The notes under the pieces are model-generated. The model did no database searches and was not told the DNA's origin. It saw only the letters and a list, made by a program, of their open reading frames with translations. A stretch of 64,000 nt of DNA, taken from assembly GCA_964195995.1 (NCBI GenBank), contig CAXMQS010000036.1, positions 100,961 to 164,960 of the forward strand. Reading direction: 5' to 3'. The translations under genes were made by a program, and so were the position numbers. How positions within the stretch are numbered: position 1 is the stretch's first letter; each line of letters begins with the position of its first letter. This stretch comes from an uncultured Acidimicrobiia bacterium (GTDB lineage: Bacteria > Actinomycetota > Acidimicrobiia > Spongiisociales > JAOTWH01). This document shows positions 1 to 64,000 of this stretch, in pieces.

Positions 1-761
1 TCCGTGACCAAACCATGCAGCCTTGCCACCTGCAGGACCTGGAGGGCAAGCCCCGCCACCTCCCAGGGATCCGTCGTATCCGCAGCCGCCTCGAGGAACG
101 GAGCCGCGTCGTCGAGCGCCGTCGCCACATTGGGCTCGGTGATGCGCTGTAGCTCGTCCTTCGCCGAGTAGCCGGCTGTGACGAGGAAGGCGGCCAGGGC
201 GTATTGACCGAGTGGGCGCGTCATCGCCATGGCGTCAGGCACCGCAGAGAGGTAGAGGTCGGCAAGCACGGACCGGGCGCCGTCGTAGCCGACGAAGAGC
301 TGCGCCTCCTGGCGAGCGTCCTCGAGAGCGAAGAACATCGTCTCGCCGGCGACGCCCCCCGCCTCCTTCAGGGCATCCAACAGCGAGACCTCTTCTTCGG
401 GGAGCTCTTCCACGTAGTCGTCTGGGAACCACTCGCGAGGAAGTGCTCTGCGGTCCTCGAAGTCGGTGGCCACGAGATGCACCACCTCATGGAGCGCCGA
501 CGCCAGGGCGACCTCCGTCGCGGTAACGGGAGCTGCCCTGGTGTATGCCGCCTGGAAGACGCCTGGGTCCACAACGACCTCGTCGCGGGCCGCTGCCGAT
601 TGCGTGCCGAGGCGGACGTGGAGGTTCTCGTTACCGGAAAGCGTCCTGGCGAATCGGGTGACGGCACCGGCGACTCGCTGGTATCTGGCCACCACAGCCT
701 CGATGGCGCGCTCTTCTGGCGGCAGGACTTCACTCAGGACCGTTTGGTCTGGTCGGCGCAT
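1..761 (-). CDS. hypothetical HExxH metallopeptidase-like protein, partial (3' end runs off the left window edge)
   Basis: Minus-strand frame checked codon by codon: ATG at 761 and no in-frame stop down to position 3. Absent from the supplied track because it is edge-truncated. Translation contains ALHEVVHLVA (HExxH). GC-rich third positions match neighbouring genes. Confidence 0.5.
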   Translation of the reverse strand, partial: MRRPDQTVLSEVLPPEERAIEAVVARYQRVAGAVTRFARTLSGNENLHVRLGTQSAAARDEVVVDPGVFQAAYTRAAPVTATEVALASALHEVVHLVATDFEDRRALPREWFPDDYVEELPEEEVSLLDALKEAGGVAGETMFFALEDARQEAQLFVGYDGARSVLADLYLSAVPDAMAMTRPLGQYALAAFLVTAGYSAKDELQRITEPNVATALDDAAPFLEAAADTTDPWEVAGLALQVLQVARLHGLVT

Positions 762-811
762 AGCCAACCATTGTGTCACGGCCGCGGGCCTTTGCAGCCG
801 ATAATGGGGTC

Positions 812-1213
812 ATGGCTCGCGTCGAGATACCAGAGAGTGAGATCAGCTGGTCGTTTGGACCATCCGGCGGTCCCGGCGGTCAGCACGCCAACCGCTCTTC
901 GACGCGGGCGGAGTTGCGATGGGACCTTGCTCAGTCGACTGCCATCGATGACAAGACCCGAGCGACGCTCATCCATCGCATGCCGGGTGCCAGCAGCGGG
1001 GTGGTCGCCATCGTTGCCGACGGCAGCAGGTCGCAGTGGCGGAACCGCCAGCAAGCGATGCGCCGCTTGAACGAGCGCATCGACACTGCCCTTCGACCCG
1101 TGAAGAAGCGCCGGCCGACGCGAACGCCGGCACGAGCCAAGGCGAAGCGGCATCAGGCGAAGAAGAGGCGAGCAGAGTTGAAGAAGCTGCGTCGCCGACC
1201 CGAGATCGACTAG
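812..1213 (+). CDS. arfB: alternative ribosome-rescue factor ArfB (class I release-factor-like peptidyl-tRNA hydrolase)
   Basis: GGQ motif (GPSGGPGGQHANRSST) followed by a long Lys/Arg-rich C-terminal tail. Start moved from track 773 to ATG 812 (MARVEIPE). Confidence 0.8.
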   Translation: MARVEIPESEISWSFGPSGGPGGQHANRSSTRAELRWDLAQSTAIDDKTRATLIHRMPGASSGVVAIVADGSRSQWRNRQQAMRRLNERIDTALRPVKKRRPTRTPARAKAKRHQAKKRRAELKKLRRRPEID

Positions 1214-1935
1214 CTGCCGGTGTAGGCGGTGAAGCCGGCAGCACGCCGGGCTTGCATCTGTGTGTAGACGAGCTCCATCGATGCCTGTGCCGCCTCTCCG
1301 ACGTGGGTAGCAGCGCGTTCCACGGAGGCTGCGTCGTCGGTGTCAAGCGCGATCAGCCGCAGCGCCACCTGATACTGGAAGCTGTCCTTGACCAACGTCA
1401 CGTAAGTCGAGTCCGCAACGAGCGCCTGCAGTCGATCGAGCGGTCGGAAGTAAAGCAACAAGGCGAGTATGACTCCACCGGAACCTGCCAGCGCACCGAA
1501 AGTCAGCTCGTCGATGTCTCCCCGATAGAAGGCCCGTGCGGGGAAGCCGACGAGCGCCATGCCGAGGGCGAACATCGCCAACGAGAAGATCACGATGACT
1601 GCATAGGTGACGCGGAGGCGACGCCTGACGGCAGACACATCTTGCTTCCCCTCTTTGAGGGTTGATCGCAGCTCGCCCACCAACCACCCGCTTGTGCGCT
1701 CCGCAAATGGAGCGGCTTGCACGTGTTCGGTGGTCAACGTGGCGGGGGGTGTCTGCGGCGAGCTGGCCGGGCGGCTTGGCCGCGGCTTGACGCTGGCTGC
1801 CTTGGCAGTCGCTTCCACCTGGGCTTCTACCCGCCGGGCGGCGTTGGCCTTGGCGGCGTCTGCCGGTGTCGTGGCCACTGTCTCCCGCTTTTCGTCTTTG
1901 CTAGTCAGGGTCCCGCTCCGTTCGCCTTCGTGCAA
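1210..1935 (-). CDS. hypothetical membrane protein
   Basis: 241-aa ORF with two hydrophobic segments (VTYAVIVIFSLAMFALGMALVGF; GALAGSGGVILALLLYF) and GC3-rich codons. No recognisable domain; start uncertain. Confidence 0.5.
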   Translation of the reverse strand: MHEGERSGTLTSKDEKRETVATTPADAAKANAARRVEAQVEATAKAASVKPRPSRPASSPQTPPATLTTEHVQAAPFAERTSGWLVGELRSTLKEGKQDVSAVRRRLRVTYAVIVIFSLAMFALGMALVGFPARAFYRGDIDELTFGALAGSGGVILALLLYFRPLDRLQALVADSTYVTLVKDSFQYQVALRLIALDTDDAASVERAATHVGEAAQASMELVYTQMQARRAAGFTAYTGS

Positions 1936-1988
1936 TCTAATCGAAACGGCGCAGGCCTGTTCGGCCGACGGCCATCTAGGGTCAGCCT

Positions 1989-2849
1989 ATGGAGCGGCTT
2001 GAAGTGACTACTAGAGGCATCCGCCTCATAGCTTGGGTTGGCGGCGAGGCGACAGCACCGTCCCTGCTGCTTCTCCATGGATGGCCCGAGTCTTCCCGGG
2101 CATTCGCCAAGGTCATTCCCGTCCTGGCCGACCGATATCGTCTGATCGTCCCCGACCAACGCGGCTTCGGCGAGTCCGACATGCCAAAGGGGACCGCCAG
2201 CTACTCGATGGGGATATTGGTAAGCGATGCCGTGGCCATCGCGGATGCAGCGGGCGCGGATCGGGTCGGCGTCGTTGGCCACGACCTTGGCGGGTCCGTC
2301 GCCTGGGCGCTCGGCGCGTTGGCACCGGATCGGGTGCGGGCCATGGTGGTGATGGCGTCACCCCATCCACTCCACTTTCGCCGGGTGGCGGCGGCGAGTC
2401 CTGAGCAGATGCGGCGAGCCTTCTATGTGTGGCTGCTGCACGCCGGGCAGTCGGGGGAGCGCCTGCTCGGTCGCGACGACTTCCGGCACCTCGCCCAATG
2501 GGCTTTCGGGCGATCCGCTATCACCGACGACGATCGCAACGCCTATCGAGTGCAATGGGCGGAACCGGGCAGGTTCACCGCCATGGCCGAGTGGTATCGA
2601 GCCATATACGGCCCGGACCTACTCAATCCGGACGTGTCGCTCGACCTGGCCCCGGTGACGGTACCTGTGCGCTATCTGGCGCCGGAGCACGATCCGGCGT
2701 TCGCCGCCGGCATGCATTCGGGGTCAGGCGACTTCGTTGACGCCGCTTTCGACGAAGTGGAGATTCCCGGGACCACTCACTGGTTGTGTCACGATGCCCC
2801 AGACCGGGTTGGCGGACTCATCGACGAGTGGATGAGTTCTCACCCCTAG
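1989..2849 (+). CDS. alpha/beta-fold hydrolase (epoxide hydrolase / haloalkane dehalogenase-like)
   Basis: LLLLHGWPESS oxyanion region, PDQRGFGESD, and a nucleophile elbow with Asp (VVGHDLGGSVAW). Confidence 0.8.
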   Translation: MERLEVTTRGIRLIAWVGGEATAPSLLLLHGWPESSRAFAKVIPVLADRYRLIVPDQRGFGESDMPKGTASYSMGILVSDAVAIADAAGADRVGVVGHDLGGSVAWALGALAPDRVRAMVVMASPHPLHFRRVAAASPEQMRRAFYVWLLHAGQSGERLLGRDDFRHLAQWAFGRSAITDDDRNAYRVQWAEPGRFTAMAEWYRAIYGPDLLNPDVSLDLAPVTVPVRYLAPEHDPAFAAGMHSGSGDFVDAAFDEVEIPGTTHWLCHDAPDRVGGLIDEWMSSHP

Positions 2850-2890
2850 GCGGTGCCGTTGGCAACGCGCCCGGCCATATCATCGCCCCA

Positions 2891-4141
2891 ATGCACTACG
2901 ACCTAACAACACTTGACAATGGAATCCGCGTAATCACCGAGTCGATGCCTGAAGTCCGCTCGGCCGCCATCGGCTGCTGGGTGGACACCGGGAGTCGCGA
3001 CGAGACCCCGCCGGAAGCGGGGTCGTCTCACTTCCTCGAGCATCTGCTTTTCAAGGGAACGGTGGACATCTCCGCTCAGGAGATCGCTGAGGCCTTTGAC
3101 GCGGTCGGCGCCGAGTCGAACGCCTTCACCTCAAAGGAGTACACCTGCTACTGGGCGCGGATGCGCGACGAGGATCTGCCTTTGGGTATCGGGCTGCTTG
3201 CCGAGATGACCCAGCGCCCGGCACTGCGCGCAGACGACATCGATTCCGAACGCCATGTTGTCCTCGAAGAGATCAACATGAACGAGGATGACCCAACGGA
3301 CGTTGCCTACGAGCGCTTCGCCAGGGCGCTGTGGGCGGGGCACCTGCTGGAGTACCCCATCCTCGGAACACGCGAGTCCATCAACGCGACCACACCCGAG
3401 ATCATCAGGGGGTACTGGGCGCGGCGCTACTCGCCCAAGTCGATGGTTGTCGCCGTCGCCGGCAACATCGTTCATGAAGAGGTTGTCGACAAGGTGGCGT
3501 CAGAGTTCGGTGATTGGTCAGGCGAGTCGATGACTCGCGATCACTCGAGGGTCCCAACCGAGCCGAGGGTGAAAGTCGAGAAGCGGGATACCGAACAGGC
3601 ACACATCGTTCTCGGTGGTCAGGGCTTGATCCGCGACGACGACCGGCGATTCGCGTTCGGCGTGCTCAGCCACATCATGGGTGGTGGCATGTCATCTCGT
3701 CTGTTCCGTGAGATCAGAGAGAAGCGCGGTCTCGCCTATGCGGTCTACATGTTCCGGTGGCCTTTCGCCGATTCCGGCGCCTACGGCGTCTACGTCGGGA
3801 CTACGCCATCACAGACTGCCGAGGTTCTCAAGCTGGTGAACGATGAGTTGAATAAGGCGATTGCCGATGGTGTCACTCAGACCGAACTGGAGAGGGCCAA
3901 GGGTTACACCAAGGGGAGCCTTGCGCTTTCGTTGGAGGACGCCAACAGCAGGATGGGTCGACTCGGCCGCAACGAGCTAGCCGGCATGGAGCACCTGTCT
4001 GTCGACGAGATCGTCGGGCGGGTCGAGGCTGTGACCACCGAAGACGTGTTGGCGCTGGCTGCGGACGTATTCAGCGGTCCCAAGGTCATAGGCGCTACCG
4101 GCCCCTTCGACGCCGACGAACTCGAGCCTCACGTCGCATGA
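2891..4141 (+). CDS. M16 family (pitrilysin-type) zinc peptidase
   Basis: Inverted zincin motif HFLEHLLFKG. Typical N-terminus MHYDLTTLDNGIRVITE. Start moved to ATG 2891. Confidence 0.85.
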   Translation: MHYDLTTLDNGIRVITESMPEVRSAAIGCWVDTGSRDETPPEAGSSHFLEHLLFKGTVDISAQEIAEAFDAVGAESNAFTSKEYTCYWARMRDEDLPLGIGLLAEMTQRPALRADDIDSERHVVLEEINMNEDDPTDVAYERFARALWAGHLLEYPILGTRESINATTPEIIRGYWARRYSPKSMVVAVAGNIVHEEVVDKVASEFGDWSGESMTRDHSRVPTEPRVKVEKRDTEQAHIVLGGQGLIRDDDRRFAFGVLSHIMGGGMSSRLFREIREKRGLAYAVYMFRWPFADSGAYGVYVGTTPSQTAEVLKLVNDELNKAIADGVTQTELERAKGYTKGSLALSLEDANSRMGRLGRNELAGMEHLSVDEIVGRVEAVTTEDVLALAADVFSGPKVIGATGPFDADELEPHVA

Positions 4142-4884
4142 CCACGGTCGCAGTCTCTGGTGCATGTGGACGCATGGGACGGCGCACAGCAGCTGCTGTC
4201 GCCGCCGCTGCCGATCTCGAGTTGGTTTCACTATTCGATCCGAGCCACGGCGGGGAAACGATCGAGGGGATCGTCGTGTCCTCCGATCCGGTTGTGGTCG
4301 GCGAGGCCGAGGTTGTCGTTGAGCTCACCAATCCCGATGTCGTCATGGAGAACCTCAAGCAATGGCGGAGTCTCGGCGTCAACGCGGTTGTCGGGACTTC
4401 TGGATTCGATGCGGGCCGCCTGAAGGCGGTACAAGGGATCTGGGGCGAGGGCCCCCCCAACTGCCTTATCGTGCCGAACTTCTCCCTTGGTGCCGTCCTC
4501 ATGATGCGCTTCGCCGAAGTCGCCGCCGCCCACTTCAGCGGTGTCGAGATCATCGAGCTCCATCATGAGGACAAACCAGATGCTCCCTCGGGCACTGCGC
4601 TGGCGACTGCGGCCCGCCTGACCTCTGCCATCTTCGAGTCGAAGGAGCTGGTCCCAGGTGCCCGCGGCGCCGCGGTCGGCGATGTTCGAGTGCACTCCGT
4701 TCGACTGCCGGGGATGGTGGCCCATCAGCAGGTCATACTCGGCAACGAGGGCGAAACGCTAACCATCCGCCACGACACCTCCGACTACGCCTCCTTCATG
4801 CCGGGAGTGCTGTTGGCGATTCGATCGATACCAGATCTAGAGGCCTTCGGCGTCGGTCTCGAAGGCCTTCTGTTCAAGGAATAG
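4138..4884 (+). CDS. dapB: 4-hydroxy-tetrahydrodipicolinate reductase
   Basis: N-terminal Rossmann motif VAVSGACGRMG and signature ELHHEDKPDAPSGTA. The ATG overlaps the upstream stop (ATGA). Confidence 0.9.
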   Translation: MTTVAVSGACGRMGRRTAAAVAAAADLELVSLFDPSHGGETIEGIVVSSDPVVVGEAEVVVELTNPDVVMENLKQWRSLGVNAVVGTSGFDAGRLKAVQGIWGEGPPNCLIVPNFSLGAVLMMRFAEVAAAHFSGVEIIELHHEDKPDAPSGTALATAARLTSAIFESKELVPGARGAAVGDVRVHSVRLPGMVAHQQVILGNEGETLTIRHDTSDYASFMPGVLLAIRSIPDLEAFGVGLEGLLFKE

Positions 4885-4923
4885 CCCCTTGTTGTCGATG
4901 TTCTGGTGACCAGAAGGGGTTCT

Positions 4924-6006
4924 ATGAAGAAGCTATCGCTCGCCGTTGTATGCCTCCTTGTTGCCGTCGCCTGTGGCGACAGCGGATCCGGATCGTTCGA
5001 TCCCGAAGCCGGGTTCAGCCAGGGCTCCCAGGGGGAGTTGCGCTCACTCGCCTACGCCTATCAGCCCGCCAGCCGGCTGGTCTATGGCTACAGCATGAGC
5101 ATGAACATGAACATGTCGGCAGATCTCGACGTGCCCGACGCCTTCGACAACATGACGATGGGCGCTTCCTTGGCCGGTTCCATCGCCTACGACGTCTCCG
5201 CTGGCGCCACCGACGGCACCGTCGTTATCTCGATCCGGCCCGAGGTGACGGAGTTCTCGCTCTCCGAGTTCACCGTCGACGGCGAAGCCATGCCCGATGA
5301 GCTGACTGAATTCGATGATCCTGCGGCCGCCGGGCTTGACGAGTTCATACCGCAGATGACGGTGACGCTCGACGCCAAGGGCGATGTTCTCGCGATGCAA
5401 GTCGGAGACGTCACCGTGCCCTCCGAATTGCTCGGGAGCTTCGGCGGATCCGGCTTCAGCGATCCCTCCGGGATGGGCATGCTCAGCACTCTGTTCGGTC
5501 CCGAGTTGCCGATCGAAGAGGTGAGGGTCGGCGCCACCTGGACGACGACGGACACCCAGGACGTGCCGTTCGTCGGGGAGATGACCGTCGTTACCCAGCA
5601 TGAGATCGTCGGCGAGGAGAACCGCGACGGACGAGACACCATCATTATCGAATCGGTGGCGGAGATGACACCGTTGACAATGGACTTCGCCGACATGCTG
5701 AAGTCGCTCCAGGATCCCTCGACGCTGGCGTCCCTTGGTATGTCGGCAGACGAATTGAACATGGCTGAGCTCGAGGCCGAGCTGTTCGAGGAGATGGATT
5801 TCGACTTCTCCATGACCTTCGACTACGACAGCATGGCCACGACCACCTGGCTCGATTACAGCGCAGGCATCACGGTCGCTACGGAGAGCGACATGGACAT
5901 GACCATGACGATGAAGATGGACTCACCAGAGGGCGGCGGCGACATGACGATGGGCATCGGCACATTCATCGCCATGCTCCTCATCGAGGACGGGGCGAGC
6001 GCCTAG
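4924..6006 (+). CDS. hypothetical lipoprotein (Asp/Met-rich)
   Basis: Signal peptide with lipobox MKKLSLAVVCLLVAVACGD. RBS-like GAAGGGG lies upstream of ATG 4924. No recognised domain. Confidence 0.6.
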   Translation: MKKLSLAVVCLLVAVACGDSGSGSFDPEAGFSQGSQGELRSLAYAYQPASRLVYGYSMSMNMNMSADLDVPDAFDNMTMGASLAGSIAYDVSAGATDGTVVISIRPEVTEFSLSEFTVDGEAMPDELTEFDDPAAAGLDEFIPQMTVTLDAKGDVLAMQVGDVTVPSELLGSFGGSGFSDPSGMGMLSTLFGPELPIEEVRVGATWTTTDTQDVPFVGEMTVVTQHEIVGEENRDGRDTIIIESVAEMTPLTMDFADMLKSLQDPSTLASLGMSADELNMAELEAELFEEMDFDFSMTFDYDSMATTTWLDYSAGITVATESDMDMTMTMKMDSPEGGGDMTMGIGTFIAMLLIEDGASA

Positions 6007-6824
6007 AAGAGAGCGCTGGCGAGGCGTCGACGGTACTCGACGGTCAGCGGATGGTCGACGCCGAGCACTCCGAAGATATCGAGCATCCCCGCCTTGGCGG
6101 CGTTTGCGTCTGGACCCTTGCCGACCACGATGGCGAGAAGATGATCTAGCCCGGGCTCGTATTCGCCCTTCGCGGCGAGGGCCGTTCCCAGCGACAGTCG
6201 GGCCGCGGTGTCCTGGGAGTCCTGCTCCAGGGCGGCCTCGAATTCAGCGACGTCGGTTCCCTGCGAGGCCGTCAGGCGGGCAGCGGCCTGCAGGCGCTCG
6301 ACCTCGGCAGTGGGCGACAGCTTGCCGAGCACGATCAGGGCGTCCGCGGTCTCTCCTCTGGCGATGAGGAGCGCGGCCAAGCCCGTCCCCGCATCCTGGT
6401 GGTCGGCATCCTGATCCAGGGCCTCTCTGAAGAGGGTCTCTGCCAAGGTCTCGTCGCCGGCGAGAATGGCGTCACGGGCCCTCTCGACTGCGAGGTCGGC
6501 GCCGCTTGGCAGCAAGGCGTTGACCCAGTCGCGAACCCCCGCCTCGGGGATGGCACCGGTGAAGCGACTGACGGCCTCGCCGTTACGGAAGCCGATGACG
6601 TTGGGGATGCCCTGCACCCCGAACTGACTAGCGAGCTCCTGGTTGGCATCGACGTCAACTTTGACCAGTTCGATTTCGGTCTCCGAGGCGACCTTCTCGA
6701 GAATCGGTCCCAGGGTGTGGCACGGTCCGCACCATTCCGCCCAGAAGTCAACGACGACGGGGATCTCGTGGCTGCGTTGCAGGACGGCGCGCCCGAAGTC
6801 CTCAGTTGAGATGTCGATGGCCAT
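6003..6824 (-). CDS. thioredoxin-domain protein with TPR-like C-terminal region (YbbN/CnoX-like architecture)
   Basis: WAEWCGPCH active site in the N-terminal ~110 aa, followed by an Ala/Leu-rich helical repeat region. Confidence 0.75.
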   Translation of the reverse strand: MAIDISTEDFGRAVLQRSHEIPVVVDFWAEWCGPCHTLGPILEKVASETEIELVKVDVDANQELASQFGVQGIPNVIGFRNGEAVSRFTGAIPEAGVRDWVNALLPSGADLAVERARDAILAGDETLAETLFREALDQDADHQDAGTGLAALLIARGETADALIVLGKLSPTAEVERLQAAARLTASQGTDVAEFEAALEQDSQDTAARLSLGTALAAKGEYEPGLDHLLAIVVGKGPDANAAKAGMLDIFGVLGVDHPLTVEYRRRLASALF

Positions 6825-6874
6825 CGCGCCAAGATACCGGTGGTACCGTCGCTACACGCTCTAGAGGAGGCGCC

Positions 6875-7756
6875 ATGGCACCCTTCGGCGAAGTCATAAC
6901 TGCGATGATCACCCCGTTCACCCCCGATGGTGAGGTGGACTACGGGCAGCTGTGGAAGTTGGCAGAACACCTCGTCGCCAACGGGTCGGACGGCCTCGTG
7001 GTCTCGGGCACAACGGGAGAATCTCCGACGTTGAGCTCCGACGAGAAGCTCGCGGTCTTCAGGTCCGTCGTCGAGGCGGTCGGGGACAAGGGGGTAGTGA
7101 TCGCCGGGGTCGGGACGTACAACACGGCCCACTCGGTCGAGATGGCGCGCCATGCCGCCGACGCCGGATGCGACGCCCTATTGGCGGTAACCCCTTACTA
7201 CAACAAGCCTCCCCAGGAGGGTCTCGTCAGGCACTTCGAGGCCATCGCCGATGCCACCGACCTGCCACTGATGCTCTACAACATCCCTGGACGCAGCGCC
7301 CGGCTCATCGAGATCGACACTCTGGCCCGCCTTGCCGAGCACAACCGGATCGTCGCCGTCAAGGATGCGGTCGAAGACACCGGGTTCACATCTCGCACCT
7401 TCGCGGCATGCGGCGACGCGCTCGCCATCTACTCGGGCGCCGACGCTTACACGTTGCCGATGCTGGCGGCAGGTGCCGTTGGCGTCGTCTCCGTGGCGTC
7501 TCACCTCGTTGGCCGCCAGATCAAGAGGATGTTCGCCGAAGCGACGGCGGGCGACGGAGGTGCCGCGACCAAGATCCACCACGCGTTGCTGCCTCTCTTT
7601 GACTCCCTGTTCCTCGAGCCCAACCCGATGCCCCTCAAAGGCATCCTCAACAAGGTGTGGGGTCCTGTCGGCGACCCTCGTCTTCCGCTGATCCCGGCGT
7701 CAGACTCTGTGGTAGAGGCTGTCGAAGCCGCCCTCGCCGTGGCGCAACAAGCGTGA
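6875..7756 (+). CDS. dapA: 4-hydroxy-tetrahydrodipicolinate synthase
   Basis: TPFTPDGEVDY, VSGTTGESPTLS and YNIPGRS motifs of the DapA/NAL family. GAGGAGG RBS precedes ATG 6875. Confidence 0.9.
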   Translation: MAPFGEVITAMITPFTPDGEVDYGQLWKLAEHLVANGSDGLVVSGTTGESPTLSSDEKLAVFRSVVEAVGDKGVVIAGVGTYNTAHSVEMARHAADAGCDALLAVTPYYNKPPQEGLVRHFEAIADATDLPLMLYNIPGRSARLIEIDTLARLAEHNRIVAVKDAVEDTGFTSRTFAACGDALAIYSGADAYTLPMLAAGAVGVVSVASHLVGRQIKRMFAEATAGDGGAATKIHHALLPLFDSLFLEPNPMPLKGILNKVWGPVGDPRLPLIPASDSVVEAVEAALAVAQQA

Positions 7757-9384
7757 CGGTTTCTATCAGCTTCCTCGGCGGTCTTGGCGAGGTCGGTCGC
7801 AACTGCGCAGCCATTGAGATAGAGGGAAAGCTGGCCCTCATCGACTGCGGCCTCATGTTCCCCGAGGAGCACATGCTCGGCATCGACCTGGTTCTTCCCA
7901 ACTTCTCCAGCGTCTTCGAGAGGGCCGATGACGTCGAGTGCGTAGTGCTGACCCACGGCCACGAAGACCACATCGGTGCCCTCTCCTATTTCCTGTCAGA
8001 GGTGAATGTCCCGATCTATGGGACACCGCTGGCGGTCGCCTTGGCGGCGGCCCGGGTCGAGGAGAACGGCATCGAGGCCGACTTCCGGGCTACCGACCTG
8101 GGGGAGTGGGTTACGAACGGCCCGATCAAGTTCAAGCTGATCCAGGTAAGTCACAGCGTCCCCCAGGGCGCCGCGGTTGCGTTTGATACTCCCGAGGGCA
8201 TCATCATCCACTCAGGCGACTTCAAGCTCGATCCGACGCCGATCGATGCCAAGCCAACGGACCTCCCCGCCTTTGCCGAGCTCGGGCAACAAGGAGTTCG
8301 GCTCCTTCTGGCAGACAGCACGAACGCCGAGCGTCCCGGCGTTATCCCCTCAGAGTCGTCACTGCGGGACTCTCTCCGCGATCTCGTCGCGCATGCCGAG
8401 GGCCGGGTGGTGGCGGCGTGTTTCGCCTCCCATCTCCATCGAGTGGAGCAGATCGTCGATGCCGTTGTCGACAGCGGTCGTTCCTTCGCTTTCCTGGGGC
8501 GGTCGATGCATCGCAACACCACCATCGCCCGCGAGCTGGGGGTCATGCGTATCCCCGAGGACCGTCTCTACGACATCGAGGACCTGCTGAAGCTTCCACC
8601 GGAAGAGACCGCCATCATCTGCACGGGGAGTCAGGGCGAGCCATTCGCCGCCCTGTCGCTGATGGCGGCTGGGGAGCATCGGTGGGTCGATCTGCAGCCC
8701 GAGGACACGGTCGTCATCTCGGCAACGCCCATACCGGGCAACGAGAAGAAGGTGAGCAGTGTCATCAACGGGCTCCTGAAGAGAGGGGTTACCGTTCACC
8801 ACGGCCGCAACGCCAACGTCCACGTCTCCGGACACGCCGCACAGGAAGAACTGAAGACGTTCATCAACGTCGTCCGTCCGCAGGCCTACATCCCGGTCCA
8901 CGGCGAATACCGGCACCTTCGTGCCAATGCCGACCTGGCGACGGCGATGGCCGTACCGCAGGTGGTCCTGGCCGAGAACGGTGATGGCGTCGTCATCGAC
9001 GGTGATCAGACCCGCCACGAGGCCGACCTCGTCGATGGCAGCTATGTCTATCTCGACGGCAGCGGCGTCGGCGACATCGCTTCGGACGTTCTGCGGGACC
9101 GCCGTCATCTCGCCGACGACGGCGTGGTAGTCGTGACGGTCGGCATCGCCAGCCGCACCGGCGAGATCCTGGTCGGCCCCGACCTCGACAGCCATGGCCT
9201 GACGCAGGCACCCGGGGCCGTGCTGCGAGCCGCCAAGGCCGAGATCATCAAAGAACTCGAAGCTTTGGAGAAGCCTTGCGACCCCGACACGGTGCGCCGC
9301 CACGTGCGCGACGCCGCTCGCCGCGTCATCCGTCGCGAAACCGAACGGCGCCCAGTTGTGGTGCCGGTGGTTGTCGAGGTCTGA
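7753..9384 (+). CDS. rnj: ribonuclease J
   Basis: Metallo-beta-lactamase HGHEDHIGAL, beta-CASP region and an RNase J C-terminal domain. Start set to GTG 7753 (VTVSISFLGGLGEVGRNC), overlapping the dapA stop (GTGA). Confidence 0.9.
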   Translation: MTVSISFLGGLGEVGRNCAAIEIEGKLALIDCGLMFPEEHMLGIDLVLPNFSSVFERADDVECVVLTHGHEDHIGALSYFLSEVNVPIYGTPLAVALAAARVEENGIEADFRATDLGEWVTNGPIKFKLIQVSHSVPQGAAVAFDTPEGIIIHSGDFKLDPTPIDAKPTDLPAFAELGQQGVRLLLADSTNAERPGVIPSESSLRDSLRDLVAHAEGRVVAACFASHLHRVEQIVDAVVDSGRSFAFLGRSMHRNTTIARELGVMRIPEDRLYDIEDLLKLPPEETAIICTGSQGEPFAALSLMAAGEHRWVDLQPEDTVVISATPIPGNEKKVSSVINGLLKRGVTVHHGRNANVHVSGHAAQEELKTFINVVRPQAYIPVHGEYRHLRANADLATAMAVPQVVLAENGDGVVIDGDQTRHEADLVDGSYVYLDGSGVGDIASDVLRDRRHLADDGVVVVTVGIASRTGEILVGPDLDSHGLTQAPGAVLRAAKAEIIKELEALEKPCDPDTVRRHVRDAARRVIRRETERRPVVVPVVVEV

Positions 9385-9492
9385 TACGTCGGCTTTGGGC
9401 TTTTTGCTCTGCGCATTGGGCCGCGTCCACGCTTCGCCTTGCTAGGCACCTCCAAGTGAGGAGATATCAGAAATCGCGCGTATCGCGCGATC

Positions 9493-11763
9493 GTGTCGCA
9501 GCGAGTGATTGGGGCGGTGGACGGCGCTAGGTATCGTCGGCGCCACTTGAGCAAGACATCCCCCCGCACCGGGCGGAAGCGGGTGTCAGCAAAAAAGAAG
9601 ACTGGTCATTACGGCGAAAAGCTGGCGTCGTGGCGACAGGCAATCACCAGGCGACTTGGTCGCCAATCCGACGACCTATGGGGCTTGACGCTCATCGTCT
9701 TCGGCGTTGTGATCGGACTCGGCTACCTCAGTCTCGCCGGACCCGTCGGTCGGGGGACCGTAGGTGTTCTCGAGGTTCTCTTTGGACTGTGGGGCTACCT
9801 GGTTCCTGTGGCGCTAGTCGGCCTGGGTGTGACTCTGATCGCCAGGCCGCCGCTCCCCGAGCACGGCCGTCTCGCCATCGGCATCGGCCTCGTGTTCTTT
9901 GGAACGCTCGCCATGTTCCACCTGATGACGGGCACTCTCTCGCTCTCCGGCAACATCGAGGTGGTCCGCGATCGAGGTGGCGCGGTTGGCTCCCTGGTGG
10001 CCTTCCCGCTGCGTCGGGTCATCGGATTCTGGGGAGCCTTCGTAGTGCTGACCGCCGTCGTTGGCATCGGCGTTCTCATCATGATGAAGACGACCCTGCG
10101 CGACATAGGCCTCACAATGGGAGCCTTCGGAAGAGCGACAGTTGGGTGGGTCAAGGCTCGTCGGTTCCGGACCCCTCACACTGCGCCAGTCCAAGCCACA
10201 CGGTCTACCCGCCCCCAGGCCGCCAAGCCGAAGCAGCAGCGCCCCAAGACCCAGCCATCGGCCAAGCCGCAGGCGAGTCCGACAGCGGCGCCTCTTCCGG
10301 TGGCGGCGGCCGGCAGTGCCTATCAGCTACCTCCCCTTGAGCTGCTGCACACCTCGGTCGAGGAGAGCGGCTCTAACAAGAGAGCTCTCGAGGAGACCGG
10401 GCGCGAGCTCGAGATAACGCTTCGCCAGCACGGTGTCGATGCCAGGCTCGTGCGGATCGTTCCCGGTCCAACCGTCACCCGGTTCGAGATCGAGCTGGCG
10501 CCGGGAGTCAAGGTGTCGCGCGTAACGGGACTGAGCCACGACATCGCCTACGCCCTGGCGGCGTCCGAAGTGCGGATACTTGCCCCGATACCCGGCAAGA
10601 GCGCCATCGGCGTCGAGGTGCCCAACCGCCATCGCCACCTTGTCACTCTCGGCGACGTACTGCGATCTCCTGAAGCCGAAGCGGCAGCACATCCCCTTGA
10701 GGTCGGCCTCGGCAAGGACATCAACGGCACCGCCAGCCTGTTGAATCTGACGGAGTTGCCGCATGTCCTGATCGCCGGTGCCACTGGGGCCGGTAAGTCA
10801 TCTTGCATCAACGCCCTGGTGACGTCGCTGCTGGTGAGGACAGACCCTGAGGAGGTCAAGCTCATCCTCGTCGACCCGAAGCGAGTCGAGCTCGGCCAGT
10901 ACAACGGCGTTCCTCATCTGTTGACGAAGGTCATCACGAATCCCAAGAAGGCGGCAGAGGCTCTGCAATGGGCGGTCTCCGAGATGGACCGCCGCTACGA
11001 ACTGTTGGCTGAGGCAAGCGTTCGTGACATCGCCGGCTACCGCGAGAAGATGGCGGCGGGCATGCTCGACACCGACGACTTCGATCGCTTCCCGTTCCTC
11101 GTCATAGTCGTTGACGAGCTCAACGATCTGATGATGGTGGCCGGGCGCGCCGTCGAAGACGCCATCGTCCGGATCGCCCAGATGGCCCGCGCCGTCGGCA
11201 TTCACCTCGTCCTGGCGACTCAGCGTCCCTCGGTCGATGTCATCACCGGGGTCATCAAGGCCAACATCCAGTCGCGGCTGGCGTTCTCCGTCGCCTCCCA
11301 GGCAGACAGTCGGGTCATCATCGACACCGGCGGTGCAGAAAAGCTGGTTGGGCTCGGCGACATGCTGGTCGTTACGGCTCGTGACCCCAAGCCGGAACGG
11401 ATCCAGGGCGCCTGGGTATCCGAAGCGGAGATCGCGTCAGTCGTCGAGTGGGTACACGAGCAACAGAAGGCCTCATACGAGGACGAACAGGTCTTTGCCG
11501 CCGCCGAGATGAAGCAGGCCAGCGAAGAGGAGTGGGATGGCGAGGATCCCGAGATCATCCGCCAGGCCCTCGAAATCATCGTTCGATCCCAGCTCGGGTC
11601 GACCTCGATGTTGCAGCGCAAGTTGCGCATCGGCTTTGCCAGGGCGGGTCGCGTCATGGACATCCTCGAGCGCCGCGGGATCGTCGGCCCGTCCGAAGGC
11701 TCCAAGGCCCGCGAAGTGCTCTTGACGACCGAAGAGCTCGAAGAAATGTTCGTCGGCGCCTAA
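9493..11763 (+). CDS. ftsK: DNA translocase FtsK/SpoIIIE
   Basis: N-terminal TM helices and a Pro/Ala/Gln-rich linker. Walker A GATGAGKS, Walker B VIVVDELNDL, and a C-terminal gamma winged helix (LQRKLRIGFARAGRVMDILE). Exact start uncertain. Confidence 0.9.
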   Translation: MSQRVIGAVDGARYRRRHLSKTSPRTGRKRVSAKKKTGHYGEKLASWRQAITRRLGRQSDDLWGLTLIVFGVVIGLGYLSLAGPVGRGTVGVLEVLFGLWGYLVPVALVGLGVTLIARPPLPEHGRLAIGIGLVFFGTLAMFHLMTGTLSLSGNIEVVRDRGGAVGSLVAFPLRRVIGFWGAFVVLTAVVGIGVLIMMKTTLRDIGLTMGAFGRATVGWVKARRFRTPHTAPVQATRSTRPQAAKPKQQRPKTQPSAKPQASPTAAPLPVAAAGSAYQLPPLELLHTSVEESGSNKRALEETGRELEITLRQHGVDARLVRIVPGPTVTRFEIELAPGVKVSRVTGLSHDIAYALAASEVRILAPIPGKSAIGVEVPNRHRHLVTLGDVLRSPEAEAAAHPLEVGLGKDINGTASLLNLTELPHVLIAGATGAGKSSCINALVTSLLVRTDPEEVKLILVDPKRVELGQYNGVPHLLTKVITNPKKAAEALQWAVSEMDRRYELLAEASVRDIAGYREKMAAGMLDTDDFDRFPFLVIVVDELNDLMMVAGRAVEDAIVRIAQMARAVGIHLVLATQRPSVDVITGVIKANIQSRLAFSVASQADSRVIIDTGGAEKLVGLGDMLVVTARDPKPERIQGAWVSEAEIASVVEWVHEQQKASYEDEQVFAAAEMKQASEEEWDGEDPEIIRQALEIIVRSQLGSTSMLQRKLRIGFARAGRVMDILERRGIVGPSEGSKAREVLLTTEELEEMFVGA

Positions 11764-11841
11764 CCCGTGCGAGCCTCCGCCCGACTTCTGTGGTGGCATG
11801 CCGCACGGCTGGCGATGGAGCTAAAGGCACACCGACCGTAA

Positions 11842-12903
11842 GTGGCAGCCGGTAGCCTCGCTGCCATGTCCGAGCCGCTACAGATTCTCGATCCGTTGGG
11901 GAGCCTTGTCGGTGATGCCCCTATGGACCTGGAGGAAACCCGTCGCCTCTACCGGGCCCTCGTTGCCGCGCGGATCTACGACCACAAGGCCTCTGCGTTG
12001 CAGCGTCAGGGCCGGCTGGCTACCTACTCGCCTTTCGAGGGGCAGGAGGCCGCGCAGATCGGGAGTGCCGCGGCGCTGCGGCCGGACGACTGGCTGGTCG
12101 GCACTTATCGGGACGCCGCGGCGATGCAGTTCCAGGGCTACCCGTGGGTGAACCTCTTCCTCGGCCGCACCGGCCATGAGAGTGGGGGAGCGACGCCGGA
12201 CGGAGTCAACGTGCTGCCACCGTCGATAACGGTCGGCGCCCAGATGATCCACGCGGTCGGCCTGGCGTGGGCGGAGCGAATCAAGGGCAGCGATCGCATC
12301 GCCTTGACGTACTTCGGCGACGGCGCCACTTCCGAGGGCGACTTCCACGAGGCGATGAACTTCGCCGGCGTCTATGCAACGGCGACCGTGTTCCTCTGCC
12401 AGAACAACGGCTTTGCCATCTCGTTGAGTCGGGAGAAGCAGACCGCAGCAGAAACCATCGCCTCCAAGGGAGTCGGTTACGGTGTTCCGGGACTGCAGGT
12501 GGACGGCAACGACCTGTTCGCCGTCTACCAGGCGACCAGCGACGCGGTGGCGAGAGCGCGTCGTGGCGAGGGGCCGACCCTGATCGAGGCGCTCACCTAT
12601 CGGATCGGCCCCCACACCACCAGCGATGATCCCGGCCGCTATCGCGATGAAGCGCAGGTGGCGAAGTGGCAGGAGCGCGACCCGTTGCAGCGAGTGCGGC
12701 TCTATCTGGAGAACAACGACGCCTGGGATGTCGAGTGGCAAACGCTGATCGAGGAAGAAGAGGGCGCTGTGATCGAGCAGGCGGTTGCCGAGGCCGAGGC
12801 TGCAGATCCTCTGTCTCCCGGTGAGATGTTCGGCGCCATGTTCGCCGAGCCGACGGCACCCCTGCTCAGCCAACAGGCAATGCTGGAGAGGGACGGGCCG
12901 TGA
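11842..12903 (+). CDS. 2-oxoacid (pyruvate/branched-chain) dehydrogenase E1 component, alpha subunit
   Basis: TPP-binding GDGATSEGDFHEAMNFA and the overall E1-alpha pattern. Alternative start ATG 11866. Confidence 0.85.
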   Translation: MAAGSLAAMSEPLQILDPLGSLVGDAPMDLEETRRLYRALVAARIYDHKASALQRQGRLATYSPFEGQEAAQIGSAAALRPDDWLVGTYRDAAAMQFQGYPWVNLFLGRTGHESGGATPDGVNVLPPSITVGAQMIHAVGLAWAERIKGSDRIALTYFGDGATSEGDFHEAMNFAGVYATATVFLCQNNGFAISLSREKQTAAETIASKGVGYGVPGLQVDGNDLFAVYQATSDAVARARRGEGPTLIEALTYRIGPHTTSDDPGRYRDEAQVAKWQERDPLQRVRLYLENNDAWDVEWQTLIEEEEGAVIEQAVAEAEAADPLSPGEMFGAMFAEPTAPLLSQQAMLERDGP

Positions 12904-13877
12904 GCGAGCTCAACCTGGCGATGGCCATCAATGCAGCTCTGGCGGAAGCCCTCGGCGCCGACGACAGCGTTGTTCTGCTTGGCGAGGACATCGGGACAAC
13001 CGGTGGAGTGTTCCGTGTCACAGACGGCCTTGCTGCCAAGTATGGGGCTGACCGAGTCGTCGACACCCCGGTAGCCGAGTCCGGGATCGTCGGCGCCGCG
13101 TTTGGGATGGCGGTCGCCGGGCTGCGACCGATAGTCGAGATCCAGTTCATGGGGTTCTCCTACCCGGCGTTCGACCAACTCATCAGTCACGTGTCGCGTA
13201 TCAGGAACCGATCACAGCACCGATTCACGGCGTCGTTGGTGGTTCGCATCCCGTATGGGGGTGGCATCGGCGCTGCCGAGCACCACTCCGAATCCACCGA
13301 AGCGATCTACGCCCACACTCCCGGCCTCAAGCTGGTCGTCCCGTCGCGGCCGAGCGATGCCAAAGGGTTGTTGGCAGCGGCTATCGCCGATCCCGATCCC
13401 GTGGTGTTCCTCGAACCCATTCGCCTCTATCGATCGATCAAGGAGGAGGTGCCGTCTGAGCCCTACGAGGTGCCCATCGGTTCGGCAGCTGTGGAGCGGC
13501 CCGGCACCGACCTGACCCTCATATCTTGGGGAGCCATGATGCGCGAGGTGCGAGAGGCTGCAGATCAACTCGAGGTCGATGGCCTTGCACCGGAGGTCAT
13601 CGACCTTCGCTCCCTGGTTCCCCTTGACGCTGAGACCATTGTCGAGTCGGTTGCCAAGACCGGCCGAGCCGTAGTCGTGCAGGAGGCACCGCGCACCGGC
13701 GGCTTTGCCTCCGAGGTGGCAGCGCTTATTGGGGAACGAGCCCTGTACTCCTTGGCCGCGCCCGTCGAGCGTGTCACCGGTTGGGACACCGTCGTGCCTC
13801 TTCGTCGCACGGAACACAACTACATCCCCTCGGTCGAGCGCGTGCTGACGGCGGCGCGCCGGGTGCTGAGCGCCTGA
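12900..13877 (+). CDS. 2-oxoacid dehydrogenase E1 component, beta subunit
   Basis: Transketolase-like pyrimidine-binding and C-terminal domains (GEDIGTTGGVFRVT, DTPVAESGIVG). GTG start overlaps the alpha stop (GTGA). Confidence 0.9.
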   Translation: MSELNLAMAINAALAEALGADDSVVLLGEDIGTTGGVFRVTDGLAAKYGADRVVDTPVAESGIVGAAFGMAVAGLRPIVEIQFMGFSYPAFDQLISHVSRIRNRSQHRFTASLVVRIPYGGGIGAAEHHSESTEAIYAHTPGLKLVVPSRPSDAKGLLAAAIADPDPVVFLEPIRLYRSIKEEVPSEPYEVPIGSAAVERPGTDLTLISWGAMMREVREAADQLEVDGLAPEVIDLRSLVPLDAETIVESVAKTGRAVVVQEAPRTGGFASEVAALIGERALYSLAAPVERVTGWDTVVPLRRTEHNYIPSVERVLTAARRVLSA

Positions 13878-14965
13878 TGGCCACCGAGTTTCTGCTACCC
13901 GACATCGGCGAGGGCCTCACCGAGGCAACGGTCGTCGAGTGGTTGGCCATCGTCGGCGAGGAACTCACGCTCGACGGGCCCATGGTCGAGATGGAGACGG
14001 ACAAGGCCGTCACCGAGATCCCGGCTCCGGTCGCCGGCGTTTTGTTGCATCAGGGAGCCGCCGAGGGCGAGACGCTCGAGGTAGGGCAGGTGTTGGCCGT
14101 CATCGGCTCGGTCGGTGAGTCGTGGGAGCCGTCGGCGCCCGCCGCTCCGGAGGCCGCCGCTCCCATCGTCGGGACCCTGCAAGAGGCTTCGTCCACCGCC
14201 GGGCAGGCCCTGCCGGCGGTTCGCAAGCTGGCAGCGGAGCTGGGAGTCGACCTGGCAGCGGTGACTGGGTCCGGCCCCGGTGGTCGGATCACGGCAGCGG
14301 ACGTCGAGTCGGCGACGGGGGGGAGTGCCGAGCGCATCGCCCTCTCGACAACACGGCGCGCCATCGCCGACAACCTCACCAGGTCGTGGCGAGAGATACC
14401 CCATGTGACCACCTACGGAGAGGCGGACGCAGCGTCGCTGTTGGCCGCCCGCAAGGAATCTGGCCAGCCTCTCGAGGCCCATCTGATCGCCGCCGTCACC
14501 CCGTTGCTGGCCGAGTTCGGCGACTTCAACTCATCCTTCGTCGGCGACGCGATCCTCCGTCGAACCAACTACGACGTCGGTTTCGCCGTCGACACGCCAG
14601 AGGGCCTGATGGTCGCCGTTATTAAGGGCGCTGACTCCATGACGATCGCGGAGCTCGGGCAGGAGGTGTCGCGGCTTGCCACCGCTGCCAAGGAGCGTTC
14701 GGCAACGGTCGACGAGCTTCGAGGCCAGACCTTCACCATCTCGAACATCGGTGCCGTCGGCGGTCGCTACGGGACGCCCATAGTCCCCTACGGGACGACG
14801 GCCATCCTCTCGGTTGGTCGCGCCGACCCCACGGCAGGCGTCGTCGACGGCCGGCTGGCCGTGGTGCAGCCCTTCCCGCTCTCGTTGTCCTACGACCACC
14901 GCGTCATCGACGGTGCCAAGGGAAGGGCTTTCCTCGCCGCGGTCATCGCTGCCATAGAGGCGTGA
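13877..14965 (+). CDS. dihydrolipoamide acyltransferase E2 component
   Basis: Lipoyl domain with EMETDKAV, E3/E1-binding domain ALPAVRKLAAELGVDL, and catalytic DHRVIDG. ATG 13877 overlaps the beta stop (TGATG). Confidence 0.9.
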   Translation: MATEFLLPDIGEGLTEATVVEWLAIVGEELTLDGPMVEMETDKAVTEIPAPVAGVLLHQGAAEGETLEVGQVLAVIGSVGESWEPSAPAAPEAAAPIVGTLQEASSTAGQALPAVRKLAAELGVDLAAVTGSGPGGRITAADVESATGGSAERIALSTTRRAIADNLTRSWREIPHVTTYGEADAASLLAARKESGQPLEAHLIAAVTPLLAEFGDFNSSFVGDAILRRTNYDVGFAVDTPEGLMVAVIKGADSMTIAELGQEVSRLATAAKERSATVDELRGQTFTISNIGAVGGRYGTPIVPYGTTAILSVGRADPTAGVVDGRLAVVQPFPLSLSYDHRVIDGAKGRAFLAAVIAAIEA

Positions 14966-15033
14966 GCGACTACCGCGTTCATCTGTGAGTGACCCCGAGG
15001 ACGGGCAGCGCATACCCGTACACTTCGTCGCTG

Positions 15034-16338
15034 ATGAACCCCACCGTCCACCTAACGACGCTCGGCTGCGCCAAGAACCAGGTCGACTCCGACAAGCTCA
15101 CGGCCATGCTTGCCGAGGCCGGCTACGACATGTCGGCTGATGCAGAGACAGCCGATGTCGTCATGGTGAACACATGCGCCTTCATCGAGGCTGCTCGCCA
15201 GGAATCGATCGACACCATCCTGGCTGCCTCCGACACCAAGAGAGACAACGCCAAGCTCGTCGTCCTCGGCTGCATGGCCCAGCGCTACGAGACCGAGCTG
15301 GCGGCCGCGCTGCCCGAGGCAGACGCCGTTGTCGGGCTGGAGCGTTACGGCGAGCTCGTAGAGCGCCTCGACGACATGACGGACTGGCAGCCCATCCGCC
15401 TCGCCTCGTCGAAGATGGACATCCTCTACGAGACCAAGCGTCCTGCTCCAACAACCCCATACGCCTACGTCAAGGTGGCCGAGGGCTGCGACAAGCCGTG
15501 CACCTTCTGCGCCATCCCACTGTTCCGTGGCAAGCAGCGATCGCGGGCGCCGGTCAACATCCGCGATGAGATCGCCGACCTGGCGCAAGGCGGCGTTGGC
15601 GAGGTCGTGCTCGTTGCCCAAGACCTTGCTGCATACGGTCGCGACATCGACGCCCCGGGCGGCATCGTCGATCTGCTGCGCTTCGTCTCCGACGTCGACG
15701 GCCTGCAGCGGCTGCGGCTTCTCTACCTCTATCCCAAGGAGATCCGGCCGGGCCTCATCGAGGAAATGACGACCAACCCCATCGTGGTCCCGTACTTCGA
15801 TCTCAGCCTGCAGCACGTTGCGCCGGAGCTGCTCAGGGCCATGAAACGCCCCGGAGACGGCGATCGTCATCGCCAGCTCATCGGTGACATCCGGGCGGCG
15901 TCGCCAGAAGCCGGACTCAGGTCCAGCTTCATCGTTGGTTTCCCCGGCGAGACCGACGCCGATGTCGAGGCCCTCGCCGACTTCCTCGTCGATGTGCAGC
16001 TGGATTGGGCCGGATTCTTCCCGTACTCGGCCGAGGAAGGGACTCCTGCCGCCGAGCTGCCGGGCCAGCTGCCTGCGGACACCATCGCGGAACGAGCCCG
16101 CCACCTCTCGGCCATCCAGGACGACATCACCGCCAGCCGTAACGCAGCTCAGGTCGGAAAGCGCCTGGAGGTTCTCATCGACCAGGTTGAGGATGATGTT
16201 CCCGTCGGCCGCAGTTATCGCGAGGCTCCCGAGATCGACGGAGTAATCGTGCTCGATGGTGGGTCACCGGGGGAGTGGGTCGACGTCGAGATCACTGCTT
16301 CGTACGCGGTTGACCTGGCGGGCAGCGTTCTGCGGTGA
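15034..16338 (+). CDS. rimO: ribosomal protein S12 methylthiotransferase RimO
   Basis: MTTase N-terminal domain (TLGCAKNQVDSD), radical-SAM cluster CDKPCTFCAIP and a C-terminal TRAM-like region. Start moved to ATG 15034. Confidence 0.8.
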   Translation: MNPTVHLTTLGCAKNQVDSDKLTAMLAEAGYDMSADAETADVVMVNTCAFIEAARQESIDTILAASDTKRDNAKLVVLGCMAQRYETELAAALPEADAVVGLERYGELVERLDDMTDWQPIRLASSKMDILYETKRPAPTTPYAYVKVAEGCDKPCTFCAIPLFRGKQRSRAPVNIRDEIADLAQGGVGEVVLVAQDLAAYGRDIDAPGGIVDLLRFVSDVDGLQRLRLLYLYPKEIRPGLIEEMTTNPIVVPYFDLSLQHVAPELLRAMKRPGDGDRHRQLIGDIRAASPEAGLRSSFIVGFPGETDADVEALADFLVDVQLDWAGFFPYSAEEGTPAAELPGQLPADTIAERARHLSAIQDDITASRNAAQVGKRLEVLIDQVEDDVPVGRSYREAPEIDGVIVLDGGSPGEWVDVEITASYAVDLAGSVLR

Positions 16339-17573
16339 TCGTCGAGGTCATCGCCATCGGCACCGAGCTACTGCTCGGCCAGATCATCAACTCAAACGCC
16401 GCCGCCATCGGTGCCAGGCTGGCCGAGGTCGGGCTCACCCATTACCGCCAGACGGTCGTTGGCGACAACCTCGATCGGGTGGCCGCTGCGATCGTTGATG
16501 CCATGGACCGAGCCGACGCCGTGATCATCACCGGCGGCCTCGGGCCGACTCAAGACGACCTCACCCGCGAGGCCATCTGCGCGGCCACCGGCCTTTCCAT
16601 GGAGTTCGACGAGGGGCACGCCAAGGCTCTCGCCGAGATGTTCGCGGCACGAGGACGCGAGATGCCCGAGTCGAACCTGCGCCAGGCGCAGTACCCCCAT
16701 GGCGCCGAGCTGATCCCCAACCACAAAGGGACCGCACCGGGACTGGCCCTGCGCCACGCCGACACCCTCATCTTCGCGTTGCCGGGAGTGCCTGTGGAGC
16801 TCTATCCCATGCTCGACGACACCGTCATGCCGCAGCTGCGTGGCGACGGGGTGGTCCATAGCCGTCTCCTCCGCACGTATGGGGAGTCGGAGTCGAAGCT
16901 GGCAGACCTGCTCGGCGACCTCTACGACGAACACCGCAACCCGACGCTGGCGTTCCTGGCGTCGGGAGGAGAGATCAAACTGCGGCTGACGGCCTCCGCA
17001 GCCAGCGAGGCCGAGGCGTCCGCCCTCATCCAGCCTGTCGAGGACGAGATCCGAAGGCGCCTCGGTGACCTGGTGTTCGGAGCAGACGACGACACGGTGG
17101 AGCGGCTGCTATTCGACATGCTCTCGGAGCATGGCTGGACCATGGGTACCGCCGAGTCGGCAACGGGCGGCCGTGTGGCGGCGGCGATCACCGCAGTGTC
17201 CGGCGCCTCGGCCGTCTTCAGGGGCTCGATCGTCGCCTACGCCACAGATCTCAAGGCGTCGTTGCTGGACGTTCCTGCGGAGGACCTGAAGCCCGACACC
17301 ATTGTCAGCATCGAGACCGCCGCTGCGATGGCGGAGGGGGCCGCCGCCACCCTCGGCGTCGACGTTGCCATCGCCGTTACCGGGTCGGCGGGTCCCGAGC
17401 CCCGGGGCCAACCGGTCGGCACCATGGCGATCGCCGTTCGTACACCCGAGCGAACTCTCACGCGGATCCTGAAGATGCCGGGAGACCGCGAGCGCATCCT
17501 CACCTACACGACCACGGCCGCTCTTCACCTGGCGCGCGCCGTCCTTGCCGGAGACCAGACCTCGCAGCCATGA
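16335..17573 (+). CDS. cinA: competence/damage-inducible protein CinA (MoCF-binding plus nicotinamide-nucleotide amidohydrolase domains)
   Basis: VIAIGTELLLGQIINSN and ITGGLGPTQDDLT in the N-terminal domain. C-terminal PncC-like TAESATGG. GTG overlaps the rimO stop. Confidence 0.85.
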   Translation: MIVEVIAIGTELLLGQIINSNAAAIGARLAEVGLTHYRQTVVGDNLDRVAAAIVDAMDRADAVIITGGLGPTQDDLTREAICAATGLSMEFDEGHAKALAEMFAARGREMPESNLRQAQYPHGAELIPNHKGTAPGLALRHADTLIFALPGVPVELYPMLDDTVMPQLRGDGVVHSRLLRTYGESESKLADLLGDLYDEHRNPTLAFLASGGEIKLRLTASAASEAEASALIQPVEDEIRRRLGDLVFGADDDTVERLLFDMLSEHGWTMGTAESATGGRVAAAITAVSGASAVFRGSIVAYATDLKASLLDVPAEDLKPDTIVSIETAAAMAEGAAATLGVDVAIAVTGSAGPEPRGQPVGTMAIAVRTPERTLTRILKMPGDRERILTYTTTAALHLARAVLAGDQTSQP

Positions 17574-18121
17574 GCCCCGACGACCCCATGGGCCGCCTCT
17601 TCCTTGGCGTCGCCCTCACCGATGATGCCCGCGCGGCCATCGCAGCCCACCTGGGACCGATGTCGCCACTACCGGGACGGCCGGCCCCTCCGCACAACTG
17701 GCACATCACTCTGCGATTCCTCGGTCTGACGACCACGCTGCAGTACGAGCGCGTCCTCTCTGGGCTCGACGACCTTCCGCCGACCATGTCTCTCGATCTC
17801 AGCGTCTTCGGCACCTTCCCCAATCCGCAGCGAGCCAACGTGCTGTGGTTTGGCCTCGGGGTGCCCTCTCCCGAGTTAGAGGAGATGGCAGCCATGGCGG
17901 AAGAGTCGGCGGTGGCGGCGGGATTCTCTCCCGAGGAGCGGCCGTTCCATCCACATGTAACGCTGAGCCGTCTGCGGCCGCCCCACGATCTAAGAGCCCT
18001 GATCGATTCCATTCCATACCTGCGCCTGCGGATGGAGGTGGATGCGATGACGGTCTTTCGTTCACGTAGCGAGCCGGGCGGGATGCGGTATGAGGCCATC
18101 GAGACCGTGACGCTCGGGTAG
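17570..18121 (+). CDS. thpR: RNA 2',3'-cyclic phosphodiesterase (2H family, ThpR/LigT)
   Basis: Two HxT/S motifs (HITLRFLG and HVTLSRL) at the typical spacing. ATGA overlap with cinA. Confidence 0.8.
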   Translation: MSPDDPMGRLFLGVALTDDARAAIAAHLGPMSPLPGRPAPPHNWHITLRFLGLTTTLQYERVLSGLDDLPPTMSLDLSVFGTFPNPQRANVLWFGLGVPSPELEEMAAMAEESAVAAGFSPEERPFHPHVTLSRLRPPHDLRALIDSIPYLRLRMEVDAMTVFRSRSEPGGMRYEAIETVTLG

Positions 18122-18130
18122 CCTCGCTGC

Positions 18131-18517
18131 ATGCAACACACACCCGCTGAGAACATCCCGTGGGCACCCGCCCCCTCCGAGCACTTCACCGGCGAGGTCT
18201 GGTTCGGCCCGCTGTCCCACGCTTCGCCTGAAGGACTGAACGCACTCGCCGTCCACTTCTCCCCGGGGGCTCGCACCGATTGGCACACCCACGCCGAGGG
18301 TCAGGTCCTGTACTGCGTCTCGGGCGCCGGCCTGGTAAGGCGCGACGACGGCGAGACGGCCGAGATGTCGCCTGGTGACGTCGTGTACTCGGATCCGGGG
18401 GAGCGCCACTGGCATGGCGCCACCGCCATCTCCCACATGGTGCACCTGTCGTTGACGACCGGTGCCCCGACGGAGTGGTTCCCCGAGAAGGTGACCGACG
18501 AGCAGTACGGCGGCTGA
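18131..18517 (+). CDS. cupin domain protein
   Basis: 128 aa with cupin-like G-x5-HTH-x-EGQ (DWHTHAEGQVLY) and GERHWHGA segments. Confidence 0.6.
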   Translation: MQHTPAENIPWAPAPSEHFTGEVWFGPLSHASPEGLNALAVHFSPGARTDWHTHAEGQVLYCVSGAGLVRRDDGETAEMSPGDVVYSDPGERHWHGATAISHMVHLSLTTGAPTEWFPEKVTDEQYGG

Positions 18518-18585
18518 GCAGGGCCTGCGCCGCGTGGCGTTGTGAGGCCGCTGGGGCCCGCTCTCGGCTACGGAATCCTTGCAAT

Positions 18586-18599
18586 CGAACACCTGTTCG
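18586..18599. promoter_or_regulatory. LexA (SOS, Cheo-type) box upstream of recA
   Basis: Perfect palindrome CGAACACCTGTTCG (GAAC-N4-GTTC), about 110 nt upstream of the recA start. Confidence 0.8.
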
Positions 18600-18711
18600 G
18601 GTACCTTCTTGGCAGTGCCGTGGTAGGATTACACCCTCGTAAGTTCATGGATGTAGTTTTGTCACAACCGACCTCTACGGTGCTGGGACAGGCAGACAGG
18701 AAGGAATCCCC

Positions 18712-19848
18712 GTGGCTAAAGCCGGCAAAGCGACCGACAAGGTGACCGACAAGGTGACCGACAAGGGCGACGACAAGAGCCTCGACATGGCCTTGACGCA
18801 GATCGAGCGCCAGTTCGGTAAGGGTGCCATCATGAGGCTCGGCGAGGGAGCGGTGCGCGACGTCGCTGCCATCCCGACGGGCGCCCTCTCGTTAGATCTA
18901 GCACTCGGCATCGGGGGAGTGCCCCGTGGCCGCATCGTTGAGATCTATGGTCCGGAGTCCTCGGGCAAGACAACGCTGGCGCTTCATGTCGTTGCCGAGG
19001 CACAGCGCAACGGGGGCAAGGCTGCGTTCATCGACGCCGAACACGCCCTCGATCCGGTTTACTCCAAGGCTCTTGGGGTCGATGTCGATGAGCTCCTCAT
19101 CTCCCAGCCCGACACGGGCGAGCAGGCACTCGAGATCGTCGACATGCTCATCCGTTCCGGTGCCCTAGATGTCATCGTGATCGACTCGGTGGCGGCACTC
19201 GTCCCCCGTGCCGAGATCGAAGGGGAGATGGGTCAGTCCCATGTCGGGCTCCAGGCCCGCCTGATGTCGCAGGCGCTGCGCAAGTTGGCCGGCACCATCA
19301 ATCGTTCAGACACCACTGCCATCTTCATCAACCAGTTGCGAGAGAAGATCGGTGTGATGTTCGGCAGCCCCGAGACCACACCCGGCGGCCGTGCCCTGAA
19401 GTTCTACGCCAGCACCCGCATCGACATTCGACGCATCGAGTCCATCAAGGAGGGCGACGTCATCGTCGGTAACCGGGTGAAGGCCAAGATCGCCAAGAAC
19501 AAGGTGGCGCCACCGTTCCGCATCGCCGAGTTCGACATCATGTTCGGAGAAGGTATTTCCCGTGAAGGCAGCTTGCTCGATGTTGCCGTCGAGCAGGGCA
19601 TCGTCCTCAAGTCCGGTGCCTGGTACACCTACGACGGCGACCAGCTCGGGCAAGGCCGGGAGAAGTCGAAGCGCTTCTTGAGGGAGAACCCCGAGATCGC
19701 CGTACAGCTCCAGGCCAAGGTCCTGGAAGCTGTTGGCCTTCTCGACACCCCCGCTGACGAAAAGCCCGATGGTGAAGCCCTCGATGTTGATGAGGTGGTG
19801 CCGGCCGAGGTCGCGGTCGTCGATGAGAACGTCGAGGAAGACGCCTAG
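18712..19848 (+). CDS. recA: recombinase RecA
   Basis: [19 protein letters not shown], Walker [10 protein letters not shown] and the full-length RecA pattern. GTG start with GGAAGGA RBS. The N-terminal extension contains an in-frame 12-nt tandem repeat (KVTDKVTDK). Confidence 0.95.
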
Positions 19849-19966
19849 ACCCAGGCCGAGCAGCCTCGGGAAACTGCCCGATGGTGTAACATCGTCGTAA
19901 CACACACTTGTGAAACCAAAAACTTTGAAACCACAACCAACAAGAGCAGCTGAAGGCGAGGCCTTC

Positions 19967-19992
19967 CACCGGTAGATAGCACCGGTGTTTTT
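19967..19992 (+). terminator. rho-independent terminator downstream of recA
   Basis: Hairpin CACCGGT-agatagc-ACCGGTG followed by TTTTT. Confidence 0.65.
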
Positions 19993-20048
19993 CGTGTGTG
20001 TGCCGAGCAGAGAGCTCGGCACGCTCGCGTTGGCAGATTGGGGTCTGC

Positions 20049-21566
20049 ATGGAGATCGTCATTGCCGCGGTGGCAGCAGTCGTAGGACTCGCCGTTGGGG
20101 CGGTGGCTATGCGGTCGAGATCCAGCAAGGCCGGCGATGCTGCCGGCCAGGTGTTGGCCAAGGCCCGCCAAGAAGCTCACGACATCCTCGCCCGCGCCGA
20201 GTCCGAAGGAAGAGCCCAGGCCGATGCCTATCGGGAGCGCGAGGACGCCACGCTGGAGCATCGACGGCTGGAGGTCAGGTCAACGGACGAGCGCATCGCC
20301 CAGCGTGAAGCCACCCTCGAGCAGAGAGCAGGCAACCTCGCCGACCGCGAGCAACTGGTGCTGGCTAGAGAGCAGGAGCTGACAGGGCAGCGCGCCGACC
20401 TCGATCGCATGCAAGAAGAGGCGCGGGCTTACCTCGAGAAAGTCACTGGGTTCGATTCCAAGGCCGCCAAGGAGGAGCTGCTGGCGGGAGTCGAGGACGA
20501 GGCCCGGCGAGACGCCATGATCCTGGTGCGCGACCTCGAGGTGAAGGCCAGGGAGGAAGCCGACCGCAGGGCACGGCGCATCCTGACCGGATCAGTGCAG
20601 CGCCTATCTTCAGAGGTCGTTGCCGACTCGACGGTGTCCGTGGTGACGCTGCCGTCCGACGACATGAAGGGCCGCATCATCGGCCGCGAGGGTCGCAACA
20701 TCCGCGCCATCGAGTCCGTGACCGGTGTCAACATCGTTGTCGACGACACCCCCGAGACGGTGGCGGTGTCCTCCTTTGATCCGGTGCGACGCGAGATCGC
20801 CCGCTTGACGCTGGTACGGCTGGTGGCAGATGGCAGGATCCACCCGGCCTCCATCGAGGAGGCCTACACCAAGTCCCAGGCGGAAGTCGAACAGAGCATC
20901 CGGGACGCGGGTGAGTGGGCGATCCTCGAGGCTGGAGTCAGCCGGCTGGCCCCAGAGCTGGTCGTGTTGCTGGGTCGCCTCAAGTACCGCAGCTCCTACG
21001 GCCAGAACGTGCTGTCGCACCTGGTTGAGTCGGCCAATATCGCCGAGATGCTGGCGGCCGAGCTCGGCGTCGACCCGGCGGAGGCGAAGCGCGCAGCCTT
21101 CCTCCATGACATCGGCAAGGCCGTCAGTCACGAGGTCGGGAGCTCCCACGCCATGGCCGGAGCCGAGATCGCCAGGAGATTCGGAGAGGACCCTGCCGTT
21201 GTTCACGGCATCGAGGCCCACCACAACGAGGTCGATCCGCGAACGCTCACCGCCATTCTGGTTCAGGCCGCGGACGCCGTGTCAGCTGCTCGCCCCGGCG
21301 CCCGGCGCGAGGCTCTCGAATCGTACGTGAGACGTCTAGAGAGGCTCGAGGAGATCGCGCAGAGTTTCGAGGGCGTCGAGCGTGTGTTCGCTATGCAGGC
21401 GGGCCGCGAGATCCGCATCGTCGTCGACCCGGCTCGTCTCGACGACCTCGAGGCCGCTGATCTGGCTCGGCGCATCGCCCGTCGCGTTGAGCGGGACCTT
21501 CAGTACCCCGGTCAGATAGAAGTCACCGTCATCAGAGAGTTGCGCTCGACCGACTACGCCCGATGA
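20049..21566 (+). CDS. rny: ribonuclease Y
   Basis: N-terminal TM (MEIVIAAVAAVVGLAVGAV), coiled-coil region, KH domain (GRIIGREGRNIRA) and HD domain (AFLHDIGKA). Start moved to ATG 20049. Confidence 0.9.
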   Translation: MEIVIAAVAAVVGLAVGAVAMRSRSSKAGDAAGQVLAKARQEAHDILARAESEGRAQADAYREREDATLEHRRLEVRSTDERIAQREATLEQRAGNLADREQLVLAREQELTGQRADLDRMQEEARAYLEKVTGFDSKAAKEELLAGVEDEARRDAMILVRDLEVKAREEADRRARRILTGSVQRLSSEVVADSTVSVVTLPSDDMKGRIIGREGRNIRAIESVTGVNIVVDDTPETVAVSSFDPVRREIARLTLVRLVADGRIHPASIEEAYTKSQAEVEQSIRDAGEWAILEAGVSRLAPELVVLLGRLKYRSSYGQNVLSHLVESANIAEMLAAELGVDPAEAKRAAFLHDIGKAVSHEVGSSHAMAGAEIARRFGEDPAVVHGIEAHHNEVDPRTLTAILVQAADAVSAARPGARREALESYVRRLERLEEIAQSFEGVERVFAMQAGREIRIVVDPARLDDLEAADLARRIARRVERDLQYPGQIEVTVIRELRSTDYAR

Positions 21567-22933
21567 TCAATCTCGGGCTCCCCGCCGTCCAGCGGCAGGC
21601 GACACGCAGTGGTCAGACCTACTTCGTGCGCACCTTCGGGTGCCAGATGAACGAGCACGACTCGGAGCGCATCGCGGGGTTGCTGGAAGCCGATGGTCTG
21701 AGTCCTGCCGACGACCCGGCGAACGCCGACGTGCTCGTGCTCAATACCTGCTGCATCCGGGAGAATGCTGACAACAAGCTGTACGGCAACCTCGGCCATT
21801 TCAAGCCACTCAAGGATGTCAACCCCGACATGAGGATCGTCGTCGGTGGATGCTTGGCGCAGAAGGACCAGGGTGTGGTCCAGGAGCGTGCCCCCTGGGT
21901 TGATGTCGTCTTCGGGACTCACAACCTGCATCGCGTCGTCGACCTGCTGGATCACGCCGAGGAGTGGGGTCCCGTCACTGAGATCTGGGAGGAGACCACC
22001 TCCGCCGACGAGATGCCATCTGTTCTGCCCACCAACCGCCAGACGCCGTTCTCGGCGTGGGTGACAATCACCATCGGCTGTAACAACTCGTGCACCTTCT
22101 GCATCGTCCCCATCGTGCGGGGGGCCGAGATCAGTCGCCGTCTCGGTGACATCGTCAGTGAGGTTCAGGGACTGGCCGCGGCCGGCGTCAAGGAGGTGAC
22201 CCTGCTCGGCCAGAACGTCAACTCCTACGGCCGTGAGCTCGATCTCGGGGGACGCAAGCCGCTCTTCGCCGACTTGCTGCGGCGGGTAGGCGAGATCGAC
22301 GGCATCGAGCGCATCCGCTACACGAGCCCTCATCCCAAGGACTTCCGCGAGGACGTCGCCATGGCCATGGCCGAGACGGCGGCGGTGTGCGAGCACCTCC
22401 ATCTTCCGCTGCAGTCGGGGAGCGACCGGATCCTGGCGGCAATGCATCGCGGCTACAGCGCCGAACGCTTCCTCAACAAGCTGGCAATCGCTCGTGATGC
22501 CATGCCGGGTCTGGCCGCCTCTACGGACATCATCGTCGGCTTCCCTGGAGAGACCGACGCGGACTTCGAGGCAACGCTCGACGTCGTTGCGACGGCGCGT
22601 TTCGACTCGGCATACACCTTCAAGTTCTCACCGCGACCGGGCACGCCCGCCGCCGAGATGGACAACCAGGTCGCTGAGGACATCGTCACCGAGCGCTACG
22701 ACCGGCTGACCGAGCTCCAGCAGCAGATCTCGCTTGAGCGCAACCAGGCCGAGGTCGGCCGCTCGCACGAGATCCTGGTCGAGGGACCGTCGCGCAAGGA
22801 CGAGCTGATGACGACGGGACGTACCCGGACCAACAAGCTGGTCCACGTGCCGGGGGAGCTGGCGGCAGGCGACCTTGCCAACGTTGTCATCACGGAGGCG
22901 GCAACCCACCATCTGATGGGGAGCCTGGCCTGA
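21563..22933 (+). CDS. miaB: tRNA-2-methylthio-N6-dimethylallyladenosine synthase MiaB
   Basis: FGCQMNEHDSE N-terminal MTTase motif, radical-SAM CNNSCTFCIVP and a C-terminal TRAM domain. ATGA overlap with rny. Confidence 0.9.
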   Translation: MINLGLPAVQRQATRSGQTYFVRTFGCQMNEHDSERIAGLLEADGLSPADDPANADVLVLNTCCIRENADNKLYGNLGHFKPLKDVNPDMRIVVGGCLAQKDQGVVQERAPWVDVVFGTHNLHRVVDLLDHAEEWGPVTEIWEETTSADEMPSVLPTNRQTPFSAWVTITIGCNNSCTFCIVPIVRGAEISRRLGDIVSEVQGLAAAGVKEVTLLGQNVNSYGRELDLGGRKPLFADLLRRVGEIDGIERIRYTSPHPKDFREDVAMAMAETAAVCEHLHLPLQSGSDRILAAMHRGYSAERFLNKLAIARDAMPGLAASTDIIVGFPGETDADFEATLDVVATARFDSAYTFKFSPRPGTPAAEMDNQVAEDIVTERYDRLTELQQQISLERNQAEVGRSHEILVEGPSRKDELMTTGRTRTNKLVHVPGELAAGDLANVVITEAATHHLMGSLA

Positions 22934-23838
22934 GCATCGTCGGGGCCATCGTCGGCCCCACCGCCTCCGGCAAGTCCGCTGTTGCCATGGCGTTGGCGAC
23001 CGATGGCGTCGAGATCGTTTCCGTTGACTCCATGCAGGTGTATCGCGGCATGGACATCGGCACCGCCAAGCCAACCTTGTCGGAGAGGAGGCAGGTGCCA
23101 CATCACATGATCGACCTGGTTGACCCGACGGAGCTGTTCTCCGTCGCCGAGTTCCAGGAGCAAGGTCGAGCCGCTCTTGCGGGCATAGCCGGTTCGGCGC
23201 TGGTGGTCGGAGGCAGTGGGCTGCACCTGAGAGCCTTGATCGACCCCCTCGACTTCCCGCCGACGGATCCCGACCTGCGCGCCGCGTTGGAAGCTCTGGA
23301 CCTCCCCGAGCTTGCGGGCCGGCTCCTGGCGGCCGACTCGAATGCCGCTGCTGTCGTCGACATGGCCAACAAGCGACGAGTGCAGCGGGCTGTCGAGGTA
23401 TTGGAGTTGACGGGCCAGACTCCGACGCAGCGTTCCTCCAGCGCCCAGGCTGTGGCAGTGGAGAACTACGAGAGCGTCGCGCCGGTGGCGATCGTTGGCC
23501 TTGATCCTCTCGACGAGCTCGAGGCCAGGATCGAAGCCAGGGTGGACGCCATGGTGGCGGGGGGATGGCTCGCGGAGGTTGCGGCATTGGACGGTCGGCT
23601 CGGCGCCACGGCTGCCGGCGCCGTCGGGTACGGGGAGCTGGCCGACGTGGTGAAGGGTGAGACGAGCCTCGCCGATGCTCGCGTCGCCATCCTTGCCGCG
23701 ACGAGGGCCGTAGCGAAGCGGCAACGCACCTACTTCCGCAAGGACCCACGGGTTCGCTGGCTACCGTGGCGTTCCAGTCTCGGCGACCGCGTCAGCGAGG
23801 CCGCGGCGGCACTCGAGGAGAGCAAGTGGAATTCCTGA
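22930..23838 (+). CDS. miaA: tRNA dimethylallyltransferase MiaA
   Basis: The P-loop GPTASGKS is encoded upstream of the first ATG (22987). The in-frame upstream stretch has no ATG/GTG/TTG, so the start is placed at CTG 22930 (alternative ATC 22936), overlapping the miaB stop. The DSMQVYRGMDIGTAKP motif follows. Confidence 0.8.
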   Translation: MSIVGAIVGPTASGKSAVAMALATDGVEIVSVDSMQVYRGMDIGTAKPTLSERRQVPHHMIDLVDPTELFSVAEFQEQGRAALAGIAGSALVVGGSGLHLRALIDPLDFPPTDPDLRAALEALDLPELAGRLLAADSNAAAVVDMANKRRVQRAVEVLELTGQTPTQRSSSAQAVAVENYESVAPVAIVGLDPLDELEARIEARVDAMVAGGWLAEVAALDGRLGATAAGAVGYGELADVVKGETSLADARVAILAATRAVAKRQRTYFRKDPRVRWLPWRSSLGDRVSEAAAALEESKWNS

Positions 23839-24593
23839 AGATGGAGGGTCTCGGTAACGACTTCGTCGTGGTCGAGGGAGCTTCCGACCCTGCCGTTGCC
23901 GACATCGTTGCTTGGTGTGACCGCAGGCGCGGCATCGGTGCCGACGGGGTGCTGGTGGTCTCGCCCGCCGATGGCGGCGTCACCATGAAGTACTGGAACG
24001 CGGACGGCTCATCGGCGCCGACCTGCGGCAACGGCGTGCGCTGTGTTGCTCGCCTCGCCGTCGACAAGTCCTGGGTGCCACCAGGGCCCTTCACCGTGTT
24101 CACCGATGCCGGCCCGACAGCCGTAGAGGTGCCCCAGGATGGCCCGGTCAGGGCAGATCTCGGAGTGCCCTCACCGCCGGGACCCGAGGTGGAGATCGCC
24201 GGCTACACCTTTGCGACATTGACCCTTGGCAATCCTCACGCCGTCACCATCGTCGATGACCCTTTCATCTTCCCGGTGTCGGCTGTCGGCCCCATCGTCG
24301 AGGGCGACCCGGCCTTCCCCGAGAGGACCAACGTCGAGTTCGTTACGGCCATCGATCGTGGTCGGGCGGCGGCCCGCATCTGGGAGCGCGGGGTGGGGGA
24401 GACGCTGGCCAGCGGCACCGGTGCATCTGCGGCGGCCGTTGTTGCTCACCGCGCCGGTCTCGTTGACGCTGCGGTCACCGTTGAACTCGCCGGCGGCAAG
24501 CTCCGAGTTGAGATAAGCGAAGATGGGGTATGGACCGAAGGTCCGGCGACCTACGTCTTCTCCGGCGAGCTGGGAGCCCCTACAGGCTCCTGA
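23826..24593 (+). CDS. dapF: diaminopimelate epimerase
   Basis: FLKMEGLGNDFVVV N-terminus and both catalytic Cys regions (APTCGNG; SGTGASAAA). Start set to GTG 23826. Confidence 0.85.
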   Translation: MEFLKMEGLGNDFVVVEGASDPAVADIVAWCDRRRGIGADGVLVVSPADGGVTMKYWNADGSSAPTCGNGVRCVARLAVDKSWVPPGPFTVFTDAGPTAVEVPQDGPVRADLGVPSPPGPEVEIAGYTFATLTLGNPHAVTIVDDPFIFPVSAVGPIVEGDPAFPERTNVEFVTAIDRGRAAARIWERGVGETLASGTGASAAAVVAHRAGLVDAAVTVELAGGKLRVEISEDGVWTEGPATYVFSGELGAPTGS

Positions 24594-25200
24594 GGACGCT
24601 GACGACTCGGCCCAGGATCTCAACGCCGTCCGTGAACACCATCGGCGCGTACTCAGGATTCTCGGCGATCAGGGTCACCCGACCATCCCCCTTGCGCAGC
24701 CTCTTCACTGTGGCTTCTTCGCCGTCGATGAGAGCCGCAACGATGTCGCCGCTGTCGGCGTCCTGTTGGCGGCGCACCACGACTAGGTCACCATCGAGTA
24801 TGCCGGCGTCGATCATGGAATCGCCCTTGACCTCCAACATGAAGACAGGCTCCTTGCCCACGAGCGAGGTCGGAAGCGGATAGACCTCTTCGATGTCCTG
24901 CTCGGCGAGGATCGGTGAGCCGGCGGCGATGCGACCAACGAGTGGCACTTCTCGGACACCGCCGCGAGCGATACCAGCCGACGGCTGCTTGTCCGCCACC
25001 ACCTCGATGGCTCGGGGCTTGGATGGATCACGGCGCAGCCGGCCACTCTTGACGAGAGCGGACAGGTGGGAATGGACGGTCGATGGCGAACTCAGCCCTA
25101 CCGCCTCTCCGATCTCCCTCACGGAGGGGGGATAGCCCCGTCCCTCGACGGTAGAGGAGATGTAGTCGAGTATCTCCTGCTGCCGGTTGGTGATAGTCAT
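24580..25200 (-). CDS. lexA: LexA repressor
   Basis: wHTH (LTNRQQEILDYI, PPSVREIGEAVGLSSPSTVHSHL), S24 peptidase Ser (KGDSMIDAGI) and Lys (ATVKRL). Start moved to ATG 25200. Confidence 0.9.
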   Translation of the reverse strand: MTITNRQQEILDYISSTVEGRGYPPSVREIGEAVGLSSPSTVHSHLSALVKSGRLRRDPSKPRAIEVVADKQPSAGIARGGVREVPLVGRIAAGSPILAEQDIEEVYPLPTSLVGKEPVFMLEVKGDSMIDAGILDGDLVVVRRQQDADSGDIVAALIDGEEATVKRLRKGDGRVTLIAENPEYAPMVFTDGVEILGRVVSVLRSL

Positions 25201-25275
25201 GAGGGACCCTTCATCGATTGCGATGACAGTAGTGCCGGGAGCATCACCACCCAAACATATGTTCGACTTGCCTAG

Positions 25276-25289
25276 CGAACAGCTGTTCG
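25276..25289. promoter_or_regulatory. LexA box 1 in the lexA / LysM-gene divergent region
   Basis: Perfect palindrome CGAACAGCTGTTCG. Confidence 0.8.
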
Positions 25290-25301
25290 GTATCGTTCAG
25301 C

Positions 25302-25315
25302 CGAACACGCGTTCG
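25302..25315. promoter_or_regulatory. LexA box 2 in the lexA / LysM-gene divergent region
   Basis: Perfect palindrome CGAACACGCGTTCG, 12 nt from box 1. Confidence 0.8.
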
Positions 25316-25374
25316 TGTCACACACCACGAATAGCGTGTCGGTTAGGTAGGAACCGAGCAGGAGGTAGGGACTG

Positions 25375-25665
25375 ATGAAGAGAACGCACACCGCCCCATA
25401 CCGGGCGCTGGTCCTCCTCGCGATACTCGCCATTGGGGTCCTCCTCCTGCTCGCTACCGCCTCGGCTGCCACCGGCAGCAGCCAACCCCCAGCGATGCCG
25501 ACGGCATACGTCGTGCAGCCGGGGGACACGCTGTGGTCGATCGCTGAGGCCGCCTACGACGAGGACATGGATACTCGCCAGGCGATCCACTCCATCAAGG
25601 CCCTCAATGACCTCGGATCGTCGGCGTTGTCGATTGGTCAGCCCTTGTTGATTCCCGCCAGCTAG
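25375..25665 (+). CDS. small membrane-anchored LysM-domain protein (ChiZ-like position, divergent from lexA)
   Basis: N-terminal TM (ALVLLAILAIGVLLLLA) plus LysM motif YVVQPGDTLWSIA...LSIGQPLLIP. GGAGG RBS. Confidence 0.75.
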   Translation: MKRTHTAPYRALVLLAILAIGVLLLLATASAATGSSQPPAMPTAYVVQPGDTLWSIAEAAYDEDMDTRQAIHSIKALNDLGSSALSIGQPLLIPAS

Positions 25666-25738
25666 GCGGCAGCAGGGTCTTGCCAGCAGGTCTTGCCAGC
25701 AGGTCGCTGGAAGACAGGTCGCCCGAAGAGGGCGGTCC

Positions 25739-26704
25739 CTATCCGATCAGTTGGCGAACTTCGATGGTGCTCAAGCGAAGCAGGTCGAGTTCCCGGGCGC
25801 CCCATTCCTCGATCTCGGCAAGAGAGCTGGCGAGGGTCCTGTGCAGTGTCAGCAGCGTGGCTTCGATATCAGCAACGATCACCTCGGCGGCTGCGGAGTC
25901 CTCGGCTCGCAACGCAGTCAGATACTCGGTCCGCCAAGTGTCCATCTGGGTGAGCGCCTCGTTGGCCGCCAGGCGGTGGTTTTCGAGCAGGGGGTCTGAC
26001 GGCAGGGAAACCGCGACCTCAACACTGGCGGCCATGGCCGCGGCAAGGTCGGTCGACAGGGAGTCGATGGTGTCGGGTGCAGCCACGGTCGGTAGATCCG
26101 GAAGATCGAAGAGCCCGTATGTCAAGAGGCGGTAGGTGACGAGACTGTTGAGCCGGGTGGCGAGTCCCTCGGCCTGGCCGGCAACCTCGCCGACGTCGCT
26201 GCGAACCGTCGTCACCGCCTCGATCTCGGCACGGGGGACAAACGGCAGCGTGTCGGGGAGAGCATCACTGACCGCCGAACGGGCCGTGTTGGTTGCCGTG
26301 ACGAACGGGGAGAGTTGCTCGAGTGAGTCGGACAGGTCCGACACATCACTTACCGGGTTGGTGAGCGCGGCGAGGGCTCTCCTGGCGTCCGGCACCGTGA
26401 GGTCGATGCTGGCCAGCGCTCCGTCGTAGCGGTTGAGGACCTGAGTCGCCAGACGGTGATCTTGGGCGGGGGCAGCGACGAGCAACAGCCAAGATGTCGC
26501 GGCGACCAAGGTCACCATGGCGATGAGCCCCCAGCGGTGTCTATGCAAGAAATCCGGGGCGCGGGTGTCTTGCAGTTCGAGAATGTGGTCGTCGCCCATG
26601 GAGGTGGTCGCAATACGATCTGGTTCGTAGGTCTCGGGCCAGATGGCATCGAGTTCCTCGAAACGATCAAGAAGGGTCTGCGGACGCGAATGAGTTTGGA
26701 CCAA
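25739..26704 (-). CDS. hypothetical membrane-anchored protein
   Basis: 321-aa ORF with a single TM (WGLIAMVTLVAATSWLLLVAAPA) and an Ala/Leu/Asp-rich helical remainder. No recognised domain. Confidence 0.55.
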   Translation of the reverse strand: MVQTHSRPQTLLDRFEELDAIWPETYEPDRIATTSMGDDHILELQDTRAPDFLHRHRWGLIAMVTLVAATSWLLLVAAPAQDHRLATQVLNRYDGALASIDLTVPDARRALAALTNPVSDVSDLSDSLEQLSPFVTATNTARSAVSDALPDTLPFVPRAEIEAVTTVRSDVGEVAGQAEGLATRLNSLVTYRLLTYGLFDLPDLPTVAAPDTIDSLSTDLAAAMAASVEVAVSLPSDPLLENHRLAANEALTQMDTWRTEYLTALRAEDSAAAEVIVADIEATLLTLHRTLASSLAEIEEWGARELDLLRLSTIEVRQLIG

Positions 26705-26760
26705 AATCTCCTACTTTCGGTTTTCCTGGCCCCGCCGCCCGCGGTATCAATAGCGCTCCC

Positions 26761-27192
26761 ATGAAGATACCGCTCACACGCCTCGACTCAGAGCTTTCTC
26801 TGCCCCAGCGCGCCCATCCCGGGGATGCCGGAATAGACCTGCGCTCCGCGGAGTCCGTGAAGATCCCCGGAGAGGGATGGGCTACCGTCGGCACCGGCGT
26901 TGCGGTTGCCATCCCCGAAGGACATGTCGGCCTGGTGTCGCCACGCTCGGGCCTGGCTCTTCGCCACGGCATTGGCGTCGCCAACGGTCCCGGCATCGTC
27001 GACGCCGGCTATCGGGGCGAGCTCCGCGTGATCCTGATCAACCACGGCCCCGAGACCGTCGCTATCGAGCGCGGCGAGAGGATCGCCCAACTAGTTGTCG
27101 TTCCGATGGTGGAGATCGAATTCGAGGAGGTTGAGGAGTTGCCGCCCTCTTCCAGGGGCGACAGCGGCTTCGGGTCTAGTGGGCGCCATTAG
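26761..27192 (+). CDS. dut: dUTP diphosphatase
   Basis: dUTPase motifs AGIDL, PRSGLA, GIVDAGYRGE and C-terminal RGDSGFGSSG. Confidence 0.9.
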   Translation: MKIPLTRLDSELSLPQRAHPGDAGIDLRSAESVKIPGEGWATVGTGVAVAIPEGHVGLVSPRSGLALRHGIGVANGPGIVDAGYRGELRVILINHGPETVAIERGERIAQLVVVPMVEIEFEEVEELPPSSRGDSGFGSSGRH

Positions 27193-27215
27193 CCGGTTGG
27201 TATTATCCGCCTCGC

Positions 27216-27291
27216 GCGGACGTAGCTCAGTTGGTAGAGCGTCACCTTGCCAAGGTGAAGGTCGCCGGTTCGAGCCCGGTCGTCCGCTCCA
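27216..27291 (+). tRNA. tRNA-Gly (anticodon GCC)
   Basis: Hand-folded cloverleaf: acceptor GCGGACG/CGTCCGC, D arm GCTC-AGTTGGTA-GAGC, anticodon arm TCACC-TTGCCAA-GGTGA, T arm GCCGG-TTCGAGC-CCGGT, encoded CCA. Confidence 0.95.
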
Positions 27292-27326
27292 CTTCAGCGA
27301 CTCGTAGGGTCGCTGTGGTGCAATCC

Positions 27327-27397
27327 GGCGCCGTGGCCGAGTGGTTAGGCAAGGGTCTGCAAAACCCTCTACACCGGTTCAATTCCGGTCGGCGCCT
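27327..27397 (+). tRNA. tRNA-Cys (anticodon GCA)
   Basis: Acceptor GGCGCCG/CGGCGCC, anticodon arm AGGGT-CTGCAAA-ACCCT, T arm ACCGG-TTCAATT-CCGGT. Confidence 0.95.
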
Positions 27398-27423
27398 CGG
27401 GGTATGCTCACGCCCCAAAATCC

Positions 27424-27495
27424 GGGCGCTTAGCTCAGCGGGAGAGCGCTTCCCTGACGCGGAAGAGGTCACAGGTTCGATCCCTGTAGCGCCCA
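27424..27495 (+). tRNA. tRNA-Val (anticodon GAC)
   Basis: Acceptor GGGCGCT/AGCGCCC, anticodon arm CTTCC-CTGACGC-GGAAG, T arm ACAGG-TTCGATC-CCTGT. The integrase gene starts 29 nt downstream. Confidence 0.95.
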
Positions 27496-27523
27496 CCGGA
27501 AAAGCCTTGCGCTGTAAGGGCTC

Positions 27524-28657
27524 TCACGGCGTGTGGGGGAGAGAGACGACCTGCGGGATCGATTCTGTCCACAATCTGTCCACATGAGACGCGCGAAACA
27601 CCTCGTCAAGGCGGTCCGCGGCAGCCTCGTCGAGACCGTCGAAGAGGTGGCCATAGGTGTCGAGGGTGGTGCGAATGGAGGCGTGGCCGAGTCGCTGCTG
27701 GATCACCTTCGGGTGCTCACCTGCGGCGATGAGGAGCGCAGCGTGACTGTGACGCAGGTCGTGGAAGCGCACCGGGAAGCCAAGCGCCGCCGCGACGGCT
27801 GGTTGCCAGTGGCGACGGCGGAAGTTCGTCCAGCGCAACGGACCACCATCGGGAGCCTGGAACACCAGTGAGTCGGTGGGAAACTGGCGCAGGTGTCGGC
27901 CCAGCTCGTCACACAACGCTGCGGGCAGGCTGACGGTCCGCCTCGACGCGTTCGACTTCGGGGGCCCGAAGGTGAGTCGCCCTTGCACGTCCGATAGGGT
28001 CTCGGCCACAGTCAGCGACCGTCGCAGCAGCTGGAGTCGGTCCAGCTTCAACGCTGATAACTCACCGGCACGAAGGCCCGTGTAGCCAGCGGTGAGGACG
28101 AGGGCGCGGAACTGCGGGTCGATGGCGTTGGCGACCACGCTGATCTGGTCAGCCGACAGGAACCTCACCTCCACATGCTCGATTTTGGGAAGGGCGATGT
28201 TGCGGGCGGGGGAGCGGGGGATAAGACCGTCATCGACCGCCGAATCGAGAGCGCCAGCGAGCAGCTGATATGCCTTTCGCACCGAGGCTGCCGCATACCC
28301 GGCAGAAGTCAGGTCGCTGACGAACTGGCGAAGGTCGGCGGGCTGAATTCCTCCGAGTTGGCGTTCAGCGAACACTGGCAGGATGTGGTTCTGAAGCACC
28401 GACATGTCCCGAGCCCTAGTGCTTGCACGTCGGCCGAGTCGTGCTGCCTCCCAGCGGGTGCACCACTCGCCGAACGTTGTCTTGGCGAGGCGTGGGTCAG
28501 ACCAGTCGCCGCGCACCTTGTCGGCTTCGGTCGTGGCGGCGAACTTCTCAGCGTCGGATCTCTTCGAGAAGTTCTTGGTGCGTTGTCGCCCAGAAGTGTC
28601 GCGGTAACGAACCTGCCAATGAGTGAGTGCGTTGGGGTGTCGTCGTATCGATGCCAT
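27524..28657 (-). CDS. tyrosine-type site-specific integrase
   Basis: N-terminal SAM-like/AP2-like region (WQVRYRDTSGRQRTKNFSKRSDAEKF). Catalytic region with LTAGYTGLRAGEL, FHDLRHSHAALL and LGHASIRTTLDTYGHL. Confidence 0.9.
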   Translation of the reverse strand: MASIRRHPNALTHWQVRYRDTSGRQRTKNFSKRSDAEKFAATTEADKVRGDWSDPRLAKTTFGEWCTRWEAARLGRRASTRARDMSVLQNHILPVFAERQLGGIQPADLRQFVSDLTSAGYAAASVRKAYQLLAGALDSAVDDGLIPRSPARNIALPKIEHVEVRFLSADQISVVANAIDPQFRALVLTAGYTGLRAGELSALKLDRLQLLRRSLTVAETLSDVQGRLTFGPPKSNASRRTVSLPAALCDELGRHLRQFPTDSLVFQAPDGGPLRWTNFRRRHWQPAVAAALGFPVRFHDLRHSHAALLIAAGEHPKVIQQRLGHASIRTTLDTYGHLFDGLDEAAADRLDEVFRASHVDRLWTESIPQVVSLPHTP

Positions 28658-28738
28658 CAGATGCGCCTCCTCATGGTGCTCCGGGGTTAGCGAGGGAACC
28701 GTTCCGCGAACAGTCTTCAGCGAGTGTGATGCTCATTG

Positions 28739-29362
28739 TCAACCGGCCCTGCCGGGTCGAGCGGGCGGCAGAAGGCCGAGCTGCCGACACTTCCTTATCC
28801 ATCCGGCTGCCGTGTTTCGCGATACACCCCAGAGTTCACCGATCAGTGCGGTCGGAGCGCGCTCACCCTTTGTTAGGAACTCCTGGTAACCGTCCGCGAC
28901 TGCCTGCCAATGCTCATCGGGGTAGCCGACTCGACCGGGGGCCTTCGGGGCAGACCTTCCCTCCAGGCCGCTATGGACGAGAGACCAGCCGGTGTCCTCC
29001 TGGCTGATTCGCCAAAGTGCCGCGGCAACGCGCAGCCAGCGACCGTATGGGAACCGCCGGAGATACTCAGAGGAGAGAGGCTCACTCCGCGGGTTGATAG
29101 TGATGGCTGTTGCAAGATCATCGTGGAAATGGATCGTGATGCCGACCTCTACGCGAGCTGGTTTCCTTCCCGCGGTGGGTGGAAGGTCGGGCCCAGCGAC
29201 CTTGATCCCTGGGCCGTCGCTCCAGACCGTGAGTTGCTCCCGCAAGGCGGAAGACGATCCGGAGAAGAGCCACAGTTCCACTGAACCGCTTGGCGACCGG
29301 AACCCACCAGAGTTATCGAGGTCAGTTTCCTTGTGCCACGCGAAGGTCTTGATCTCAGCCAC
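28739..29362 (-). CDS. hypothetical protein with C-terminal HTH-like segment
   Basis: 207-aa ORF (GTG start). C-terminus LIGELWGVSRNTAAGWIRKCRQLGLL resembles an HTH. No other recognisable domain. Confidence 0.5.
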   Translation of the reverse strand: MAEIKTFAWHKETDLDNSGGFRSPSGSVELWLFSGSSSALREQLTVWSDGPGIKVAGPDLPPTAGRKPARVEVGITIHFHDDLATAITINPRSEPLSSEYLRRFPYGRWLRVAAALWRISQEDTGWSLVHSGLEGRSAPKAPGRVGYPDEHWQAVADGYQEFLTKGERAPTALIGELWGVSRNTAAGWIRKCRQLGLLPPARPGRAG

Positions 29363-29451
29363 GACCTCATCCTACCTGAAACGTCAACGGTTCCACAACA
29401 TGCGTTCTTAGAACTACCAGAATGGTGAAACCGTTGTGTTATAGTGGAGCC

Positions 29452-29706
29452 ATGGCAGCCCAATCCAGATCGTTTCTTACCCGCCTGATAGCCGGCCGAT
29501 TCAGCGCTTTGTCAGGCGCCGGGCGCGAGATTCGCGAGGAGGCTGGGCTTTCCCTAGCTGAGGTGGCGCACGCAGTCGGCGTAGACAAGGGGACGTTGAG
29601 CCGATGGGAGCGGGGACTGGCTCGCCCTCGACGGAGTCAGGCCTTGCGCTACGAGGAGGTCCTGCGCGAGGTAGTAAAGGCAATGGTGGGATCCGATGAG
29701 CGGTGA
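29452..29706 (+). CDS. XRE-family HTH transcriptional regulator
   Basis: IREEAGLSLAEVAHAVGVDKGTLSRWERG is a classic Cro/C1-type HTH. Start set to ATG 29452. Confidence 0.75.
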   Translation: MAAQSRSFLTRLIAGRFSALSGAGREIREEAGLSLAEVAHAVGVDKGTLSRWERGLARPRRSQALRYEEVLREVVKAMVGSDER

Positions 29707-29905
29707 TGTGAGGAGCAAGGGGTTGATAAGACCGATGTTGACCCCTGTTGAACTCGCAGCGTTGCTTCGAGTGCCCCTGGCGACTTTGTACGCCTGGCGG
29801 TCACGAGGAGAGGGTCCACCTGCTCTGAAGATCGGAAGACACCTCCGCTACTTCGAACAAGACGTTGAGGCATGGGTCCGCAGCCGAGGAGAAGATGCGC
29901 GCTAA
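29696..29905 (+). CDS. excisionase-type (MerR-like) DNA-binding protein
   Basis: LTPVELAALLRVPLATLYAWRSRGEGPPALKIGRHLRYFEQDVEAWV matches the helix-turn-helix excisionase family pattern. Alternative start ATG 29735. Confidence 0.7.
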   Translation: MSGDVRSKGLIRPMLTPVELAALLRVPLATLYAWRSRGEGPPALKIGRHLRYFEQDVEAWVRSRGEDAR

Positions 29906-30119
29906 CCCGAACTCTCCAAAGAGGTGCCGCACGGTCTTCTCGCGCACACCGCTCACTATCGACCTGCTCACCGCTGAAGCATCTCGCGAGATCCGCACCA
30001 TGGTGCTGGAAGGCTGGGCCGTTACCGACGCTGCTTCGGCCTGGCACGACTGGTTGGTGGGAGTTATCGGCCTTTCAGCGGAGCGGGCCTCCGTGGAGAT
30101 CATCGGAGGCTCCGCATGA
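29895..30119 (+). CDS. hypothetical small protein (translationally coupled between the excisionase-like gene and PrimPol)
   Basis: GAGGAG RBS before ATG 29895. The 5' end overlaps the upstream stop, and the stop overlaps the PrimPol ATG (ATGA). Confidence 0.5.
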   Translation: MRANPNSPKRCRTVFSRTPLTIDLLTAEASREIRTMVLEGWAVTDAASAWHDWLVGVIGLSAERASVEIIGGSA

Positions 30120-30910
30120 TGTCTAGGGCGGCTGTCCGATACGCCGTTGAAGGTTGTTGGTTCGTGTTTCCGGTGGAGCCCCTGGGCAAGATCCCACTGG
30201 TGCCATGGGGCGATGAAGCCACCTTCAATCCCGACACCGTTCGAGGATGGTGGCAACGTCACCCAGAGGCGAACATCGGCGTTGCGTGTGGTCCCAGCGG
30301 ATTGGTGGTCGTCGATGTCGACGGCCCCGAAGGGGTTCAGTCGCTGGCTCGCCTAGGAAGAGACCTCCCTTCGACGCTGACAGCGCAGACCGGCAGAGGC
30401 CATCACTACTACTACAAGGCTCCGACATGGCCGCTCGGCAACACCGCCGGTCGGCTCCCTGGTATTGAAGGTGCGCTTCGTGGTGTTGACCTGCGAGCGG
30501 ACGGCGGATACATCATTACGCCACCGTCGATACACCCCTCCGGAAGGAGGTACCGCTGGCTATCAGGTCCTGTCGAGCCGGCCGCGTGTCCCTCTTGGTT
30601 ACGGCCGTTACCGCGGCCCAAGGCACCAGCAGCCCGCGTCGGTGTCGTTGGCAATGCCTACGCGCTCGCTGCCCTCCGCGAGGAGGTGGGGGCCGTCGGT
30701 ACGACGAAGCCAGGTCGCCGCAACGATCGCTTGAACTCTGCTGCTTTCTCGCTGGGTCAACTGGTGGGGGCGGGATTGCTCGACGCCGCAGACGTGGCAT
30801 CGCTGCTTCTCGGTGCTGCTGGCGTTTGCGGCCTGCCCGACAGGGAGGCGCGCCGCACCGTTGCCTCCGGCCTGGGCTCTGGCATCGCCCAACCCCGTGA
30901 GGTGGCGTGA
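30116..30910 (+). CDS. bifunctional DNA primase/polymerase (PrimPol, N-terminal domain family)
   Basis: VFPVEPLGKIPLVPW, VVDVDGPEG (metal-binding DxD), GRGHHYYYKAP and GVDLRADGGYIITPPSIHPSGRRYRW. Confidence 0.85.
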   Translation: MMSRAAVRYAVEGCWFVFPVEPLGKIPLVPWGDEATFNPDTVRGWWQRHPEANIGVACGPSGLVVVDVDGPEGVQSLARLGRDLPSTLTAQTGRGHHYYYKAPTWPLGNTAGRLPGIEGALRGVDLRADGGYIITPPSIHPSGRRYRWLSGPVEPAACPSWLRPLPRPKAPAARVGVVGNAYALAALREEVGAVGTTKPGRRNDRLNSAAFSLGQLVGAGLLDAADVASLLLGAAGVCGLPDREARRTVASGLGSGIAQPREVA

Positions 30911-32225
30911 GGTGGACATCGACGCGGTTGTCGCCGCTGCAGAACCTGTGACTACCGGTGAACTCCGGGATTTCGCTGATGTCAACGCGCGGCACAACGA
31001 TGCCAGAAGTTCGAGTGTCAGCAGCGCATCGGCTCCGAAGCCCGCTTTGATGGCTGAGGCAACAGGTCCGCCAACGTTGCCCATCGAGGTCTACTACGGA
31101 CCCATCGGGCGATACGTCGAGATCATGCGGCCCACAACGGAGGCACCGCCAGAGTTCCACTTCGGAGCCTTCCTAACCAGCTTGTCAATCCTGTTCGGCA
31201 CCTGCTACCTCGAAGTTGGCGGGCGACGGCTATATCCGACGCTGTTCAGCATCCTCACTGGAAGCACCGGTATTACCCACAAGACCACCGTGGCGAATCA
31301 GGTGGTGACCTTCCTTCGTCTCGTCGCTCCCGACCTGATCATTCTTCCCGGCTCAGGGAGTAGGGAGGGCCTGGTGAAGAGCCTCCCCGACGAAGGCTCT
31401 CCGGTGTTCTGGCGGGCACCCGAGTTCACCCAGCAGTTGCGCAAGGCCGCCAACAGCGGCACGGGCAATCTGGTGGAGTTCTGGCTGGAGATCTACGACA
31501 GGCCGTCTTCCATCGAGCACCGGCTGGCCAAGGAGACCATCATCAAGCACAACCCCTGCGTGGCGATGCTGTCCGACGGCACCGAGTCCTACCTGACCGA
31601 GGTCTTTTCGGTGGCAGCCATCGGGAACGGACTGCTGAATCGTCTATGCATCTGGATGGGACAGCCAGGTGGTCCGATCCCGTTCCCTCCCGCTCCCGAC
31701 ACGGTCGAGCTGGATCGGCTGGTCGAGGAAGTGCGGCTGGCGGCGAAGAAGGCTGAGGGCCTGCCGGTGACCGCATCGGAGGAGGCCCTTGAAGCCTGGA
31801 GCGACCTGTACCACGCCGAGGTCTACCCGATGCAGCAGAGGCCAGGTGGGGAGGCATACGCGCGGCTGTCTGACATGACGTGGAAGGTGGCGACCATATT
31901 CACGCTCGCTGATCAGCGGTCCGTCGTCGAGAAGGACGACCTCCTCTCCGGATGGACGGTCGCCAAGTACCTCGTCGAGTGCTCTTCGAGAATCGCCGGA
32001 CAGATTGGGGCCTCGGAGCAGGCACAGCTATGTGAGGCGGTGGCGACGGCTGTTGAGAAGCACGGCCCGATTCCCAGCGCGGGCTACCTACCAAGGCACA
32101 TCAGCCCACGATGGCGGTCGAAGCTCGATGACTTCGGCGGGGCAAAGCGGGTGTTGGACCGGCTGGTGCGCGATGAGCGAATCGACTTCGCGGAGGGGCG
32201 CGGTTTCTTCGGCATCGGGACGTAA
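30897..32225 (+). CDS. DUF3987-like protein (primase-associated helicase-like partner)
   Basis: Large ORF coupled to PrimPol. The pattern YYGPIGRYVEIMRPTTEAPPEFHFGAFLTSLSILFG resembles DUF3987 proteins that follow PrimPol genes. Start set to GTG 30897 (alternative 30912); the track start 30813 lies inside PrimPol. Confidence 0.6.
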   Translation: MRWREVDIDAVVAAAEPVTTGELRDFADVNARHNDARSSSVSSASAPKPALMAEATGPPTLPIEVYYGPIGRYVEIMRPTTEAPPEFHFGAFLTSLSILFGTCYLEVGGRRLYPTLFSILTGSTGITHKTTVANQVVTFLRLVAPDLIILPGSGSREGLVKSLPDEGSPVFWRAPEFTQQLRKAANSGTGNLVEFWLEIYDRPSSIEHRLAKETIIKHNPCVAMLSDGTESYLTEVFSVAAIGNGLLNRLCIWMGQPGGPIPFPPAPDTVELDRLVEEVRLAAKKAEGLPVTASEEALEAWSDLYHAEVYPMQQRPGGEAYARLSDMTWKVATIFTLADQRSVVEKDDLLSGWTVAKYLVECSSRIAGQIGASEQAQLCEAVATAVEKHGPIPSAGYLPRHISPRWRSKLDDFGGAKRVLDRLVRDERIDFAEGRGFFGIGT

Positions 32226-32236
32226 GGATCGGCATT

Positions 32237-32380
32237 TGTGACAATGTGACGTGTGACAGACCCCGCACACGCCCAAACCGTCCTCTTCCCATCACATAGT
32301 CACAACTCTCTCTCACTCTCTCTCTTTCCCTTATGGAAAGGGGGAATATGCGTGTGACGGGCGTCGTCACAAACTGTCAC
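32237..32380. repeat. iteron-like TGTGAC/GTCACA repeats, CT-rich tract and short hairpins (candidate replication origin of the element)
   Basis: TGTGAC at 32237, 32245, 32252 and 32353. GTCAC(A) at 32299, 32366 and 32376. CT tract 32306-32330. Hairpin CTTTCC-cttat-GGAAAG. Confidence 0.4.
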
Positions 32381-32391
32381 AACAGTCGAAA

Positions 32392-32443
32392 TTCGCGCAA
32401 TCCGCGAGGGGTATCCCCCCTATACCCATAGGGGGCCGGGGCC
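32392..32443 (+). repeat. double-hairpin repeat B, copy 1
   Basis: TTCGCGCAATCCGCGA...CCCCTATACCCATAGGGGGCCGGGGCC, containing hairpins TCGCG-caatc-CGCGA and CCCCTAT-accc-ATAGGGG. About 80 percent identical to copy 2. Confidence 0.7.
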
Positions 32444-32645
32444 TTACCATCATGGGGTTAACTTCCTGTAACTAAGGGGCCCGGAGGGGTAATCAGGGAC
32501 CAGCGATTCACGCGAAACACCGCGTGAGGGGTACCAAATGCTGTGGGTACCGTCACGCCTCTCGACACCCTTTGCACCCCCGACTAAACGCCTCTTCCAA
32601 TACCGACCCAAGGGCTATACCGCACCTGTACTCGACAGAAGTACT

Positions 32646-32679
32646 GCACACCAGGGCGTGACCTCGCCTGAGGTCGAAC
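32646..32679 (+). repeat. R repeat, partial copy R0 (right half only)
   Basis: GCACACCAGGGCGTGACCTCGCCTGAGGTCGAAC. It lacks the CTCTAGGAACATTCG left part and lies about 100 nt upstream of the cyclase-STAND gene. Confidence 0.8.
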
Positions 32680-32776
32680 CGACGGTGGCATTTGGGATCG
32701 TGAAGAAGAAACAGTCTGCGACGAGTCATGGCCAGGCGTAGTCTGATGAGACGCTACGAACCAACAGCCTCATTCA

Positions 32777-35398
32777 ATGAAACTGCCGACTGGAACCGTC
32801 TCCTTCCTCTTTACTGACGTTGAAGGCTCGACCCGACTGCTGCACCAGTTAGGTGAGCGGTATTCGAATGCCCTCGAAACCCATTCCAGAATCATCGAGT
32901 CTCGTGTTGGCGCGGCTGATGGCGTTGTGGTGAACACCGAAGGTGACGCCTTCTTCTGTGCGTTTTCAAATGCTGCCGATGCAGTCGGAGCTGCGGTGGG
33001 CATACAGCGGGACTTCGCTGATTACGCCTGGCCGCCTGATGGACAGTTTCGTGTTCGGATGGGCATCCACACCGGTGACGGAACCTTGGGGGGTCGGGAT
33101 TACGTCGGAGTGGACGTGCATCGAGCGGCTCGTATTTCGGCTGCTGGTTACGGCGGGCAGATCCTTGTGTCGGCTGAGACGTTTGCGCTAACAGAGCGGA
33201 GGCTTCCCGGCGGTGTGGCGATGCGCGATCTGGGCGAGCATCACCTGAAGGACCTCCCACGTGCCGAGCATGTGTTTCAGGTGGTTGTTTCCGAGTTGCC
33301 CTCCGACTTCCCAGCTCTGAAGTCAGATTCCAGAAGATCTCACAACCTTTCAGCCACGCTGAATACCTTTGTTGGTCGGTCTGATGAACTAGTTGCGATC
33401 AGCGAGCGACTTGGTGCGTCCCGACTGATCACGCTGGTGGGGCCTGGTGGCACGGGGAAGACCCGGTTGGCCGTCGAGGTTGGTTTCAACGTACTTGACA
33501 TCCTCACGGATGGGGTGTGGATGGTCGAGTTGGCTTCGGTATCCGAGTCTGGTGGTGTCCAGCGTTCGCTCGCTGCGGCTCTTCGACTGCGGGAACAACT
33601 CGACATCGCTTTGGTGGACACGATCTCTGATCATCTGGCTCAGAAGTCCGCGCTCGTCATCCTCGACAATTGCGAGCACCTACTTTCGGCGTGTGCCGAA
33701 CTTGCTGACCATCTCCTGCGGTTGTGTCCCGAAGTCCGCATGTTGGCGACGAGCCGCCAGGCGCTTGGTGTGTCGGGCGAAAGAGTCCATCAGGTCGCAG
33801 GGCTTACTGTTCCTACTGCTGAGATGTCTGGCGAAGAGCTTATGGCATCCGAGGCCGTGGAACTGCTCGTTGATCGCGTGACAGAGCGTAAGAGAGATTT
33901 CTTACTCACGGTCGAGAATTCAGAAGCAGTGGCCCAGATTTGTCGTCGCCTTGATGGCATTCCACTGGCAATAGAACTCGCAGCGGCCAGGGTCAACGTC
34001 TTGGGAGTCGAGCAGATCGCTGGGCGGCTTGATGATCGGTTCCGATTGCTGACTGGTGGAACCGCTGTCGATCTTCCCCACCACCAAACGTTGCGGCTGG
34101 CGATGGATTGGAGCTATGACCTACTTGTCGCCGAGGAAGCGGCTTTGTTTCGGTGGTTGTCGGTCTTTGCGGGAGGATGCTCACTGGAAGCTGTCGAGTC
34201 GGTGTGCTCCACCGATTCTGTGCCGGAGTCTGCCGTCCTCGACCTGTTGCAGGGCCTCATCGAGAAATCGCTAGTGGTCGTCGATGATCATCAAAATCCG
34301 GTGCGATATCGCATGCTTGAAACCGTCCGCGCGTATGCCGACGACAAGTTGGCCTCATCCGGCGAACGGGAAGCGGCGCTGGTTAGTCATGGGCGTTATT
34401 ACCTGCGTGTGGCCGAAGAGGCTGAACCCGCTCTGCAAGGTTCAGTTGACAGCTCGTCACAAGCAGAGGTTCTCGACCGGCTGGAGCTTGATCATGGAAA
34501 CTTCCGTGCTGCGATGGAGGGGCTCCTGCATACCGAGCAGGACCTTGTTGGCAGGCTGGCTGGATCGCTGTGGCGCTATTGGGAAGTTCGCGGCCACCTC
34601 AACGAGGGAAGCGAATGGATGAAAGCAATTCTCGAAGCCGGACGAGAACTAGCACCAAACGTCCGTGCCAAAGCTCTCGCCGGCGCAGGAAAGCTCGCCT
34701 GGCGTCGGGGTGCCTTCGAGGAAGCAGAACCACTATTCCGCGACAGTCTTGAACTGTGGCGCACAGTGGATGACCGGGCCGGAGAAGCTAACGCCCTTCA
34801 TGGTCTAGCCAGAGCAGCACTCAACCTAGGCCACCACGAGGAGGCGCAATCGTCGGGAGAACAAAGCCTGGCGATCCAAACCGAACTCGAAAACCCGCAA
34901 GGCATCGCCACCGCGATCAATACCCTCGGAGAGGTCGCTCGGCTCAAAGGCGATCTCCACCAAGCCCAAGATAGGTATATGGACAGCCTCCACATCTATG
35001 AGGACATTGGGGATACAGCCGCCTTCATCACCGTTAAGCACAACCTTGGATATACCGCCCTAGGTCAAGGCGACACCGAACGGGCCGAGGCTAGATTCCT
35101 CGAAGCGATGACAATCGCACGAGACCTGCAAGACCATCTCGGCATCTTCTCGATGTTCGGAGGGTTGGCCGCTGTAGCGATTACGCAAGGAGACGCCGTT
35201 CGAGCTGCAACATTGTTTGGTGCTTCTAGTGCTGTCGCGACAGATGGATACGCGGGGGATCGAGTGGACCAAATCGAGGTCCAACGTAATCTGGCAGCAA
35301 CGCGAGCGGTTCTCGAACCCGAAACTTTCAACCGAGCATGGCAGGACGGCGAAGAAATGCCACGCGAAGCAGCTATTGCCTATGCGCTAGGAACATGA
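32777..35398 (+). CDS. class III adenylate/guanylate cyclase fused to a STAND (NB-ARC/AAA-type) NTPase and TPR repeats
   Basis: Cyclase domain (VSFLFTDVEGST, NTEGDAFFCAF, RMGIHTGD). Walker A LVGPGGTGKTRLA and Walker B ALVILDNCEHLL. C-terminal TPR-like repeats (ANALHGLARAALNLGHHEEA, ATAINTLGEVARLKGD). Visibly more A/T-ending codons than the housekeeping block. Confidence 0.85.
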   Translation: MKLPTGTVSFLFTDVEGSTRLLHQLGERYSNALETHSRIIESRVGAADGVVVNTEGDAFFCAFSNAADAVGAAVGIQRDFADYAWPPDGQFRVRMGIHTGDGTLGGRDYVGVDVHRAARISAAGYGGQILVSAETFALTERRLPGGVAMRDLGEHHLKDLPRAEHVFQVVVSELPSDFPALKSDSRRSHNLSATLNTFVGRSDELVAISERLGASRLITLVGPGGTGKTRLAVEVGFNVLDILTDGVWMVELASVSESGGVQRSLAAALRLREQLDIALVDTISDHLAQKSALVILDNCEHLLSACAELADHLLRLCPEVRMLATSRQALGVSGERVHQVAGLTVPTAEMSGEELMASEAVELLVDRVTERKRDFLLTVENSEAVAQICRRLDGIPLAIELAAARVNVLGVEQIAGRLDDRFRLLTGGTAVDLPHHQTLRLAMDWSYDLLVAEEAALFRWLSVFAGGCSLEAVESVCSTDSVPESAVLDLLQGLIEKSLVVVDDHQNPVRYRMLETVRAYADDKLASSGEREAALVSHGRYYLRVAEEAEPALQGSVDSSSQAEVLDRLELDHGNFRAAMEGLLHTEQDLVGRLAGSLWRYWEVRGHLNEGSEWMKAILEAGRELAPNVRAKALAGAGKLAWRRGAFEEAEPLFRDSLELWRTVDDRAGEANALHGLARAALNLGHHEEAQSSGEQSLAIQTELENPQGIATAINTLGEVARLKGDLHQAQDRYMDSLHIYEDIGDTAAFITVKHNLGYTALGQGDTERAEARFLEAMTIARDLQDHLGIFSMFGGLAAVAITQGDAVRAATLFGASSAVATDGYAGDRVDQIEVQRNLAATRAVLEPETFNRAWQDGEEMPREAAIAYALGT

Positions 35399-35533
35399 GC
35401 TCGCCAGGTTTGAGATTCCCATCACAAGCCTCGATCCGGATCTAGGAACATCGGTGGTCTCTCCCGAATCCCCGCTACCGCTACACGCAACCAAGAACAG
35501 ACCCGCAATTCCCAGTGCGACTAAGAATCGCAT
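35387..35533 (-). CDS. hypothetical small lipoprotein (48 aa)
   Basis: GGGAGA RBS before ATG 35533. MRFLVALGIAGLFLVACSG is a lipoprotein signal with a lipobox. Convergent 12-nt overlap with the cyclase gene end. Confidence 0.4.
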   Translation of the reverse strand: MRFLVALGIAGLFLVACSGSGDSGETTDVPRSGSRLVMGISNLASSCS

Positions 35534-35570
35534 CTTGTCTCCCGTTTCGTGGAGGGGGACCCTCAGAGGG

Positions 35571-35656
35571 CCTGTTCCCCCGCGGGTCCCTTCGCGTCCT
35601 CTAGGAACATTCGTGCACACTGGCACACCAGGGCGTGACCTCGCCCGAGGTCGAAC
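35571..35656 (+). repeat. R repeat copy R1 (GC-hairpin left module plus full 53-nt right module)
   Basis: CCTGTTCCCCCGCGGGTCCCTTCGCG + CCTCTAGGAACATTCGTGCACACTGGCACACCAGGGCGTGACCTCGCCCGAGG + TCGAAC. Confidence 0.9.
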
Positions 35657-35720
35657 GACTAGCTGGTGTCCGACGATTCCTACTCGCTCTTCAGTGTGCA
35701 GACGGCTACCTATGGATGAT

Positions 35721-35770
35721 TTCGCGCAATCCGCGACGGCGGCCCCCTATCCCCATAGGGGGCCGAGGCC
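35721..35770 (+). repeat. double-hairpin repeat B, copy 2
   Basis: TTCGCGCAATCCGCGACGGCGGCCCCCTATCCCCATAGGGGGCCGAGGCC, with the same two hairpins as copy 1 at 32392. Confidence 0.7.
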
Positions 35771-35959
35771 TCGCTAGCGGCCCTCAGAGGTGCTTGGACA
35801 GCCGCCCTCACGCAAGGGCGGCGAAAACCAGCATGATGGGTTGTCTCTCCTGCGGCTCTCGGATGCTTCCCCTGCTCCGGGGATACCCCTCTCCCGAGGC
35901 GATGCGGGCAGCGTTCGATCAGGGGTTGATAGCTAGGCGTGCGATCCTCCGCCAGATGA

Positions 35960-36238
35960 TCAGTACTGGACGGACTCAGCTTCTTCGTACACCTCAACGC
36001 GAGGCTCGCCTGTCACACCCGCCTTGTCCATGTTCGCCTTCAGGTCAGGGTTCTCGATCATCTCGTTGGCTGCATCAATGGACTCGAACCCGACGACGAC
36101 GGCCACCGTGTTCGGATCGCTCACCAACCGGTTGACGCGAGCGAACGATGCGCCGAATGTTCCGGGGTTTCGCGCGTCGTAGACAGACTTCCACGCCTCA
36201 TAATCGGCAACCGGGTGCTGGATAGCAACGACAATCAT
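35960..36238 (-). CDS. hypothetical small protein (92 aa, possibly a ferredoxin-like/ABM-like fold)
   Basis: AAGGGAG RBS before ATG 36238. MIVVAIQHPVADYEAWKSVYD... has no recognised signature. Confidence 0.55.
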   Translation of the reverse strand: MIVVAIQHPVADYEAWKSVYDARNPGTFGASFARVNRLVSDPNTVAVVVGFESIDAANEMIENPDLKANMDKAGVTGEPRVEVYEEAESVQY

Positions 36239-36289
36239 TCGTACTCCCTTAACTCTGCCCGACCGTGGTGCCGGACCTCTCTTCAACCT

Positions 36290-36436
36290 TACCAGTTGAT
36301 GATGGAAGGAGTGCCGGTGCCGATCATCCAGAAGCAACTAGGACATGCGAGCTTGGCTACGACGCAGCGGTACCTGGAGCATCTTGCCCCTGCGGATGTG
36401 ATTGAGGCAATGCAGCGACGGGAGTGGTCGGTCTAG
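36290..36436 (+). pseudogene. C-terminal fragment of a tyrosine recombinase/integrase
   Basis: The translation ...MMEGVPVPIIQKQLGHASLATTQRYLEHLAPADV matches only the last ~45 aa (LGHxxxxTTxxYxH, catalytic Tyr region). No upstream catalytic boxes are present. The stop TAG lies within an inverted copy of the GC-hairpin module. Confidence 0.7.
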
Positions 36437-36463
36437 ACGCGAAGGGACCTCCGCCGAAGCAGG
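36433..36463 (-). repeat. inverted copy of the GC-hairpin (left) module of the R repeat
   Basis: The reverse complement reads CCTGCTTCGGCGGAGGTCCCTTCGCGTCTAG; compare R6 CCTGCTCCGGCGGGGGTCCCTTCGCGTCTAG. Confidence 0.75.
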
Positions 36464-36515
36464 AGTCCCAGGCGACCGAACGGCTCGTCGGACGCCTAGA
36501 TCGCTGGCTGTCCTA

Positions 36516-36815
36516 CTAGGGGCCGGGCAGCGGTCGGAAATTGTCGATGAAGACCTCCTTGCTCCGTGAGTAAGCCGGTGCCAGTAGGCAGACAAAAGAG
36601 TCCCCGTTGTCGTCAAACTCCGCGCCCTCCGGGAAGCTGGTTACCGATTGCAGTGCCCACACGATCGGGTTATGCAGCGGCTCCCCGGGAAGTGGGACAG
36701 GATCCGAGGCTGGACCGGGACACCCGCCCAGCGGTGCTCCATTGGCCGATGCCGGTAAAGGCACCATCACAAATACCAACAAGACGACAAGCGCCAACAA
36801 CATGGGCTTTCGCAT
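36516..36815 (-). CDS. hypothetical secreted small protein (99 aa)
   Basis: GGGAGGAGG RBS before ATG 36815. Signal peptide MRKPMLLALVVLLVFVMVPLPASA. Confidence 0.6.
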   Translation of the reverse strand: MRKPMLLALVVLLVFVMVPLPASANGAPLGGCPGPASDPVPLPGEPLHNPIVWALQSVTSFPEGAEFDDNGDSFVCLLAPAYSRSKEVFIDNFRPLPGP

Positions 36816-36952
36816 AAATCCTCCTCCCGCCTTGGATGCCAACCCTGGGGGAGGGGTCACTGGGCCGCTAGAGGCTTAGGGCCGAACCTTGTCGGCTCTT
36901 GGTGACCCGCGAAGGTGCAGAAATCTCCACCGATCTGACCGGAACCGGCCCG

Positions 36953-37004
36953 CTTTAGGAACATTCGTCAACACTGGCGCACCAGGGCGTGACCTCGCCT
37001 GAGG
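36953..37004 (+). repeat. R repeat copy R2
   Basis: CTTTAGGAACATTCGTCAACACTGGCGCACCAGGGCGTGACCTCGCCTGAGG. Confidence 0.9.
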
Positions 37005-37032
37005 CCGCGGTGTCAGAGTCCGCGATCTCGGC

Positions 37033-37962
37033 TCAACCGTTGTGGACGATCTCCACGACGGGTTGCATCGCTTCCACCGTGGCGGCCGTCCTCGGAAAGA
37101 CGTCGCACCGGACTTCGTTGAACCCGAGTTTGCCGAGTGAGAGGATGAACTCCGCGATCTGTTCGGAAGTCCCCGTCACCGGCTGTTTCATGTCCAGACC
37201 TTCAGCCGCACCGTTGCTGCTGAACCCTTCGGGAACCACGGTGTACAGGTCGAAGGTCCGTCCCACAGTGGCAGGGTCACGGTCCTCGGTCTGACACGCC
37301 CGCTCTAGCACCTCAATGATCGGTCCGATCCGCTCACCGATCTGTTCAAGAGTCTCGTCCCAGCCCCACCAGTTCCACGAGTCGGCGTACTTAGCGACGA
37401 GTTGCAGCATCTTCGGGCCTCCTGCCGCAATGTTGATAGGCGGACCCTGCTGACGAGGACCCCGCAGCACCAACTCGGCTTGACGGGCCGTGTAGAACTC
37501 ACCCTCGAAGTCAATGGCACCATCCCGGAGCAGGCCATGAATGATCTGGATTGCTTCGGCAAACCGTGAGTACCGCTTATCTGTTGGGAAACCGAACGCC
37601 TCGTAATCGGAATCTTCCGTGTTCCCTGCTCCGATTCCGAGTACGAACCGACCTCCCGAGATTTCGTCGATCGTGTCCGCGATCTTTGCCGTCATCGCGG
37701 GAGAGCGGTATGGAGAGTTGACCACCGACTGTCCCAGGCTGATTCGGTTGGTCGTCGCAGCGACCGCCGCCGCGATCGACACCGATTCCCAGACCCCATC
37801 GGTAGCACTCTCTGCCCGATACAGCAGGGCGTCCTCGAACACGAACATGTCGAATCCCGCCGCCTCTGCGGTGGCCGCCTGTTCGCTGATCGATTGCCAA
37901 GTAGGCGGCGGTGGGTCGCCGCCGGGTCGGCCATGAAGCTGCGTGATTAGCCCGACTCTCAT
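37033..37962 (-). CDS. LLM-class (luciferase-like) F420-dependent oxidoreductase
   Basis: MRVGLITQLHG..., FDMFVFEDALLY, GRFVLGIGAGNTEDSDYEAFGFP and a length of 309 aa fit the luciferase-like monooxygenase family. Confidence 0.8.
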   Translation of the reverse strand: MRVGLITQLHGRPGGDPPPPTWQSISEQAATAEAAGFDMFVFEDALLYRAESATDGVWESVSIAAAVAATTNRISLGQSVVNSPYRSPAMTAKIADTIDEISGGRFVLGIGAGNTEDSDYEAFGFPTDKRYSRFAEAIQIIHGLLRDGAIDFEGEFYTARQAELVLRGPRQQGPPINIAAGGPKMLQLVAKYADSWNWWGWDETLEQIGERIGPIIEVLERACQTEDRDPATVGRTFDLYTVVPEGFSSNGAAEGLDMKQPVTGTSEQIAEFILSLGKLGFNEVRCDVFPRTAATVEAMQPVVEIVHNG

Positions 37963-38021
37963 GGGTGGAACCTAGCCCGCCCGCACATGGAGGACTTCTT
38001 GTGCTTGGTTTCGTGAGCAGT

Positions 38022-38073
38022 CCTCTAGAAACATTCGTGAACCCTGGCACACCAGGGTGTGACCTCACCTGAG
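38022..38073 (+). repeat. R repeat copy R3
   Basis: CCTCTAGAAACATTCGTGAACCCTGGCACACCAGGGTGTGACCTCACCTGAG. Carries paired (compensatory) substitutions relative to the other copies. Confidence 0.9.
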
Positions 38074-38158
38074 ACCCCCACTCCTTAGGCGGCTGTCCCT
38101 CGCGTCGCTTGCTGGGGGCTAGGCGCTAGGCGCTGCCTGTTGTGAACTGTCGGCAGAG

Positions 38159-38764
38159 CTAGCGCCGATTCCCTGCACCTTCGCCGATGGCATCGAGGAC
38201 CTCGGGATCGTCGATGAGCCCGCCGCCACGAACTGTTGCCCCAATCGTGAGGGCGGCCGACACCAGCACGATGTTCTTGAGGATGTACTGGCCTTCGAGT
38301 GTCGGCACGAATAGGTCTGACCAGGTCACCTCTGGGAACAGGAACAGCGGTGTCACGGTTCCGAGCATCTGACCGACCAGCAACAGCAGCGTGAGGCGCA
38401 TGAACCTGCCTGCAACGAGTCCGATCCCGATCGCCGTTTCGAGGGTTGCCAGCGAGACACGTGCGAGACCTTCAGTTATCAACCCAAAGGAGAGCCGGTC
38501 GATCGTCTCTGTGGCGAGTTGGTCGGCGGGACTCAGACCCGGCCAAAACTTGAGCACTCCGAACCAGATGAAGATGCCTCCAATGCTGATCCGCAAGAGG
38601 GTCAGTCCGTGCTCCGCAAGCCAGCGGGTTACTCGGCGGTCGATCGCCTGGAACGCTGTTCGATCCACGTGGGCAACGTTATTGCTGCCGGCGAGGTAGC
38701 AGAAGTGGTTCTCGGAAATGGGCAACAGTTCCAGCGTTCTTGCACACGGCGAACAGATCACCAA
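38159..38764 (-). CDS. DoxX-family membrane protein
   Basis: Four TM segments with LLRISIGGIFIWFGVLKFWPG, typical of DoxX/YkgB-like proteins. Start uncertain. Confidence 0.65.
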   Translation of the reverse strand: MVICSPCARTLELLPISENHFCYLAGSNNVAHVDRTAFQAIDRRVTRWLAEHGLTLLRISIGGIFIWFGVLKFWPGLSPADQLATETIDRLSFGLITEGLARVSLATLETAIGIGLVAGRFMRLTLLLLVGQMLGTVTPLFLFPEVTWSDLFVPTLEGQYILKNIVLVSAALTIGATVRGGGLIDDPEVLDAIGEGAGNRR

Positions 38765-38834
38765 TTCAGGAGCAAGCGCGAGAGTCCGACAATGTGCTCC
38801 AGAACTCCACTCGGCGATCTACTCCAACTCATGG

Positions 38835-38887
38835 TCCTCTAGGAACATTCGTTGACGCTGGCACACCAGGGCGTGACCTCGCCTGAG
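38835..38887 (+). repeat. R repeat copy R4
   Basis: CCTCTAGGAACATTCGTTGACGCTGGCACACCAGGGCGTGACCTCGCCTGAGG. Confidence 0.9.
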
Positions 38888-39057
38888 GGAGAGCCGGGCT
38901 TGGGAGCACCCGGCACAGTGAGCTACTCATCGAGCGCGGTGCGCGTGAGCCCGTATCTCAAGTGAATCGATTCACAGGTGAATCGAGGTCTTTTGACCCT
39001 ATTCGTCCAAGGCGCCTAATGATGGTCTGCACCCACCGGCTGGGAGGAGACAAGCAC

Positions 39058-39717
39058 ATGGGCGCTCAGGTGTTGCGATCACTGCGCCTTGTGACCTCAC
39101 TCCTCGTCGTTGTGGTTCTAGTTGCGGCCTGCGGTGACGCCACCGAGGTGACCACGACGACGGCTTCGCCTGGCGCTCCATCAGAGACGGAGGCCCCACA
39201 GGCTACGGATGCAGCCCCAACGACTAAGGAGCCGTCAGTGGCCGCCGCAAGCATTGCAGAAGCCGGACTGCCGACTGAGTGGTTGTTAGGGAGCCCGCAA
39301 CAAGCGGAATCGGATTCACAAACCAGCGGGGATGATGAGGGTTTCGTTTTGGACATCAGCTTCCGATTCAGAAGTGACCAATATTCCGCAGAGGGCAAAG
39401 TGACTCACGAGCTAGAGCTGGTCCAAGGGGCCGTGGTGGAATGCAATGGCAGGACGTACGACGAAGAATTCCTGTGGTCGGCGATATCTCCGGGTACGGG
39501 CGAATTGGATTTCGGAGACTCGGGTTCGGTCACGATCGAATTTGAGGCGGTGGCAGTTGCTTCGATCGACGCCGCGGCGTGGCCCAAGCAGTGCTGGGAA
39601 TGGAACGGCACTTACACAGGTGCCTCGGGGAACCTGGCTACCGCCACAGGAACGTTCACCGCGGTTATTCCCGGACAACATTCAGGCGAGCCTTACGTAA
39701 TCACCTTCGATTCCTAA
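39058..39717 (+). CDS. hypothetical lipoprotein (219 aa)
   Basis: GGAGGAG RBS before ATG 39058. Signal/lipobox LLVVVVLVAACGD. No recognised domain. Confidence 0.65.
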   Translation: MGAQVLRSLRLVTSLLVVVVLVAACGDATEVTTTTASPGAPSETEAPQATDAAPTTKEPSVAAASIAEAGLPTEWLLGSPQQAESDSQTSGDDEGFVLDISFRFRSDQYSAEGKVTHELELVQGAVVECNGRTYDEEFLWSAISPGTGELDFGDSGSVTIEFEAVAVASIDAAAWPKQCWEWNGTYTGASGNLATATGTFTAVIPGQHSGEPYVITFDS

Positions 39718-39728
39718 GCCGCAGCGCT

Positions 39729-39782
39729 CCTCTCTAGGAATATTCGTCAACACTGGCACACCGGGGCGTGACCTGCCTGAGG
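39729..39782 (+). repeat. R repeat copy R5
   Basis: CCTCTCTAGGAATATTCGTCAACACTGGCACACCGGGGCGTGACCTGCCTGAGG. Starts 12 nt after the upstream stop codon. Confidence 0.9.
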
Positions 39783-40060
39783 TCTCGACGGACCTCGACG
39801 GTTGGAGGAGAAGACAGGCAGCTGGTGTAGGCGTCACCGTGGGCACTGTGAACGGCGTTGACCGCCGAGAACCGACGGGCCTGTTAGGGGAATCCGCCTC
39901 TTGCTCCTGTTGACCGAGCCAATCATCCTCGGGGCAATGGCTTGGCTCCACCACCCGTGCCGGACGAGGAGGTGACGCAAAGGGGCAAATGGGGGAGACT
40001 TCGCCAGATATTGAACACGCTGGCGTCGAAACACGGCGCCCAAACGCATCGAGGGAGAAC

Positions 40061-40372
40061 ATGATGCATGCGATGTTGATCACTTTCGAGTCGACGGCTG
40101 ATCTGGATGATCTGAAAGGTCCCTTCACTGATTACGCGAATGCGCTACAAGGGGTGGTGGGTCTGGTCTGCAAGACCTGGTTCCGGGACGGATCAACACT
40201 GGGTGGCTTCCACATCTTCACCAGCCGAGAAGACGCCGACAGCTACGTGAGCAGCGACCTGGTGGCAGGTCTCACCTCCAATGAGGCCTTCTCGGAGTTC
40301 CAGATCCGCCACTTCGACGTGCTCGACGAGTTGAGCGCCATGACCGGCAGCCCCGAGAAGGCGCTGACCTAG
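40061..40372 (+). CDS. YdhR-like small monooxygenase-fold protein
   Basis: GAGGGAG RBS before ATG 40061. The 103-aa pattern LVCKTWFRDGSTLGGFHIFTSREDADSYV...HFDVLDELS parallels E. coli YdhR (WKVWTE...GGIYLFTDEKSALAYL...FDVNEPLS). Confidence 0.6.
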   Translation: MMHAMLITFESTADLDDLKGPFTDYANALQGVVGLVCKTWFRDGSTLGGFHIFTSREDADSYVSSDLVAGLTSNEAFSEFQIRHFDVLDELSAMTGSPEKALT

Positions 40373-40378
40373 ACCCGA

Positions 40379-40463
40379 CCTGCTCCGGCGGGGGTCCCTT
40401 CGCGTCTAGTCCTCTAGGAACATTCGTGAACACTGGCCCACCAGGGCGTGACCTCGCCTGAGG
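40379..40463 (+). repeat. R repeat copy R6 (GC-hairpin left module plus full right module)
   Basis: CCTGCTCCGGCGGGGGTCCCTTCGCG tctagt CCTCTAGGAACATTCGTGAACACTGGCCCACCAGGGCGTGACCTCGCCTGAGG. Starts 7 nt after the upstream stop. Confidence 0.9.
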
Positions 40464-40759
40464 TTGAAGTTTGGCTGGCCGATGACGATGCCTCCTCAAC
40501 TCACTCGATCAGCAACTCGATTACTTGGATCTCTTGTCTACAAGACGCTGCTTCGAGGGTCTATTAGGTAAAGGCACGAAGGAAGACCGCGATCGACAGC
40601 GTCGAATATGTGCAGTCACATTTGTCGGTTGCTGTGCGTCTCTTGGAGTGAGGACAGAGAGGCGAGTCGTGGTCGAAGATGTCTGGCGAACCGCGAGGAG
40701 ATGGACCGCTCGGTTGCCGACTCCTGCTGTTACGGCTTGTAACCAAGGAGGAGATTTCT

Positions 40760-41266
40760 ATGCGCAAGCTCACGTTGGTGTTCGTCGTCGTCTTGCTGGC
40801 GGCGATGATGCTCCCGGCGGCACCCGCAGGTGCTCGCCCGGCGAGCTGGAACCCAGTGACATTCGACGTTACCGACTGTGATACGAACATTTGTACCGAA
40901 GGGGGGGTCCCTGATAGCCCCTTCAGGTTCGAGGTCCTGGCCGATCTTGCAGAGGTCACGGGGCTTTCGCCGGAAACGATTGCCGCCTGTGCAGAAGCAA
41001 CCTCAGGCACCCGGATCGGGTGGGAGGACAAATCGAACAAGAAGAAGATCCAGCTATGGATCCGGTTCCCTTGCGTGCCTGAGCCTAACCCTGACGACCT
41101 TGACCCCAATTGGACCTCGTTCAATTTGTTCATACGAGGACACCAGGGCAGTGTCGAGGTCGACTGGAATCTCTACGGCGGCAATGGAGACCTCTATGGC
41201 CTGCGCGGCGGGGGCAGCGGCAACGTGGTCGGTGGCGTCTATAGCCTCGACGGAAGACTGAAATAG
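40760..41266 (+). CDS. hypothetical secreted protein (168 aa)
   Basis: AGGAGG RBS before ATG 40760. Signal peptide MRKLTLVFVVVLLAAMMLPAAPAGA. Confidence 0.65.
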   Translation: MRKLTLVFVVVLLAAMMLPAAPAGARPASWNPVTFDVTDCDTNICTEGGVPDSPFRFEVLADLAEVTGLSPETIAACAEATSGTRIGWEDKSNKKKIQLWIRFPCVPEPNPDDLDPNWTSFNLFIRGHQGSVEVDWNLYGGNGDLYGLRGGGSGNVVGGVYSLDGRLK

Positions 41267-41290
41267 GAGGTCCTGTCCAGTCTTGGGGCC

Positions 41291-41336
41291 CCTGCTCCGG
41301 CGGGGGTCCCTTCGCGCACCCCGCACAACTAGAACG
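41291..41336 (+). repeat. R repeat terminal partial copy R8 (left module plus CTAGAAC stub only)
   Basis: CCTGCTCCGGCGGGGGTCCCTTCGCG caccccgcacaa CTAGAAC. The ACTGGCACACCAGGGCGTGACC right part is missing, and the array ends here. Confidence 0.7.
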
Positions 41337-41436
41337 ACAAGACCGCCTCGCCCGCCTCGAGGCTCGGGCCTCTAGACCAATTGGCGCCAGGCATCCACGA
41401 CGAGCGGTTCCTGAGCATCGGCGAGCCCTGCGCTAT

Positions 41437-41571
41437 TCAGTGGTGTCCAGGGAAGTCGGCCAATTTGGCGTTGAGCCAGGAGATGAATGGGGCGACGAGG
41501 GCCTCCGCAGAGGCTGTTTCGTCGGCGAGAACCTTGATGCTGATGCCGGTGTCGAAGCGGTACTCGACCAT
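41437..41571 (-). CDS. possible small ORF (44 aa)
   Basis: Strong GGGAGGAG RBS 5 nt before ATG 41571. MVEYRFDTGISIKVLADETASAEALVAPFISWLNAKLADFPGHH. Below the track length cut-off and matches no motif. Confidence 0.25.
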   Translation of the reverse strand: MVEYRFDTGISIKVLADETASAEALVAPFISWLNAKLADFPGHH

Positions 41572-41937
41572 TGTCTCTCCTCCCGTTACTTCGGTCCTAG
41601 TTCCCAGCCGATCACGGCACCTCTCCTATGGACCTGGTGTACGAGATTCTCAACGGGCGCTGCGTACCGATCGCTCAGCCCGACCCGTCGCCGCGCGAGA
41701 ACCTCAAACGCCTCGACCATGGGGCCAGTGGGTAGCCGGGATAGTCGTACCAATCTGGGTGGCTGCCGGTGTCGGGAGCCTTCGGTTTGGGCTAGCGCCA
41801 GGTCGAACCAACACCAACTGAGGTGTGTGAACGGGACCCCTGGGCGTAGAGAGCATTGATTCTTGGCGGTGAGATGCTCCGGACAGATTCGTCCCTAGGA
41901 ACGGCCCGGGACCAGGAGGGACAGGCCGGGACGTACC

Positions 41938-41959
41938 CCGTCAGACTGAAGATCCGATG
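41938..41959 (+). repeat. tRNA-Phe-like anticodon-arm fragment, copy 1 (left direct repeat of the SIR2 gene)
   Basis: CCGTCAGACTGAAGATCCGATG contains TCAGA-CTGAAGA-TCCGA (anticodon GAA loop). Matches 20 of 22 nt with 43315-43336. Confidence 0.35.
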
Positions 41960-42054
41960 CCAGCCAAATGCGTTGGCGCACATCGGACGACTTGTCCCGC
42001 AGTATTGCTGCACCACCATCGAGCTACAGTCGTTGAGGCCGCGACCTGTGGGCG

Positions 42055-43326
42055 ATGCAAGGAATCCACTCGGTGACCAGTCAACCCCCTTCCGACGGAA
42101 CAACCTACCTACTCGGTGCAGGCTTTAACCGGGTACTCGTCGATCATGAGGGTTTTAGGCCTCCGCTGGATGTCGATTTCCTCACGTTGGCGCTCACACA
42201 TCCGCAATGGGGAGGTATGCCGGGGTACCGCCCAGAGTTCCTCGACGTCTACTCAGCGCTGTTCAAGTACATCCTCTCCTACTGGCACCTCACGCCCGAC
42301 GAGCTGACTCAGGAGAACATTCCAGAGCTTCGCCAGCGTCGCTTTGGGCTTGAGAGCTGCCTCACCCTGCTCGAGCTCCAAATGGCCGATGAAGGTCGCA
42401 GCGGACTGTTTGACCTGGGGGAACTGAGAGAGGTGTGGAATAGCGCAGTCCATCTCGTCACAAAGTCCCTCAATCTCTTCAATTGGTTCCCTTTTCTGAC
42501 CGGTACAGACGTGTTCTTCGCATTCGCCAAGCGGGTGATGGACGAACGTGCGACCGTCATAACGCTCAACTACGACACACTGCTGGAGCAAGCACTGCAA
42601 CGTGTGTCGGGGTGGAACGAGGACTTTGAGTCCTCTGACATAGGTGCTGATGGGACCACGGACCTTTGGGGCAAAGGACGCGTGCAGTCAGATGCGCTGC
42701 TCGACAGGCAGCTGGTGACGGGCAGATTTCGGTGGCGTCCGGAGCTGGCGTATGGGTTCCAGTTCGATCGTGTGGAACTTGAGGCACCTTCCGGAACCTG
42801 GGTCGACGGTGCGACCTTCTACGGGCGTCCCGAGAATCACCCGTACGCCGAGCCAATTCTCAAGCTTCACGGATCTCTCAACTGGATACGCCCCAATCCA
42901 GAGTTTCCGTCTGTGGAAACTTTCCAGGAGCAAACGAATGGAAACCTCACGATCAAGGTCAGCGCCATAGATCTAGACCCGATCCTTCCTAGGGAGTTGC
43001 TTCAGCTGAAGACACCGGTCCCGGCCAAGAGCTTTCGGGAAGCGCCATTCAATGATCTATACGAGGCTGCGCGGGAGTCGTTGCGCGTCACCAACAGGTT
43101 GGTTGTAGTCGGCTATTCCTTTCCTGCGACAGATTTCCACATCAATCGACTACTAATGGAAGCGTTCGCTGAAAGGCAGCCCGATGAGGTGATCGTCGTG
43201 AACACCGATGAGAGCGTTGGTGACTTCGTGGCAGCTCTATTGGACCGGCGCCTGACCTCCTTCAAGGGTCTCGCAGAGTTCCTAGACGCAACATCTACAC
43301 CAACGACACCGCCGCCGTCAGACTGA
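42055..43326 (+). CDS. SIR2_2-family (SIR2-like NADase superfamily) protein
   Basis: YLLGAGFNRV (GAGxS-like), VITLNYDTLLEQAL, ILKLHGSLNW (catalytic His) and LVVVGYSFPATDFHINRLL (GYSxxD). A/T-richer codon choice than the housekeeping genes. Confidence 0.8.
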   Translation: MQGIHSVTSQPPSDGTTYLLGAGFNRVLVDHEGFRPPLDVDFLTLALTHPQWGGMPGYRPEFLDVYSALFKYILSYWHLTPDELTQENIPELRQRRFGLESCLTLLELQMADEGRSGLFDLGELREVWNSAVHLVTKSLNLFNWFPFLTGTDVFFAFAKRVMDERATVITLNYDTLLEQALQRVSGWNEDFESSDIGADGTTDLWGKGRVQSDALLDRQLVTGRFRWRPELAYGFQFDRVELEAPSGTWVDGATFYGRPENHPYAEPILKLHGSLNWIRPNPEFPSVETFQEQTNGNLTIKVSAIDLDPILPRELLQLKTPVPAKSFREAPFNDLYEAARESLRVTNRLVVVGYSFPATDFHINRLLMEAFAERQPDEVIVVNTDESVGDFVAALLDRRLTSFKGLAEFLDATSTPTTPPPSD

Positions 43327-43345
43327 AGAACCGAAGGTCGAGGGT
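43315..43345 (+). repeat. tRNA-like fragment, copy 2 (anticodon arm through the 5' T stem), overlapping the SIR2 stop codon
   Basis: CCGTCAGACTGAAGAACCGAAGGTCGAGGGT. Shares 20/22 nt with copy 1 and the 15-mer CCGAAGGTCGAGGGT with copy 3. Confidence 0.45.
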
Positions 43346-43784
43346 GGGATGTGAGCCTCTTCATGAGGTGCAAAGAGTGACATGTTGCAACCAGGTCGAA
43401 CTCGCGAGTCGGGCTGAACCTCCTATATCCCGTACCTCGGACCTGACGGGGAGCCTTCTTATCCAGACCTCCAGTCAATGCTTGGGTCAGGCCGCAGACA
43501 GGCCGCGAGGCACGGCGAATCAACGCAAACCATCTCTGGTTGCTGGCGAAACCGCCGATCTGCCCATGATCCCTGAACCTTCTCAGACCTCCTGATTCGC
43601 CCTCACGCGGCAGAGGTCGCTTGGTTCGATCCACAGCGTCAGTCGAGACTGCTACCCAACTGCTACCGAACGCCCCATAACCAGCCGTCACAGGACGACA
43701 CAGCCTGAACGCCATCGCCTAGGAACCCAGACAGACCGGGCCTAGCCGACACCCGATGACACTGGCTGGACCCCGAGCACCGAA

Positions 43785-43829
43785 CTTATAATCCGAAGGT
43801 CGAGGGTTCGATCCCCTCCCGGCCCACCA
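43785..43829 (+). pseudogene. 3' half of a tRNA gene (anticodon loop to CCA), with no 5' half
   Basis: CTTATAA-TCCGA-AGGTC-GAGGG-TTCGATC-CCCTC-CCGGCCC-A-CCA forms a canonical variable loop, T arm, acceptor 3' strand and CCA. The upstream 40 nt have no D arm and no matching acceptor strand. Confidence 0.7.
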
Positions 43830-44104
43830 AGGAAGCCCTGGTCAGCGCGGACGTCTCCTGGGTTTGGGCCAGTGGTCGTCGTCTACGGACCCGGCTTTTG
43901 GGCTTGCCTTCACCCGCCCCTTCCATATGCGCTATGCTTGTCGTGATATATCAGACGCCCATCTACTCGAGTAGCCGCCGGCAGGAGGCCTCTATGCCGA
44001 GTTTCCTCGGGCTCATCGAATCTTGGATCGAGCCCCAGATCTCCGAGATGCTTGCCGCACGATTGCGGCTTGCAGGAGCGCTCGGCTGCGGTTGAGATGA
44101 CGCC

Positions 44105-45064
44105 ATGATCGCCCGTTCTCCTTCGGCAGAGGGCACCAGCGCAGGGTTTGCCCTCGTCGCCTGGAGTCGCGGTGCGGGGTGCCTCGAGCTGGCAACCCTG
44201 CTCGGTGGTCGGCCTCCAATTCAAGTCAAGGGAGACCTGCGACGCAGTTGTATCAAGGACCGGATCGAACTACTCGTCACCCGGAGGCTGAGTAGCTTCG
44301 ACTTGGTCCCGATCGTCATCCCGCACCACCTCGAACTCGAGCGAGTGGAATCCGTCACAGCTGCGGTCGGCGACGGACCCCACTCGGAACTCGCCGCGGC
44401 CGTGGGTTCGGGTATCGGCGCGGCGTTGGGCGTGCCCGCCGAGCTTGCCACCGTATACCGCACGCCTGAGGAAATCACGGTCGCGCTTGCTCGCCTCGAG
44501 CGACTCGCCGAAGTCCACCCAGACATCGGTCGGCGTGCCGTCGACGAGCCCACGGCGAAACGCCTGGTCGAATCCCTCGCCCCAGGCACCCTTCTGGTCG
44601 TGGGTGCTCCGGGAGGATCGTGGCTTCAACGCCAGCTCTTCGGTACCGGGCATCGCCTCCTCGTGACCGCGCCGAGCGGTGCCATCGTGGTTCGCTCCGC
44701 GCCCCGGCGCTGCTACCAGGACGCCGCCGACCCAGCCGGCATTGCCATCGGTGGCCACCTCACAGTGAAGGACGCTCTTGCGCTCATGAGATACCCCGTT
44801 GTACCGGTCTGCGAAGGCGGGCGCCTTGTCGGGACCGCACGCATCGAGACCCTCGTCGAAAAGGAACCGACATTGCTGGTCGCCGACGTGATGGAACCCC
44901 CTGTTGCCGTCGCCGATGTCGAACCCGTGGCGGCGGCAGCTGACCTCGATGAGTTCTTCGGCAACTCCCCGATCCCCGTCGTTGACAGTGACGGATACCT
45001 CATCGGTACGATCTTCGACCCACCACCCCACAGCCTGGTTGACTTCGAGATCTCCTCTTCGTGA
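44105..45064 (+). CDS. CBS-pair domain protein with an N-terminal USP-like region
   Basis: The C-terminal ~120 aa show two CBS motifs (LTVKDALALMRYPVVPVCEGGRLVGTA; ADVEPVAAAADLDEFFGNSPIPVVDSDGYLIGTI). Start uncertain. Confidence 0.6.
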   Translation: MIARSPSAEGTSAGFALVAWSRGAGCLELATLLGGRPPIQVKGDLRRSCIKDRIELLVTRRLSSFDLVPIVIPHHLELERVESVTAAVGDGPHSELAAAVGSGIGAALGVPAELATVYRTPEEITVALARLERLAEVHPDIGRRAVDEPTAKRLVESLAPGTLLVVGAPGGSWLQRQLFGTGHRLLVTAPSGAIVVRSAPRRCYQDAADPAGIAIGGHLTVKDALALMRYPVVPVCEGGRLVGTARIETLVEKEPTLLVADVMEPPVAVADVEPVAAAADLDEFFGNSPIPVVDSDGYLIGTIFDPPPHSLVDFEISSS

Positions 45065-45265
45065 GCGCAGAGTCGACAGGCCGTCGCGCCGTCACCATGG
45101 ATTATCGACTCATAGATGAAATGGAGGGTGACGACCTGCACACCTGGGGTGTGTTTCCCGACCTCCGTTCCAGCTAGGCGCCAAGCGCATACCAGCTCGC
45201 GTTCTGGACCATCACTGACCCAGTTCCCCGGCATCATCGACCTTCCCAACTCCTCTGAGCTGCAC

Positions 45266-45952
45266 TTATTGAGCAGCCAGCGTTTGGCGTGAACCAGAGG
45301 TTTGGGTGATGCCGCTGATCTCGGCGATGCGCTCGACGCTCACGGTCATGATCGGAGCGGAGGCGAGGATGACGAGACTGGCGGCCACGAACCGGGCCGC
45401 TACTCGCCGGAGCGAAACGGCCCCTTCTTCGGTGCTCCAGCCGATGGGTTCCTGGAGACGAAGTCCAGTCTGAGCAATGTTGGTTCGGCTGAGACTGGGA
45501 GCCCGGCGGAACCACGCGATTGCAGCTATATAGAGCGCAAAGATGAGGATCGGGGTAGCACCGATCCAACCGATGCGAAGCCCTTGCGGAGTATGAATCC
45601 CGATCCCGGCGAGGGCAGTGAGAGCGATGGCGACGGCGGCGACGCGGGCGTGCCCTAGTTCGACCGCGGGCCATAGTCGGCCTCGGTGGCGGAGGTCGAT
45701 TATCGCCAAGATGGCCATATTCGCCATCGACGATCCGAACAGGTCGGCGACGGCGAGGTCGGGCGCGCCAGTTGCTGCGGCGGTGACATCGACCGCCAAC
45801 TCGGGTAGCGATGTGGCGAACGCCAGAAGGAGGGTGCCGACGAGGAGTCCACCAAGTCCGGTGCGTTCGGCGATTTCATCTCCGGCGGATACGAGTCTTG
45901 TGGCAGCGCGGACGACTAGCGCGGCACTGATGACGAAGACGACGAGGGCCAC
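45266..45952 (-). CDS. Ca2+/cation antiporter (CaCA) family membrane protein, short form
   Basis: Alpha-repeat signature GTLLLAFATSLPELAV. At 228 aa it is shorter than typical two-repeat CaCA proteins. Confidence 0.6.
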   Translation of the reverse strand: MALVVFVISAALVVRAATRLVSAGDEIAERTGLGGLLVGTLLLAFATSLPELAVDVTAAATGAPDLAVADLFGSSMANMAILAIIDLRHRGRLWPAVELGHARVAAVAIALTALAGIGIHTPQGLRIGWIGATPILIFALYIAAIAWFRRAPSLSRTNIAQTGLRLQEPIGWSTEEGAVSLRRVAARFVAASLVILASAPIMTVSVERIAEISGITQTSGSRQTLAAQ

Positions 45953-46016
45953 AGAAATGCTTATCGGTAGCTCTTCCCAGCAGCGCGGTGCCGGACTGCC
46001 CTATCGGATCGCTCCG

Positions 46017-47603
46017 TCATTGGGGTGGGCGGGATTCGAGGAGGTCGCAGGCGCCGTTGGCGAGACCTTGCCCGGCCTCTTCGTAGAGGTTCGTGGCGAT
46101 GTCGACGCCGGCTGCTTTGAGTTCGGCCACTTGGTCCGGGTAGGTGGCGGCAGCGGCGATGTGGACACCGGGGAGGAAATCTCTGATTCGACGGGCGGCC
46201 TCGAGGTTGGCTTTGTGGTCGCTCATGGCGAGCACCACCAGCTCGAGTCCGGGGCGGAGGCGGAGGCGTTCCCAGAAGTCATGGTCGAGTGCGTCGCCGC
46301 GCAACACGGTTCGTCCTGCTCCGAGGTTCGAGGCAACGGTTTCGTCGCGGCGGTCGACTCCCAACACGACCGTGCCGTGGCGGCTCACGAGCTCGTCGTA
46401 GGCACCCTGCCCGACACGCCCCATGCCGAAAACGACACTGCGGGCTGTGGTGGGCTCAACGAGGGCATCTTCAGCCTGCGTGGGGTGCCGTTCGAGATCT
46501 ACCAGCAACTTCGACCAGCGGCCGTACAGGTCGTAACGAGCCCTGCTGAGGGCCGCGGCTATCGCGAAAGACACGGCGACCGCCACTGCGATTCCGGAGA
46601 GCCACTGTTGGTCGAGCAAGCCACGGTCGACCCCCGCCGCCGCCACGATGAGGCCGAATTCGCTGTACGTGGCCAGGGTGAGGGAGCTGTGGAACGAGGT
46701 GCGGGCGCGAAGCCGGAACCGGGAGAGGAGCACCATGAACCAGGCCGCCTTGGCGGCAACCAGCAACAGTGCGATCCCGGCGACTGCGATCGCCGGAAGC
46801 TCGGGTGTGCCGCCGAGGCCGATCGAGACAAAGAAACCTACGAGAAGGAGGTCTTTGAGACCGAGCAGGCGATCGGACAACTCGTGGGCCTTGGGTTGGC
46901 TTGACAATGTCATCCCAACGATGAGTGCTCCCAGATCTGGTTTGAGCCCGACCTCCTCGAAGGCTGCTGCGCCGATCCCCACCGCGAGTGCCAATCCGAG
47001 TAACACCAGCAATTCTCCGTGGCCGCTGTGTCGGAGGAACCACCCCAGGATGGGCCGGGCCGCGATGATGCCGATGAGGAGAGGGAGCGCCCACAGCGAC
47101 GGGGCCTCGTCCACCGCGAGCGCGAGAAATGCCACGGCGAACAGGTCTTGCATGATGAGGATGCCGATAGCAAGACGACCGGACAGCGACGCCGCTTCGT
47201 TGCGCTCCTCGAGTGCCTTGACGGCAAAGACGGTGCTCGAGAATGAGAAGACGAACCCGACGAGCGCGGCCCCAGCCGGGGTGAGGTCGGCGGCGAGGGG
47301 AAGGCCAAGGGCACCGAGGGCCAGGAACAACCCTCCGATGATGGCGGTGGTCACCGACATGTGGACGCTGGTAACGACCCACACCTCGCTGCGAATCAAC
47401 ATCGAGGGGCGCAGGCTGAGACCGATTCCGAACAGCAGCAGTAGTACGCCGAGGTCGGCGATCAGCTCTATGGCTCCGTTGGCTTCGTAGCCCATGCCGT
47501 GGAGCACGAACCCGGCGGCGAGGTAGCCAACGAGCGGTGGGAGACCGATGCGCTGAGAACCGAAGCCAAGGACGAAGGCCACGAGGATGATCTCGAGGTC
47601 CAT
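46017..47603 (-). CDS. cation:proton antiporter (Kef/CPA2-type) with C-terminal RCK/TrkA-N domain
   Basis: About 12 TM helices, then the Rossmann motif VVFGMGRVGQGAYDEL and an RCK-like tail. Confidence 0.8.
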   Translation of the reverse strand: MDLEIILVAFVLGFGSQRIGLPPLVGYLAAGFVLHGMGYEANGAIELIADLGVLLLLFGIGLSLRPSMLIRSEVWVVTSVHMSVTTAIIGGLFLALGALGLPLAADLTPAGAALVGFVFSFSSTVFAVKALEERNEAASLSGRLAIGILIMQDLFAVAFLALAVDEAPSLWALPLLIGIIAARPILGWFLRHSGHGELLVLLGLALAVGIGAAAFEEVGLKPDLGALIVGMTLSSQPKAHELSDRLLGLKDLLLVGFFVSIGLGGTPELPAIAVAGIALLLVAAKAAWFMVLLSRFRLRARTSFHSSLTLATYSEFGLIVAAAGVDRGLLDQQWLSGIAVAVAVSFAIAAALSRARYDLYGRWSKLLVDLERHPTQAEDALVEPTTARSVVFGMGRVGQGAYDELVSRHGTVVLGVDRRDETVASNLGAGRTVLRGDALDHDFWERLRLRPGLELVVLAMSDHKANLEAARRIRDFLPGVHIAAAATYPDQVAELKAAGVDIATNLYEEAGQGLANGACDLLESRPPQ

Positions 47604-47773
47604 GAGGCGGGCCTACCCGGCGCCCAACCGATGATGGGGTATGACATCGACTGCCGCGCCATGGGCACCTGTCACTGACGCGAGTCGCTCGTTCGCTCGA
47701 AGGTGCTGTGCGGTGGCTGGGTCGACGGCGCCGCAGCCACCCTCGACGAGCGTGACCGGTGTATCCCATGTAG

Positions 47774-50290
47774 TCATATCGTTGCGCCGTTCTTCGCCGC
47801 GCTCCGCGACCAGGCTTCGGCTCCGAGGACTGTGGTCGCTAGCGCGGCTGCGACGTAGCCAAAGGCGGGCCCATCGAGGGGGACGAGGCCGAGCATGGTG
47901 CGCAGCGGGGGGAAGGTGATGGTTGCGATCTGGAGGGCGACGCTGGCGATGATGATGGCGTTGAGGACCCGGTTGGGGGTCGGTCGGGTGTGGATGCGGC
48001 GCGCCGGGTAGGCGAAGGCGAGTTGAGCCAGCGATTCGTACAAGAAGACGGCGGTCATCGTGGCTGCGGCCAAGTAGCCGATGGCGGGTAGCGCAAAGAA
48101 CAGGGCGAGGCCGAGAGCGGCTTTGAGGATCCCGGTGGTGAGGATGAACCGGATGCCGGCTGGCGTGAGCAGCGGCGCCGATGGCGACCGCGGGCGCTGG
48201 GTCATCATGCCGGGGTTGCGGTCGAGGCCGAGAGCGAGTGCGGGTGGCCCGTCGGCGATGATGTTGATCCACAGCAGCTGGACGGCAAGAAGGGGAACCA
48301 GCAGGTTGCCGGCTTCGTCACGGAGGTTGAACAGGGCGGCGCCGGTGACGCCGATTGCGATGAGAAGCACAAGGGCGACGTTGGTGGAGAACAAGAACCG
48401 GATGAACTTGAGGATGTTGGCGTAGATGCTGCGGCCTTCTTCGACCGCGTGGGTGATGGTGGCGAAGTTGTCGTCGAGGAGTACGAGGTCGGCGACCTCG
48501 CGGCTGACGTCGCTTCCTCGCTGGCCCATGGCGACGCCGACGTCGGCTCGTTTGAGGGCGGGGGCGTCGTTGACGCCGTCTCCGGTCATGGCGACAATCT
48601 CGCCGTTGGCCTTGAGGGCGTCGACGAGGGCGAGCTTGTGTTCAGGGTTGGCCCGGGCGAAGACACCCACGTGTCCCGCCCTCTCGGCGAGTTCCTCGGG
48701 GCCGAGCCGGTCGAGCTGGTCGCCGGTCATCACTTCGTCGCATGCGATGCCGATCGCGTCGGCGATGGCCTTGGCGGTAGCTGGGTGATCGCCGGTGATC
48801 ATGAGCACCCGGATTCCCGCCTGTTGGGTGACCGCAATGGCGGCGGGCACCTCAGGTCGGGGCGGATCCCACAGGGCGACGGTGCCGAGCCATGTGATCT
48901 CGGTATCGGTTTCGCTGGGTGCCCACGCCAGGGCAAGCATGCGGTTGCCGTCGGCGGCGGCAACCTCGATTCGTGCTCCCCATGCTTCGCGTCCCTCACC
49001 GGTGAGTTGGCTCATTTGCAGGAGCACTTCTGGTGCGCCCTTGAGGTACGAGACCGGCTCGCCGTCTTCGAGCACGGTGACCCGCATGTACTTCCATTCC
49101 GAGTCGAATGGGCGCTCCGAGATCCTCTTGCGGCGGGTGCGCTCGGCGGCCGGGTCAAGGCCGTGCTCCGCCGCATACGCATAGAGGCCGATTTCGAGGG
49201 GGTCGCCCGAGCCTCCGTCTGGTTCGGCCTCGGCGGCGAGCACCATTGCCAGCAGCGCCCGACGCTGGTCCGGTGAGTCCAGGGCGCGCACGGTCATCGT
49301 GTTCTCGGTGAGAGTGCCGGTCTTGTCTGTGGCGATGACGGTGACTGAGCCGAGCGCTTCCGCCGCCGACAGGCGGCGGACCACCGCGCTGCGAGATGCC
49401 ATGCGTTCGGTGCCGAGCGCCAGCGTCAAGGTCAGCACTGCAGGAAGGCCCTCAGGTACGGCCGCCACGGCGACCGCCACCGCAAAGATGAGGGCTTCGT
49501 CGATGCGGTCGATCCCCTCGATGCCAACCCCAGCCACCATGAGGATCACCGCGAGGGCCGCCACCCAGCGGGCGATGCGGTGCCCGAAATGTGTCAGGCG
49601 GCGTTCGAGGGGCGTTGCTTCTGTCTCGACGTCGGCCAGCATCCCGGCGATGCGGCCCATCGCCGAGGCCGGCCCGGTTCTGGTTACTGCCACCCAGGCA
49701 AGGCCCCGCACCGCCAACGTTCCGGAAAAGACCTCCTCGGTGACGGCCCGGTCGACCGGCACCGACTCGCCCGTCAGCATCGACTCGTCCACCATCAGAC
49801 CCCGCTCACCGGTCAGAACGCCGTCGGCGGGGATGCGGTCACCCGCTTCCACTCGTCCCAAATCTCCGGGCACGAGTTCTGCGGCCGGAATCTCCGTGAG
49901 GTTGCCGTCGCGGCGGACCCACACCTGCGGGGCTGCGAGTTCCTTGAGCCGGGCGAGGGCGTCTTCAGCCCGGTATTCCTGCCACACACCCATGATCGTG
50001 TTGAAGGCGAGGATCACCAGGATGGCGATGGATTCGATCGGCCAACCGTGTGCGCCCTCGATCACCCAAATCACGGCGTCGAACGCCAGAGCGAACAGCA
50101 GAATGTAAATGATCGGGCTGCGCAGCTGCCGCGCCACCCGTGTCCACCACGGGATCGGTTTGGCCTCGGGTAGGAGGTTGGGGCCGTACGCTTCGAGCCG
50201 CCGAGCAGCTTCGGCTGCGGTCAGGCCCTGAATCGCTGTCGAGGTGGGCTCGGTCGAGGTGCCGGCACGAGCCGAGGCACCGTAGGCCAT
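47774..50290 (-). CDS. cation-transporting P-type ATPase (type II, Ca2+/Mg2+-like)
   Basis: LTGESVP actuator motif, PEGLPAV in TM4, DKTGTLT phosphorylation site and the GDGVNDAPALKRADVG hinge. Start set to ATG 50290, overlapping the upstream USP stop (ATGA). Confidence 0.9.
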   Translation of the reverse strand: MAYGASARAGTSTEPTSTAIQGLTAAEAARRLEAYGPNLLPEAKPIPWWTRVARQLRSPIIYILLFALAFDAVIWVIEGAHGWPIESIAILVILAFNTIMGVWQEYRAEDALARLKELAAPQVWVRRDGNLTEIPAAELVPGDLGRVEAGDRIPADGVLTGERGLMVDESMLTGESVPVDRAVTEEVFSGTLAVRGLAWVAVTRTGPASAMGRIAGMLADVETEATPLERRLTHFGHRIARWVAALAVILMVAGVGIEGIDRIDEALIFAVAVAVAAVPEGLPAVLTLTLALGTERMASRSAVVRRLSAAEALGSVTVIATDKTGTLTENTMTVRALDSPDQRRALLAMVLAAEAEPDGGSGDPLEIGLYAYAAEHGLDPAAERTRRKRISERPFDSEWKYMRVTVLEDGEPVSYLKGAPEVLLQMSQLTGEGREAWGARIEVAAADGNRMLALAWAPSETDTEITWLGTVALWDPPRPEVPAAIAVTQQAGIRVLMITGDHPATAKAIADAIGIACDEVMTGDQLDRLGPEELAERAGHVGVFARANPEHKLALVDALKANGEIVAMTGDGVNDAPALKRADVGVAMGQRGSDVSREVADLVLLDDNFATITHAVEEGRSIYANILKFIRFLFSTNVALVLLIAIGVTGAALFNLRDEAGNLLVPLLAVQLLWINIIADGPPALALGLDRNPGMMTQRPRSPSAPLLTPAGIRFILTTGILKAALGLALFFALPAIGYLAAATMTAVFLYESLAQLAFAYPARRIHTRPTPNRVLNAIIIASVALQIATITFPPLRTMLGLVPLDGPAFGYVAAALATTVLGAEAWSRSAAKNGATI

Positions 50291-51264
50291 CAGGGCGTCC
50301 CTTGCTTGGCTTTGGCGGGCCGTGCGAGCTTGACGGGGGTAACGAAACCGTGCGGCTTGACCGCCATCACCGAGCAAGTCACCGAGCGAAGGATGGACTC
50401 AGCGGTATTGCCCATGATCAAGCCGCCCAGTCCGGTGCGAGCCACGGTCCCCATCACGATCAGTCCGATATTGAACCGTTCGGCAAGGCGAGGCAACACC
50501 TTCCTGGCGTCGCCGGCCACCATGTGCGCCGCCCCTCCCAGCTCGGCCACCTGATGTCGGTCCATCAAAGCGTCGAGCTGCTCCATATGCGACGACTTCG
50601 CCGACTCGACCACTGCATCGACGACGCCCGCCGGGAGCGCCACATATGGGGACGACCGCAGCGTCGACTCGCCCGCGAGATTCCACGCGTGACCCACGTG
50701 CAGCACCGCGTTCTCGCGGCGCGTCAGCGACGTCGCCAACTCCAAGACGAGATCGTTCAAACCGTCCCGTACCGGGTCGGTTGGATCGGGGTCGATCAAA
50801 GCCAATATTCGGAGCTTGCGAGCCCGAGAGGGACGCATTACCCACACTGGGACCGGGCATTTGCGCAGGAGGTGCATTACACCGCTGTCCAAGTGCGGGC
50901 CCTCCCCCGTTCGAACCTCACTGGTACCAACCATGACCAGGTCATTGCCGTTTCTGAGCACGTGGCGGATGACTTCGAGGAATGGCTCTCCCACTTTCAC
51001 TGTCACCTCGGTGTCCGCTCTGGAGCGCGTGTTCTCCACCAGGTGCCTGAGTCTCTCCTCCCGATCACGCACCAGTGCCGCCTCGATATCCACCACGCGG
51101 CCTTCCACCTCGATCTTGCGGCGCAGGCGCGGCAGCGGGGGAACAACGTCAAGCACCGTGATATGCGCGTCATTCGTGTCCGCGAGCTTGACGGCGGCCC
51201 GCAGTGTCAAGGGTTCGAGGTGTCCAGGGCACGCTGCAACCAGAAGACTCTTGAACCGATCCAT
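50290..51264 (-). CDS. tandem universal stress protein (two USP domains)
   Basis: Two USP-like halves (ITVLDVV...; ILALIDPDP...VMGTVARTGLGGLIMGNTAE, an ATP-binding G-2x-G-9x-G(S/T)-like motif). Confidence 0.75.
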   Translation of the reverse strand: MDRFKSLLVAACPGHLEPLTLRAAVKLADTNDAHITVLDVVPPLPRLRRKIEVEGRVVDIEAALVRDREERLRHLVENTRSRADTEVTVKVGEPFLEVIRHVLRNGNDLVMVGTSEVRTGEGPHLDSGVMHLLRKCPVPVWVMRPSRARKLRILALIDPDPTDPVRDGLNDLVLELATSLTRRENAVLHVGHAWNLAGESTLRSSPYVALPAGVVDAVVESAKSSHMEQLDALMDRHQVAELGGAAHMVAGDARKVLPRLAERFNIGLIVMGTVARTGLGGLIMGNTAESILRSVTCSVMAVKPHGFVTPVKLARPAKAKQGTP

Positions 51265-51266
51265 GA

Positions 51267-51689
51267 CTACACCGCCTTTCCGTTGTAGTTCGCTCCGTCT
51301 CGTAGGAGTGGGTCGCAGTGGTCGGCTGGTGGGGATGAGGTGGGTCGACCGCCCGTTCGGTCCTGGGATTTGGCGAAGTAGGCGAACCGCGGCCGTCGCC
51401 CCGGGTAGGTGGTGTCGGCTTCCCAGGTCACCGAGCTCTCGACCCGGCTCACACCCGGGACCTTGGACGCTAAGCGCTCCAGCCGGACGGCCTCCCGCCG
51501 TTCGGCAACAACGCCAATCATCCTGGCGACGCCGGCGCTCACAGAGACCGAAATATCATCTGGGTTGCCGCCGAGGACCTTGCTGATCACACAGGAGTAG
51601 ATCTCCGCTTCGATGTTGGCATCGGACCGCAGCAGCGCTTCCCGAAGCCGGCGCTGCGAACGCCGCTGGAGGGTCGAATGTGATCTCAT
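51267..51689 (-). CDS. BON domain protein
   Basis: EIYSCVISKVLGGNPDDISVSVSAGVARMIGVV...ASKVPGVSRVES fits the BON (OsmY-like) pattern. ATGA overlap with the upstream gene. Confidence 0.6.
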   Translation of the reverse strand: MRSHSTLQRRSQRRLREALLRSDANIEAEIYSCVISKVLGGNPDDISVSVSAGVARMIGVVAERREAVRLERLASKVPGVSRVESSVTWEADTTYPGRRPRFAYFAKSQDRTGGRPTSSPPADHCDPLLRDGANYNGKAV

Positions 51690-52156
51690 CGCTCTTCCCC
51701 GCCGTGAGCTGATGTGACGACTTCGGCCAGCGATCGGGCCTCGTCGGGTCGGGGCTGGTCGCGATCGACGAATTCATGAGTCCCGCCACAGGAGATGCGG
51801 CTGCATTCGACACACCTAGCGGCGGCTGGCAATGCCCGAAGCCGCTCGAGCGGGATTGGGGTACCGCAGTCGAGGCAATCCCCGTAGGTGTCGGCGGCGG
51901 CCCGAGCCAGCGCCTCCTCCACCTCCCACACACGCCGCTCGGCTCGGTCCACGAGCATCAGGGCTGTCGTTGCGTCGGTATCGGCAGACGGGTGCCTTTG
52001 ATCGAACAGATCGCTGAGATCCCGGCTCATCAGCGCCTCGGAGACCTCGCTGCGCAAGGTCTCGGCACATTGTGCTGCCGATGCGCGACGGACCCGCAGG
52101 AGGTCGGTCAGGTCGGCGAGGGTCTTCGGGGCGAACCGCGTAGCTGCAGTTGTCAT
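51686..52156 (-). CDS. DksA/TraR-family C4 zinc-finger protein
   Basis: C-terminal CLDCGTPIPLERLRALPAAARCVEC preceded by a coiled-coil region. Confidence 0.75.
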   Translation of the reverse strand: MTTAATRFAPKTLADLTDLLRVRRASAAQCAETLRSEVSEALMSRDLSDLFDQRHPSADTDATTALMLVDRAERRVWEVEEALARAAADTYGDCLDCGTPIPLERLRALPAAARCVECSRISCGGTHEFVDRDQPRPDEARSLAEVVTSAHGGEER

Positions 52157-52438
52157 TTCGTCCTCCTCGGACAGTTGGGAAACACATCACTTCCGTTGTG
52201 AAGGTCTCTCCCGCCCGAGAAGTGGGCCTGCGCCGCCGGGCCTTGCGGCCGTGTTGACGACTGCGCTCGTGTGGGGGTACTCCCCTTTCCAACACGCTAT
52301 AAATAACACGACAATGATGGCATGACTAGGGCCGTTCGACCTTACCCGGAGGATGTGGGGAACGCCCTCCGGAGCCAAGCGCCCGACATATCATGACATC
52401 TGCGACACGTGTTGAAGTGAAACGAGGATGGGGCTGCG

Positions 52439-52750
52439 ATGACCGATTACGACCGTCGATCCTGGACTTTCCTCACAAGCCATGCGCGGGTATTGATCCT
52501 GATCTCTCAGACCCCCGATATTCGTGCTCGCGACATCGCGGCTGTGACCGGCCTCACCGAACGCTCCACCCAGCGAATCGTTGCCGACCTGGAAGCAGCC
52601 GGCTACCTGAGCCATGATCGGATCGGTCGGCGCAACCATTACAGGATCAAGACCAGCGAGACGCTCCGCCATCCCCATGAGCAAGGCGTCGAGATCGGCT
52701 TGCTCCTTGATTTGTTCTCCGATGTTCTCGGCGGCGCGTCACCCAACTAG
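52439..52750 (+). CDS. winged-HTH transcriptional regulator (ArsR/MarR-like)
   Basis: ARVLILISQTPDIRARDIAAVTGLTERSTQRIVADLEAAGYLS. Divergent from the dksA-like operon. Confidence 0.65.
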   Translation: MTDYDRRSWTFLTSHARVLILISQTPDIRARDIAAVTGLTERSTQRIVADLEAAGYLSHDRIGRRNHYRIKTSETLRHPHEQGVEIGLLLDLFSDVLGGASPN

Positions 52751-52796
52751 GAGCCGGCTCGGGCCGGCGGCCCACCACGATGTCGGGACCTCCTGG

Positions 52797-53170
52797 CTAC
52801 AGCTCGCCCTGGTCGGTGCCTTCCGCCCAGTTCTCCTTGGCTTCCTGGACGCCCATCAGCCCGACCATCAGTGCGGCCGCCGGGTCGGCCCACCACCAGC
52901 CGACGACAGCGTTCAGGAGCAGCCCCAACATGGTTGCCGCAGATAGCACTCCGTCGAGGAATGTCATCGAAGCTTCCGAACGGAGAGGAGACGAGTCGAG
53001 CCGGATGGCAATCCGACGTTTCGTTCCCGGCAACCGAACATGACCAGGGCGGTGATTGCCAAGTAGACGATTCCCCAGGGTGACTCATCGGGGCGCCTTC
53101 CGGTCACGAGGTCCCGAAGCCTTGCGACCGTCAGAGCGGCCGTGAGGGCGGCGAAAGCGACGGCGACAGG
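52797..53170 (-). pseudogene. frameshifted small cation-efflux (CDF-like) membrane protein gene
   Basis: The C-terminal part (LRSEASMTFLDGVLSAATMLGLLLNAVVGWWWADPAAALMVGLMGVQEAKENW) is in one frame. The preceding TM region (PVAVAFAALTAALTVARL...WGIVYLAITALVMFG) is in another. No start codon is available for the N-terminal frame. Confidence 0.5.
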
Positions 53171-53211
53171 TCGATGAGCTCGGGCGGTTCGCTCGGGGCA
53201 TCAATACCGGG

Positions 53212-54081
53212 TCACGCCCTCGGAGTTGGTGGTTGCGGGATGATCGCTAGTGGCAATGGGCTGTGGCGGACGAGATACGACGCGGTGCCTCCGAGTCCGT
53301 CGAATTGGCCCTTGCCCCGCTGCCCAATCACGATCAGACCCGCCTCTTGCTTCAGTGCGACGTCGATGAGGCAGCGTCGGGCGTCCCCGGCCGTGACGAT
53401 GGCATCGTGTGTGATGCCCAGGTTGCGAAACGCGCCAGACGATGCAGTCTCGAGATGGTCTTGTTCTCGGGCCATGGTCTCGTCGAGTCGTTCCGAGGAG
53501 TGCTCGGCGCCTGGATCGATGCACCAAAGAATGGTGGCCGATGCACCGAGGGCCAGACACAACCTGGCACTCCAAGCCGTGACGCTCTCAGAGATAGGCG
53601 AGAAGTCGAGCCCGATCACGACACGATCGAAACGAGGCCTACCTGCTCCGCGCGGTACCAGGATGAGTGGACACCGGGTGCCGAACAGCAAACTGCGACC
53701 CACCGAGCCGAGCAGCAAACCTTTGATCGGGCCCAGACCTCGCGTTCCCAGGACGAGCATCGTGACCTCCGGTTCAGCCGATGCCCGTTGGAGGGCATGG
53801 CGCGCCGGTCCGCGTAACGCTCGACATGTCACGTTGGCGCAGCCCGCTTCGTCGCTGACCTTTCGGAGTTTCGCGATCACGTCCTCATCCATCTCGTCGG
53901 CGGAGAGATCTGATCCATGGCCGCCCTGGACGGAACGGCGAGTTGGGTGCTCCCATGCCTTGGCCGCGGTAACGCCGATGCCCGCTTGAGAGCCGAGCGC
54001 GTCCGACCAGATCAACGCGTCGATCGAGTTCTCGGAACCGTCCACGCCGACGAGGATCGTCTTGGCGTCGGAGGCGCTCAT
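53212..54081 (-). CDS. tandem universal stress protein
   Basis: Two USP halves (ILVGVDGSENS...VLGTRGLGPIKGLLLGSV; VVIGLDFSP...VIGQRGKGQFDGLGGTAS). Confidence 0.75.
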   Translation of the reverse strand: MSASDAKTILVGVDGSENSIDALIWSDALGSQAGIGVTAAKAWEHPTRRSVQGGHGSDLSADEMDEDVIAKLRKVSDEAGCANVTCRALRGPARHALQRASAEPEVTMLVLGTRGLGPIKGLLLGSVGRSLLFGTRCPLILVPRGAGRPRFDRVVIGLDFSPISESVTAWSARLCLALGASATILWCIDPGAEHSSERLDETMAREQDHLETASSGAFRNLGITHDAIVTAGDARRCLIDVALKQEAGLIVIGQRGKGQFDGLGGTASYLVRHSPLPLAIIPQPPTPRA

Positions 54082-54312
54082 CGTCGCTCCTTAGGGTGAC
54101 AACTCACACCGTTTATGTCCGGAGACTGAAGTAGGAAGCACCGGAATATCGAACCCCGAAGCCCCCAGCAGCTCCAAACCCAATTGTCCGCCCAGATGCC
54201 TCAGCAGGGCTAGAGGCCTTCGACACCAGCTCGCCCCCACGGCGTCCGGGCCGCATGGTCCTACCGTCGTTCGACCCTGGTGGGTGGACAGGAGTGTTGC
54301 CACCCTGAGGGA

Positions 54313-54447
54313 GTGAACCGTATCTATGAAGCGCGCCTGTTGGCACCAGACGTCAAGTATTTCAGGGTCGAGGCTCCCAGAGTCGCGTTGAAGCGCCGGC
54401 CCGGGCAGTTCGTCATCGTCCGCGTGGCCGAGAATGGCGAGCGCATC
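54313..54447 (+). pseudogene. N-terminal 45-aa fragment of a PyrK/sulfide-dehydrogenase-like FAD/NAD-binding oxidoreductase
   Basis: VNRIYEARLLAPDVKYFRVEAPRVALKRRPGQFVIVRVAENGERI matches the start of that family. Similarity stops exactly where the 24-nt direct repeat begins (54445). Confidence 0.55.
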
Positions 54448-54468
54448 CACCCCGTTTCCACCCCGTCA
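54445..54468 (+). repeat. 24-nt direct repeat, copy 1 (ATCCACCCCGTTTCCACCCCGTCA)
   Basis: Identical to 54701-54724. Internally it is a 10-nt tandem (TCCACCCCGT twice). Weaker similarity continues about 20 nt further. Confidence 0.85.
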
Positions 54469-54566
54469 GCACGGCCTCTGGCGGTTAGCAGCGGTCAACA
54501 GCGGTTCGTCGAAACGCCAGTGCCTAGATCGTGAAACTCAGAATCGTCAGTAGCTATAGGACATCT

Positions 54567-54700
54567 GAGAACCCATGGAAACGGTTTAGGAAACCGGTGC
54601 TCTATCCCCTGAGCTACGAGGGCTGGATGTGTCCAATCGCCAATGACTACTGGAGCTTCCGGCGATCTCGATGACGCCCGAATGCTAGGCCCGACCCGGA
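54567..54700 (-). repeat. pseudo-tRNA-Arg unit, copy A (5' half of a tRNA-Arg(CCT)-like gene plus ~75 nt of its upstream flank)
   Basis: The minus strand at 54623-54581 reads GCCCTCG-TA-GCTC-AGGGGATA-GAGC-A-CCGGT-TTCCTAA-ACCGT (acceptor 5' strand, D arm, anticodon arm CCT). No T arm or 3' acceptor follows. About 80 percent identical to 59611-59743. Confidence 0.75.
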
Positions 54701-54724
54701 ATCCACCCCGTTTCCACCCCGTCA
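54701..54724 (+). repeat. 24-nt direct repeat, copy 2
   Basis: ATCCACCCCGTTTCCACCCCGTCA, identical to 54445-54468. The two copies bracket pseudo-tRNA-Arg unit A. Confidence 0.85.
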
Positions 54725-54808
54725 CAGCGGCCATTAGCGGTCACTCCCGGGCACTCGGTCGCGTCACGGTCTGGGCCGGGTGAGGAGTAGCCCTCAGGCC
54801 GCGTACAG

Positions 54809-54859
54809 CCGCCTTCACACGACGGAGGTCACTGGTTTGATCCCAGTGGCGCCCCACCA
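54809..54859 (+). pseudogene. 3' fragment of a tRNA-Val(CAC)-like gene (anticodon arm to CCA)
   Basis: CCGCC-TTCACAC-GACGG-AGGTC-ACTGG-TTTGATC-CCAGT-GGCGCCC(C)-ACCA. The T stem differs from the intact tRNA-Val(GAC) by paired changes. No D arm or 5' acceptor lies upstream. Confidence 0.6.
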
Positions 54860-54957
54860 AAACAGCCTCTGCGAACATTGCGGATTCGCTTTGCACCTGC
54901 AGTCTCGCGAGTATTGCTGAGACTGGAACCCCCATGAGATAGAGCGCATGGTCGAGA

Positions 54958-56340
54958 ATGTTGACCATGAGTGAGGAGGCCGCGTCGATGGATTGGTTGG
55001 TGATTGGCATCGGAATCACCGCGATTGTTGGCATTGGTGCTGTCGGATACCTAGTAGGCAGGGGCAGCGTGTCCGTTTCAGGGGGCGATGACACAGACAT
55101 GGCCCGCCGTCTTGAGGAGTACGAGTTCTACCCATTTGTCGTGAACCCCGACGGTCACGTTCAATTCAGCGCCGATGCGTTCAACGAAGCGGTCGCGCAC
55201 CTCCTCGAAGAACGTAATGAACGCGCAGCACGCGAACTCATTGTCATCGGCGAGCAGAACCTCGTGCGCGACACGTTCCCGAGTGATCGCCTCCAGCGCT
55301 ACAAGGAGCTCTACGCGGCATATGACGGCGATGCGGTCGTCGGCGATAACGAGGCGTTCCTGGAGAACTACAAACGCATCGTGAACCAGATCGGTCGTTC
55401 GTTCCCCAACACCGGCATAGAGATCCTGCTCCACAATCTCGTCAATCCGTCACGGTCTCTCGTCGCGATTGAGAATGCCGCAGTGACGGGACGGTCGACC
55501 GGTAGCGGCGCTACCAACCTTGTGCTCGATCTCAAGACGCGCCGCCAACGAGGCGAGGACAAGGTCAACTACGAGCTGAATATCGGGTCGCGCCAGTTCA
55601 AGTGCACGACGATTCCGATCTTCCGCCCCGACTTCGGGCTCGTTGGGGCGGTCTGCATCAACATCGACACCCGTTTCATGCGCGAAGCCGTGATGACAAC
55701 CGACGACCGGCTCGCTGCGTTCTTCGACAACCTCCTGCGAACGGATTTCGAGCTCGACGAGAACATCTTGTCGACGGACGAGTACCAAAACGCTCTTAAC
55801 GGCAAGCGTCACTACCTCGATGAGGCGATACGAGTATCGGGAGCCAAGGCACAGGAGCGCAGGCTCGCAGCCATCTTCTTCTCCGACATCGTCGGCTTCA
55901 CTGCTCTCATGGGGGACGACGAGGCGGCAACGCTTCGGATCATCGACGCGAACGACGAAATCCATCGCAAGGCGCTCGCGAAGCATCGTGGTCGGCTGCT
56001 CAAGAAGCTCGGGGACGGCATGCTGGCGAGTTTTGATTCAGTGTCGGATGCCGTCACCTGCGCTCAGGCGATTCAACGAGCCGTTGGCGAAGATGGGCGG
56101 TTCCAGGTGAGGATTGGCATCCATCTCGGTGAGGTGATTCAGGCCGACGGCGACGTTCACGGGGACGGTGTGAACATCGCGTCCCGCATACAGAGCGAGA
56201 TGAGCGCGGGCGGAATCGGTGTCTCTAAGGTCGTCTTCGACAACATCAAGAACAAGGAGGGCCTGTCGGCAACGCCGCTTGGCGAGCGCACACTGAAGAA
56301 TGTCGCCGCCCCGATGATGCTGTACTCGGTCGACACCTAG
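54958..56340 (+). CDS. membrane-anchored YheO-like PAS domain / class III adenylate cyclase fusion protein
   Basis: N-terminal TM (WLVIGIGITAIVGIGAVGYLVG). YheO-type PAS region (GIEILLHNLVNPSRSLVAIENAAVTGRSTGSGATNLVLD...GAVCINIDTRF). C-terminal cyclase domain (AAIFFSDIVGFTALMG, KKLGDGMLASF, GIHLGEV, GDGVNIASR). Confidence 0.75.
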   Translation: MLTMSEEAASMDWLVIGIGITAIVGIGAVGYLVGRGSVSVSGGDDTDMARRLEEYEFYPFVVNPDGHVQFSADAFNEAVAHLLEERNERAARELIVIGEQNLVRDTFPSDRLQRYKELYAAYDGDAVVGDNEAFLENYKRIVNQIGRSFPNTGIEILLHNLVNPSRSLVAIENAAVTGRSTGSGATNLVLDLKTRRQRGEDKVNYELNIGSRQFKCTTIPIFRPDFGLVGAVCINIDTRFMREAVMTTDDRLAAFFDNLLRTDFELDENILSTDEYQNALNGKRHYLDEAIRVSGAKAQERRLAAIFFSDIVGFTALMGDDEAATLRIIDANDEIHRKALAKHRGRLLKKLGDGMLASFDSVSDAVTCAQAIQRAVGEDGRFQVRIGIHLGEVIQADGDVHGDGVNIASRIQSEMSAGGIGVSKVVFDNIKNKEGLSATPLGERTLKNVAAPMMLYSVDT

Positions 56341-56406
56341 TCGCATTAGAGCCCGCTGGTGACAACGCCGTAGGACGGGGAATCGATTCGCCTACGTGGG
56401 GACCCC

Positions 56407-56440
56407 ACACTGGCACACCGGGGCGTGACCTCGCCTGAGG
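56407..56440 (+). repeat. R repeat, isolated partial copy R7 (right part only)
   Basis: ACACTGGCACACCGGGGCGTGACCTCGCCTGAGG, about 65 nt downstream of the cyclase stop and 15 kb from the array. Confidence 0.8.
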
Positions 56441-56517
56441 TGAAAAGATCGAAGCGCGCAAGGCCCTTCTCGGTCTTCATCAACATGCACCGCGTTTACA
56501 CGGTGGAGGCGAAACTC

Positions 56518-57444
56518 CTAGCGATAGAGATCACCGCCGAGGTACTTCAGTCCGGAGTCGGGCTGCACGGTTACGACCCGGTGCCCTGGGCCGAGGTCCT
56601 TGGCGAGGCGCGTGGCGGCCAGCACGTTGGCGCCACCGCTGGGCCCGGTCCACACTCCCTCGGTGCGAGCGACCTTACGAGCCGTGGCGAACGCATCCTC
56701 CGTGCTGACAGCATCGAGACGCTCGTAGACCTCTGGGGTGATCAGCGGAGGGACGAAGCCGACTCCGCCTCCCTCAATGGCGTGCGTTCCTGCCGGATCG
56801 CCTGCGATAACGGCAGACTCGGCCGGCTCGACGATTGTGCGGATCAGATCCGGCCATGCCTCCTTGAGCGGCGTGGTGGTGCCGACAAAGGCTCCGCCGA
56901 CCCCGACGTAGAGGCAAGCACCGTGAATTTCCCCTTCCAGCTGCGACAGGATCTCCTGTCCGATCTGCCGATATCCGTTGAGCGCGTCGACGTTGTTGAA
57001 TTGGTCGGTCGGAAAGGCTCCTTCCTCCTCGACGATCTCAGCTGCTCGCGCCTGCATTTGAGGGATGAGCTCGGGATGAATTCCGTGATCGCTAAGAATC
57101 AGCTCAACGTCGGCGCCCAGCGCCCGCATCGTCTGCAGCTTCTCCTCGGCAAAGGCATTGGAGCAGACAATGCGCAGCGGGTAGCCCTTGATGGCGCAGA
57201 CGAGAGCGAGCGAGCTACCCGTCGATCCCCCGGTGTACTCGACGACGGCCTGGCCCGGCTGAAGGTCGCCCCTCTCTTCCGCAGCTTCGATCATCGCCAA
57301 CGCCATGCGGTCCTTGTAGGACCCTGTTGGGTTGGCTGCCTCGAGCTTCACCCACACCTCAGCGGCGTTGGGTCCCGGAAAACTCGAGAGTCGAATGATC
57401 GGGGTGTTGCCGATTCCAGAGAGCGCACCTGGTCGGTCGGGCAT
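56518..57444 (-). CDS. cysK: cysteine synthase / PLP-dependent beta-replacement enzyme (CysK/CysM family)
   Basis: GNTPIIRL and LEAANPTGSYKDRMA (PLP lysine). AAGGAG RBS before ATG 57444. Confidence 0.8.
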   Translation of the reverse strand: MPDRPGALSGIGNTPIIRLSSFPGPNAAEVWVKLEAANPTGSYKDRMALAMIEAAEERGDLQPGQAVVEYTGGSTGSSLALVCAIKGYPLRIVCSNAFAEEKLQTMRALGADVELILSDHGIHPELIPQMQARAAEIVEEEGAFPTDQFNNVDALNGYRQIGQEILSQLEGEIHGACLYVGVGGAFVGTTTPLKEAWPDLIRTIVEPAESAVIAGDPAGTHAIEGGGVGFVPPLITPEVYERLDAVSTEDAFATARKVARTEGVWTGPSGGANVLAATRLAKDLGPGHRVVTVQPDSGLKYLGGDLYR

Positions 57445-57665
57445 GAATGCTCCTTGTTGCAGCGGTTGGACTGGAGGATATGAGCCGTTGATAACAAGGG
57501 CCGCGTCACGACCTGACGACTGACGCTTTCGGCAAGCTCGTGCAGCACCACAACAGTCCCAAGTTGATGGCCCTACGACGCGGTGCTCCGCCACTGCCTC
57601 CGACGAACGAACCGCGAGGAGGCGTTGGATGTGACGGCAGAGAGCTATGTCCCCTACCCACTGGG

Positions 57666-58313
57666 TCAGCTAAGAGCTTCTACCGCCTCATCGGTGTCGA
57701 GCACCGCGTTGGCGATGAACGCGAAGTTGATGAGTGCGGCCTCGTAGCCGTCCCCCAACTCGTCGTGCTGGGCCGCCGCGGTGGCGTCCTTGACGACGGC
57801 TACCTCGAAGCCATCTTCGAGGAGTTGGCGCATGTGCGCTTCAACACAGAGGTTGGCCGACATGCCGGCGAGCACAACCTTGTTGACACCCCGCTTTCGC
57901 ATCTGAAGGCTCAGGTCGTTGCTCTCGGGGCCGTACATCTTGTGCGGACTTGCGACGATGGTCTCGCCATCGTTGATGTACTGCTTGTAGCGCTCCAGCC
58001 AGTCGGCTCCCGAACCATCAAACCCTTCCAGGGATAGCGCGCCGGTGCGGTCGAACATGTTGATGTCGTGCATCATCTCCTCGACTGTGCCACCAAACTT
58101 CCACCGATGGTCTGTGGGGTAGTAGTAATGCGGCGAAATGAACACTGTGTACCCACCGGCTTTGGCCGCCTGCAGCAGCCGCTCGACATTCTCTACCGTG
58201 TTGTTGGCTTCGACGCTGGCGCCCACCAAGCCCCAGGTAACTCCGTCCGGGCTCAGGAAGTCGTTCTGGGGGTCGATGATGACCAGTGCGGTATCACCCG
58301 ATGCAATGTCCAT
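57666..58313 (-). CDS. isochorismatase-family cysteine hydrolase
   Basis: ALVIIDPQNDFLSPDG, a conserved Lys region and LAGMSANLCVE (catalytic Cys). Confidence 0.8.
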   Translation of the reverse strand: MDIASGDTALVIIDPQNDFLSPDGVTWGLVGASVEANNTVENVERLLQAAKAGGYTVFISPHYYYPTDHRWKFGGTVEEMMHDINMFDRTGALSLEGFDGSGADWLERYKQYINDGETIVASPHKMYGPESNDLSLQMRKRGVNKVVLAGMSANLCVEAHMRQLLEDGFEVAVVKDATAAAQHDELGDGYEAALINFAFIANAVLDTDEAVEALS

Positions 58314-58418
58314 GTCTCTCCTTTACGTCGCTGCCTTCACAGCACGGAGGTGAGAGTACCAACGGGCGTGGGCACGGTGCTGGCCGAGTGTCGCCTTCCG
58401 GACCGAGGCGTTACACGC

Positions 58419-59471
58419 TCACATCGGGGCCTCGAGGAACCAGGTCTTCATCTCGCCTTTGCCTTTGATGTCGACAATGCCTCGTGGTTCCAACACGTAC
58501 TTCCCTTCGAGGCGTAACCAGGCTCCCTCGCCTACCTGAATCCGGCCTGCCTCTCCAGAAGACTCCATTCTCGATGCTACGTTGATCGCGTCACCCCAGA
58601 GGTCATAGGTGAACTTGCTTGTTCCTACGACAGCACCGACCGCTCTTCCTGAATTGATGCCGATCCTGATCCGGATCTTGATTCCGTCATCCGCGATCCG
58701 ATTCTCCGTCCAATCTCTCATGTCCAGCGCCAGGCGAGCGATGACGTCGCAGTGGTCATCCCTCGGAGTGGGCGCCCCCGCGACGACCATGTAACCGTCG
58801 CCAATCGTCTTTATCTTTTCGGCACCGTGGCGATCGACGAGCCGGTCGAAAGCAGTGAACACCTCGTTCAGCAGCTCCACAGCCCTATCGGGGCTGAGGC
58901 GCGCTGTCAAGGGAGTGAAGCCGACCACATCAGCGAACAGCGCCGTGACCTCTTCGTATTGCTGCGCGATCGTATTACCCGGCTTGTCCTTGAGCTGCTC
59001 AGCGATCGCGGCAGGCAATATGTTGAGGAGCAGGCGCTCGGCTCTTTCGCTTTCAATGCGCAGCTGTCTCTCGAGGTGGCGCCGTTCGGTGATGTCGACA
59101 AAGGTAAGGACGGAGCCGATCAACTCTCCTTCGCGTTCGATCGGGTACGACCAGTACTCGGTGTGGAAGCTGGATCCGTCGGCTCTCCACATCACCTCGT
59201 TGTCGACATGGACTCCCTTTCCCTCTCTGAAGGCGAGATAGATCTGGCATTCGCTCATCGGATAGGGATCACCGTTGGGACGGGTGTGGTGGACCAGCTC
59301 GTGCATGTTCCGCCCAAGGAGTTCGTCATCGCTCTCGTACCCGAGGATGCCGAGACAAGCCGGATTGGCGAAGGTGCAAGTACCGTCGAGATCGACTCCG
59401 TAGATGCCCTCACCCGTTGAGTTCAGCAGGAGTCGGGCGAACTCTGCGCTGTCACCAAGGGCGTTACCCAA
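58419..59471 (-). CDS. PAS-sensor class III adenylate/guanylate cyclase
   Basis: PAS domain (EGIYGVDLDGTCTFANPACLGILGY...TFVDITERR), coiled-coil linker, and cyclase domain (VTALFADVVGFTPL, KTIGDGYMVVAG, IGINSG). Confidence 0.85.
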   Translation of the reverse strand: MGNALGDSAEFARLLLNSTGEGIYGVDLDGTCTFANPACLGILGYESDDELLGRNMHELVHHTRPNGDPYPMSECQIYLAFREGKGVHVDNEVMWRADGSSFHTEYWSYPIEREGELIGSVLTFVDITERRHLERQLRIESERAERLLLNILPAAIAEQLKDKPGNTIAQQYEEVTALFADVVGFTPLTARLSPDRAVELLNEVFTAFDRLVDRHGAEKIKTIGDGYMVVAGAPTPRDDHCDVIARLALDMRDWTENRIADDGIKIRIRIGINSGRAVGAVVGTSKFTYDLWGDAINVASRMESSGEAGRIQVGEGAWLRLEGKYVLEPRGIVDIKGKGEMKTWFLEAPM

Positions 59472-59610
59472 TCTGGTCCTTTCGTGTCCGACTGCAACGT
59501 TAGTCCTGGCCGATTGGCCGATTCGGACTTTCGGCCAGCGACGTGAACCACTCTCTCGCGGATACCGAACGATGTCGCCGAAGCCCAGGAAACCTCATCC
59601 GGAGGTCTCC

Positions 59611-59743
59611 GAGAACCCCTCAAAACGGTTTAGGAAAAGGGTGCTCTATCCCCTGAGCTACGAGGGCTGGATGCGTGGAATCGCCAGTACCTACGGGAGA
59701 TTCCGGCGACCTGGCTGACGACCGAATGCTCTCTCGATCCGGA
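59611..59743 (-). repeat. pseudo-tRNA-Arg unit, copy B (more degenerate)
   Basis: The minus strand at 59667-59625 reads GCCCTCGTAGCTCAGGGGATAGAGCACCCTTTTCCTAAACCGT, where the anticodon stem no longer pairs. The flank aligns with copy A through ...GAATGCT...CCGGA. Confidence 0.7.
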
Positions 59744-59794
59744 GGGGTGCACAGACCCCAACAGGTGCCAGGTCATCGCGAGGCGGGGTAAGCG

Positions 59795-60304
59795 CTAACC
59801 TTCCTGGCGAGCCGCGTCTCGCACGGTGGCGCCCCACTGCACATCGCGTTCCAGCGGCCCCCAGGACGACTTGAGGTAGGCGAGTATCGCTAGTACTTCA
59901 TCTTCGGTAATGACGCCACCGAAGGCCTCCATCTGACTCTGCGGGAAGTCACTGCCGTTGAGAATGATATTCACCAGCAACTGATCGCTGTGGTGCCACG
60001 TGTGACCCGATGAGTCCTGCGGCGGCGGCGGATAGCTGCCATCGTTGTTCGGAGTCTGCCAGTCCGAGTCGCCGGCGAGGGTGAGCCCGTGGCAGCTCGC
60101 ACAGTGTCGGCCGTAGAGCAGCTGCCCCAGCACCACCGAGCCGGGATCGAGCTCGGGAAGGGGTGGGATCTCAATCTGCTCTCCGATGACGGGAAAGCTG
60201 GGAGGCGTCGCGGGCTCCGAGGTTGTCGAGATAGCGTCGCCCGCGTCGCCGCAGGCGGCGAGCACCACCAATACCGCCAACCATCGAGCGCAACGGAAGG
60301 GCAT
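59795..60304 (-). CDS. c-type cytochrome lipoprotein
   Basis: Heme-binding CASCH. Lipoprotein signal MPFRCARWLAVLVVLAACGD. Start set to ATG 60304. Confidence 0.7.
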   Translation of the reverse strand: MPFRCARWLAVLVVLAACGDAGDAISTTSEPATPPSFPVIGEQIEIPPLPELDPGSVVLGQLLYGRHCASCHGLTLAGDSDWQTPNNDGSYPPPPQDSSGHTWHHSDQLLVNIILNGSDFPQSQMEAFGGVITEDEVLAILAYLKSSWGPLERDVQWGATVRDAARQEG

Positions 60305-60547
60305 GACCTGGACGATATCCAGAGCGCACGAGGAGACATCTGCCACTTGGATTGTCTTATGAGGATGGACTCCAGTTGGTCGATTCCGTAACCGGTCTCG
60401 ACGCTCAGTACGTCCAGAGGGAGAGGCTCACCACTGCTGAACAACAACCCGAATCCAACGTTCCTCAGCACCATCAGGTCGGGAGCCATCCCTTCAAGGA
60501 ACCCCGATGCAATTAGCTGGCGCTCCTTCACGAATGTTTCACTTCTA

Positions 60548-60850
60548 TCAGACTCCGAGTGCCTCTTCGAGCTGCTCGACACTCGGGGATGCAGAAGGTC
60601 CTGCATCGGTCATATAGGTCCGGCACGCCAACCCGACCGGAGCGAGATCACCTGATCCGAACGGATCGAGACCATCGATGAGCAGAGTGGGTGAACCAGC
60701 GAACTGATACTGCTCGGCGTCCTCCGGTGTCTCGATCTGCTGGTATTCGAGGTCTACGTCCAGCCCGTGCTCCTCAATGATTGATTTGACTCGGCCCTCA
60801 GTGACCTTCCAGTTCGGACACGAGTCGAAGTATTGAAGAGTGACGTTCAT
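60548..60850 (-). CDS. thioredoxin-fold small protein (single-Cys CPNW motif)
   Basis: AGGAG RBS before ATG 60850. MNVTLQYFDSCPNW...FAGSPTLLIDG resembles glutaredoxin/thioredoxin-like proteins found next to MerR-type regulators. Confidence 0.5.
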   Translation of the reverse strand: MNVTLQYFDSCPNWKVTEGRVKSIIEEHGLDVDLEYQQIETPEDAEQYQFAGSPTLLIDGLDPFGSGDLAPVGLACRTYMTDAGPSASPSVEQLEEALGV

Positions 60851-60858
60851 GGTGGCTC

Positions 60859-61281
60859 CTATTCGTTCTCGGTGGCCGTCGGCGCGACGACGTTGCACAC
60901 GCACGTTGTCGGCCAATCGTCCGGCAAGTCCTTCACCTGCGCTTCAAGGTTTCGAAGCTCTCGTTGCAGCCTCTTCAAGTCCTCGATCCGAGATTCGACT
61001 GCCGCAGCCTCCCGAGAGATCGTCGCCCTGACCGCAACGCAGGGAGGCTTCCCATCCCGACGGAGAGCCACAATCTCACGGACATCAGACAGCGGAAACT
61101 CCAACCGCCGAAGCCGGGCCACAAACCGAAGCAGATCGACGTCATCATCGGCGTAGCCCCGATACCCAGAATCAGTTCTGCCAGGCTCGGGCAGAATCCC
61201 CATGGACTCGTAATACCGAATCGCCGAACTCGCCAGACCCGACCGCTCAGCGGCTTCACCTATCCGTAACGTCTGTTCCAT
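60859..61281 (-). CDS. MerR-family transcriptional regulator
   Basis: LRIGEAAERSGLASSAIRYYESMGIL HTH, a coiled-coil dimerisation helix, and C-terminal Cys residues (PPCVAV, TTCVCN). Alternative start 61293. Confidence 0.85.
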   Translation of the reverse strand: MEQTLRIGEAAERSGLASSAIRYYESMGILPEPGRTDSGYRGYADDDVDLLRFVARLRRLEFPLSDVREIVALRRDGKPPCVAVRATISREAAAVESRIEDLKRLQRELRNLEAQVKDLPDDWPTTCVCNVVAPTATENE

Positions 61282-61295
61282 ACCCAACACCATAA

Positions 61296-61316
61296 ACCTT
61301 CAAGCCACTTGAAGGT
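61296..61316. promoter_or_regulatory. candidate MerR-type operator palindrome
   Basis: ACCTTCAAG-ccac-CTTGAAGGT is a perfect 9-bp inverted repeat directly upstream of the merR-like gene, in the divergent region. Confidence 0.6.
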
Positions 61317-61593
61317 CAAGCACGCGGCCGCCGCCTTCGCTGTCATCGCTGTGACGGCGCTGACTGGTGCAGTGGCCCGGCCGGCGATCATCGGACTGTT
61401 GGCGGTCCCGCTGGCGCTCCAGGTCGTCAAGGGACTCCGAGTGCACTACGACGAGCCGTACTCGCTCATGGCCATCCTGGGAAAGAACATCCAACTGCAC
61501 CTCGGGACCGGGCTGCTGCTTTTGATGGGCTACCTAATCGCCATCATCGCCGCTCACAACCTCGATGACGTGCCGGCGTTTCTGGGCGGCTGA
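61309..61593 (+). pseudogene. C-terminal fragment resembling a UbiA/MenA-type prenyltransferase
   Basis: The 94-aa TTG-start ORF covers only the last two or three TM helices (LLAVPLALQVVKGLRVHYDEPYSL...LHLGTGLLLLMGYLIAIIAA). No catalytic Asp-rich motifs are present. Confidence 0.35.
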
Positions 61594-61758
61594 GACCGGG
61601 GACTGGCGGGGTCAGGACGGTCAGGCCGCGCACGAACGTCGAGATCGAATCGCTGACCGCCGTGGCGGCGGCCCCAACGGTGCCGCTGGTGACCGAGCCA
61701 CCTTCCCACCAGACGCTCGCTGCCGCTTGACAGAGGGTGCTGGTTTGCTAAGCCCTCA

Positions 61759-62178
61759 CTAGATCAGGTCGAACACGAATGGCGACACGAGTACATGGAA
61801 GAGCGGGGCGCCGACGAGAAAGCCGAGCAGGTACACCATCGAGTTGCCTGCGCCCTGGGCGGCGAGGACGTGCTGGCGGAACGGGCACCCCTCGGCGCGA
61901 ATCGAAACCCAGCCCACTCCGAAGCCGCCGATCGCGGTCAGCAAGATGGCGCTCGTGATCGGCCGTCCGAAGCTGGCGACCGAGGTACCCCCGACAAGGG
62001 CGGCCGCCGGGAACGCCACCCACGACACCACGATGAAGGCGATGAGGCCCGTCAGCAGGAACGTGTCCCGGGCCAGGATCCAGTCACGTATCCCGCCGAC
62101 GAAGCACATCCGCGACCTCTGGCCGACGAAGCCGATCACGATTCCCACCACGATGCTGGCCACCGCCCCAACCGTCAT
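61759..62178 (-). CDS. YeeE/YedE-family sulfur/selenium transport protein (second half-size subunit)
   Basis: GFVGQRSRMCFVGG and IRAEGCPFRQ motifs, four TM segments. Start set to ATG 62178, overlapping the upstream stop (ATGA). The longer track ORF extension is Arg/Pro-rich and rejected. Confidence 0.75.
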   Translation of the reverse strand: MTVGAVASIVVGIVIGFVGQRSRMCFVGGIRDWILARDTFLLTGLIAFIVVSWVAFPAAALVGGTSVASFGRPITSAILLTAIGGFGVGWVSIRAEGCPFRQHVLAAQGAGNSMVYLLGFLVGAPLFHVLVSPFVFDLI

Positions 62179-62636
62179 CGCAGCGCCCTCCGTCTCATGT
62201 GAAAGGTGGCGAGCACAATCCCCCCCACCATTCCCATGAATCCGATCACGCCAAGGGGATCGCCTGCACCGACACGCAAAGACAACCGGGTGGAGCATCC
62301 CGCGGCGAGCAGCCCGAAGTTCATCACGAGGAAGCCGTTGACGAAACTGCGCAACGCATTGCGGGGCCAGCGGAACCGAAACTCCCCGCTCGCGTGCGCG
62401 GCGATGGAGGCACCGATCACCACTCCGACCACGGTGAGCAGTGGGAAGACAAGCGAAGCGGGCGCCACCGTGAGACGAGTCCCGGCCGCATCGTTGATGA
62501 TCCAATTGACGAGGTCCCGTCCGTGGCACGCCATGCACACGCCGTAGGCCTCCGGGGGTCGGACCTCGAAGAGCGTTCCGGCGGCAACGGCGGCGATGGC
62601 CATGATGATCCCGGCCTGGAGGCCGGTGATCGGCAT
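62175..62636 (-). CDS. YeeE/YedE-family sulfur/selenium transport protein (first half-size subunit)
   Basis: YGVCMACHGRD and LLAAGCSTRL motifs with TM segments. Start set to ATG 62636. Confidence 0.7.
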   Translation of the reverse strand: MPITGLQAGIIMAIAAVAAGTLFEVRPPEAYGVCMACHGRDLVNWIINDAAGTRLTVAPASLVFPLLTVVGVVIGASIAAHASGEFRFRWPRNALRSFVNGFLVMNFGLLAAGCSTRLSLRVGAGDPLGVIGFMGMVGGIVLATFHMRRRALR

Positions 62637-62665
62637 CCACCGCGTGTGGACGGCCCGCCGGTCAC

Positions 62666-62944
62666 TCACCTCGAACGCCTCCACCGGCGCGGACGTGACG
62701 CCGCTTCCCACTGGTCCGTCCTGGGGCGATACTCCATGACAGAGTCGATCTCGACGTTCTTGGCGGAGAGCACCTCGAGTGCCAGGTCACGGCGATCGTG
62801 CTCGAAGCGAACTGCAGTGCCGCAGTTGGGGCTCAGGTCCTTTGGTCCGGGAACCAAGCGGGTCGTCATCCCGGCGGCGGTCAGCACCTTGTCGGCGCGG
62901 ATCGCGTGGTGCGACGCGGAGAAGGTGAGCAGGCCGTCAAGCAA
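62666..62944 (-). CDS. DUF3343-like small protein (putative S/Se carrier-associated)
   Basis: LLTFSASHHAIRADKVLTAAGMTTRLVPGPKDLSPNCGTAVRF fits the DUF3343 pattern. TTG start at 62944 overlaps the desulfurase stop. Confidence 0.65.
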   Translation of the reverse strand: MLDGLLTFSASHHAIRADKVLTAAGMTTRLVPGPKDLSPNCGTAVRFEHDRRDLALEVLSAKNVEIDSVMEYRPRTDQWEAASRPRRWRRSR

Positions 62945-64000
62945 GGCCCGCCGCCCAGGCCGCGATCTCAGAGACCGCATCGACGGCGTGATTGATCTCC
63001 TCCAGCGTGTTGTACGGGGAGAGGCCGAAACGCACGGTTCCAGTCGGGAACGTGCCAATCGTCATGTGGGCGCCGGGAGCGCAATGCAGGCCGGCTCGAC
63101 TCATGATGTCATAGCGCGTGTCGAGCAGGCCCCCCACTTCGGACGAGGCGAGGCGGTCAACGTTGAACGACAGCACCCCGCAGCGCTCGTCGATTGATAC
63201 CGGGCCGTACAGGGTGACCCCGTCGATGGCTTGCAACCCGTCCAGAAGCCGGTTCACGAGAGACCGTTCGTGGGCCGTGACTTCGTCCACCCCCATCCCG
63301 AGCAGATGACGCACTCCGGCGGCAAGGCCAGCGAAACCGGCAACGTTGAGCGTGCCGCTCTCGAACACGTCCGGCATGAAGTCGGGCTGGATATCGAGAT
63401 CGGACCGGCTGCCCGTCCCCCCTCGCATCAGCGGCATGGGATGGATGCCCTCCCTCACATATAGGCCGCCGGTCCCGGTGAGTCCCAAGAGGCTCTTGTG
63501 GCCGGTGAAGGCCACCAGGTCGAGGCCCGAGGCGGCGATGTCGATGGGAATCGCCCCGGCGGTCTGGGACGCATCAACCAGGTAGGGCACGCCTTCGTCT
63601 CGAGCGATGCCAGCGATCTCGGAGATGGGCAGCACTGTTCCCATCACGTTCGATCCGTGAAGGGTGACGATCAGGCGGGTCGACGGGCGCAGCGCCTCCC
63701 GCACCTGGTCGGGGTCGAGGGTGCCGTCTGGGGCACACGGCAGGACCGTGAGCGCGACGCCCTCAGATTCGAGGTGACGAAGAGGCCGCATGACCGAGTT
63801 GTGCTCAATGCTGGTCGTGATGGCGTGGTCGCCGGGAGATAACAGCCCGTAGACGGCGATGTTGAGGCTCTCGGTGGCGTTCTTGGTGAGAACGATCCGT
63901 GCCGGATCCCCCACCCCGAACATGTCACCGAGCAACTCCCGAGCGTCCTCGACGACCCGTGCCGCCGCCACGGACATGCGGTGGCCCGACCTACCCGGGT
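62937..64000 (-). CDS. class V aminotransferase, cysteine desulfurase/selenocysteine lyase-like (partial; 5' end beyond right window edge)
   Basis: PLP-lysine region AFTGHKSLLG, HCAPGAH near the C-terminus. The frame stays open to position 64000 (upstream residues ...PGRSGHRMSV match the family N-terminal region). Confidence 0.85.
   Translation of the reverse strand, partial: PGRSGHRMSVAAARVVEDARELLGDMFGVGDPARIVLTKNATESLNIAVYGLLSPGDHAITTSIEHNSVMRPLRHLESEGVALTVLPCAPDGTLDPDQVREALRPSTRLIVTLHGSNVMGTVLPISEIAGIARDEGVPYLVDASQTAGAIPIDIAASGLDLVAFTGHKSLLGLTGTGGLYVREGIHPMPLMRGGTGSRSDLDIQPDFMPDVFESGTLNVAGFAGLAAGVRHLLGMGVDEVTAHERSLVNRLLDGLQAIDGVTLYGPVSIDERCGVLSFNVDRLASSEVGGLLDTRYDIMSRAGLHCAPGAHMTIGTFPTGTVRFGLSPYNTLEEINHAVDAVSEIAAWAAGLA

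Follow-up and report, generated by a model that had tools for sequence, protein, structure and literature searches.

We analysed a 64-kb stretch of DNA (the window) from an uncultured high-GC actinobacterium, in which GC content falls from ~65% to ~59% across 31-44 kb. The left border of this low-GC island is tRNA-Val(GAC) (Table 1), and the tRNA cluster is also present in a relative (L019), where different DNA follows it. Genes typical of integrative elements and a replication module lie between the tRNA and an array of small genes. The tyrosine recombinase beside the tRNA, 4 kb from the array, is the only intact recombinase in the window. As a candidate integron integrase it was rejected (NCBIfam TIGR02249 score of 31 bits against a cutoff of 265). 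It looks like an ordinary integrative-element integrase, which counts against reading the array as a cassette system. Two stretches further on, 43784-43830 and 54826-54860, are partial tRNA-like fragments.

The array consists mostly of single-gene units of ~0.7-3 kb each, separated by copies of a 53-bp repeat, here called B. An initial annotation of this DNA had placed one or a few genes in each inter-repeat interval, and our analysis agrees. Pfam supports its LLM, DoxX, YdhR and cyclase-STAND assignments, and start sites with ribosome-binding sites of the GGAGG type yield the proposed protein lengths of 219, 168, 99 and 92 aa. The gene orientations that it gave (- - - - - + + +) were wrong for the first unit, because the cyclase-STAND gene is on the + strand. 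The 92-aa protein had no match in Pfam, NCBIfam, PHROG or PADLOC, and family searches with the 219-aa lipoprotein (NCBIfam among them) returned nothing significant. Homologues of the 48-aa lipoprotein in L014 and L017 occupy an identical position relative to the repeat. The integrase remnant called in unit 2 was confirmed; it has no similarity to the intact integrase and is unrelated to it.

Table 1. Features of the island and the array, in window coordinates
Feature	Position	Strand	Basis or remark
tRNA-Val(GAC), final gene of Gly-Cys-Val tRNA cluster	27424-27497	+	ARAGORN, Rfam
Intact tyrosine recombinase, phage-integrase type	27524-28657	-	Pfam Phage_integrase E=1.3e-16
HTH regulator	29422-29706	+	PHROG transcriptional regulator E=2e-8
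Excisionase-like gene of integrative element	29696-29905	+	PHROG excisionase E=6.5e-10
Prim-Pol, replication module	30116-30910	+	Pfam Prim-Pol E=4e-46; PHROG helicase/primase families for module
DUF3987 primase/helicase-like protein, replication module	30813-32225	+	Pfam DUF3987 E=5e-11
P-region, ~250-nt conserved non-coding stretch, nested palindromes (GAGGGGTATCCCCCCTATACCCATAGGGGG) at start	32392-32640	+	homologous to L031 91-345
R0, B2-only copy opening the array	32646-32673	+	0 mismatches to B2 consensus; nhmmer model positions 26-53
Unit 1, adenylate/guanylate cyclase - NB-ARC/AAA - TPR (STAND), 873 aa	32777-35398	+	Pfam Guanylate_cyc, NB-ARC, AAA_22, TPR
Unit 1, 48-aa lipoprotein, lipobox LVAC	35387-35533	-	start-site analysis
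R1, degenerate hairpin A (35571-35596), then full 53-mer (35598-35650)	35571-35650	+	
P', second, partial copy of P-region start	35704-35771	+	93% identical to 32416-32444; 86% to L031 74-143
Unit 2, 92-aa protein, no family	35960-36238	-	ORF list, internal ATG start
Unit 2, C-terminal tyrosine-recombinase remnant, motif LGHASLATTQRYLEH	36215-36436	+	PHROG integrase E=6.5e-8; translation
Hairpin A, inverted, downstream of minus-strand 99-aa gene	36438-36469	-	RNA fold -19.5 kcal/mol
Unit 2, 99-aa secreted protein	36516-36815	-	start with GGGAGGAGG ribosome-binding site, signal-like N-terminus
R2, full 53-mer	36952-37004	+	
Unit 3, luciferase-like monooxygenase, 309 aa	37033-37962	-	Pfam Bac_luciferase E=2e-48
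R3, full 53-mer	38022-38074	+	
Unit 4, DoxX-family membrane protein, start codon uncertain	38159-38764	-	Pfam DoxX E=7.6e-6; candidate starts
R4, full 53-mer	38836-38888	+	
Unit 5, 219-aa lipoprotein, no family	39058-39717	+	start with GGGAGGAGA ribosome-binding site
R5, full copy, 1-nt deletion	39731-39782	+	
Unit 6, YdhR-like protein, 103 aa	40061-40372	+	Pfam ydhR E=4.8e-9
R6, hairpin A (~40373-40404), then full 53-mer (40411-40463)	40373-40463	+	
Unit 7, 168-aa secreted protein, no family	40760-41266	+	start with AAGGAGGAG ribosome-binding site
Hairpin A alone, array end (earlier 'R8')	41285-41316	+	RNA fold -26.8 kcal/mol, z=-3.1
B2-only copy, isolated, between convergent genes, second low-GC segment	56406-56440	+	

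Repeat B and its associated modules

Repeat B divides into a left part, B1, and a core, B2. The window holds six full and two right-half copies, all on the + strand, and chance matches to the 53-mer numbered 0 in 100 shuffles. The six full copies on one strand that had been annotated are present (at 35598, 36952, 38022, 38836, 39731 and 40411), as is the left-truncated copy at 32646, in which the right part alone is kept. However, the supposed right-truncated copy at 41291 lies outside the 53-mer and is a separate terminator-like GC hairpin (module A, 26-32 nt). The end copies had been suggested to be the two halves of a recombined site; R0 does keep the right part only, but 41291 is not a left half. 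The suggested break near the most variable hexamer is borne out, as partial copies break at positions 19-25 of the 53-mer: B2-only copies number seven in all, and in the five with a junction inspected by eye the left part is lost at ~19-25. The genes flanking the isolated copy at 56406-56440 encode a PAS-cyclase and a PALP enzyme.

Conservation of B is near-uniform over 52 nt and has sharp edges. Its orientation is constant whatever the gene orientation; by rough GC3-based ORF calls, about three in four genes share the direction of B and the others run against it, and B never flips. The repeat or its hairpin follows + strand stop codons closely, as previously described, at a distance of ~0-18 nt.

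The intergenic element as a whole is a mosaic of an optional terminator-like hairpin A, B1 and B2, to which a hairpin C is added in metagenome copies. Modules are combined as A-B1-B2, B1-B2-C, B1-C, B2-C and P-B2-C, and A or B2 also occurs alone. Hairpin A precedes the 53-mer at 35571 and 40379; in metagenome copies, hairpin C comes after B2 and before the ribosome-binding site of the next gene. The P-region leads into R0 in the window and likewise precedes the first repeat in L031, a close relative; a short piece of it is fused straight to B2 in L017 (839-869).

Comparison of B with integron attachment sites

The size and cargo type of the units, the fixed orientation of B and its place just after stop codons resemble integron cassettes, as would suit a canonical cassette array without an integrase (CALIN) in which B is the attC. 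However, B has no RYYYAAC or GTTRRRY boxes, an absence already remarked upon in the initial annotation. Single-stranded DNA folds of B on either strand were no better than those of shuffles (z -0.4 to -1.4), none of three candidate helices was supported by covariation, and a search with NCBIfam TIGR02249 detected no IntI in the window. Complete integrons are lacking in Actinobacteria according to IntegronFinder 2.0 (PMC9024848), and published surveys describe actinobacteria as a phylum without them (PMC4889954, PMC9024848). The locus is not an integron and B is not an attC; the resemblance to that family drawn at first does not extend to membership, and the CALIN explanation is exceedingly improbable.

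B is conserved as sequence, without conserved structure, and therefore most likely works as double-stranded DNA with protein bound. Conservation of this kind would also be expected if B were a common regulatory site of the island genes (an operator, a silencer-binding site or an insulator after a terminator hairpin), kept by selection for the binding of one protein. That B immediately follows a terminator-like hairpin and precedes the next gene is consistent with such a role, as is the order of B2, hairpin C and ribosome-binding site in metagenome copies. Yet B stays fixed while genes flip, so that it would lie upstream in sense for some genes and upstream in antisense, or downstream, for others. 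Moreover, the extent and sharp edges of its conservation exceed what a binding site needs, a sigma-70-type promoter is absent from it, and the unit-level differences that end at B (see below) would be left unexplained. We consider such a regulatory role of B unlikely.

Distribution of B and comparison of related arrays

We found B on nine contigs, of which one is from an Acidimicrobiia MAG and eight, including an overlapping pair, are metagenomic; its occurrence in public data amounts to 1 genome among 185,579 species and 8-9 metagenome contigs. Copies are co-oriented on every contig with more than one, and are spaced 155-2974 nt apart (median ~820 nt, n=28, all arrays). They cluster among small accessory genes: the window has seven copies in 8 kb and one in the other 56 kb, L012 has nine within 6 kb and 0 in its remaining 8 kb, and in L007/L013 five copies lie beside 6.6 kb of housekeeping genes that have none. 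No copies of B occur in the housekeeping DNA that flanks the arrays, or in plasmids, phages or viral contigs. On contigs with more than one copy B is thus clustered, co-oriented and present once per unit boundary, in line with the earlier view of a cassette-like array as opposed to a dispersed REP-type repeat. No recombinase was found beside the metagenomic arrays in the sequence available, which counts against the cassette reading and leaves the recombination mechanism an inference.

L031 and the window have B2-YdhR-A-B1-B2 in common, with 582 of 590 interior positions identical (98.6%), and their similarity reaches leftwards to the B1/B2 boundary and rightwards to the end of B2, and no further. 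The YdhR unit is the sixth in the window and directly follows the P-region in L031, and the units on both sides of it differ. In this one strain-level comparison, then, unit-level differences between close relatives end at B, which is the gain, loss or reshuffling of units at repeat boundaries that the initial annotation had proposed to look for. L013 and L017 have a downstream unit in common (92% identity) and unrelated upstream DNA, and a pair of ABC-transporter genes in L016 has a B1-only copy on one side and a B2-only copy on the other. More distant YdhR homologues have only the coding sequence in common, without B, so no unit was seen moving with its B between lineages. Because junctions fall at several positions (left of A, left of B1, at B1/B2 and right of B2), homologous recombination or modular mosaicism fits them as well as site-specific crossover does.

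In the main rival explanation, B would belong with A, C and the P-region to a set of lineage-specific mosaic intergenic repeats, self-spreading or homogenised, that accumulate in flexible islands; strains would then differ in their units as a side effect of homologous recombination between repeats, with no cassette system. BIMEs of E. coli, NIME/dRS3 of Neisseria and BOX of S. pneumoniae are likewise short intergenic modules, hairpins included, in varied order, and such repeats serve as rearrangement substrates, as B would here. The clear modularity of A, B1, B2, C and P, in several combinations, argues for this explanation, as do the junctions at several module edges, the presence of A in both orientations and at 28/30 identity in L019 (65% protein identity), which has no B, the isolated B2 between convergent genes at 56406 and the failure to find a linked recombinase. 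However, those families are scattered over whole genomes, with many copies in both orientations, whereas B is rare in public data, strongly clustered, strictly co-oriented, present once per gene boundary and missing from the housekeeping DNA next to it. Free insertion would give such co-orientation only with an extra strand bias, and B is non-palindromic, with neither a GTAG-type REP motif nor a target-site duplication. We regard this explanation as possible, though doubtful.

It may also be that the array is a trail of old att sites, in which small integrative elements inserted serially at one and the same site beside tRNA-Val and decayed, each leaving a cargo gene and B. This would account for an island that begins at a tRNA with an integrase, excisionase, Prim-Pol and helicase element, for the second integrase remnant within the array and for the duplicated P-region, and the tRNA-like fragments match the pattern of tycheposon islands (bioRxiv 10.1101/2020.12.28.424599). 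However, neither tRNA-Val nor those fragments are similar to B, and units of 0.5-1.3 kb, each with a single intact gene, are smaller and more regular than decayed elements would be. The L007/L013 and L012 arrays adjoin housekeeping or ordinary genes, and the stretches examined there contain neither a tRNA nor an integrase. Such a trail is very unlikely.

Proposed mechanism and closest known systems

Our preferred reading, to which we assign a probability of about 0.5, is that the tRNA-Val island carries an integron-like, non-integron cassette array in which B is the inferred recombination site. Directly repeated copies of B would be sites of unit deletion, insertion and exchange. Crossover between two copies would excise the unit between them as a circle with one B, and crossover between that B and a resident B would insert it, so that all copies would automatically stay co-oriented. 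Partial copies and the one strain comparison put the breakpoints where B1 meets B2 and at the outer edge of B2. The agent may be a dedicated recombinase or RecA acting on 50-110 bp of homology, which are indistinguishable here. The little dyad symmetry in B is unusual for a tyrosine-recombinase core site and counts against the cassette reading.

Sedentary chromosomal integrons and CALIN (e.g. Vibrio cholerae, VCR) have, like the array, mostly single-gene units (~0.5-1 kb), one homogeneous repeat per boundary in a single orientation, a majority of genes pointing with the repeat and a minority reversed, a cargo of small enzymes, lipoproteins and secreted proteins of no assigned function, and contents that vary between close relatives. 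They differ in that B lacks R or L boxes, the imperfect-palindrome fold and the extrahelical-base architecture and is conserved as plain sequence, and in that this locus belongs to an actinobacterium and has neither an IntI nor a recognisable attI or Pc platform. The rAID-1 clusters of Bacteroidales (recombinase-associated acquired interbacterial defence; bioRxiv 10.1101/471110) are also integron-like, non-integron arrays in which small genes are numerous, GC content is skewed and an intergenic motif recurs. However, rAID-1 starts with a conserved XerD-family recombinase and carries immunity genes, whereas the arrays described here have no heading recombinase and their cargo no toxin-immunity signature.

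Tycheposon-type tRNA islands and other integrase/primase-helicase elements start at a tRNA, like the island in the window, and resemble it in their integrase, excisionase, Prim-Pol and helicase-like module, in an integrase remnant and partial tRNA copies, and in niche and defence-type cargo. Their repeated boundary is a partial tRNA and their units are whole elements, in contrast to the non-tRNA 53-bp repeat and single-gene units of the array. Xer/dif-flanked modules (pdif on Acinetobacter plasmids; IMEX arrays at dif) are small and bounded by copies of a short site, as here; a host recombinase uses the site and, as in these units, its gene is not in the module. However, pdif sites alternate in orientation and B does not, and pdif/dif is 28 bp with a dyad, whereas B is 53 bp without the dif dyad. 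B1 (ACATTCGTCAAC) resembles, with a 1-nt gap, the XerD arm (ACATTATGTCAAG) of what we take to be the actinobacterial dif consensus, a likeness that may be due to chance.

Repeat modules and their arrangement in the window

The gene array is punctuated by a 53-nt repeat (B), of which repeat finding and half-pattern searches recovered six full copies; a search tolerating three mismatches returned four. As the initial annotation had proposed, all six lie on the forward strand, and no match to B arose in 100 shuffles. The left-truncated copy proposed at the start of the array does keep only the right part of B, and an extra right-half copy, beyond the range first described, lies outside the array, where the window's other 56 kb hold one copy of B. 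A right-truncated 53-mer had also been placed at 41291, but this is a separate GC-rich hairpin of 26-32 nt, here called module A.

The gene content first assigned to the array was recovered in our analysis, with Pfam matches for a cyclase-NB-ARC-TPR protein, a luciferase-like monooxygenase, DoxX and YdhR, although the cyclase-STAND gene is on the plus strand rather than the minus strand. Proteins of 219, 168, 99, 92 and 48 aa have good ribosome-binding sites. The reported integrase remnant is real; its reading frame matches a PHROG integrase family (E=6.5e-8) and terminates in LGHASLATTQRYLEH.

An alignment of 32 full copies of B from the window and related contigs revealed that the repeat element is a mosaic of modules. 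B consists of a left part, B1 (CCTCTAGGAACATTCGTNNAC), and a right part, B2 (CTGGCACACCRGGGCGTGACCTCGCCTGAGG), the latter being the constant core of the 53-mer. Conservation is almost uniform over 52 nt with sharp edges, and the variable positions are 18, 22, 28, 33 and 41. In many metagenome copies B2 is followed by a third hairpin, module C (CCGACACCACTCTGCGTAGAGGTGTAGG). B2 occurs alone at seven sites, two in the window and five in metagenome contigs (L016 2075; L017 867; L012 6073, 7196 and 10942), and a degenerate B1 occurs alone at L016 3610. We read five junctions of this kind by eye (the two in the window, L016 2075, L017 867 and the first repeat of metagenome contig L031), and in all five the left part is gone within positions ~19-25 of the 53-mer.

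Module A has the consensus GGGACCCCTGC-UCCG-GCGGGGGTCCC, then TT(TT)CGCG, and folds into a strong hairpin (-31.8 kcal/mol, z=-5.4 for the copy in contig L009; -26.8 kcal/mol, z=-3.1 for 41280-41322). Because it is found in both orientations, downstream of whichever gene comes before, it behaves like a terminator module; a simple terminator scan did not flag it because its T-run is short. A copy with 28/30 identity lies between convergent genes in L019 (8457-8486, minus strand), a relative with the same tRNA cluster.

Features of the array and its surroundings (window coordinates)
Feature	Position	Strand	Remark
tRNA-Val 3' end	27465-27494		
Tyrosine integrase	27524-28657		Intact; first gene past tRNA-Val
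HTH regulator			Second gene
Excisionase-like			Third gene
Prim-Pol			Fourth gene
DUF3987 primase/helicase-like			Fifth gene
P-region	32392-32640		Non-coding, conserved, ~250 nt; begins with nested palindromes; then right-half B copy
B2 alone	32646		
Cyclase-NB-ARC-TPR STAND protein	32777-35398	+	
Module A before B	35571		
Full B	35598	+	
P-region fragment	35704-35771		Inside array
Integrase remnant	36215-36436	+	
Module A inverted	36438-36469		
Full B	36952	+	
Full B	38022	+	
Full B	38836	+	
Full B	39731	+	
Module A before B	40379		
Full B	40411	+	
Module A alone	41285-41316		
Partial tRNA-like sequence	41938-41957		Weaker copy of 43784-43830
SIR2-like protein	42055-43326	+	
Partial tRNA-like sequence	43315-43350		Weaker copy of 43784-43830
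tRNA 3' fragment	43784-43830	+	Uncalled by ARAGORN
123-nt direct repeat	54564-54686		First copy
tRNA 3' fragment	54826-54860	+	Ends in CCA
Cyclase-domain protein	54958		
B2 alone	56406-56440		Isolated
Cyclase-domain protein	58419		
123-nt direct repeat	59608-59730		Second copy

Distribution of the repeat and differences between relatives

With a 22-nt degenerate core of B as the query, a search of one genome per species (185,579 species) gave one true match, L004, a contig that is 2.5 kb long, has three copies and belongs to an Acidimicrobiia MAG, whose label is the basis for the taxonomic placement. The four other matches were due to chance, with no similarity beyond the pattern. Among 241 million metagenome records nine contigs were true matches, mostly from one sample series, and neither the IMG/VR viral contigs nor plasmids and phages contained B. 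A profile search of the true contigs found arrays throughout, with nine copies on L012, six on L016, five together on the overlapping contigs L007 and L013, and two or three each on L004, L014, L009 and L017. On every contig with more than one copy B is co-oriented, and the spacing from B2 to B2 is 155-2974 nt (median ~820 nt, n=28). B is absent from the other 8 kb of L012 and from the 6.6 kb adjoining the array on L007, a stretch with genes for Der GTPase, a carboxyltransferase, glutamate dehydrogenase and BrkB. Across contigs the cargo comprises small, mostly single-domain proteins, including F420H2 quinone reductase, an ABC-transporter pair, a sigma and anti-sigma pair of the ECF type (judged by their translations) and many unknowns. 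About three quarters of the genes run in the same direction as B and the rest in the opposite one, by rough gene calls on the metagenome contigs from ORFs and GC3.

A search with the YdhR-like protein retrieved a 99% identical protein on L031, a 2.4-kb NCBI metagenome contig, which provided the one close strain comparison. L031 393-1108 corresponds to window 39750-40464, with 582/590 identical positions in the interior, and the common block reads B2, spacer, YdhR, A, B1, B2. Similarity ends on the left at the B1/B2 boundary and on the right at the last base of B2. Upstream of the YdhR unit, L031 91-345 matches the P-region of the window, so that the unit is the first after the P-region in L031 and the sixth in the window. 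Downstream, L031 carries a SHOCT-domain gene and an 82-aa gene, neither of which is in the window, where a 168-aa secreted protein occupies this position.

Three weaker cases from the metagenome contigs agree with this. L013 and L017 have one unit in common (92% identity) with unrelated upstream DNA. L016 and L017 share an upstream segment, past which L016 has a degenerate B1 and then B2, and L017 has a zinc-ribbon gene (by eye, CPECG motif) and then the palindrome P joined to B2. The third case is an ABC-transporter pair of L016, bounded by a B1-C and a B2-C junction. An intergenic module of ~128 nt, upstream of B2 and containing TTTCCCGAAAAGGCGTACAAGAT, is 82% identical between L016 3460-3586 and L017 230-358.

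The boundary element is thus real, recurrent, clustered and co-oriented, with at least one clear case of a unit-level change that ends there. We consider recombination between direct copies of B to be the most likely account, with a probability of roughly one half. Two direct copies would recombine to release a circle with one B, and the circle would be inserted by recombining with a resident B. This is the simplest mechanism to give co-oriented sites, one per boundary, whatever the direction of the genes. Candidate enzymes are a recombinase encoded elsewhere, a member of the remnant's family, the intact integrase past tRNA-Val, and RecA, working on 50-110 bp of homology. That breakpoints cluster at the B1/B2 boundary speaks for site-specific recombination; that junctions also occur at other positions, and that B has weak dyad symmetry, does not.

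The main rival to recombination between direct copies is that A, B, C and P form a mosaic intergenic repeat family of the BIME, NIME or BOX kind, with the rearrangements as a side effect. The modules A, B1, B2, C and P are indeed joined in several ways, as in REP/BIME repeats, and this modularity fits such a family. So does the finding of module A in L019, a distant relative whose flanking protein is only 65% identical and which lacks B; this makes A older or more widespread than B. However, a mosaic family leaves the strict orientation, clustering and rarity of B unexplained, and we regard it as rather unlikely.

More distant YdhR homologues (83-88% nucleotide identity) have only the coding sequence in common with the window and no B, so no unit was seen to carry its B across lineages. 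B was absent from all contigs inspected around such homologues (L021-L030 and L032-L038). One of these contigs, L021 (ENA contig_17003, 84 kb), has at 1-20309 many small genes in mixed orientation, among them PemK, Phd/ParE and MazE toxin-antitoxin genes, and repeat families of its own. The YdhR gene lies between an 88-nt and a 51-nt repeat (9723 and 10333), and at 4849 and 4982 the same pair stands 46 nt apart with no intervening gene. The region may be an unrelated cassette-like array.

Comparison with integrons and other repeat classes

The integron is the textbook example of a device that collects and shuffles single genes, and the layout here is integron-like: compact units with one co-oriented site each and a content that varies between relatives. 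Neither strand of B carries the RYYYAAC or GTTRRRY boxes that mark the two ends of an attC (consensus and 32 aligned copies inspected), and single-stranded folds of both strands of three copies were no better than shuffles (z -0.4 to -1.4). For three candidate helices (end pairing, a central CTGG/CCAG stem and a GACCTC/GAGGTC stem), pairing and covariation across the 32 copies were no higher than in column shuffles. Unlike attC, whose imperfect hairpin (R''/R' and L''/L' pairing, extrahelical bases) is kept as structure, B is kept as sequence. No IntI, the integrase type that has a specific extra domain and sits beside attI and the array, was found: against cutoffs of 265 (TIGR02249) and 435 (NF011946), the sole intact recombinase scored 31 and 18 bits. 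The flanks of L007, L012 and L016, and those of the further contigs L010 and L011, contained no recombinase, and Rfam searches of the region, at gathering thresholds and at E<=1, returned nothing relevant. All tested integron-defining features failed except the array layout. On the fold, covariation, box and IntI tests we reject B as an attC and the locus as an integron, and we give a canonical integron almost no credence.

B is 53 nt long with weak internal complementarity, and neither the short imperfect palindrome nor the GTAG-type head of REP elements was found in it; as for REP-type dispersal, our data, which for the source genome cover the window, show clustering and very few copies in public collections. 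The ends of B, CCTCTAGG and CCTGAGG, form a weak 7-bp inverted pair with no compensating changes rather than MITE terminal inverted repeats, and the sequence on either side of the six window copies shows no target-site duplication. No XerD-family recombinase leads the arrays as in rAID-1, and the unit cargo had no matches to defence or immunity models. A coding remnant or small peptide was ruled out by inspection: in one frame two variable positions fall at third codon positions and the remaining ones alter the amino acid, and there is no conserved start. We also considered that B might be a shared regulatory site. A sigma-70 promoter scan of B found none, and no ECF or sigma-54 promoter motif fitted by eye; we think this explanation improbable.

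Functionally, the closest counterparts of the locus are sedentary chromosomal integrons and the rAID-1 clusters of Bacteroidales, which are themselves integron-like. We rate it as an array of integron-like layout whose site is unrelated, from a phylum without established integrons; to count as a categorically new kind, it would need a demonstrated dedicated recombinase and mechanism. More tentatively, and less likely than not, Acidimicrobiia-like Actinobacteria may possess an undescribed gene-cassette recombination system, analogous to integrons in function and mechanistically unrelated to them. In such a system crossover would fall at B1/B2 within a double-stranded site of 53 bp, and the P-region at the array start would serve as attI; its recombinase would be other than IntI, and either encoded elsewhere or of the remnant's kind.

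An independent cassette system on a different site would mean that evolution arrived at this genome architecture on more than one occasion. Such a system would offer a handle on how flexible gene pools are assembled in uncultured environmental actinobacteria, and genetic tools for high-GC Gram-positive bacteria could gain a new site from it, and possibly a new recombinase. Actinobacteria are a major phylum, and surveys have found no complete integron there (PMC4889954, PMC9024848). Even as part of a mosaic repeat family, the element, compact and with clear limits, would mark the flexible islands of a lineage that has been poorly sampled.

The island at tRNA-Val

The array stretch has a GC content of ~59%, versus ~65% elsewhere, and this low-GC stretch starts at a tRNA Gly-Cys-Val cluster. 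The gene set from the integrase to DUF3987 is that of a small integrative element. For the orthologous tRNA locus in relatives one contig was usable, L019, in which synteny is broken at tRNA-Val. The DNA past tRNA-Val is quite different there, which marks the region as a variable hotspot. A search for relatives of the DUF3987 protein, which asked if the P-region and array always follow it, matched only the protein itself, and each of the other unit proteins was a singleton cluster in the search for close relatives.

The array's setting resembles islands built at tRNAs by elements that combine an integrase with a primase, tycheposons among them. Features of such tRNA-targeting elements present in the island, as context and not in the repeat itself, include an integrase at a tRNA, an excisionase, Prim-Pol, DUF3987, cargo, an integrase remnant and, past the array, several partial tRNA-like sequences. 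In such a setting the array could be a trail of old att sites, an idea that we find quite improbable. B shows no similarity to the 3' end of tRNA-Val and was rejected as a copy of it, and targeting of B by the intact integrative element is unsupported, as the left end of the element abuts tRNA-Val without B1.

A SIR2-like gene lies beyond the array, flanked by two shorter direct repeats of the 5' part of a tRNA 3' fragment (…ATCCGAAGGTCGAGGGTTCGATCCCCTCCCGGCCCACCA). The fragment and these repeats have the look of former attachment sites, and the low-GC island may have its right end here. A second fragment is 87% identical to the tRNA-Val 3' end, with compensating changes in the T stem, and may be a displaced tRNA-Val end from an integration event. 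Farther on lies a 123-nt direct repeat (85% identity between copies); by eye, the minus strand of each copy carries a sequence like tRNA-Arg(CCT), represented by its 5' two-thirds. The two copies bound a 5-kb low-GC segment with two PAS-adenylate cyclases, a PLP enzyme, an isochorismatase and the isolated B2.

The P-region, which is highly structured, comes immediately after the primase/helicase gene. It stands at the array start in two genomes (the window and L031 74-345), and fragments of it occur inside the arrays of the window and of L017 (820-869). It could be the replication origin of the integrative element or a platform for the array. Defence-like cargo of the island includes the SIR2-like protein, which matches several PADLOC SIR2 models (best E=1.8e-12), and the cyclase-NB-ARC-TPR STAND protein, one of three cyclase-domain proteins in the window.

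Follow-up and report, generated by a model that had tools for sequence, protein, structure and literature searches.

A stand-alone SIR2_2 gene bracketed by a short direct repeat and beside tRNA-Lys and tRNA-Val-like remnants at the distal end of a tRNA-Val island in an uncultured Acidimicrobiia bacterium

In this study, we analysed a 64,000-nt stretch of uncultured Acidimicrobiia DNA (the window), which contains an integrated island of ~16.3 kb at about 27.5-43.83 kb. The segment around a SIR2_2-family gene is the distal end of this island, whose left border is a tRNA-Val gene, and SIR2 is its last cargo gene. The island itself is of an ordinary, already known kind, namely a tRNA-targeted island with att relics. 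As the best explanation of the whole locus, at a probability of roughly 0.55, we propose a tRNA-Val island with such relics in which the foreign SIR2 gene was integrated in trans as a unit of ~1.38 kb.

The foreign DNA begins at an intact tRNA-Val(GAC) gene (27424..27497, + strand), the last of a tRNA Gly-Cys-Val cluster (ARAGORN; Rfam, 68 bits). Homology with relatives L002 and L003 ends at the 3' end of this tRNA or ~25 nt beyond, and these two dUTPase relatives have nothing in common with the window downstream of tRNA-Val. A tyrosine integrase gene lies 27 nt from the tRNA (27524..28657, - strand), and its product matches Pfam Phage_integrase (61 bits) with a SAM-like N-terminal domain as well as the PHROG integrase family phrog_1 (248 bits). 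The replication module (30116..32225, + strand) consists of a Prim-Pol gene (30116-30910) and a gene for a DUF3987 helicase-like protein (30813-32225), which score 158 and 43 bits with Pfam, respectively; PHROG primase/helicase families are also matched. Based on the composition profile, the GC3 of each gene and Pfam, positions 32300..43829 (no strand assigned) form a low-GC cargo region encoding a cyclase-NB-ARC-TPR protein, a luciferase-like oxidoreductase, DoxX, a ydhR-like protein and SIR2. The GC content is 0.57-0.61 in the cargo versus 0.64-0.68 in core DNA, and GC3 is 0.58-0.74 versus 0.76-0.84 outside the cargo. On the right flank, the gene for a CBS-domain protein (44105..45064, + strand; 127 homologues with 38-72% identity) is a conserved Acidimicrobiia core gene, and its coding sequence shows 68-71% nucleotide identity with relatives L102-L106. 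The right core flank is shared with relatives from ~43905 on, and upstream of the CBS gene the relatives that carry it (L102-L106) have other DNA. Foreign composition and absence from relatives, two marks of a tRNA-integrated island, are both observed here.

At the right end, the junction between foreign and core DNA lies at most 76 nt from a tRNA relic at 43775..43829 (+ strand), referred to here as copy 3. Positions 43775-43827 are identical at 50 of 53 nucleotides to the intact tRNA-Lys(ttt) of the related Acidimicrobiia contig L102, and from the third anticodon base (position 36) to position 74, where the alignment ends, the identity is 39/39. The anticodon is mutated from TTT to TAT, and two further changes occur in the 5' strand of the anticodon stem. 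Copy 3 retains a T arm, an acceptor strand and CCA, as was accurately described by the sequence-only reading, an earlier note on this DNA that proposed three nested copies of a tRNA 3' half; the discriminator base is A. The Rfam tRNA model gives a partial hit on 43763-43818 at 23.2 bits, under the gathering score of 29. Copy 3 is therefore a genuine tRNA piece, a displaced 55-nt 3' fragment of tRNA-Lys(UUU) covering the 3' two-thirds of the molecule (positions 22-76). The earlier note would have been refuted if no tRNA of this lineage matched better than random, and the 50/53 match of copy 3 to the relative L102 is far better than that; the parent it had suggested, a Phe-GAA or CAU/UAU type, gives way to Lys(UUU). 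Copy 3 has a 20-mer in common with a phage tRNA-Met, and derivation from tRNA-Met/Ile(CAU) was superseded by the tRNA-Lys(UUU) match. Descent from one of the window's own tRNAs was also rejected, since nothing is shared beyond GGTTCGATCCC. No intact tRNA-Lys occurs within the window, the left island end having tRNA-Val instead, and the exact 30-mer of the copy-3 T arm and acceptor has 0 matches in 185,579 species genomes and 0 in viral contigs. As a practical point, short 'tRNA-like' repeats require the lineage-specific tRNA for comparison.

Relics of tRNA-Val were also observed. A decayed tRNA-Val-like 3' fragment, covering the anticodon loop (CAC) through the T loop, lies at 43600..43632 (+ strand), 140 nt before copy 3, and matches tRNA-Val at 27452-27483 in 27 of 33 positions. 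It scores 21, where shuffles reach at most 17, and only one other stretch of the window resembles the tRNA-Val 3' half more closely; it is a candidate for the old attR of the tRNA-Val island. A second tRNA-Val-type 3' fragment with anticodon CAC and CCA is found at 54812..54873 (+ strand; 48/62). It scores 28, with no shuffle above 15, and its tRNA-Val similarity runs 14 nt beyond the tRNA end. A putative distal junction at 41141 was rejected as probably a chance 9-mer. Val at the left end and Lys at the right end imply that two or more elements accreted and/or were rearranged. Separately, an array of an 8-copy repeat of ~65 nt keeps all cargo genes of the island apart from one another; the repeats were rejected as tRNA-Val att sites because the similarity is not significant, and they bear a weak resemblance to the anticodon arm of tRNA-Gly.

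The SIR2 gene (42055..43326, + strand) is enclosed by a short direct repeat. Copy 1 (CCGTCAGACTGAAGATCCGATG; 41938..41959, + strand), the left member, lies 96 nt upstream of the SIR2 start, and copy 2 (43315..43350, + strand) contains the SIR2 stop codon. Copy 1 and positions 43315-43336 of copy 2 agree at 20/22, with no further match in the window at <=3 mismatches; the two are spaced 1377 nt apart, and SIR2 is the sole ORF between them. Positions 43331-43345 of copy 2 are identical to 43793-43807 of copy 3 (15/15; 23/29 in the extended alignment), and the chance of a copy-3 15-mer recurring within 2 kb is estimated at ~2e-4. The positions of the copies, the 20/22 and 15-nt identities and the SIR2 stop inside copy 2 had been correctly given by the sequence-only reading. 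The internal structure of copy 2 reads differently. Positions 43315-43334 repeat copy 1, and positions 43331-43350 correspond to tRNA-Lys positions 40-59 at 18/20. Copy 2 is thus a hybrid with a copy-1-like left half and a tRNA-Lys-like right half that join at WCCGA (tRNA positions 39-43), and the right half is a decayed second tRNA-Lys piece. Instead of three nested copies, copies 1-3 comprise two distinct repeats, both of which are present in copy 2. Three other origins were rejected: the 3'-end remnant of another SIR2 gene for copy 1 (the family HMM hits one gene alone in the six-frame translation), descent of copy 1 from the 8-copy repeat between the genes, in degenerate form (no match to its nhmmer profile), and a transposon or MITE (terminal inverted repeats are absent). 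The 20-mer shared by copies 1 and 2 has 0 matches in viral contigs.

The earlier note had proposed that repeated integration into a single tRNA gene left its 3' half in three nested copies, with SIR2 between the first two; we consider this improbable. The three copies do share a strand, copy 2 overlaps copies 1 and 3, and in copy 1 placed in register TC.GACT....ATCCGA is preserved from the anticodon arm of tRNA-Lys (12/17). However, copies 1 and 3 agree at 13/22 and have ATCCGA alone as a contiguous match, and upstream of TCCGA copy 1 in register matches tRNA-Lys at 7/14. The tRNA covariance model finds no match at copies 1 and 2, including in searches of 200-650 nt at E<=10. The Phe-type GAA anticodon arm that had been assigned to copy 1 contains an A-C mismatch there and two mismatches in copy 2. 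Copy 1 and the left half of copy 2 are not demonstrably of tRNA origin. Moreover, serial integration predicts that every attR reaches the tRNA 3' end, not that the pieces grow, and the upstream intact tRNA-Lys is absent. If a tRNA-Lys-targeting element of this lineage had an attP with CCGTCAGACTGAAGA directly 5' of the tRNA-like core, the case for nested copies would be revived. What stands of the earlier claim of serial integration is that tRNA-targeted integration shaped the locus, as seen in copy 3, the Val relics and the integrase; a growing 3' extension is not the footprint of that process.

A second alternative, which is doubtful and still deserves serious weight, is that copies 1 and 2 match by chance. 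SIR2 would then simply close the cargo of a larger island, of tRNA-Val or decayed tRNA-Lys type, and the right half of copy 2 and copy 3 would be the only real att relics, from two successive tRNA-Lys integrations. The repeat is short, with a score of 17; when the flanks were shuffled 200 times, the highest score was 13. In a sliding control across the whole window, it ranks first among gene-spaced repeats once one unrelated repeat family is set aside, and gene-spaced repeats in core DNA reach 15-16, close enough to be quoted for a coincidence. The estimated probability of such a repeat is ~1e-3 for the SIR2 gene, a local value that speaks against coincidence, and 0.03-0.1 window-wide. A chance match would also suit the lack of a tRNA signal in copy 1, the lack of flanking repeats at most homologue loci and the GC content of SIR2, which equals that of the neighbouring cargo, but it leaves aside the tight bracketing of the gene (96 nt upstream at one end, overlap with the stop codon at the other) and the meeting of the right copy with the tRNA-Lys piece exactly at the anticodon-stem 3' strand (WCCGA). 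The homologues at loci L007 and L019, which have a like geometry, weigh on the same side.

The preferred reading, in which SIR2 forms a mini-cassette, is plausible. An integrase-less, SIR2-only unit of ~1.38 kb, resembling a CIME with an att-O of about 20 nt, would have recombined into an older att relic of tRNA-Lys type, with the integrase acting in trans. Copy 1 would be the left junction of this unit, copy 2 its right junction (P-O-B'), and copy 3 the older attR of another element. Points against this reading are the shortness of the repeat, the right arm of copy 1, which is not tRNA-like, and the repeat 'loop' CTGAAGA, which differs from CTTTTAA in tRNA-Lys; if the overlap were the anticodon loop, this last difference would preclude recombination with a true tRNA-Lys. 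The cassette reading predicts an empty site of the form ...GGGACGTACC + CCGTCAGACTGAAGAWCCGA + AGGTCGAGGGTGGGATG... and a circle junction of the form ...ACGACACCGCCG + CCGTCAGACTGAAGAWCCGA + TGCCAGCCAAATGCG.... Neither was found in the genome and metagenome scans or in relatives L002, L003 and L102-L106, and a CBS protein scan of genome contigs for the empty site gave nothing confirmed. The hybrid structure of copy 2 might also be a deletion scar, left when a SIR2 gene that once lay between two full copy-1 sequences lost the DNA up to a downstream tRNA-Lys relic via CCGA microhomology. We regard such a scar as very improbable: the common junction of 4-5 nt in the hybrid and the several decayed tRNA pieces in the surrounding 500 nt agree with it, but it calls for one more event and one more copy of tRNA-Lys, and nothing separates a deletion from direct integration into the relic.

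Homologue loci were compared with the cassette reading. At L007, the homologue occupies a 1325-nt unit between att-like repeats and adjoins a tRNA-Met. Three integrase-less units (SIR2; a RelE pair; Ymh) form an array there, with repeats of ~70-90 nt between them that include the 3' end and the downstream flank of the adjoining tRNA-Met. The L019 homologue has a 17-nt exact flanking repeat. Additionally, a tRNA-Ser lies 77 nt upstream of the homologue at L005, and a truncated integrase lies directly upstream at L008 and L027. Flanking repeats have p>0.03 at 15 of the 20 homologue loci, so that most are without them, and no tRNA-like fragments were found beside 12 other homologues. By analogy, the geometry of L007 and L019 plausibly backs a minimal ~1.4-kb insertion of SIR2. 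The same insertion had been put forward by the earlier note.

As a broader conjecture, which is tentative and on the unlikely side, the clade of stand-alone SIR2 proteins of ~390-420 aa might be a single-gene anti-phage system carried on integrase-less cassettes of 1.3-1.7 kb with tRNA-derived att sites; tRNA-targeting tyrosine integrases would insert these in trans and stack them by tRNA genes into integron-like arrays, as in L007. If the cassette reading is true, defence genes of little-studied Actinomycetota could be exchanged as minimal integrase-less units that parasitise tRNA-targeting integrases, a route that sits between classical islands and integrons. If it is false, the locus is still a clean record of island history in the att relics of two tRNAs.

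To describe the cargo itself, we examined the SIR2 protein of 423 aa. Pfam detects a single domain, SIR2_2 (PF13289), which scores 31.1 bits where 24.5 is needed; the SIR2 models of PADLOC give up to 45 bits, and NCBIfam SIR2_antiphage is far under its cut-off (15.7 versus 500). In a family alignment of 32 sequences, the GAGFN motif (G21-A22-G23-N25), N172, D174 and H272 show little or no variation. The AlphaFold model has a pTM of 0.84, the SIR2 fold covers the whole protein, and the top structural matches found with Foldseek are all SIR2 proteins. A ligand-binding domain at the C-terminus, which the earlier note had suggested looking for, is absent. The family alignment ends ~10 aa past the last SIR2 helix, and the last ~11 residues (TSTPTTPPPSD) extend into the repeat and lack conservation among the homologues. 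The nearest homologues are ~35% identical, and most homologues measure 330-490 aa. That the gene stands alone, as had been noticed from the sequence, is borne out by the loci, where no conserved partner gene was found across the 20 homologues. Near SIR2 there is no integrase fragment, and a promoter/terminator scan around the gene gave nothing over shuffled background. The one other record of the gene is L001, a 1766-nt Logan contig identical to the window. Collectively, these comparisons show SIR2 to be a foreign, full-length, stand-alone SIR2_2 protein whose catalytic Asn/Asp/His are intact. Its most likely role, as predicted from these features, is that of an abortive-infection effector that consumes NAD+ as a single protein, and its helical insertion (about residues 40-165) probably does sensing or regulation. 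The clade is uncharacterised and may travel as a one-gene cassette. With catalytic residues intact, no partner and ~35% identity among members, it is a candidate for a new single-gene NAD-depletion system that would be cheap to test.

Among known SIR2 proteins, the SIR2 subunits of SIR2-HerA (PDB 8uae, 8wld) come closest in structure (Foldseek E 2e-7 to 1e-6, TM about 0.5) and are the only PDB sequence hits (E about 0.005), and the Asn/Asp/His residues N172/D174/H272 are shared with SIR2_2 proteins. However, sequence identity to these subunits is 13-15%. No gene for a HerA-type ATPase/helicase was found near SIR2 with Pfam or beside the 20 homologues, where no neighbour family recurs. An NADase-type SIR2 effector domain is also present in DSR1/DSR2, Thoeris ThsA, SIR2-APAZ/pAgo and the Avs5 SIR2-STAND proteins (bioRxiv 10.1101/2021.12.14.472415). 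In contrast to DSR, ThsA, SIR2-APAZ and Avs5, the 423 aa here are all SIR2 fold, without SLOG, APAZ, STAND or a large C-terminal sensor. For Thoeris, SIR2 carries no SLOG and the island ORFs scanned with Pfam include no TIR; for DSR1/DSR2, the 423-aa SIR2 is not a large protein with a C-terminal sensor. For SPARSA, the PADLOC Aga_SIR2 match (45 bits) spans residues 248-385 of the SIR2 domain alone, and the scanned neighbours contain no PIWI (Pfam).

The locus was also compared with known mobile elements. Displaced tRNA fragments are markers of island ends (PMC4383910). Similar to the Islander-type tRNA islands of that work, the integrase here adjoins an intact tRNA, the composition is foreign and a tRNA 3' fragment occupies the far junction; unlike them, the junction fragment is Lys and the intact gene is Val, with the Val fragment decayed (27/33) and 140 nt inside. 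Serial integrations are reported to scatter partial tRNAs through islands (bioRxiv 10.1101/2020.12.28.424599). Islands of the Prochlorococcus tycheposon type likewise combine an integrase and primase/helicase genes at a tRNA with distal cargo and defence genes and with scattered partial tRNAs and degenerate remnants, a likeness in gene layout, whereas the present island belongs to another phylum (Acidimicrobiia) and involves two tRNA species. CIMEs and the site-specific accretion of ICE/IME tandems are documented, with integration into a resident attR as the accepted route to such tandems (PMC5704250). The SIR2 unit would resemble a CIME as an integrase-less unit between att-like direct repeats that adjoins other elements; the flanking repeats are there, and they are short. 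It differs in comprising one gene of 1.27 kb with a repeat of 20/22 nt and in being known from sequence alone. As for the att-site nature of the repeats, the right copy continues into a piece of tRNA-Lys and the left copy is without a tRNA signal.

Finally, integron cassettes differ from the units described here in their sites. By eye, attC features (the RYYYAAC ... GTTRRRY palindrome) are absent, no attC-like palindrome occurs at the SIR2 gene ends, and the sites would derive from tRNA ends. The integron integrase models score 31 and 18 bits on the island integrase against cut-offs of 265 and 435. The likeness is superficial and consists of single, promoter-less-looking genes between recombination sites in same-strand arrays, as in L007 and in the 8-copy repeat array of this island, which may reflect the same stacking process as the cassette arrays.

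Based on gene content, composition, boundaries, and relics of both tRNA-Val and tRNA-Lys, the locus is an integrative island with att relics of two tRNA species clustered at its distal end. It opens with tRNA-Val(GAC) (27424–27497, ARAGORN), followed by a tyrosine integrase (27524–28657, minus strand), Prim-Pol and DUF3987 helicase-like genes (30116–32225), and low-GC cargo (~32.3–43.8 kb). The cargo encodes a cyclase-NB-ARC-TPR protein, a luciferase-like enzyme, DoxX, a ydhR-like protein, and SIR2; its GC content is 0.57–0.61 versus ~0.65, and GC3 falls to 0.58–0.66 versus 0.76–0.84 in core genes. On the left, the dut-tRNA cluster is common to two relatives (L002 and L003), whose homology stops at, or ~25 nt past, the 3' end of tRNA-Val. 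On the right, the CBS-domain core gene (44105–45064) is conserved in Acidimicrobiia, and the regulatory block upstream of it aligns with relatives from ~43905 on; therefore, the foreign/core junction lies no more than 76 nt from the end of copy 3, the most distal of three partly matching sequences around and downstream of the SIR2 gene. This block (~43905–43965, CGC.AT..TTGTCGTG.TATAT), ~150–190 nt before the CBS-protein start, is present in three Acidimicrobiia lineages (including the CBS-gene carriers L104 and L102) and is probably a promoter or operator.

The sequence-only reading had described the three sequences as progressively longer copies of one tRNA 3' half, left by serial integrations. 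Their positions were confirmed in the window sequence. Copy 3 runs on through GAGGG-TTCGATC-CCCTC, CCGGCCC, A, and CCA, and the Rfam tRNA model matches 43763–43818 partially (model positions 8–63), its 23.2 bits falling short of the gathering score of 29. Homologues of the dUTPase and the CBS protein place the organism among uncultured Acidimicrobiia, and a relative proved informative. An orthologue of the right-flank CBS gene and an intact tRNA-Lys(ttt) occur on one contig, L102; 50 of 53 nucleotides at 43775–43827 are identical to this tRNA, including all 39 at tRNA positions 36–74. The three changes fall at positions 27 and 29, in the 5' strand of the anticodon stem, and at position 35, where the anticodon TTT becomes TAT. 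Positions 1–21 are absent from copy 3, and no tRNA-Lys 5' half was found anywhere in the window. Because of this identity and the missing 5' part, copy 3 is a displaced 3' fragment of tRNA-Lys(UUU), and its perfect 3' block after imperfect similarity is the pattern expected of an attR. The only tRNAs that ARAGORN predicts are Gly, Cys, and Val(GAC), at 27216–27497; a repeat of any of these was rejected, as the similarity of copy 3 ends at the universal GGTTCGATCCC. An exact search with the T arm and acceptor of copy 3 gave no match in 185,579 species genomes, whereas in a viral scan a phage tRNA-Met contained the 20-mer TCCGAAGGTCGAGGGTTCGA.

Copy 1 (41938–41959, CCGTCAGACTGAAGATCCGATG) matches copy 2 (43315–43336) at 20/22, with no further match in the 64 kb at up to three mismatches. 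Copies 2 and 3 have an exact 15-mer in common (43331–43345 and 43793–43807), which extends to 23/29. The right part of copy 2 (43331–43350) corresponds to tRNA-Lys positions 40–59 at 18/20 and is divergent beyond, while its left part repeats copy 1 and matches tRNA-Lys in register at only 7/15. Copy 1 matches copy 3 at 13/22, with ATCCGA as the sole contiguous stretch, and neither copy 1 nor copy 2 is detected by the tRNA covariance model, even when 200–650 nt are searched at E ≤ 10. These results do not agree with one tRNA in three nested copies, which is left as an unlikely rival; copy 2 is instead a hybrid, with its two parts joined at WCCGA, the sequence that forms the 3' side of the anticodon stem in tRNA-Lys. 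In another less likely reading, a deletion at the CCGA microhomology left copy 2 as its scar.

The copy 1/copy 2 repeat might also be due to chance, in which case SIR2 would be ordinary distal cargo. When 530 nt upstream and 560 nt downstream of the SIR2 ORF were compared (+1/−2 scoring), the repeat scored 17, whereas none of 200 shuffles exceeded 13, and in a sliding control at the same spacing over the whole window it was the best outside an unrelated 8-copy family. In the same control, core DNA twice reached 15–16. By our estimate, the chance probability of such a repeat is about 1e-3 for the SIR2 gene and 0.03–0.1 window-wide. The repeat is suggestive and, alone, not conclusive.

Between copies 2 and 3, 140 nt before copy 3, lies a decayed tRNA-Val-like piece (43600–43632, CCCTCACGCGGCAGAGGTCGCTTGGTTCGATCC, 27/33, anticodon CAC), which may be the attR of the island that carries tRNA-Val and the integrase. 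A better match lies further right: a tRNA-Val(CAC)-type 3' fragment with CCA (54812–54873) agrees with the intact tRNA-Val at 48/62 and remains similar over the first 14 nt of flanking DNA downstream. An older, larger island may have left this fragment as its attR, or it may be a tRNA-Val(CAC) pseudogene. No other stretch of the window matches the 3' half of tRNA-Val as well as these two. Because the island ends are unlike, Val on the left and Lys on the right, and the core flanks are not neighbours in relatives, the history must include more than one element and/or rearrangement. Collectively, the data show that the island at tRNA-Val carries an integrase, that an attR-type relic of tRNA-Lys marks the far junction, and that a second, decayed tRNA-Lys piece is fused to the direct repeat bracketing SIR2. 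Beyond these, the favoured reading is that a SIR2-only unit of ~1.38 kb recombined into an existing tRNA-Lys-type att relic with an integrase supplied in trans; copy 1 would then be its left junction and copy 2 its right junction.

Homologous loci offer a parallel. On contig L007, three integrase-less units at 4899–8610 (SIR2; RelE and antitoxin; a 191-aa ORF and Ymh) adjoin tRNA-Met, a textbook accretion array of such units (CIMEs) (PMC5704250). On the tRNA strand, the order is tRNA-Met (−), the 191-aa ORF and Ymh, junction A, the RelE pair, junction B, SIR2 (a unit of 1325 nt), junction C, and ArsP. The junction repeats (~70–90 nt) are made up of the tRNA 3' end, flank, and shared left arm: junctions A and B contain the tRNA 3' end with ~40 nt of downstream flank, and all three share a left arm of ~45 nt. 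In AT-rich DNA of L019, an exact 17-nt GC-rich repeat, TTAGGAGGGCACCACGG, ending in GGGCACCA, stands on both sides of the SIR2 homologue (4529–4545 and 6233–6249) and is reminiscent of a tRNA acceptor end with CCA. In L005, tRNA-Ser(GGA) lies 77 nt upstream of the homologue; two partial copies of its 5' part occur upstream at 4349 and 4489 (region 4349–4924). As 15 of 20 homologue loci have no significant flanking repeat, and the 12 loci examined for tRNA-like fragments have none, the att-like pattern is recurrent, not universal. The analogy with L007 supports SIR2 as a one-gene cassette. It is established that displaced tRNA fragments occur at island ends (PMC4383910), that serial integration scatters partial tRNAs (bioRxiv 10.1101/2020.12.28.424599), and that elements accrete into attR (PMC5704250); moderately new are the uncharacterised stand-alone SIR2 clade and the hint, by analogy, that single genes of this clade travel as att-flanked cassettes.

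In public records, SIR2 is called as 369 aa with a start at 42217, which removes the conserved NAD-binding motif GAGFN. This motif occupies residues 21–25 of a 423-aa ORF (42055–43326) that fits the family alignment; this longer ORF is therefore the correct gene model. It scores 31.1 bits with Pfam SIR2_2 and up to 45 bits with PADLOC SIR2 models. Its nearest homologues (29–37% identity) come from metagenomes, an archaeal MAG among them; N172, D174, and H272 are invariant in the family, whereas the final ~11 residues, where the ORF enters copy 2, lack conservation. PDB sequence matches are marginal. The AlphaFold model (pLDDT 78, pTM 0.84) most closely resembles the SIR2 subunits of SIR2-HerA complexes, followed by Avs5 and classical sirtuins. 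As the SIR2 fold covers the whole chain, the protein lacks an additional C-terminal ligand-binding domain, a possibility that the sequence-only reading had raised. As that reading had also stated, the gene stands alone, with no adjacent HerA, TIR, pAgo, or STAND partner. Among the neighbours at 20 family loci, the sole recurrent protein is a C-terminal tyrosine integrase fragment directly upstream (L008 4557–4886 and L027 464–682). By analogy with DSR, ThsA, and SIR2-HerA (bioRxiv 10.1101/2021.12.14.472415), we infer that SIR2 would act as a stand-alone NAD+-depleting abortive-infection enzyme.

The window contains other repeats. The 8-copy family (~60–70 nt, core CACCRGGGYGTGACCTCGCCTGAGG) lies on the plus strand at 32649, 35626, 36980, 38050, 38864, 39759, 40439, and 56416, spaced 680–2977 nt apart, with one copy between each pair of cargo genes irrespective of gene strand and CCTCTAGGAACATTCGT upstream of six copies. 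It matches no Rfam family and is absent from every fetched relative. It folds into a small hairpin in which one change is compensatory, and its core bears a weak resemblance to the anticodon arm of tRNA-Gly(GCC). The copies might serve as junctions between cassettes or as a recurring regulatory site. A second family, CCTGCTCCGGCGGGGGTCCCTTCGCG, occurs at gene ends in the cargo (35571–35596, 40379–40404, and 41291–41316 on the plus strand; 36430–36463 inverted), two copies being identical, and may represent terminator-like hairpins. The product of the first cargo gene (32777–35398), which has the lowest GC3, is 873 aa long and combines an adenylate/guanylate cyclase domain with NB-ARC/AAA and TPR repeats; it may be a mycobacterial cyclase-ATPase-TPR-type regulator or a STAND-type sensor. 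The palindromic element CCCCCTATACCCATAGGGGG lies on either side of this gene, at 32416–32444 and 35743–35771.
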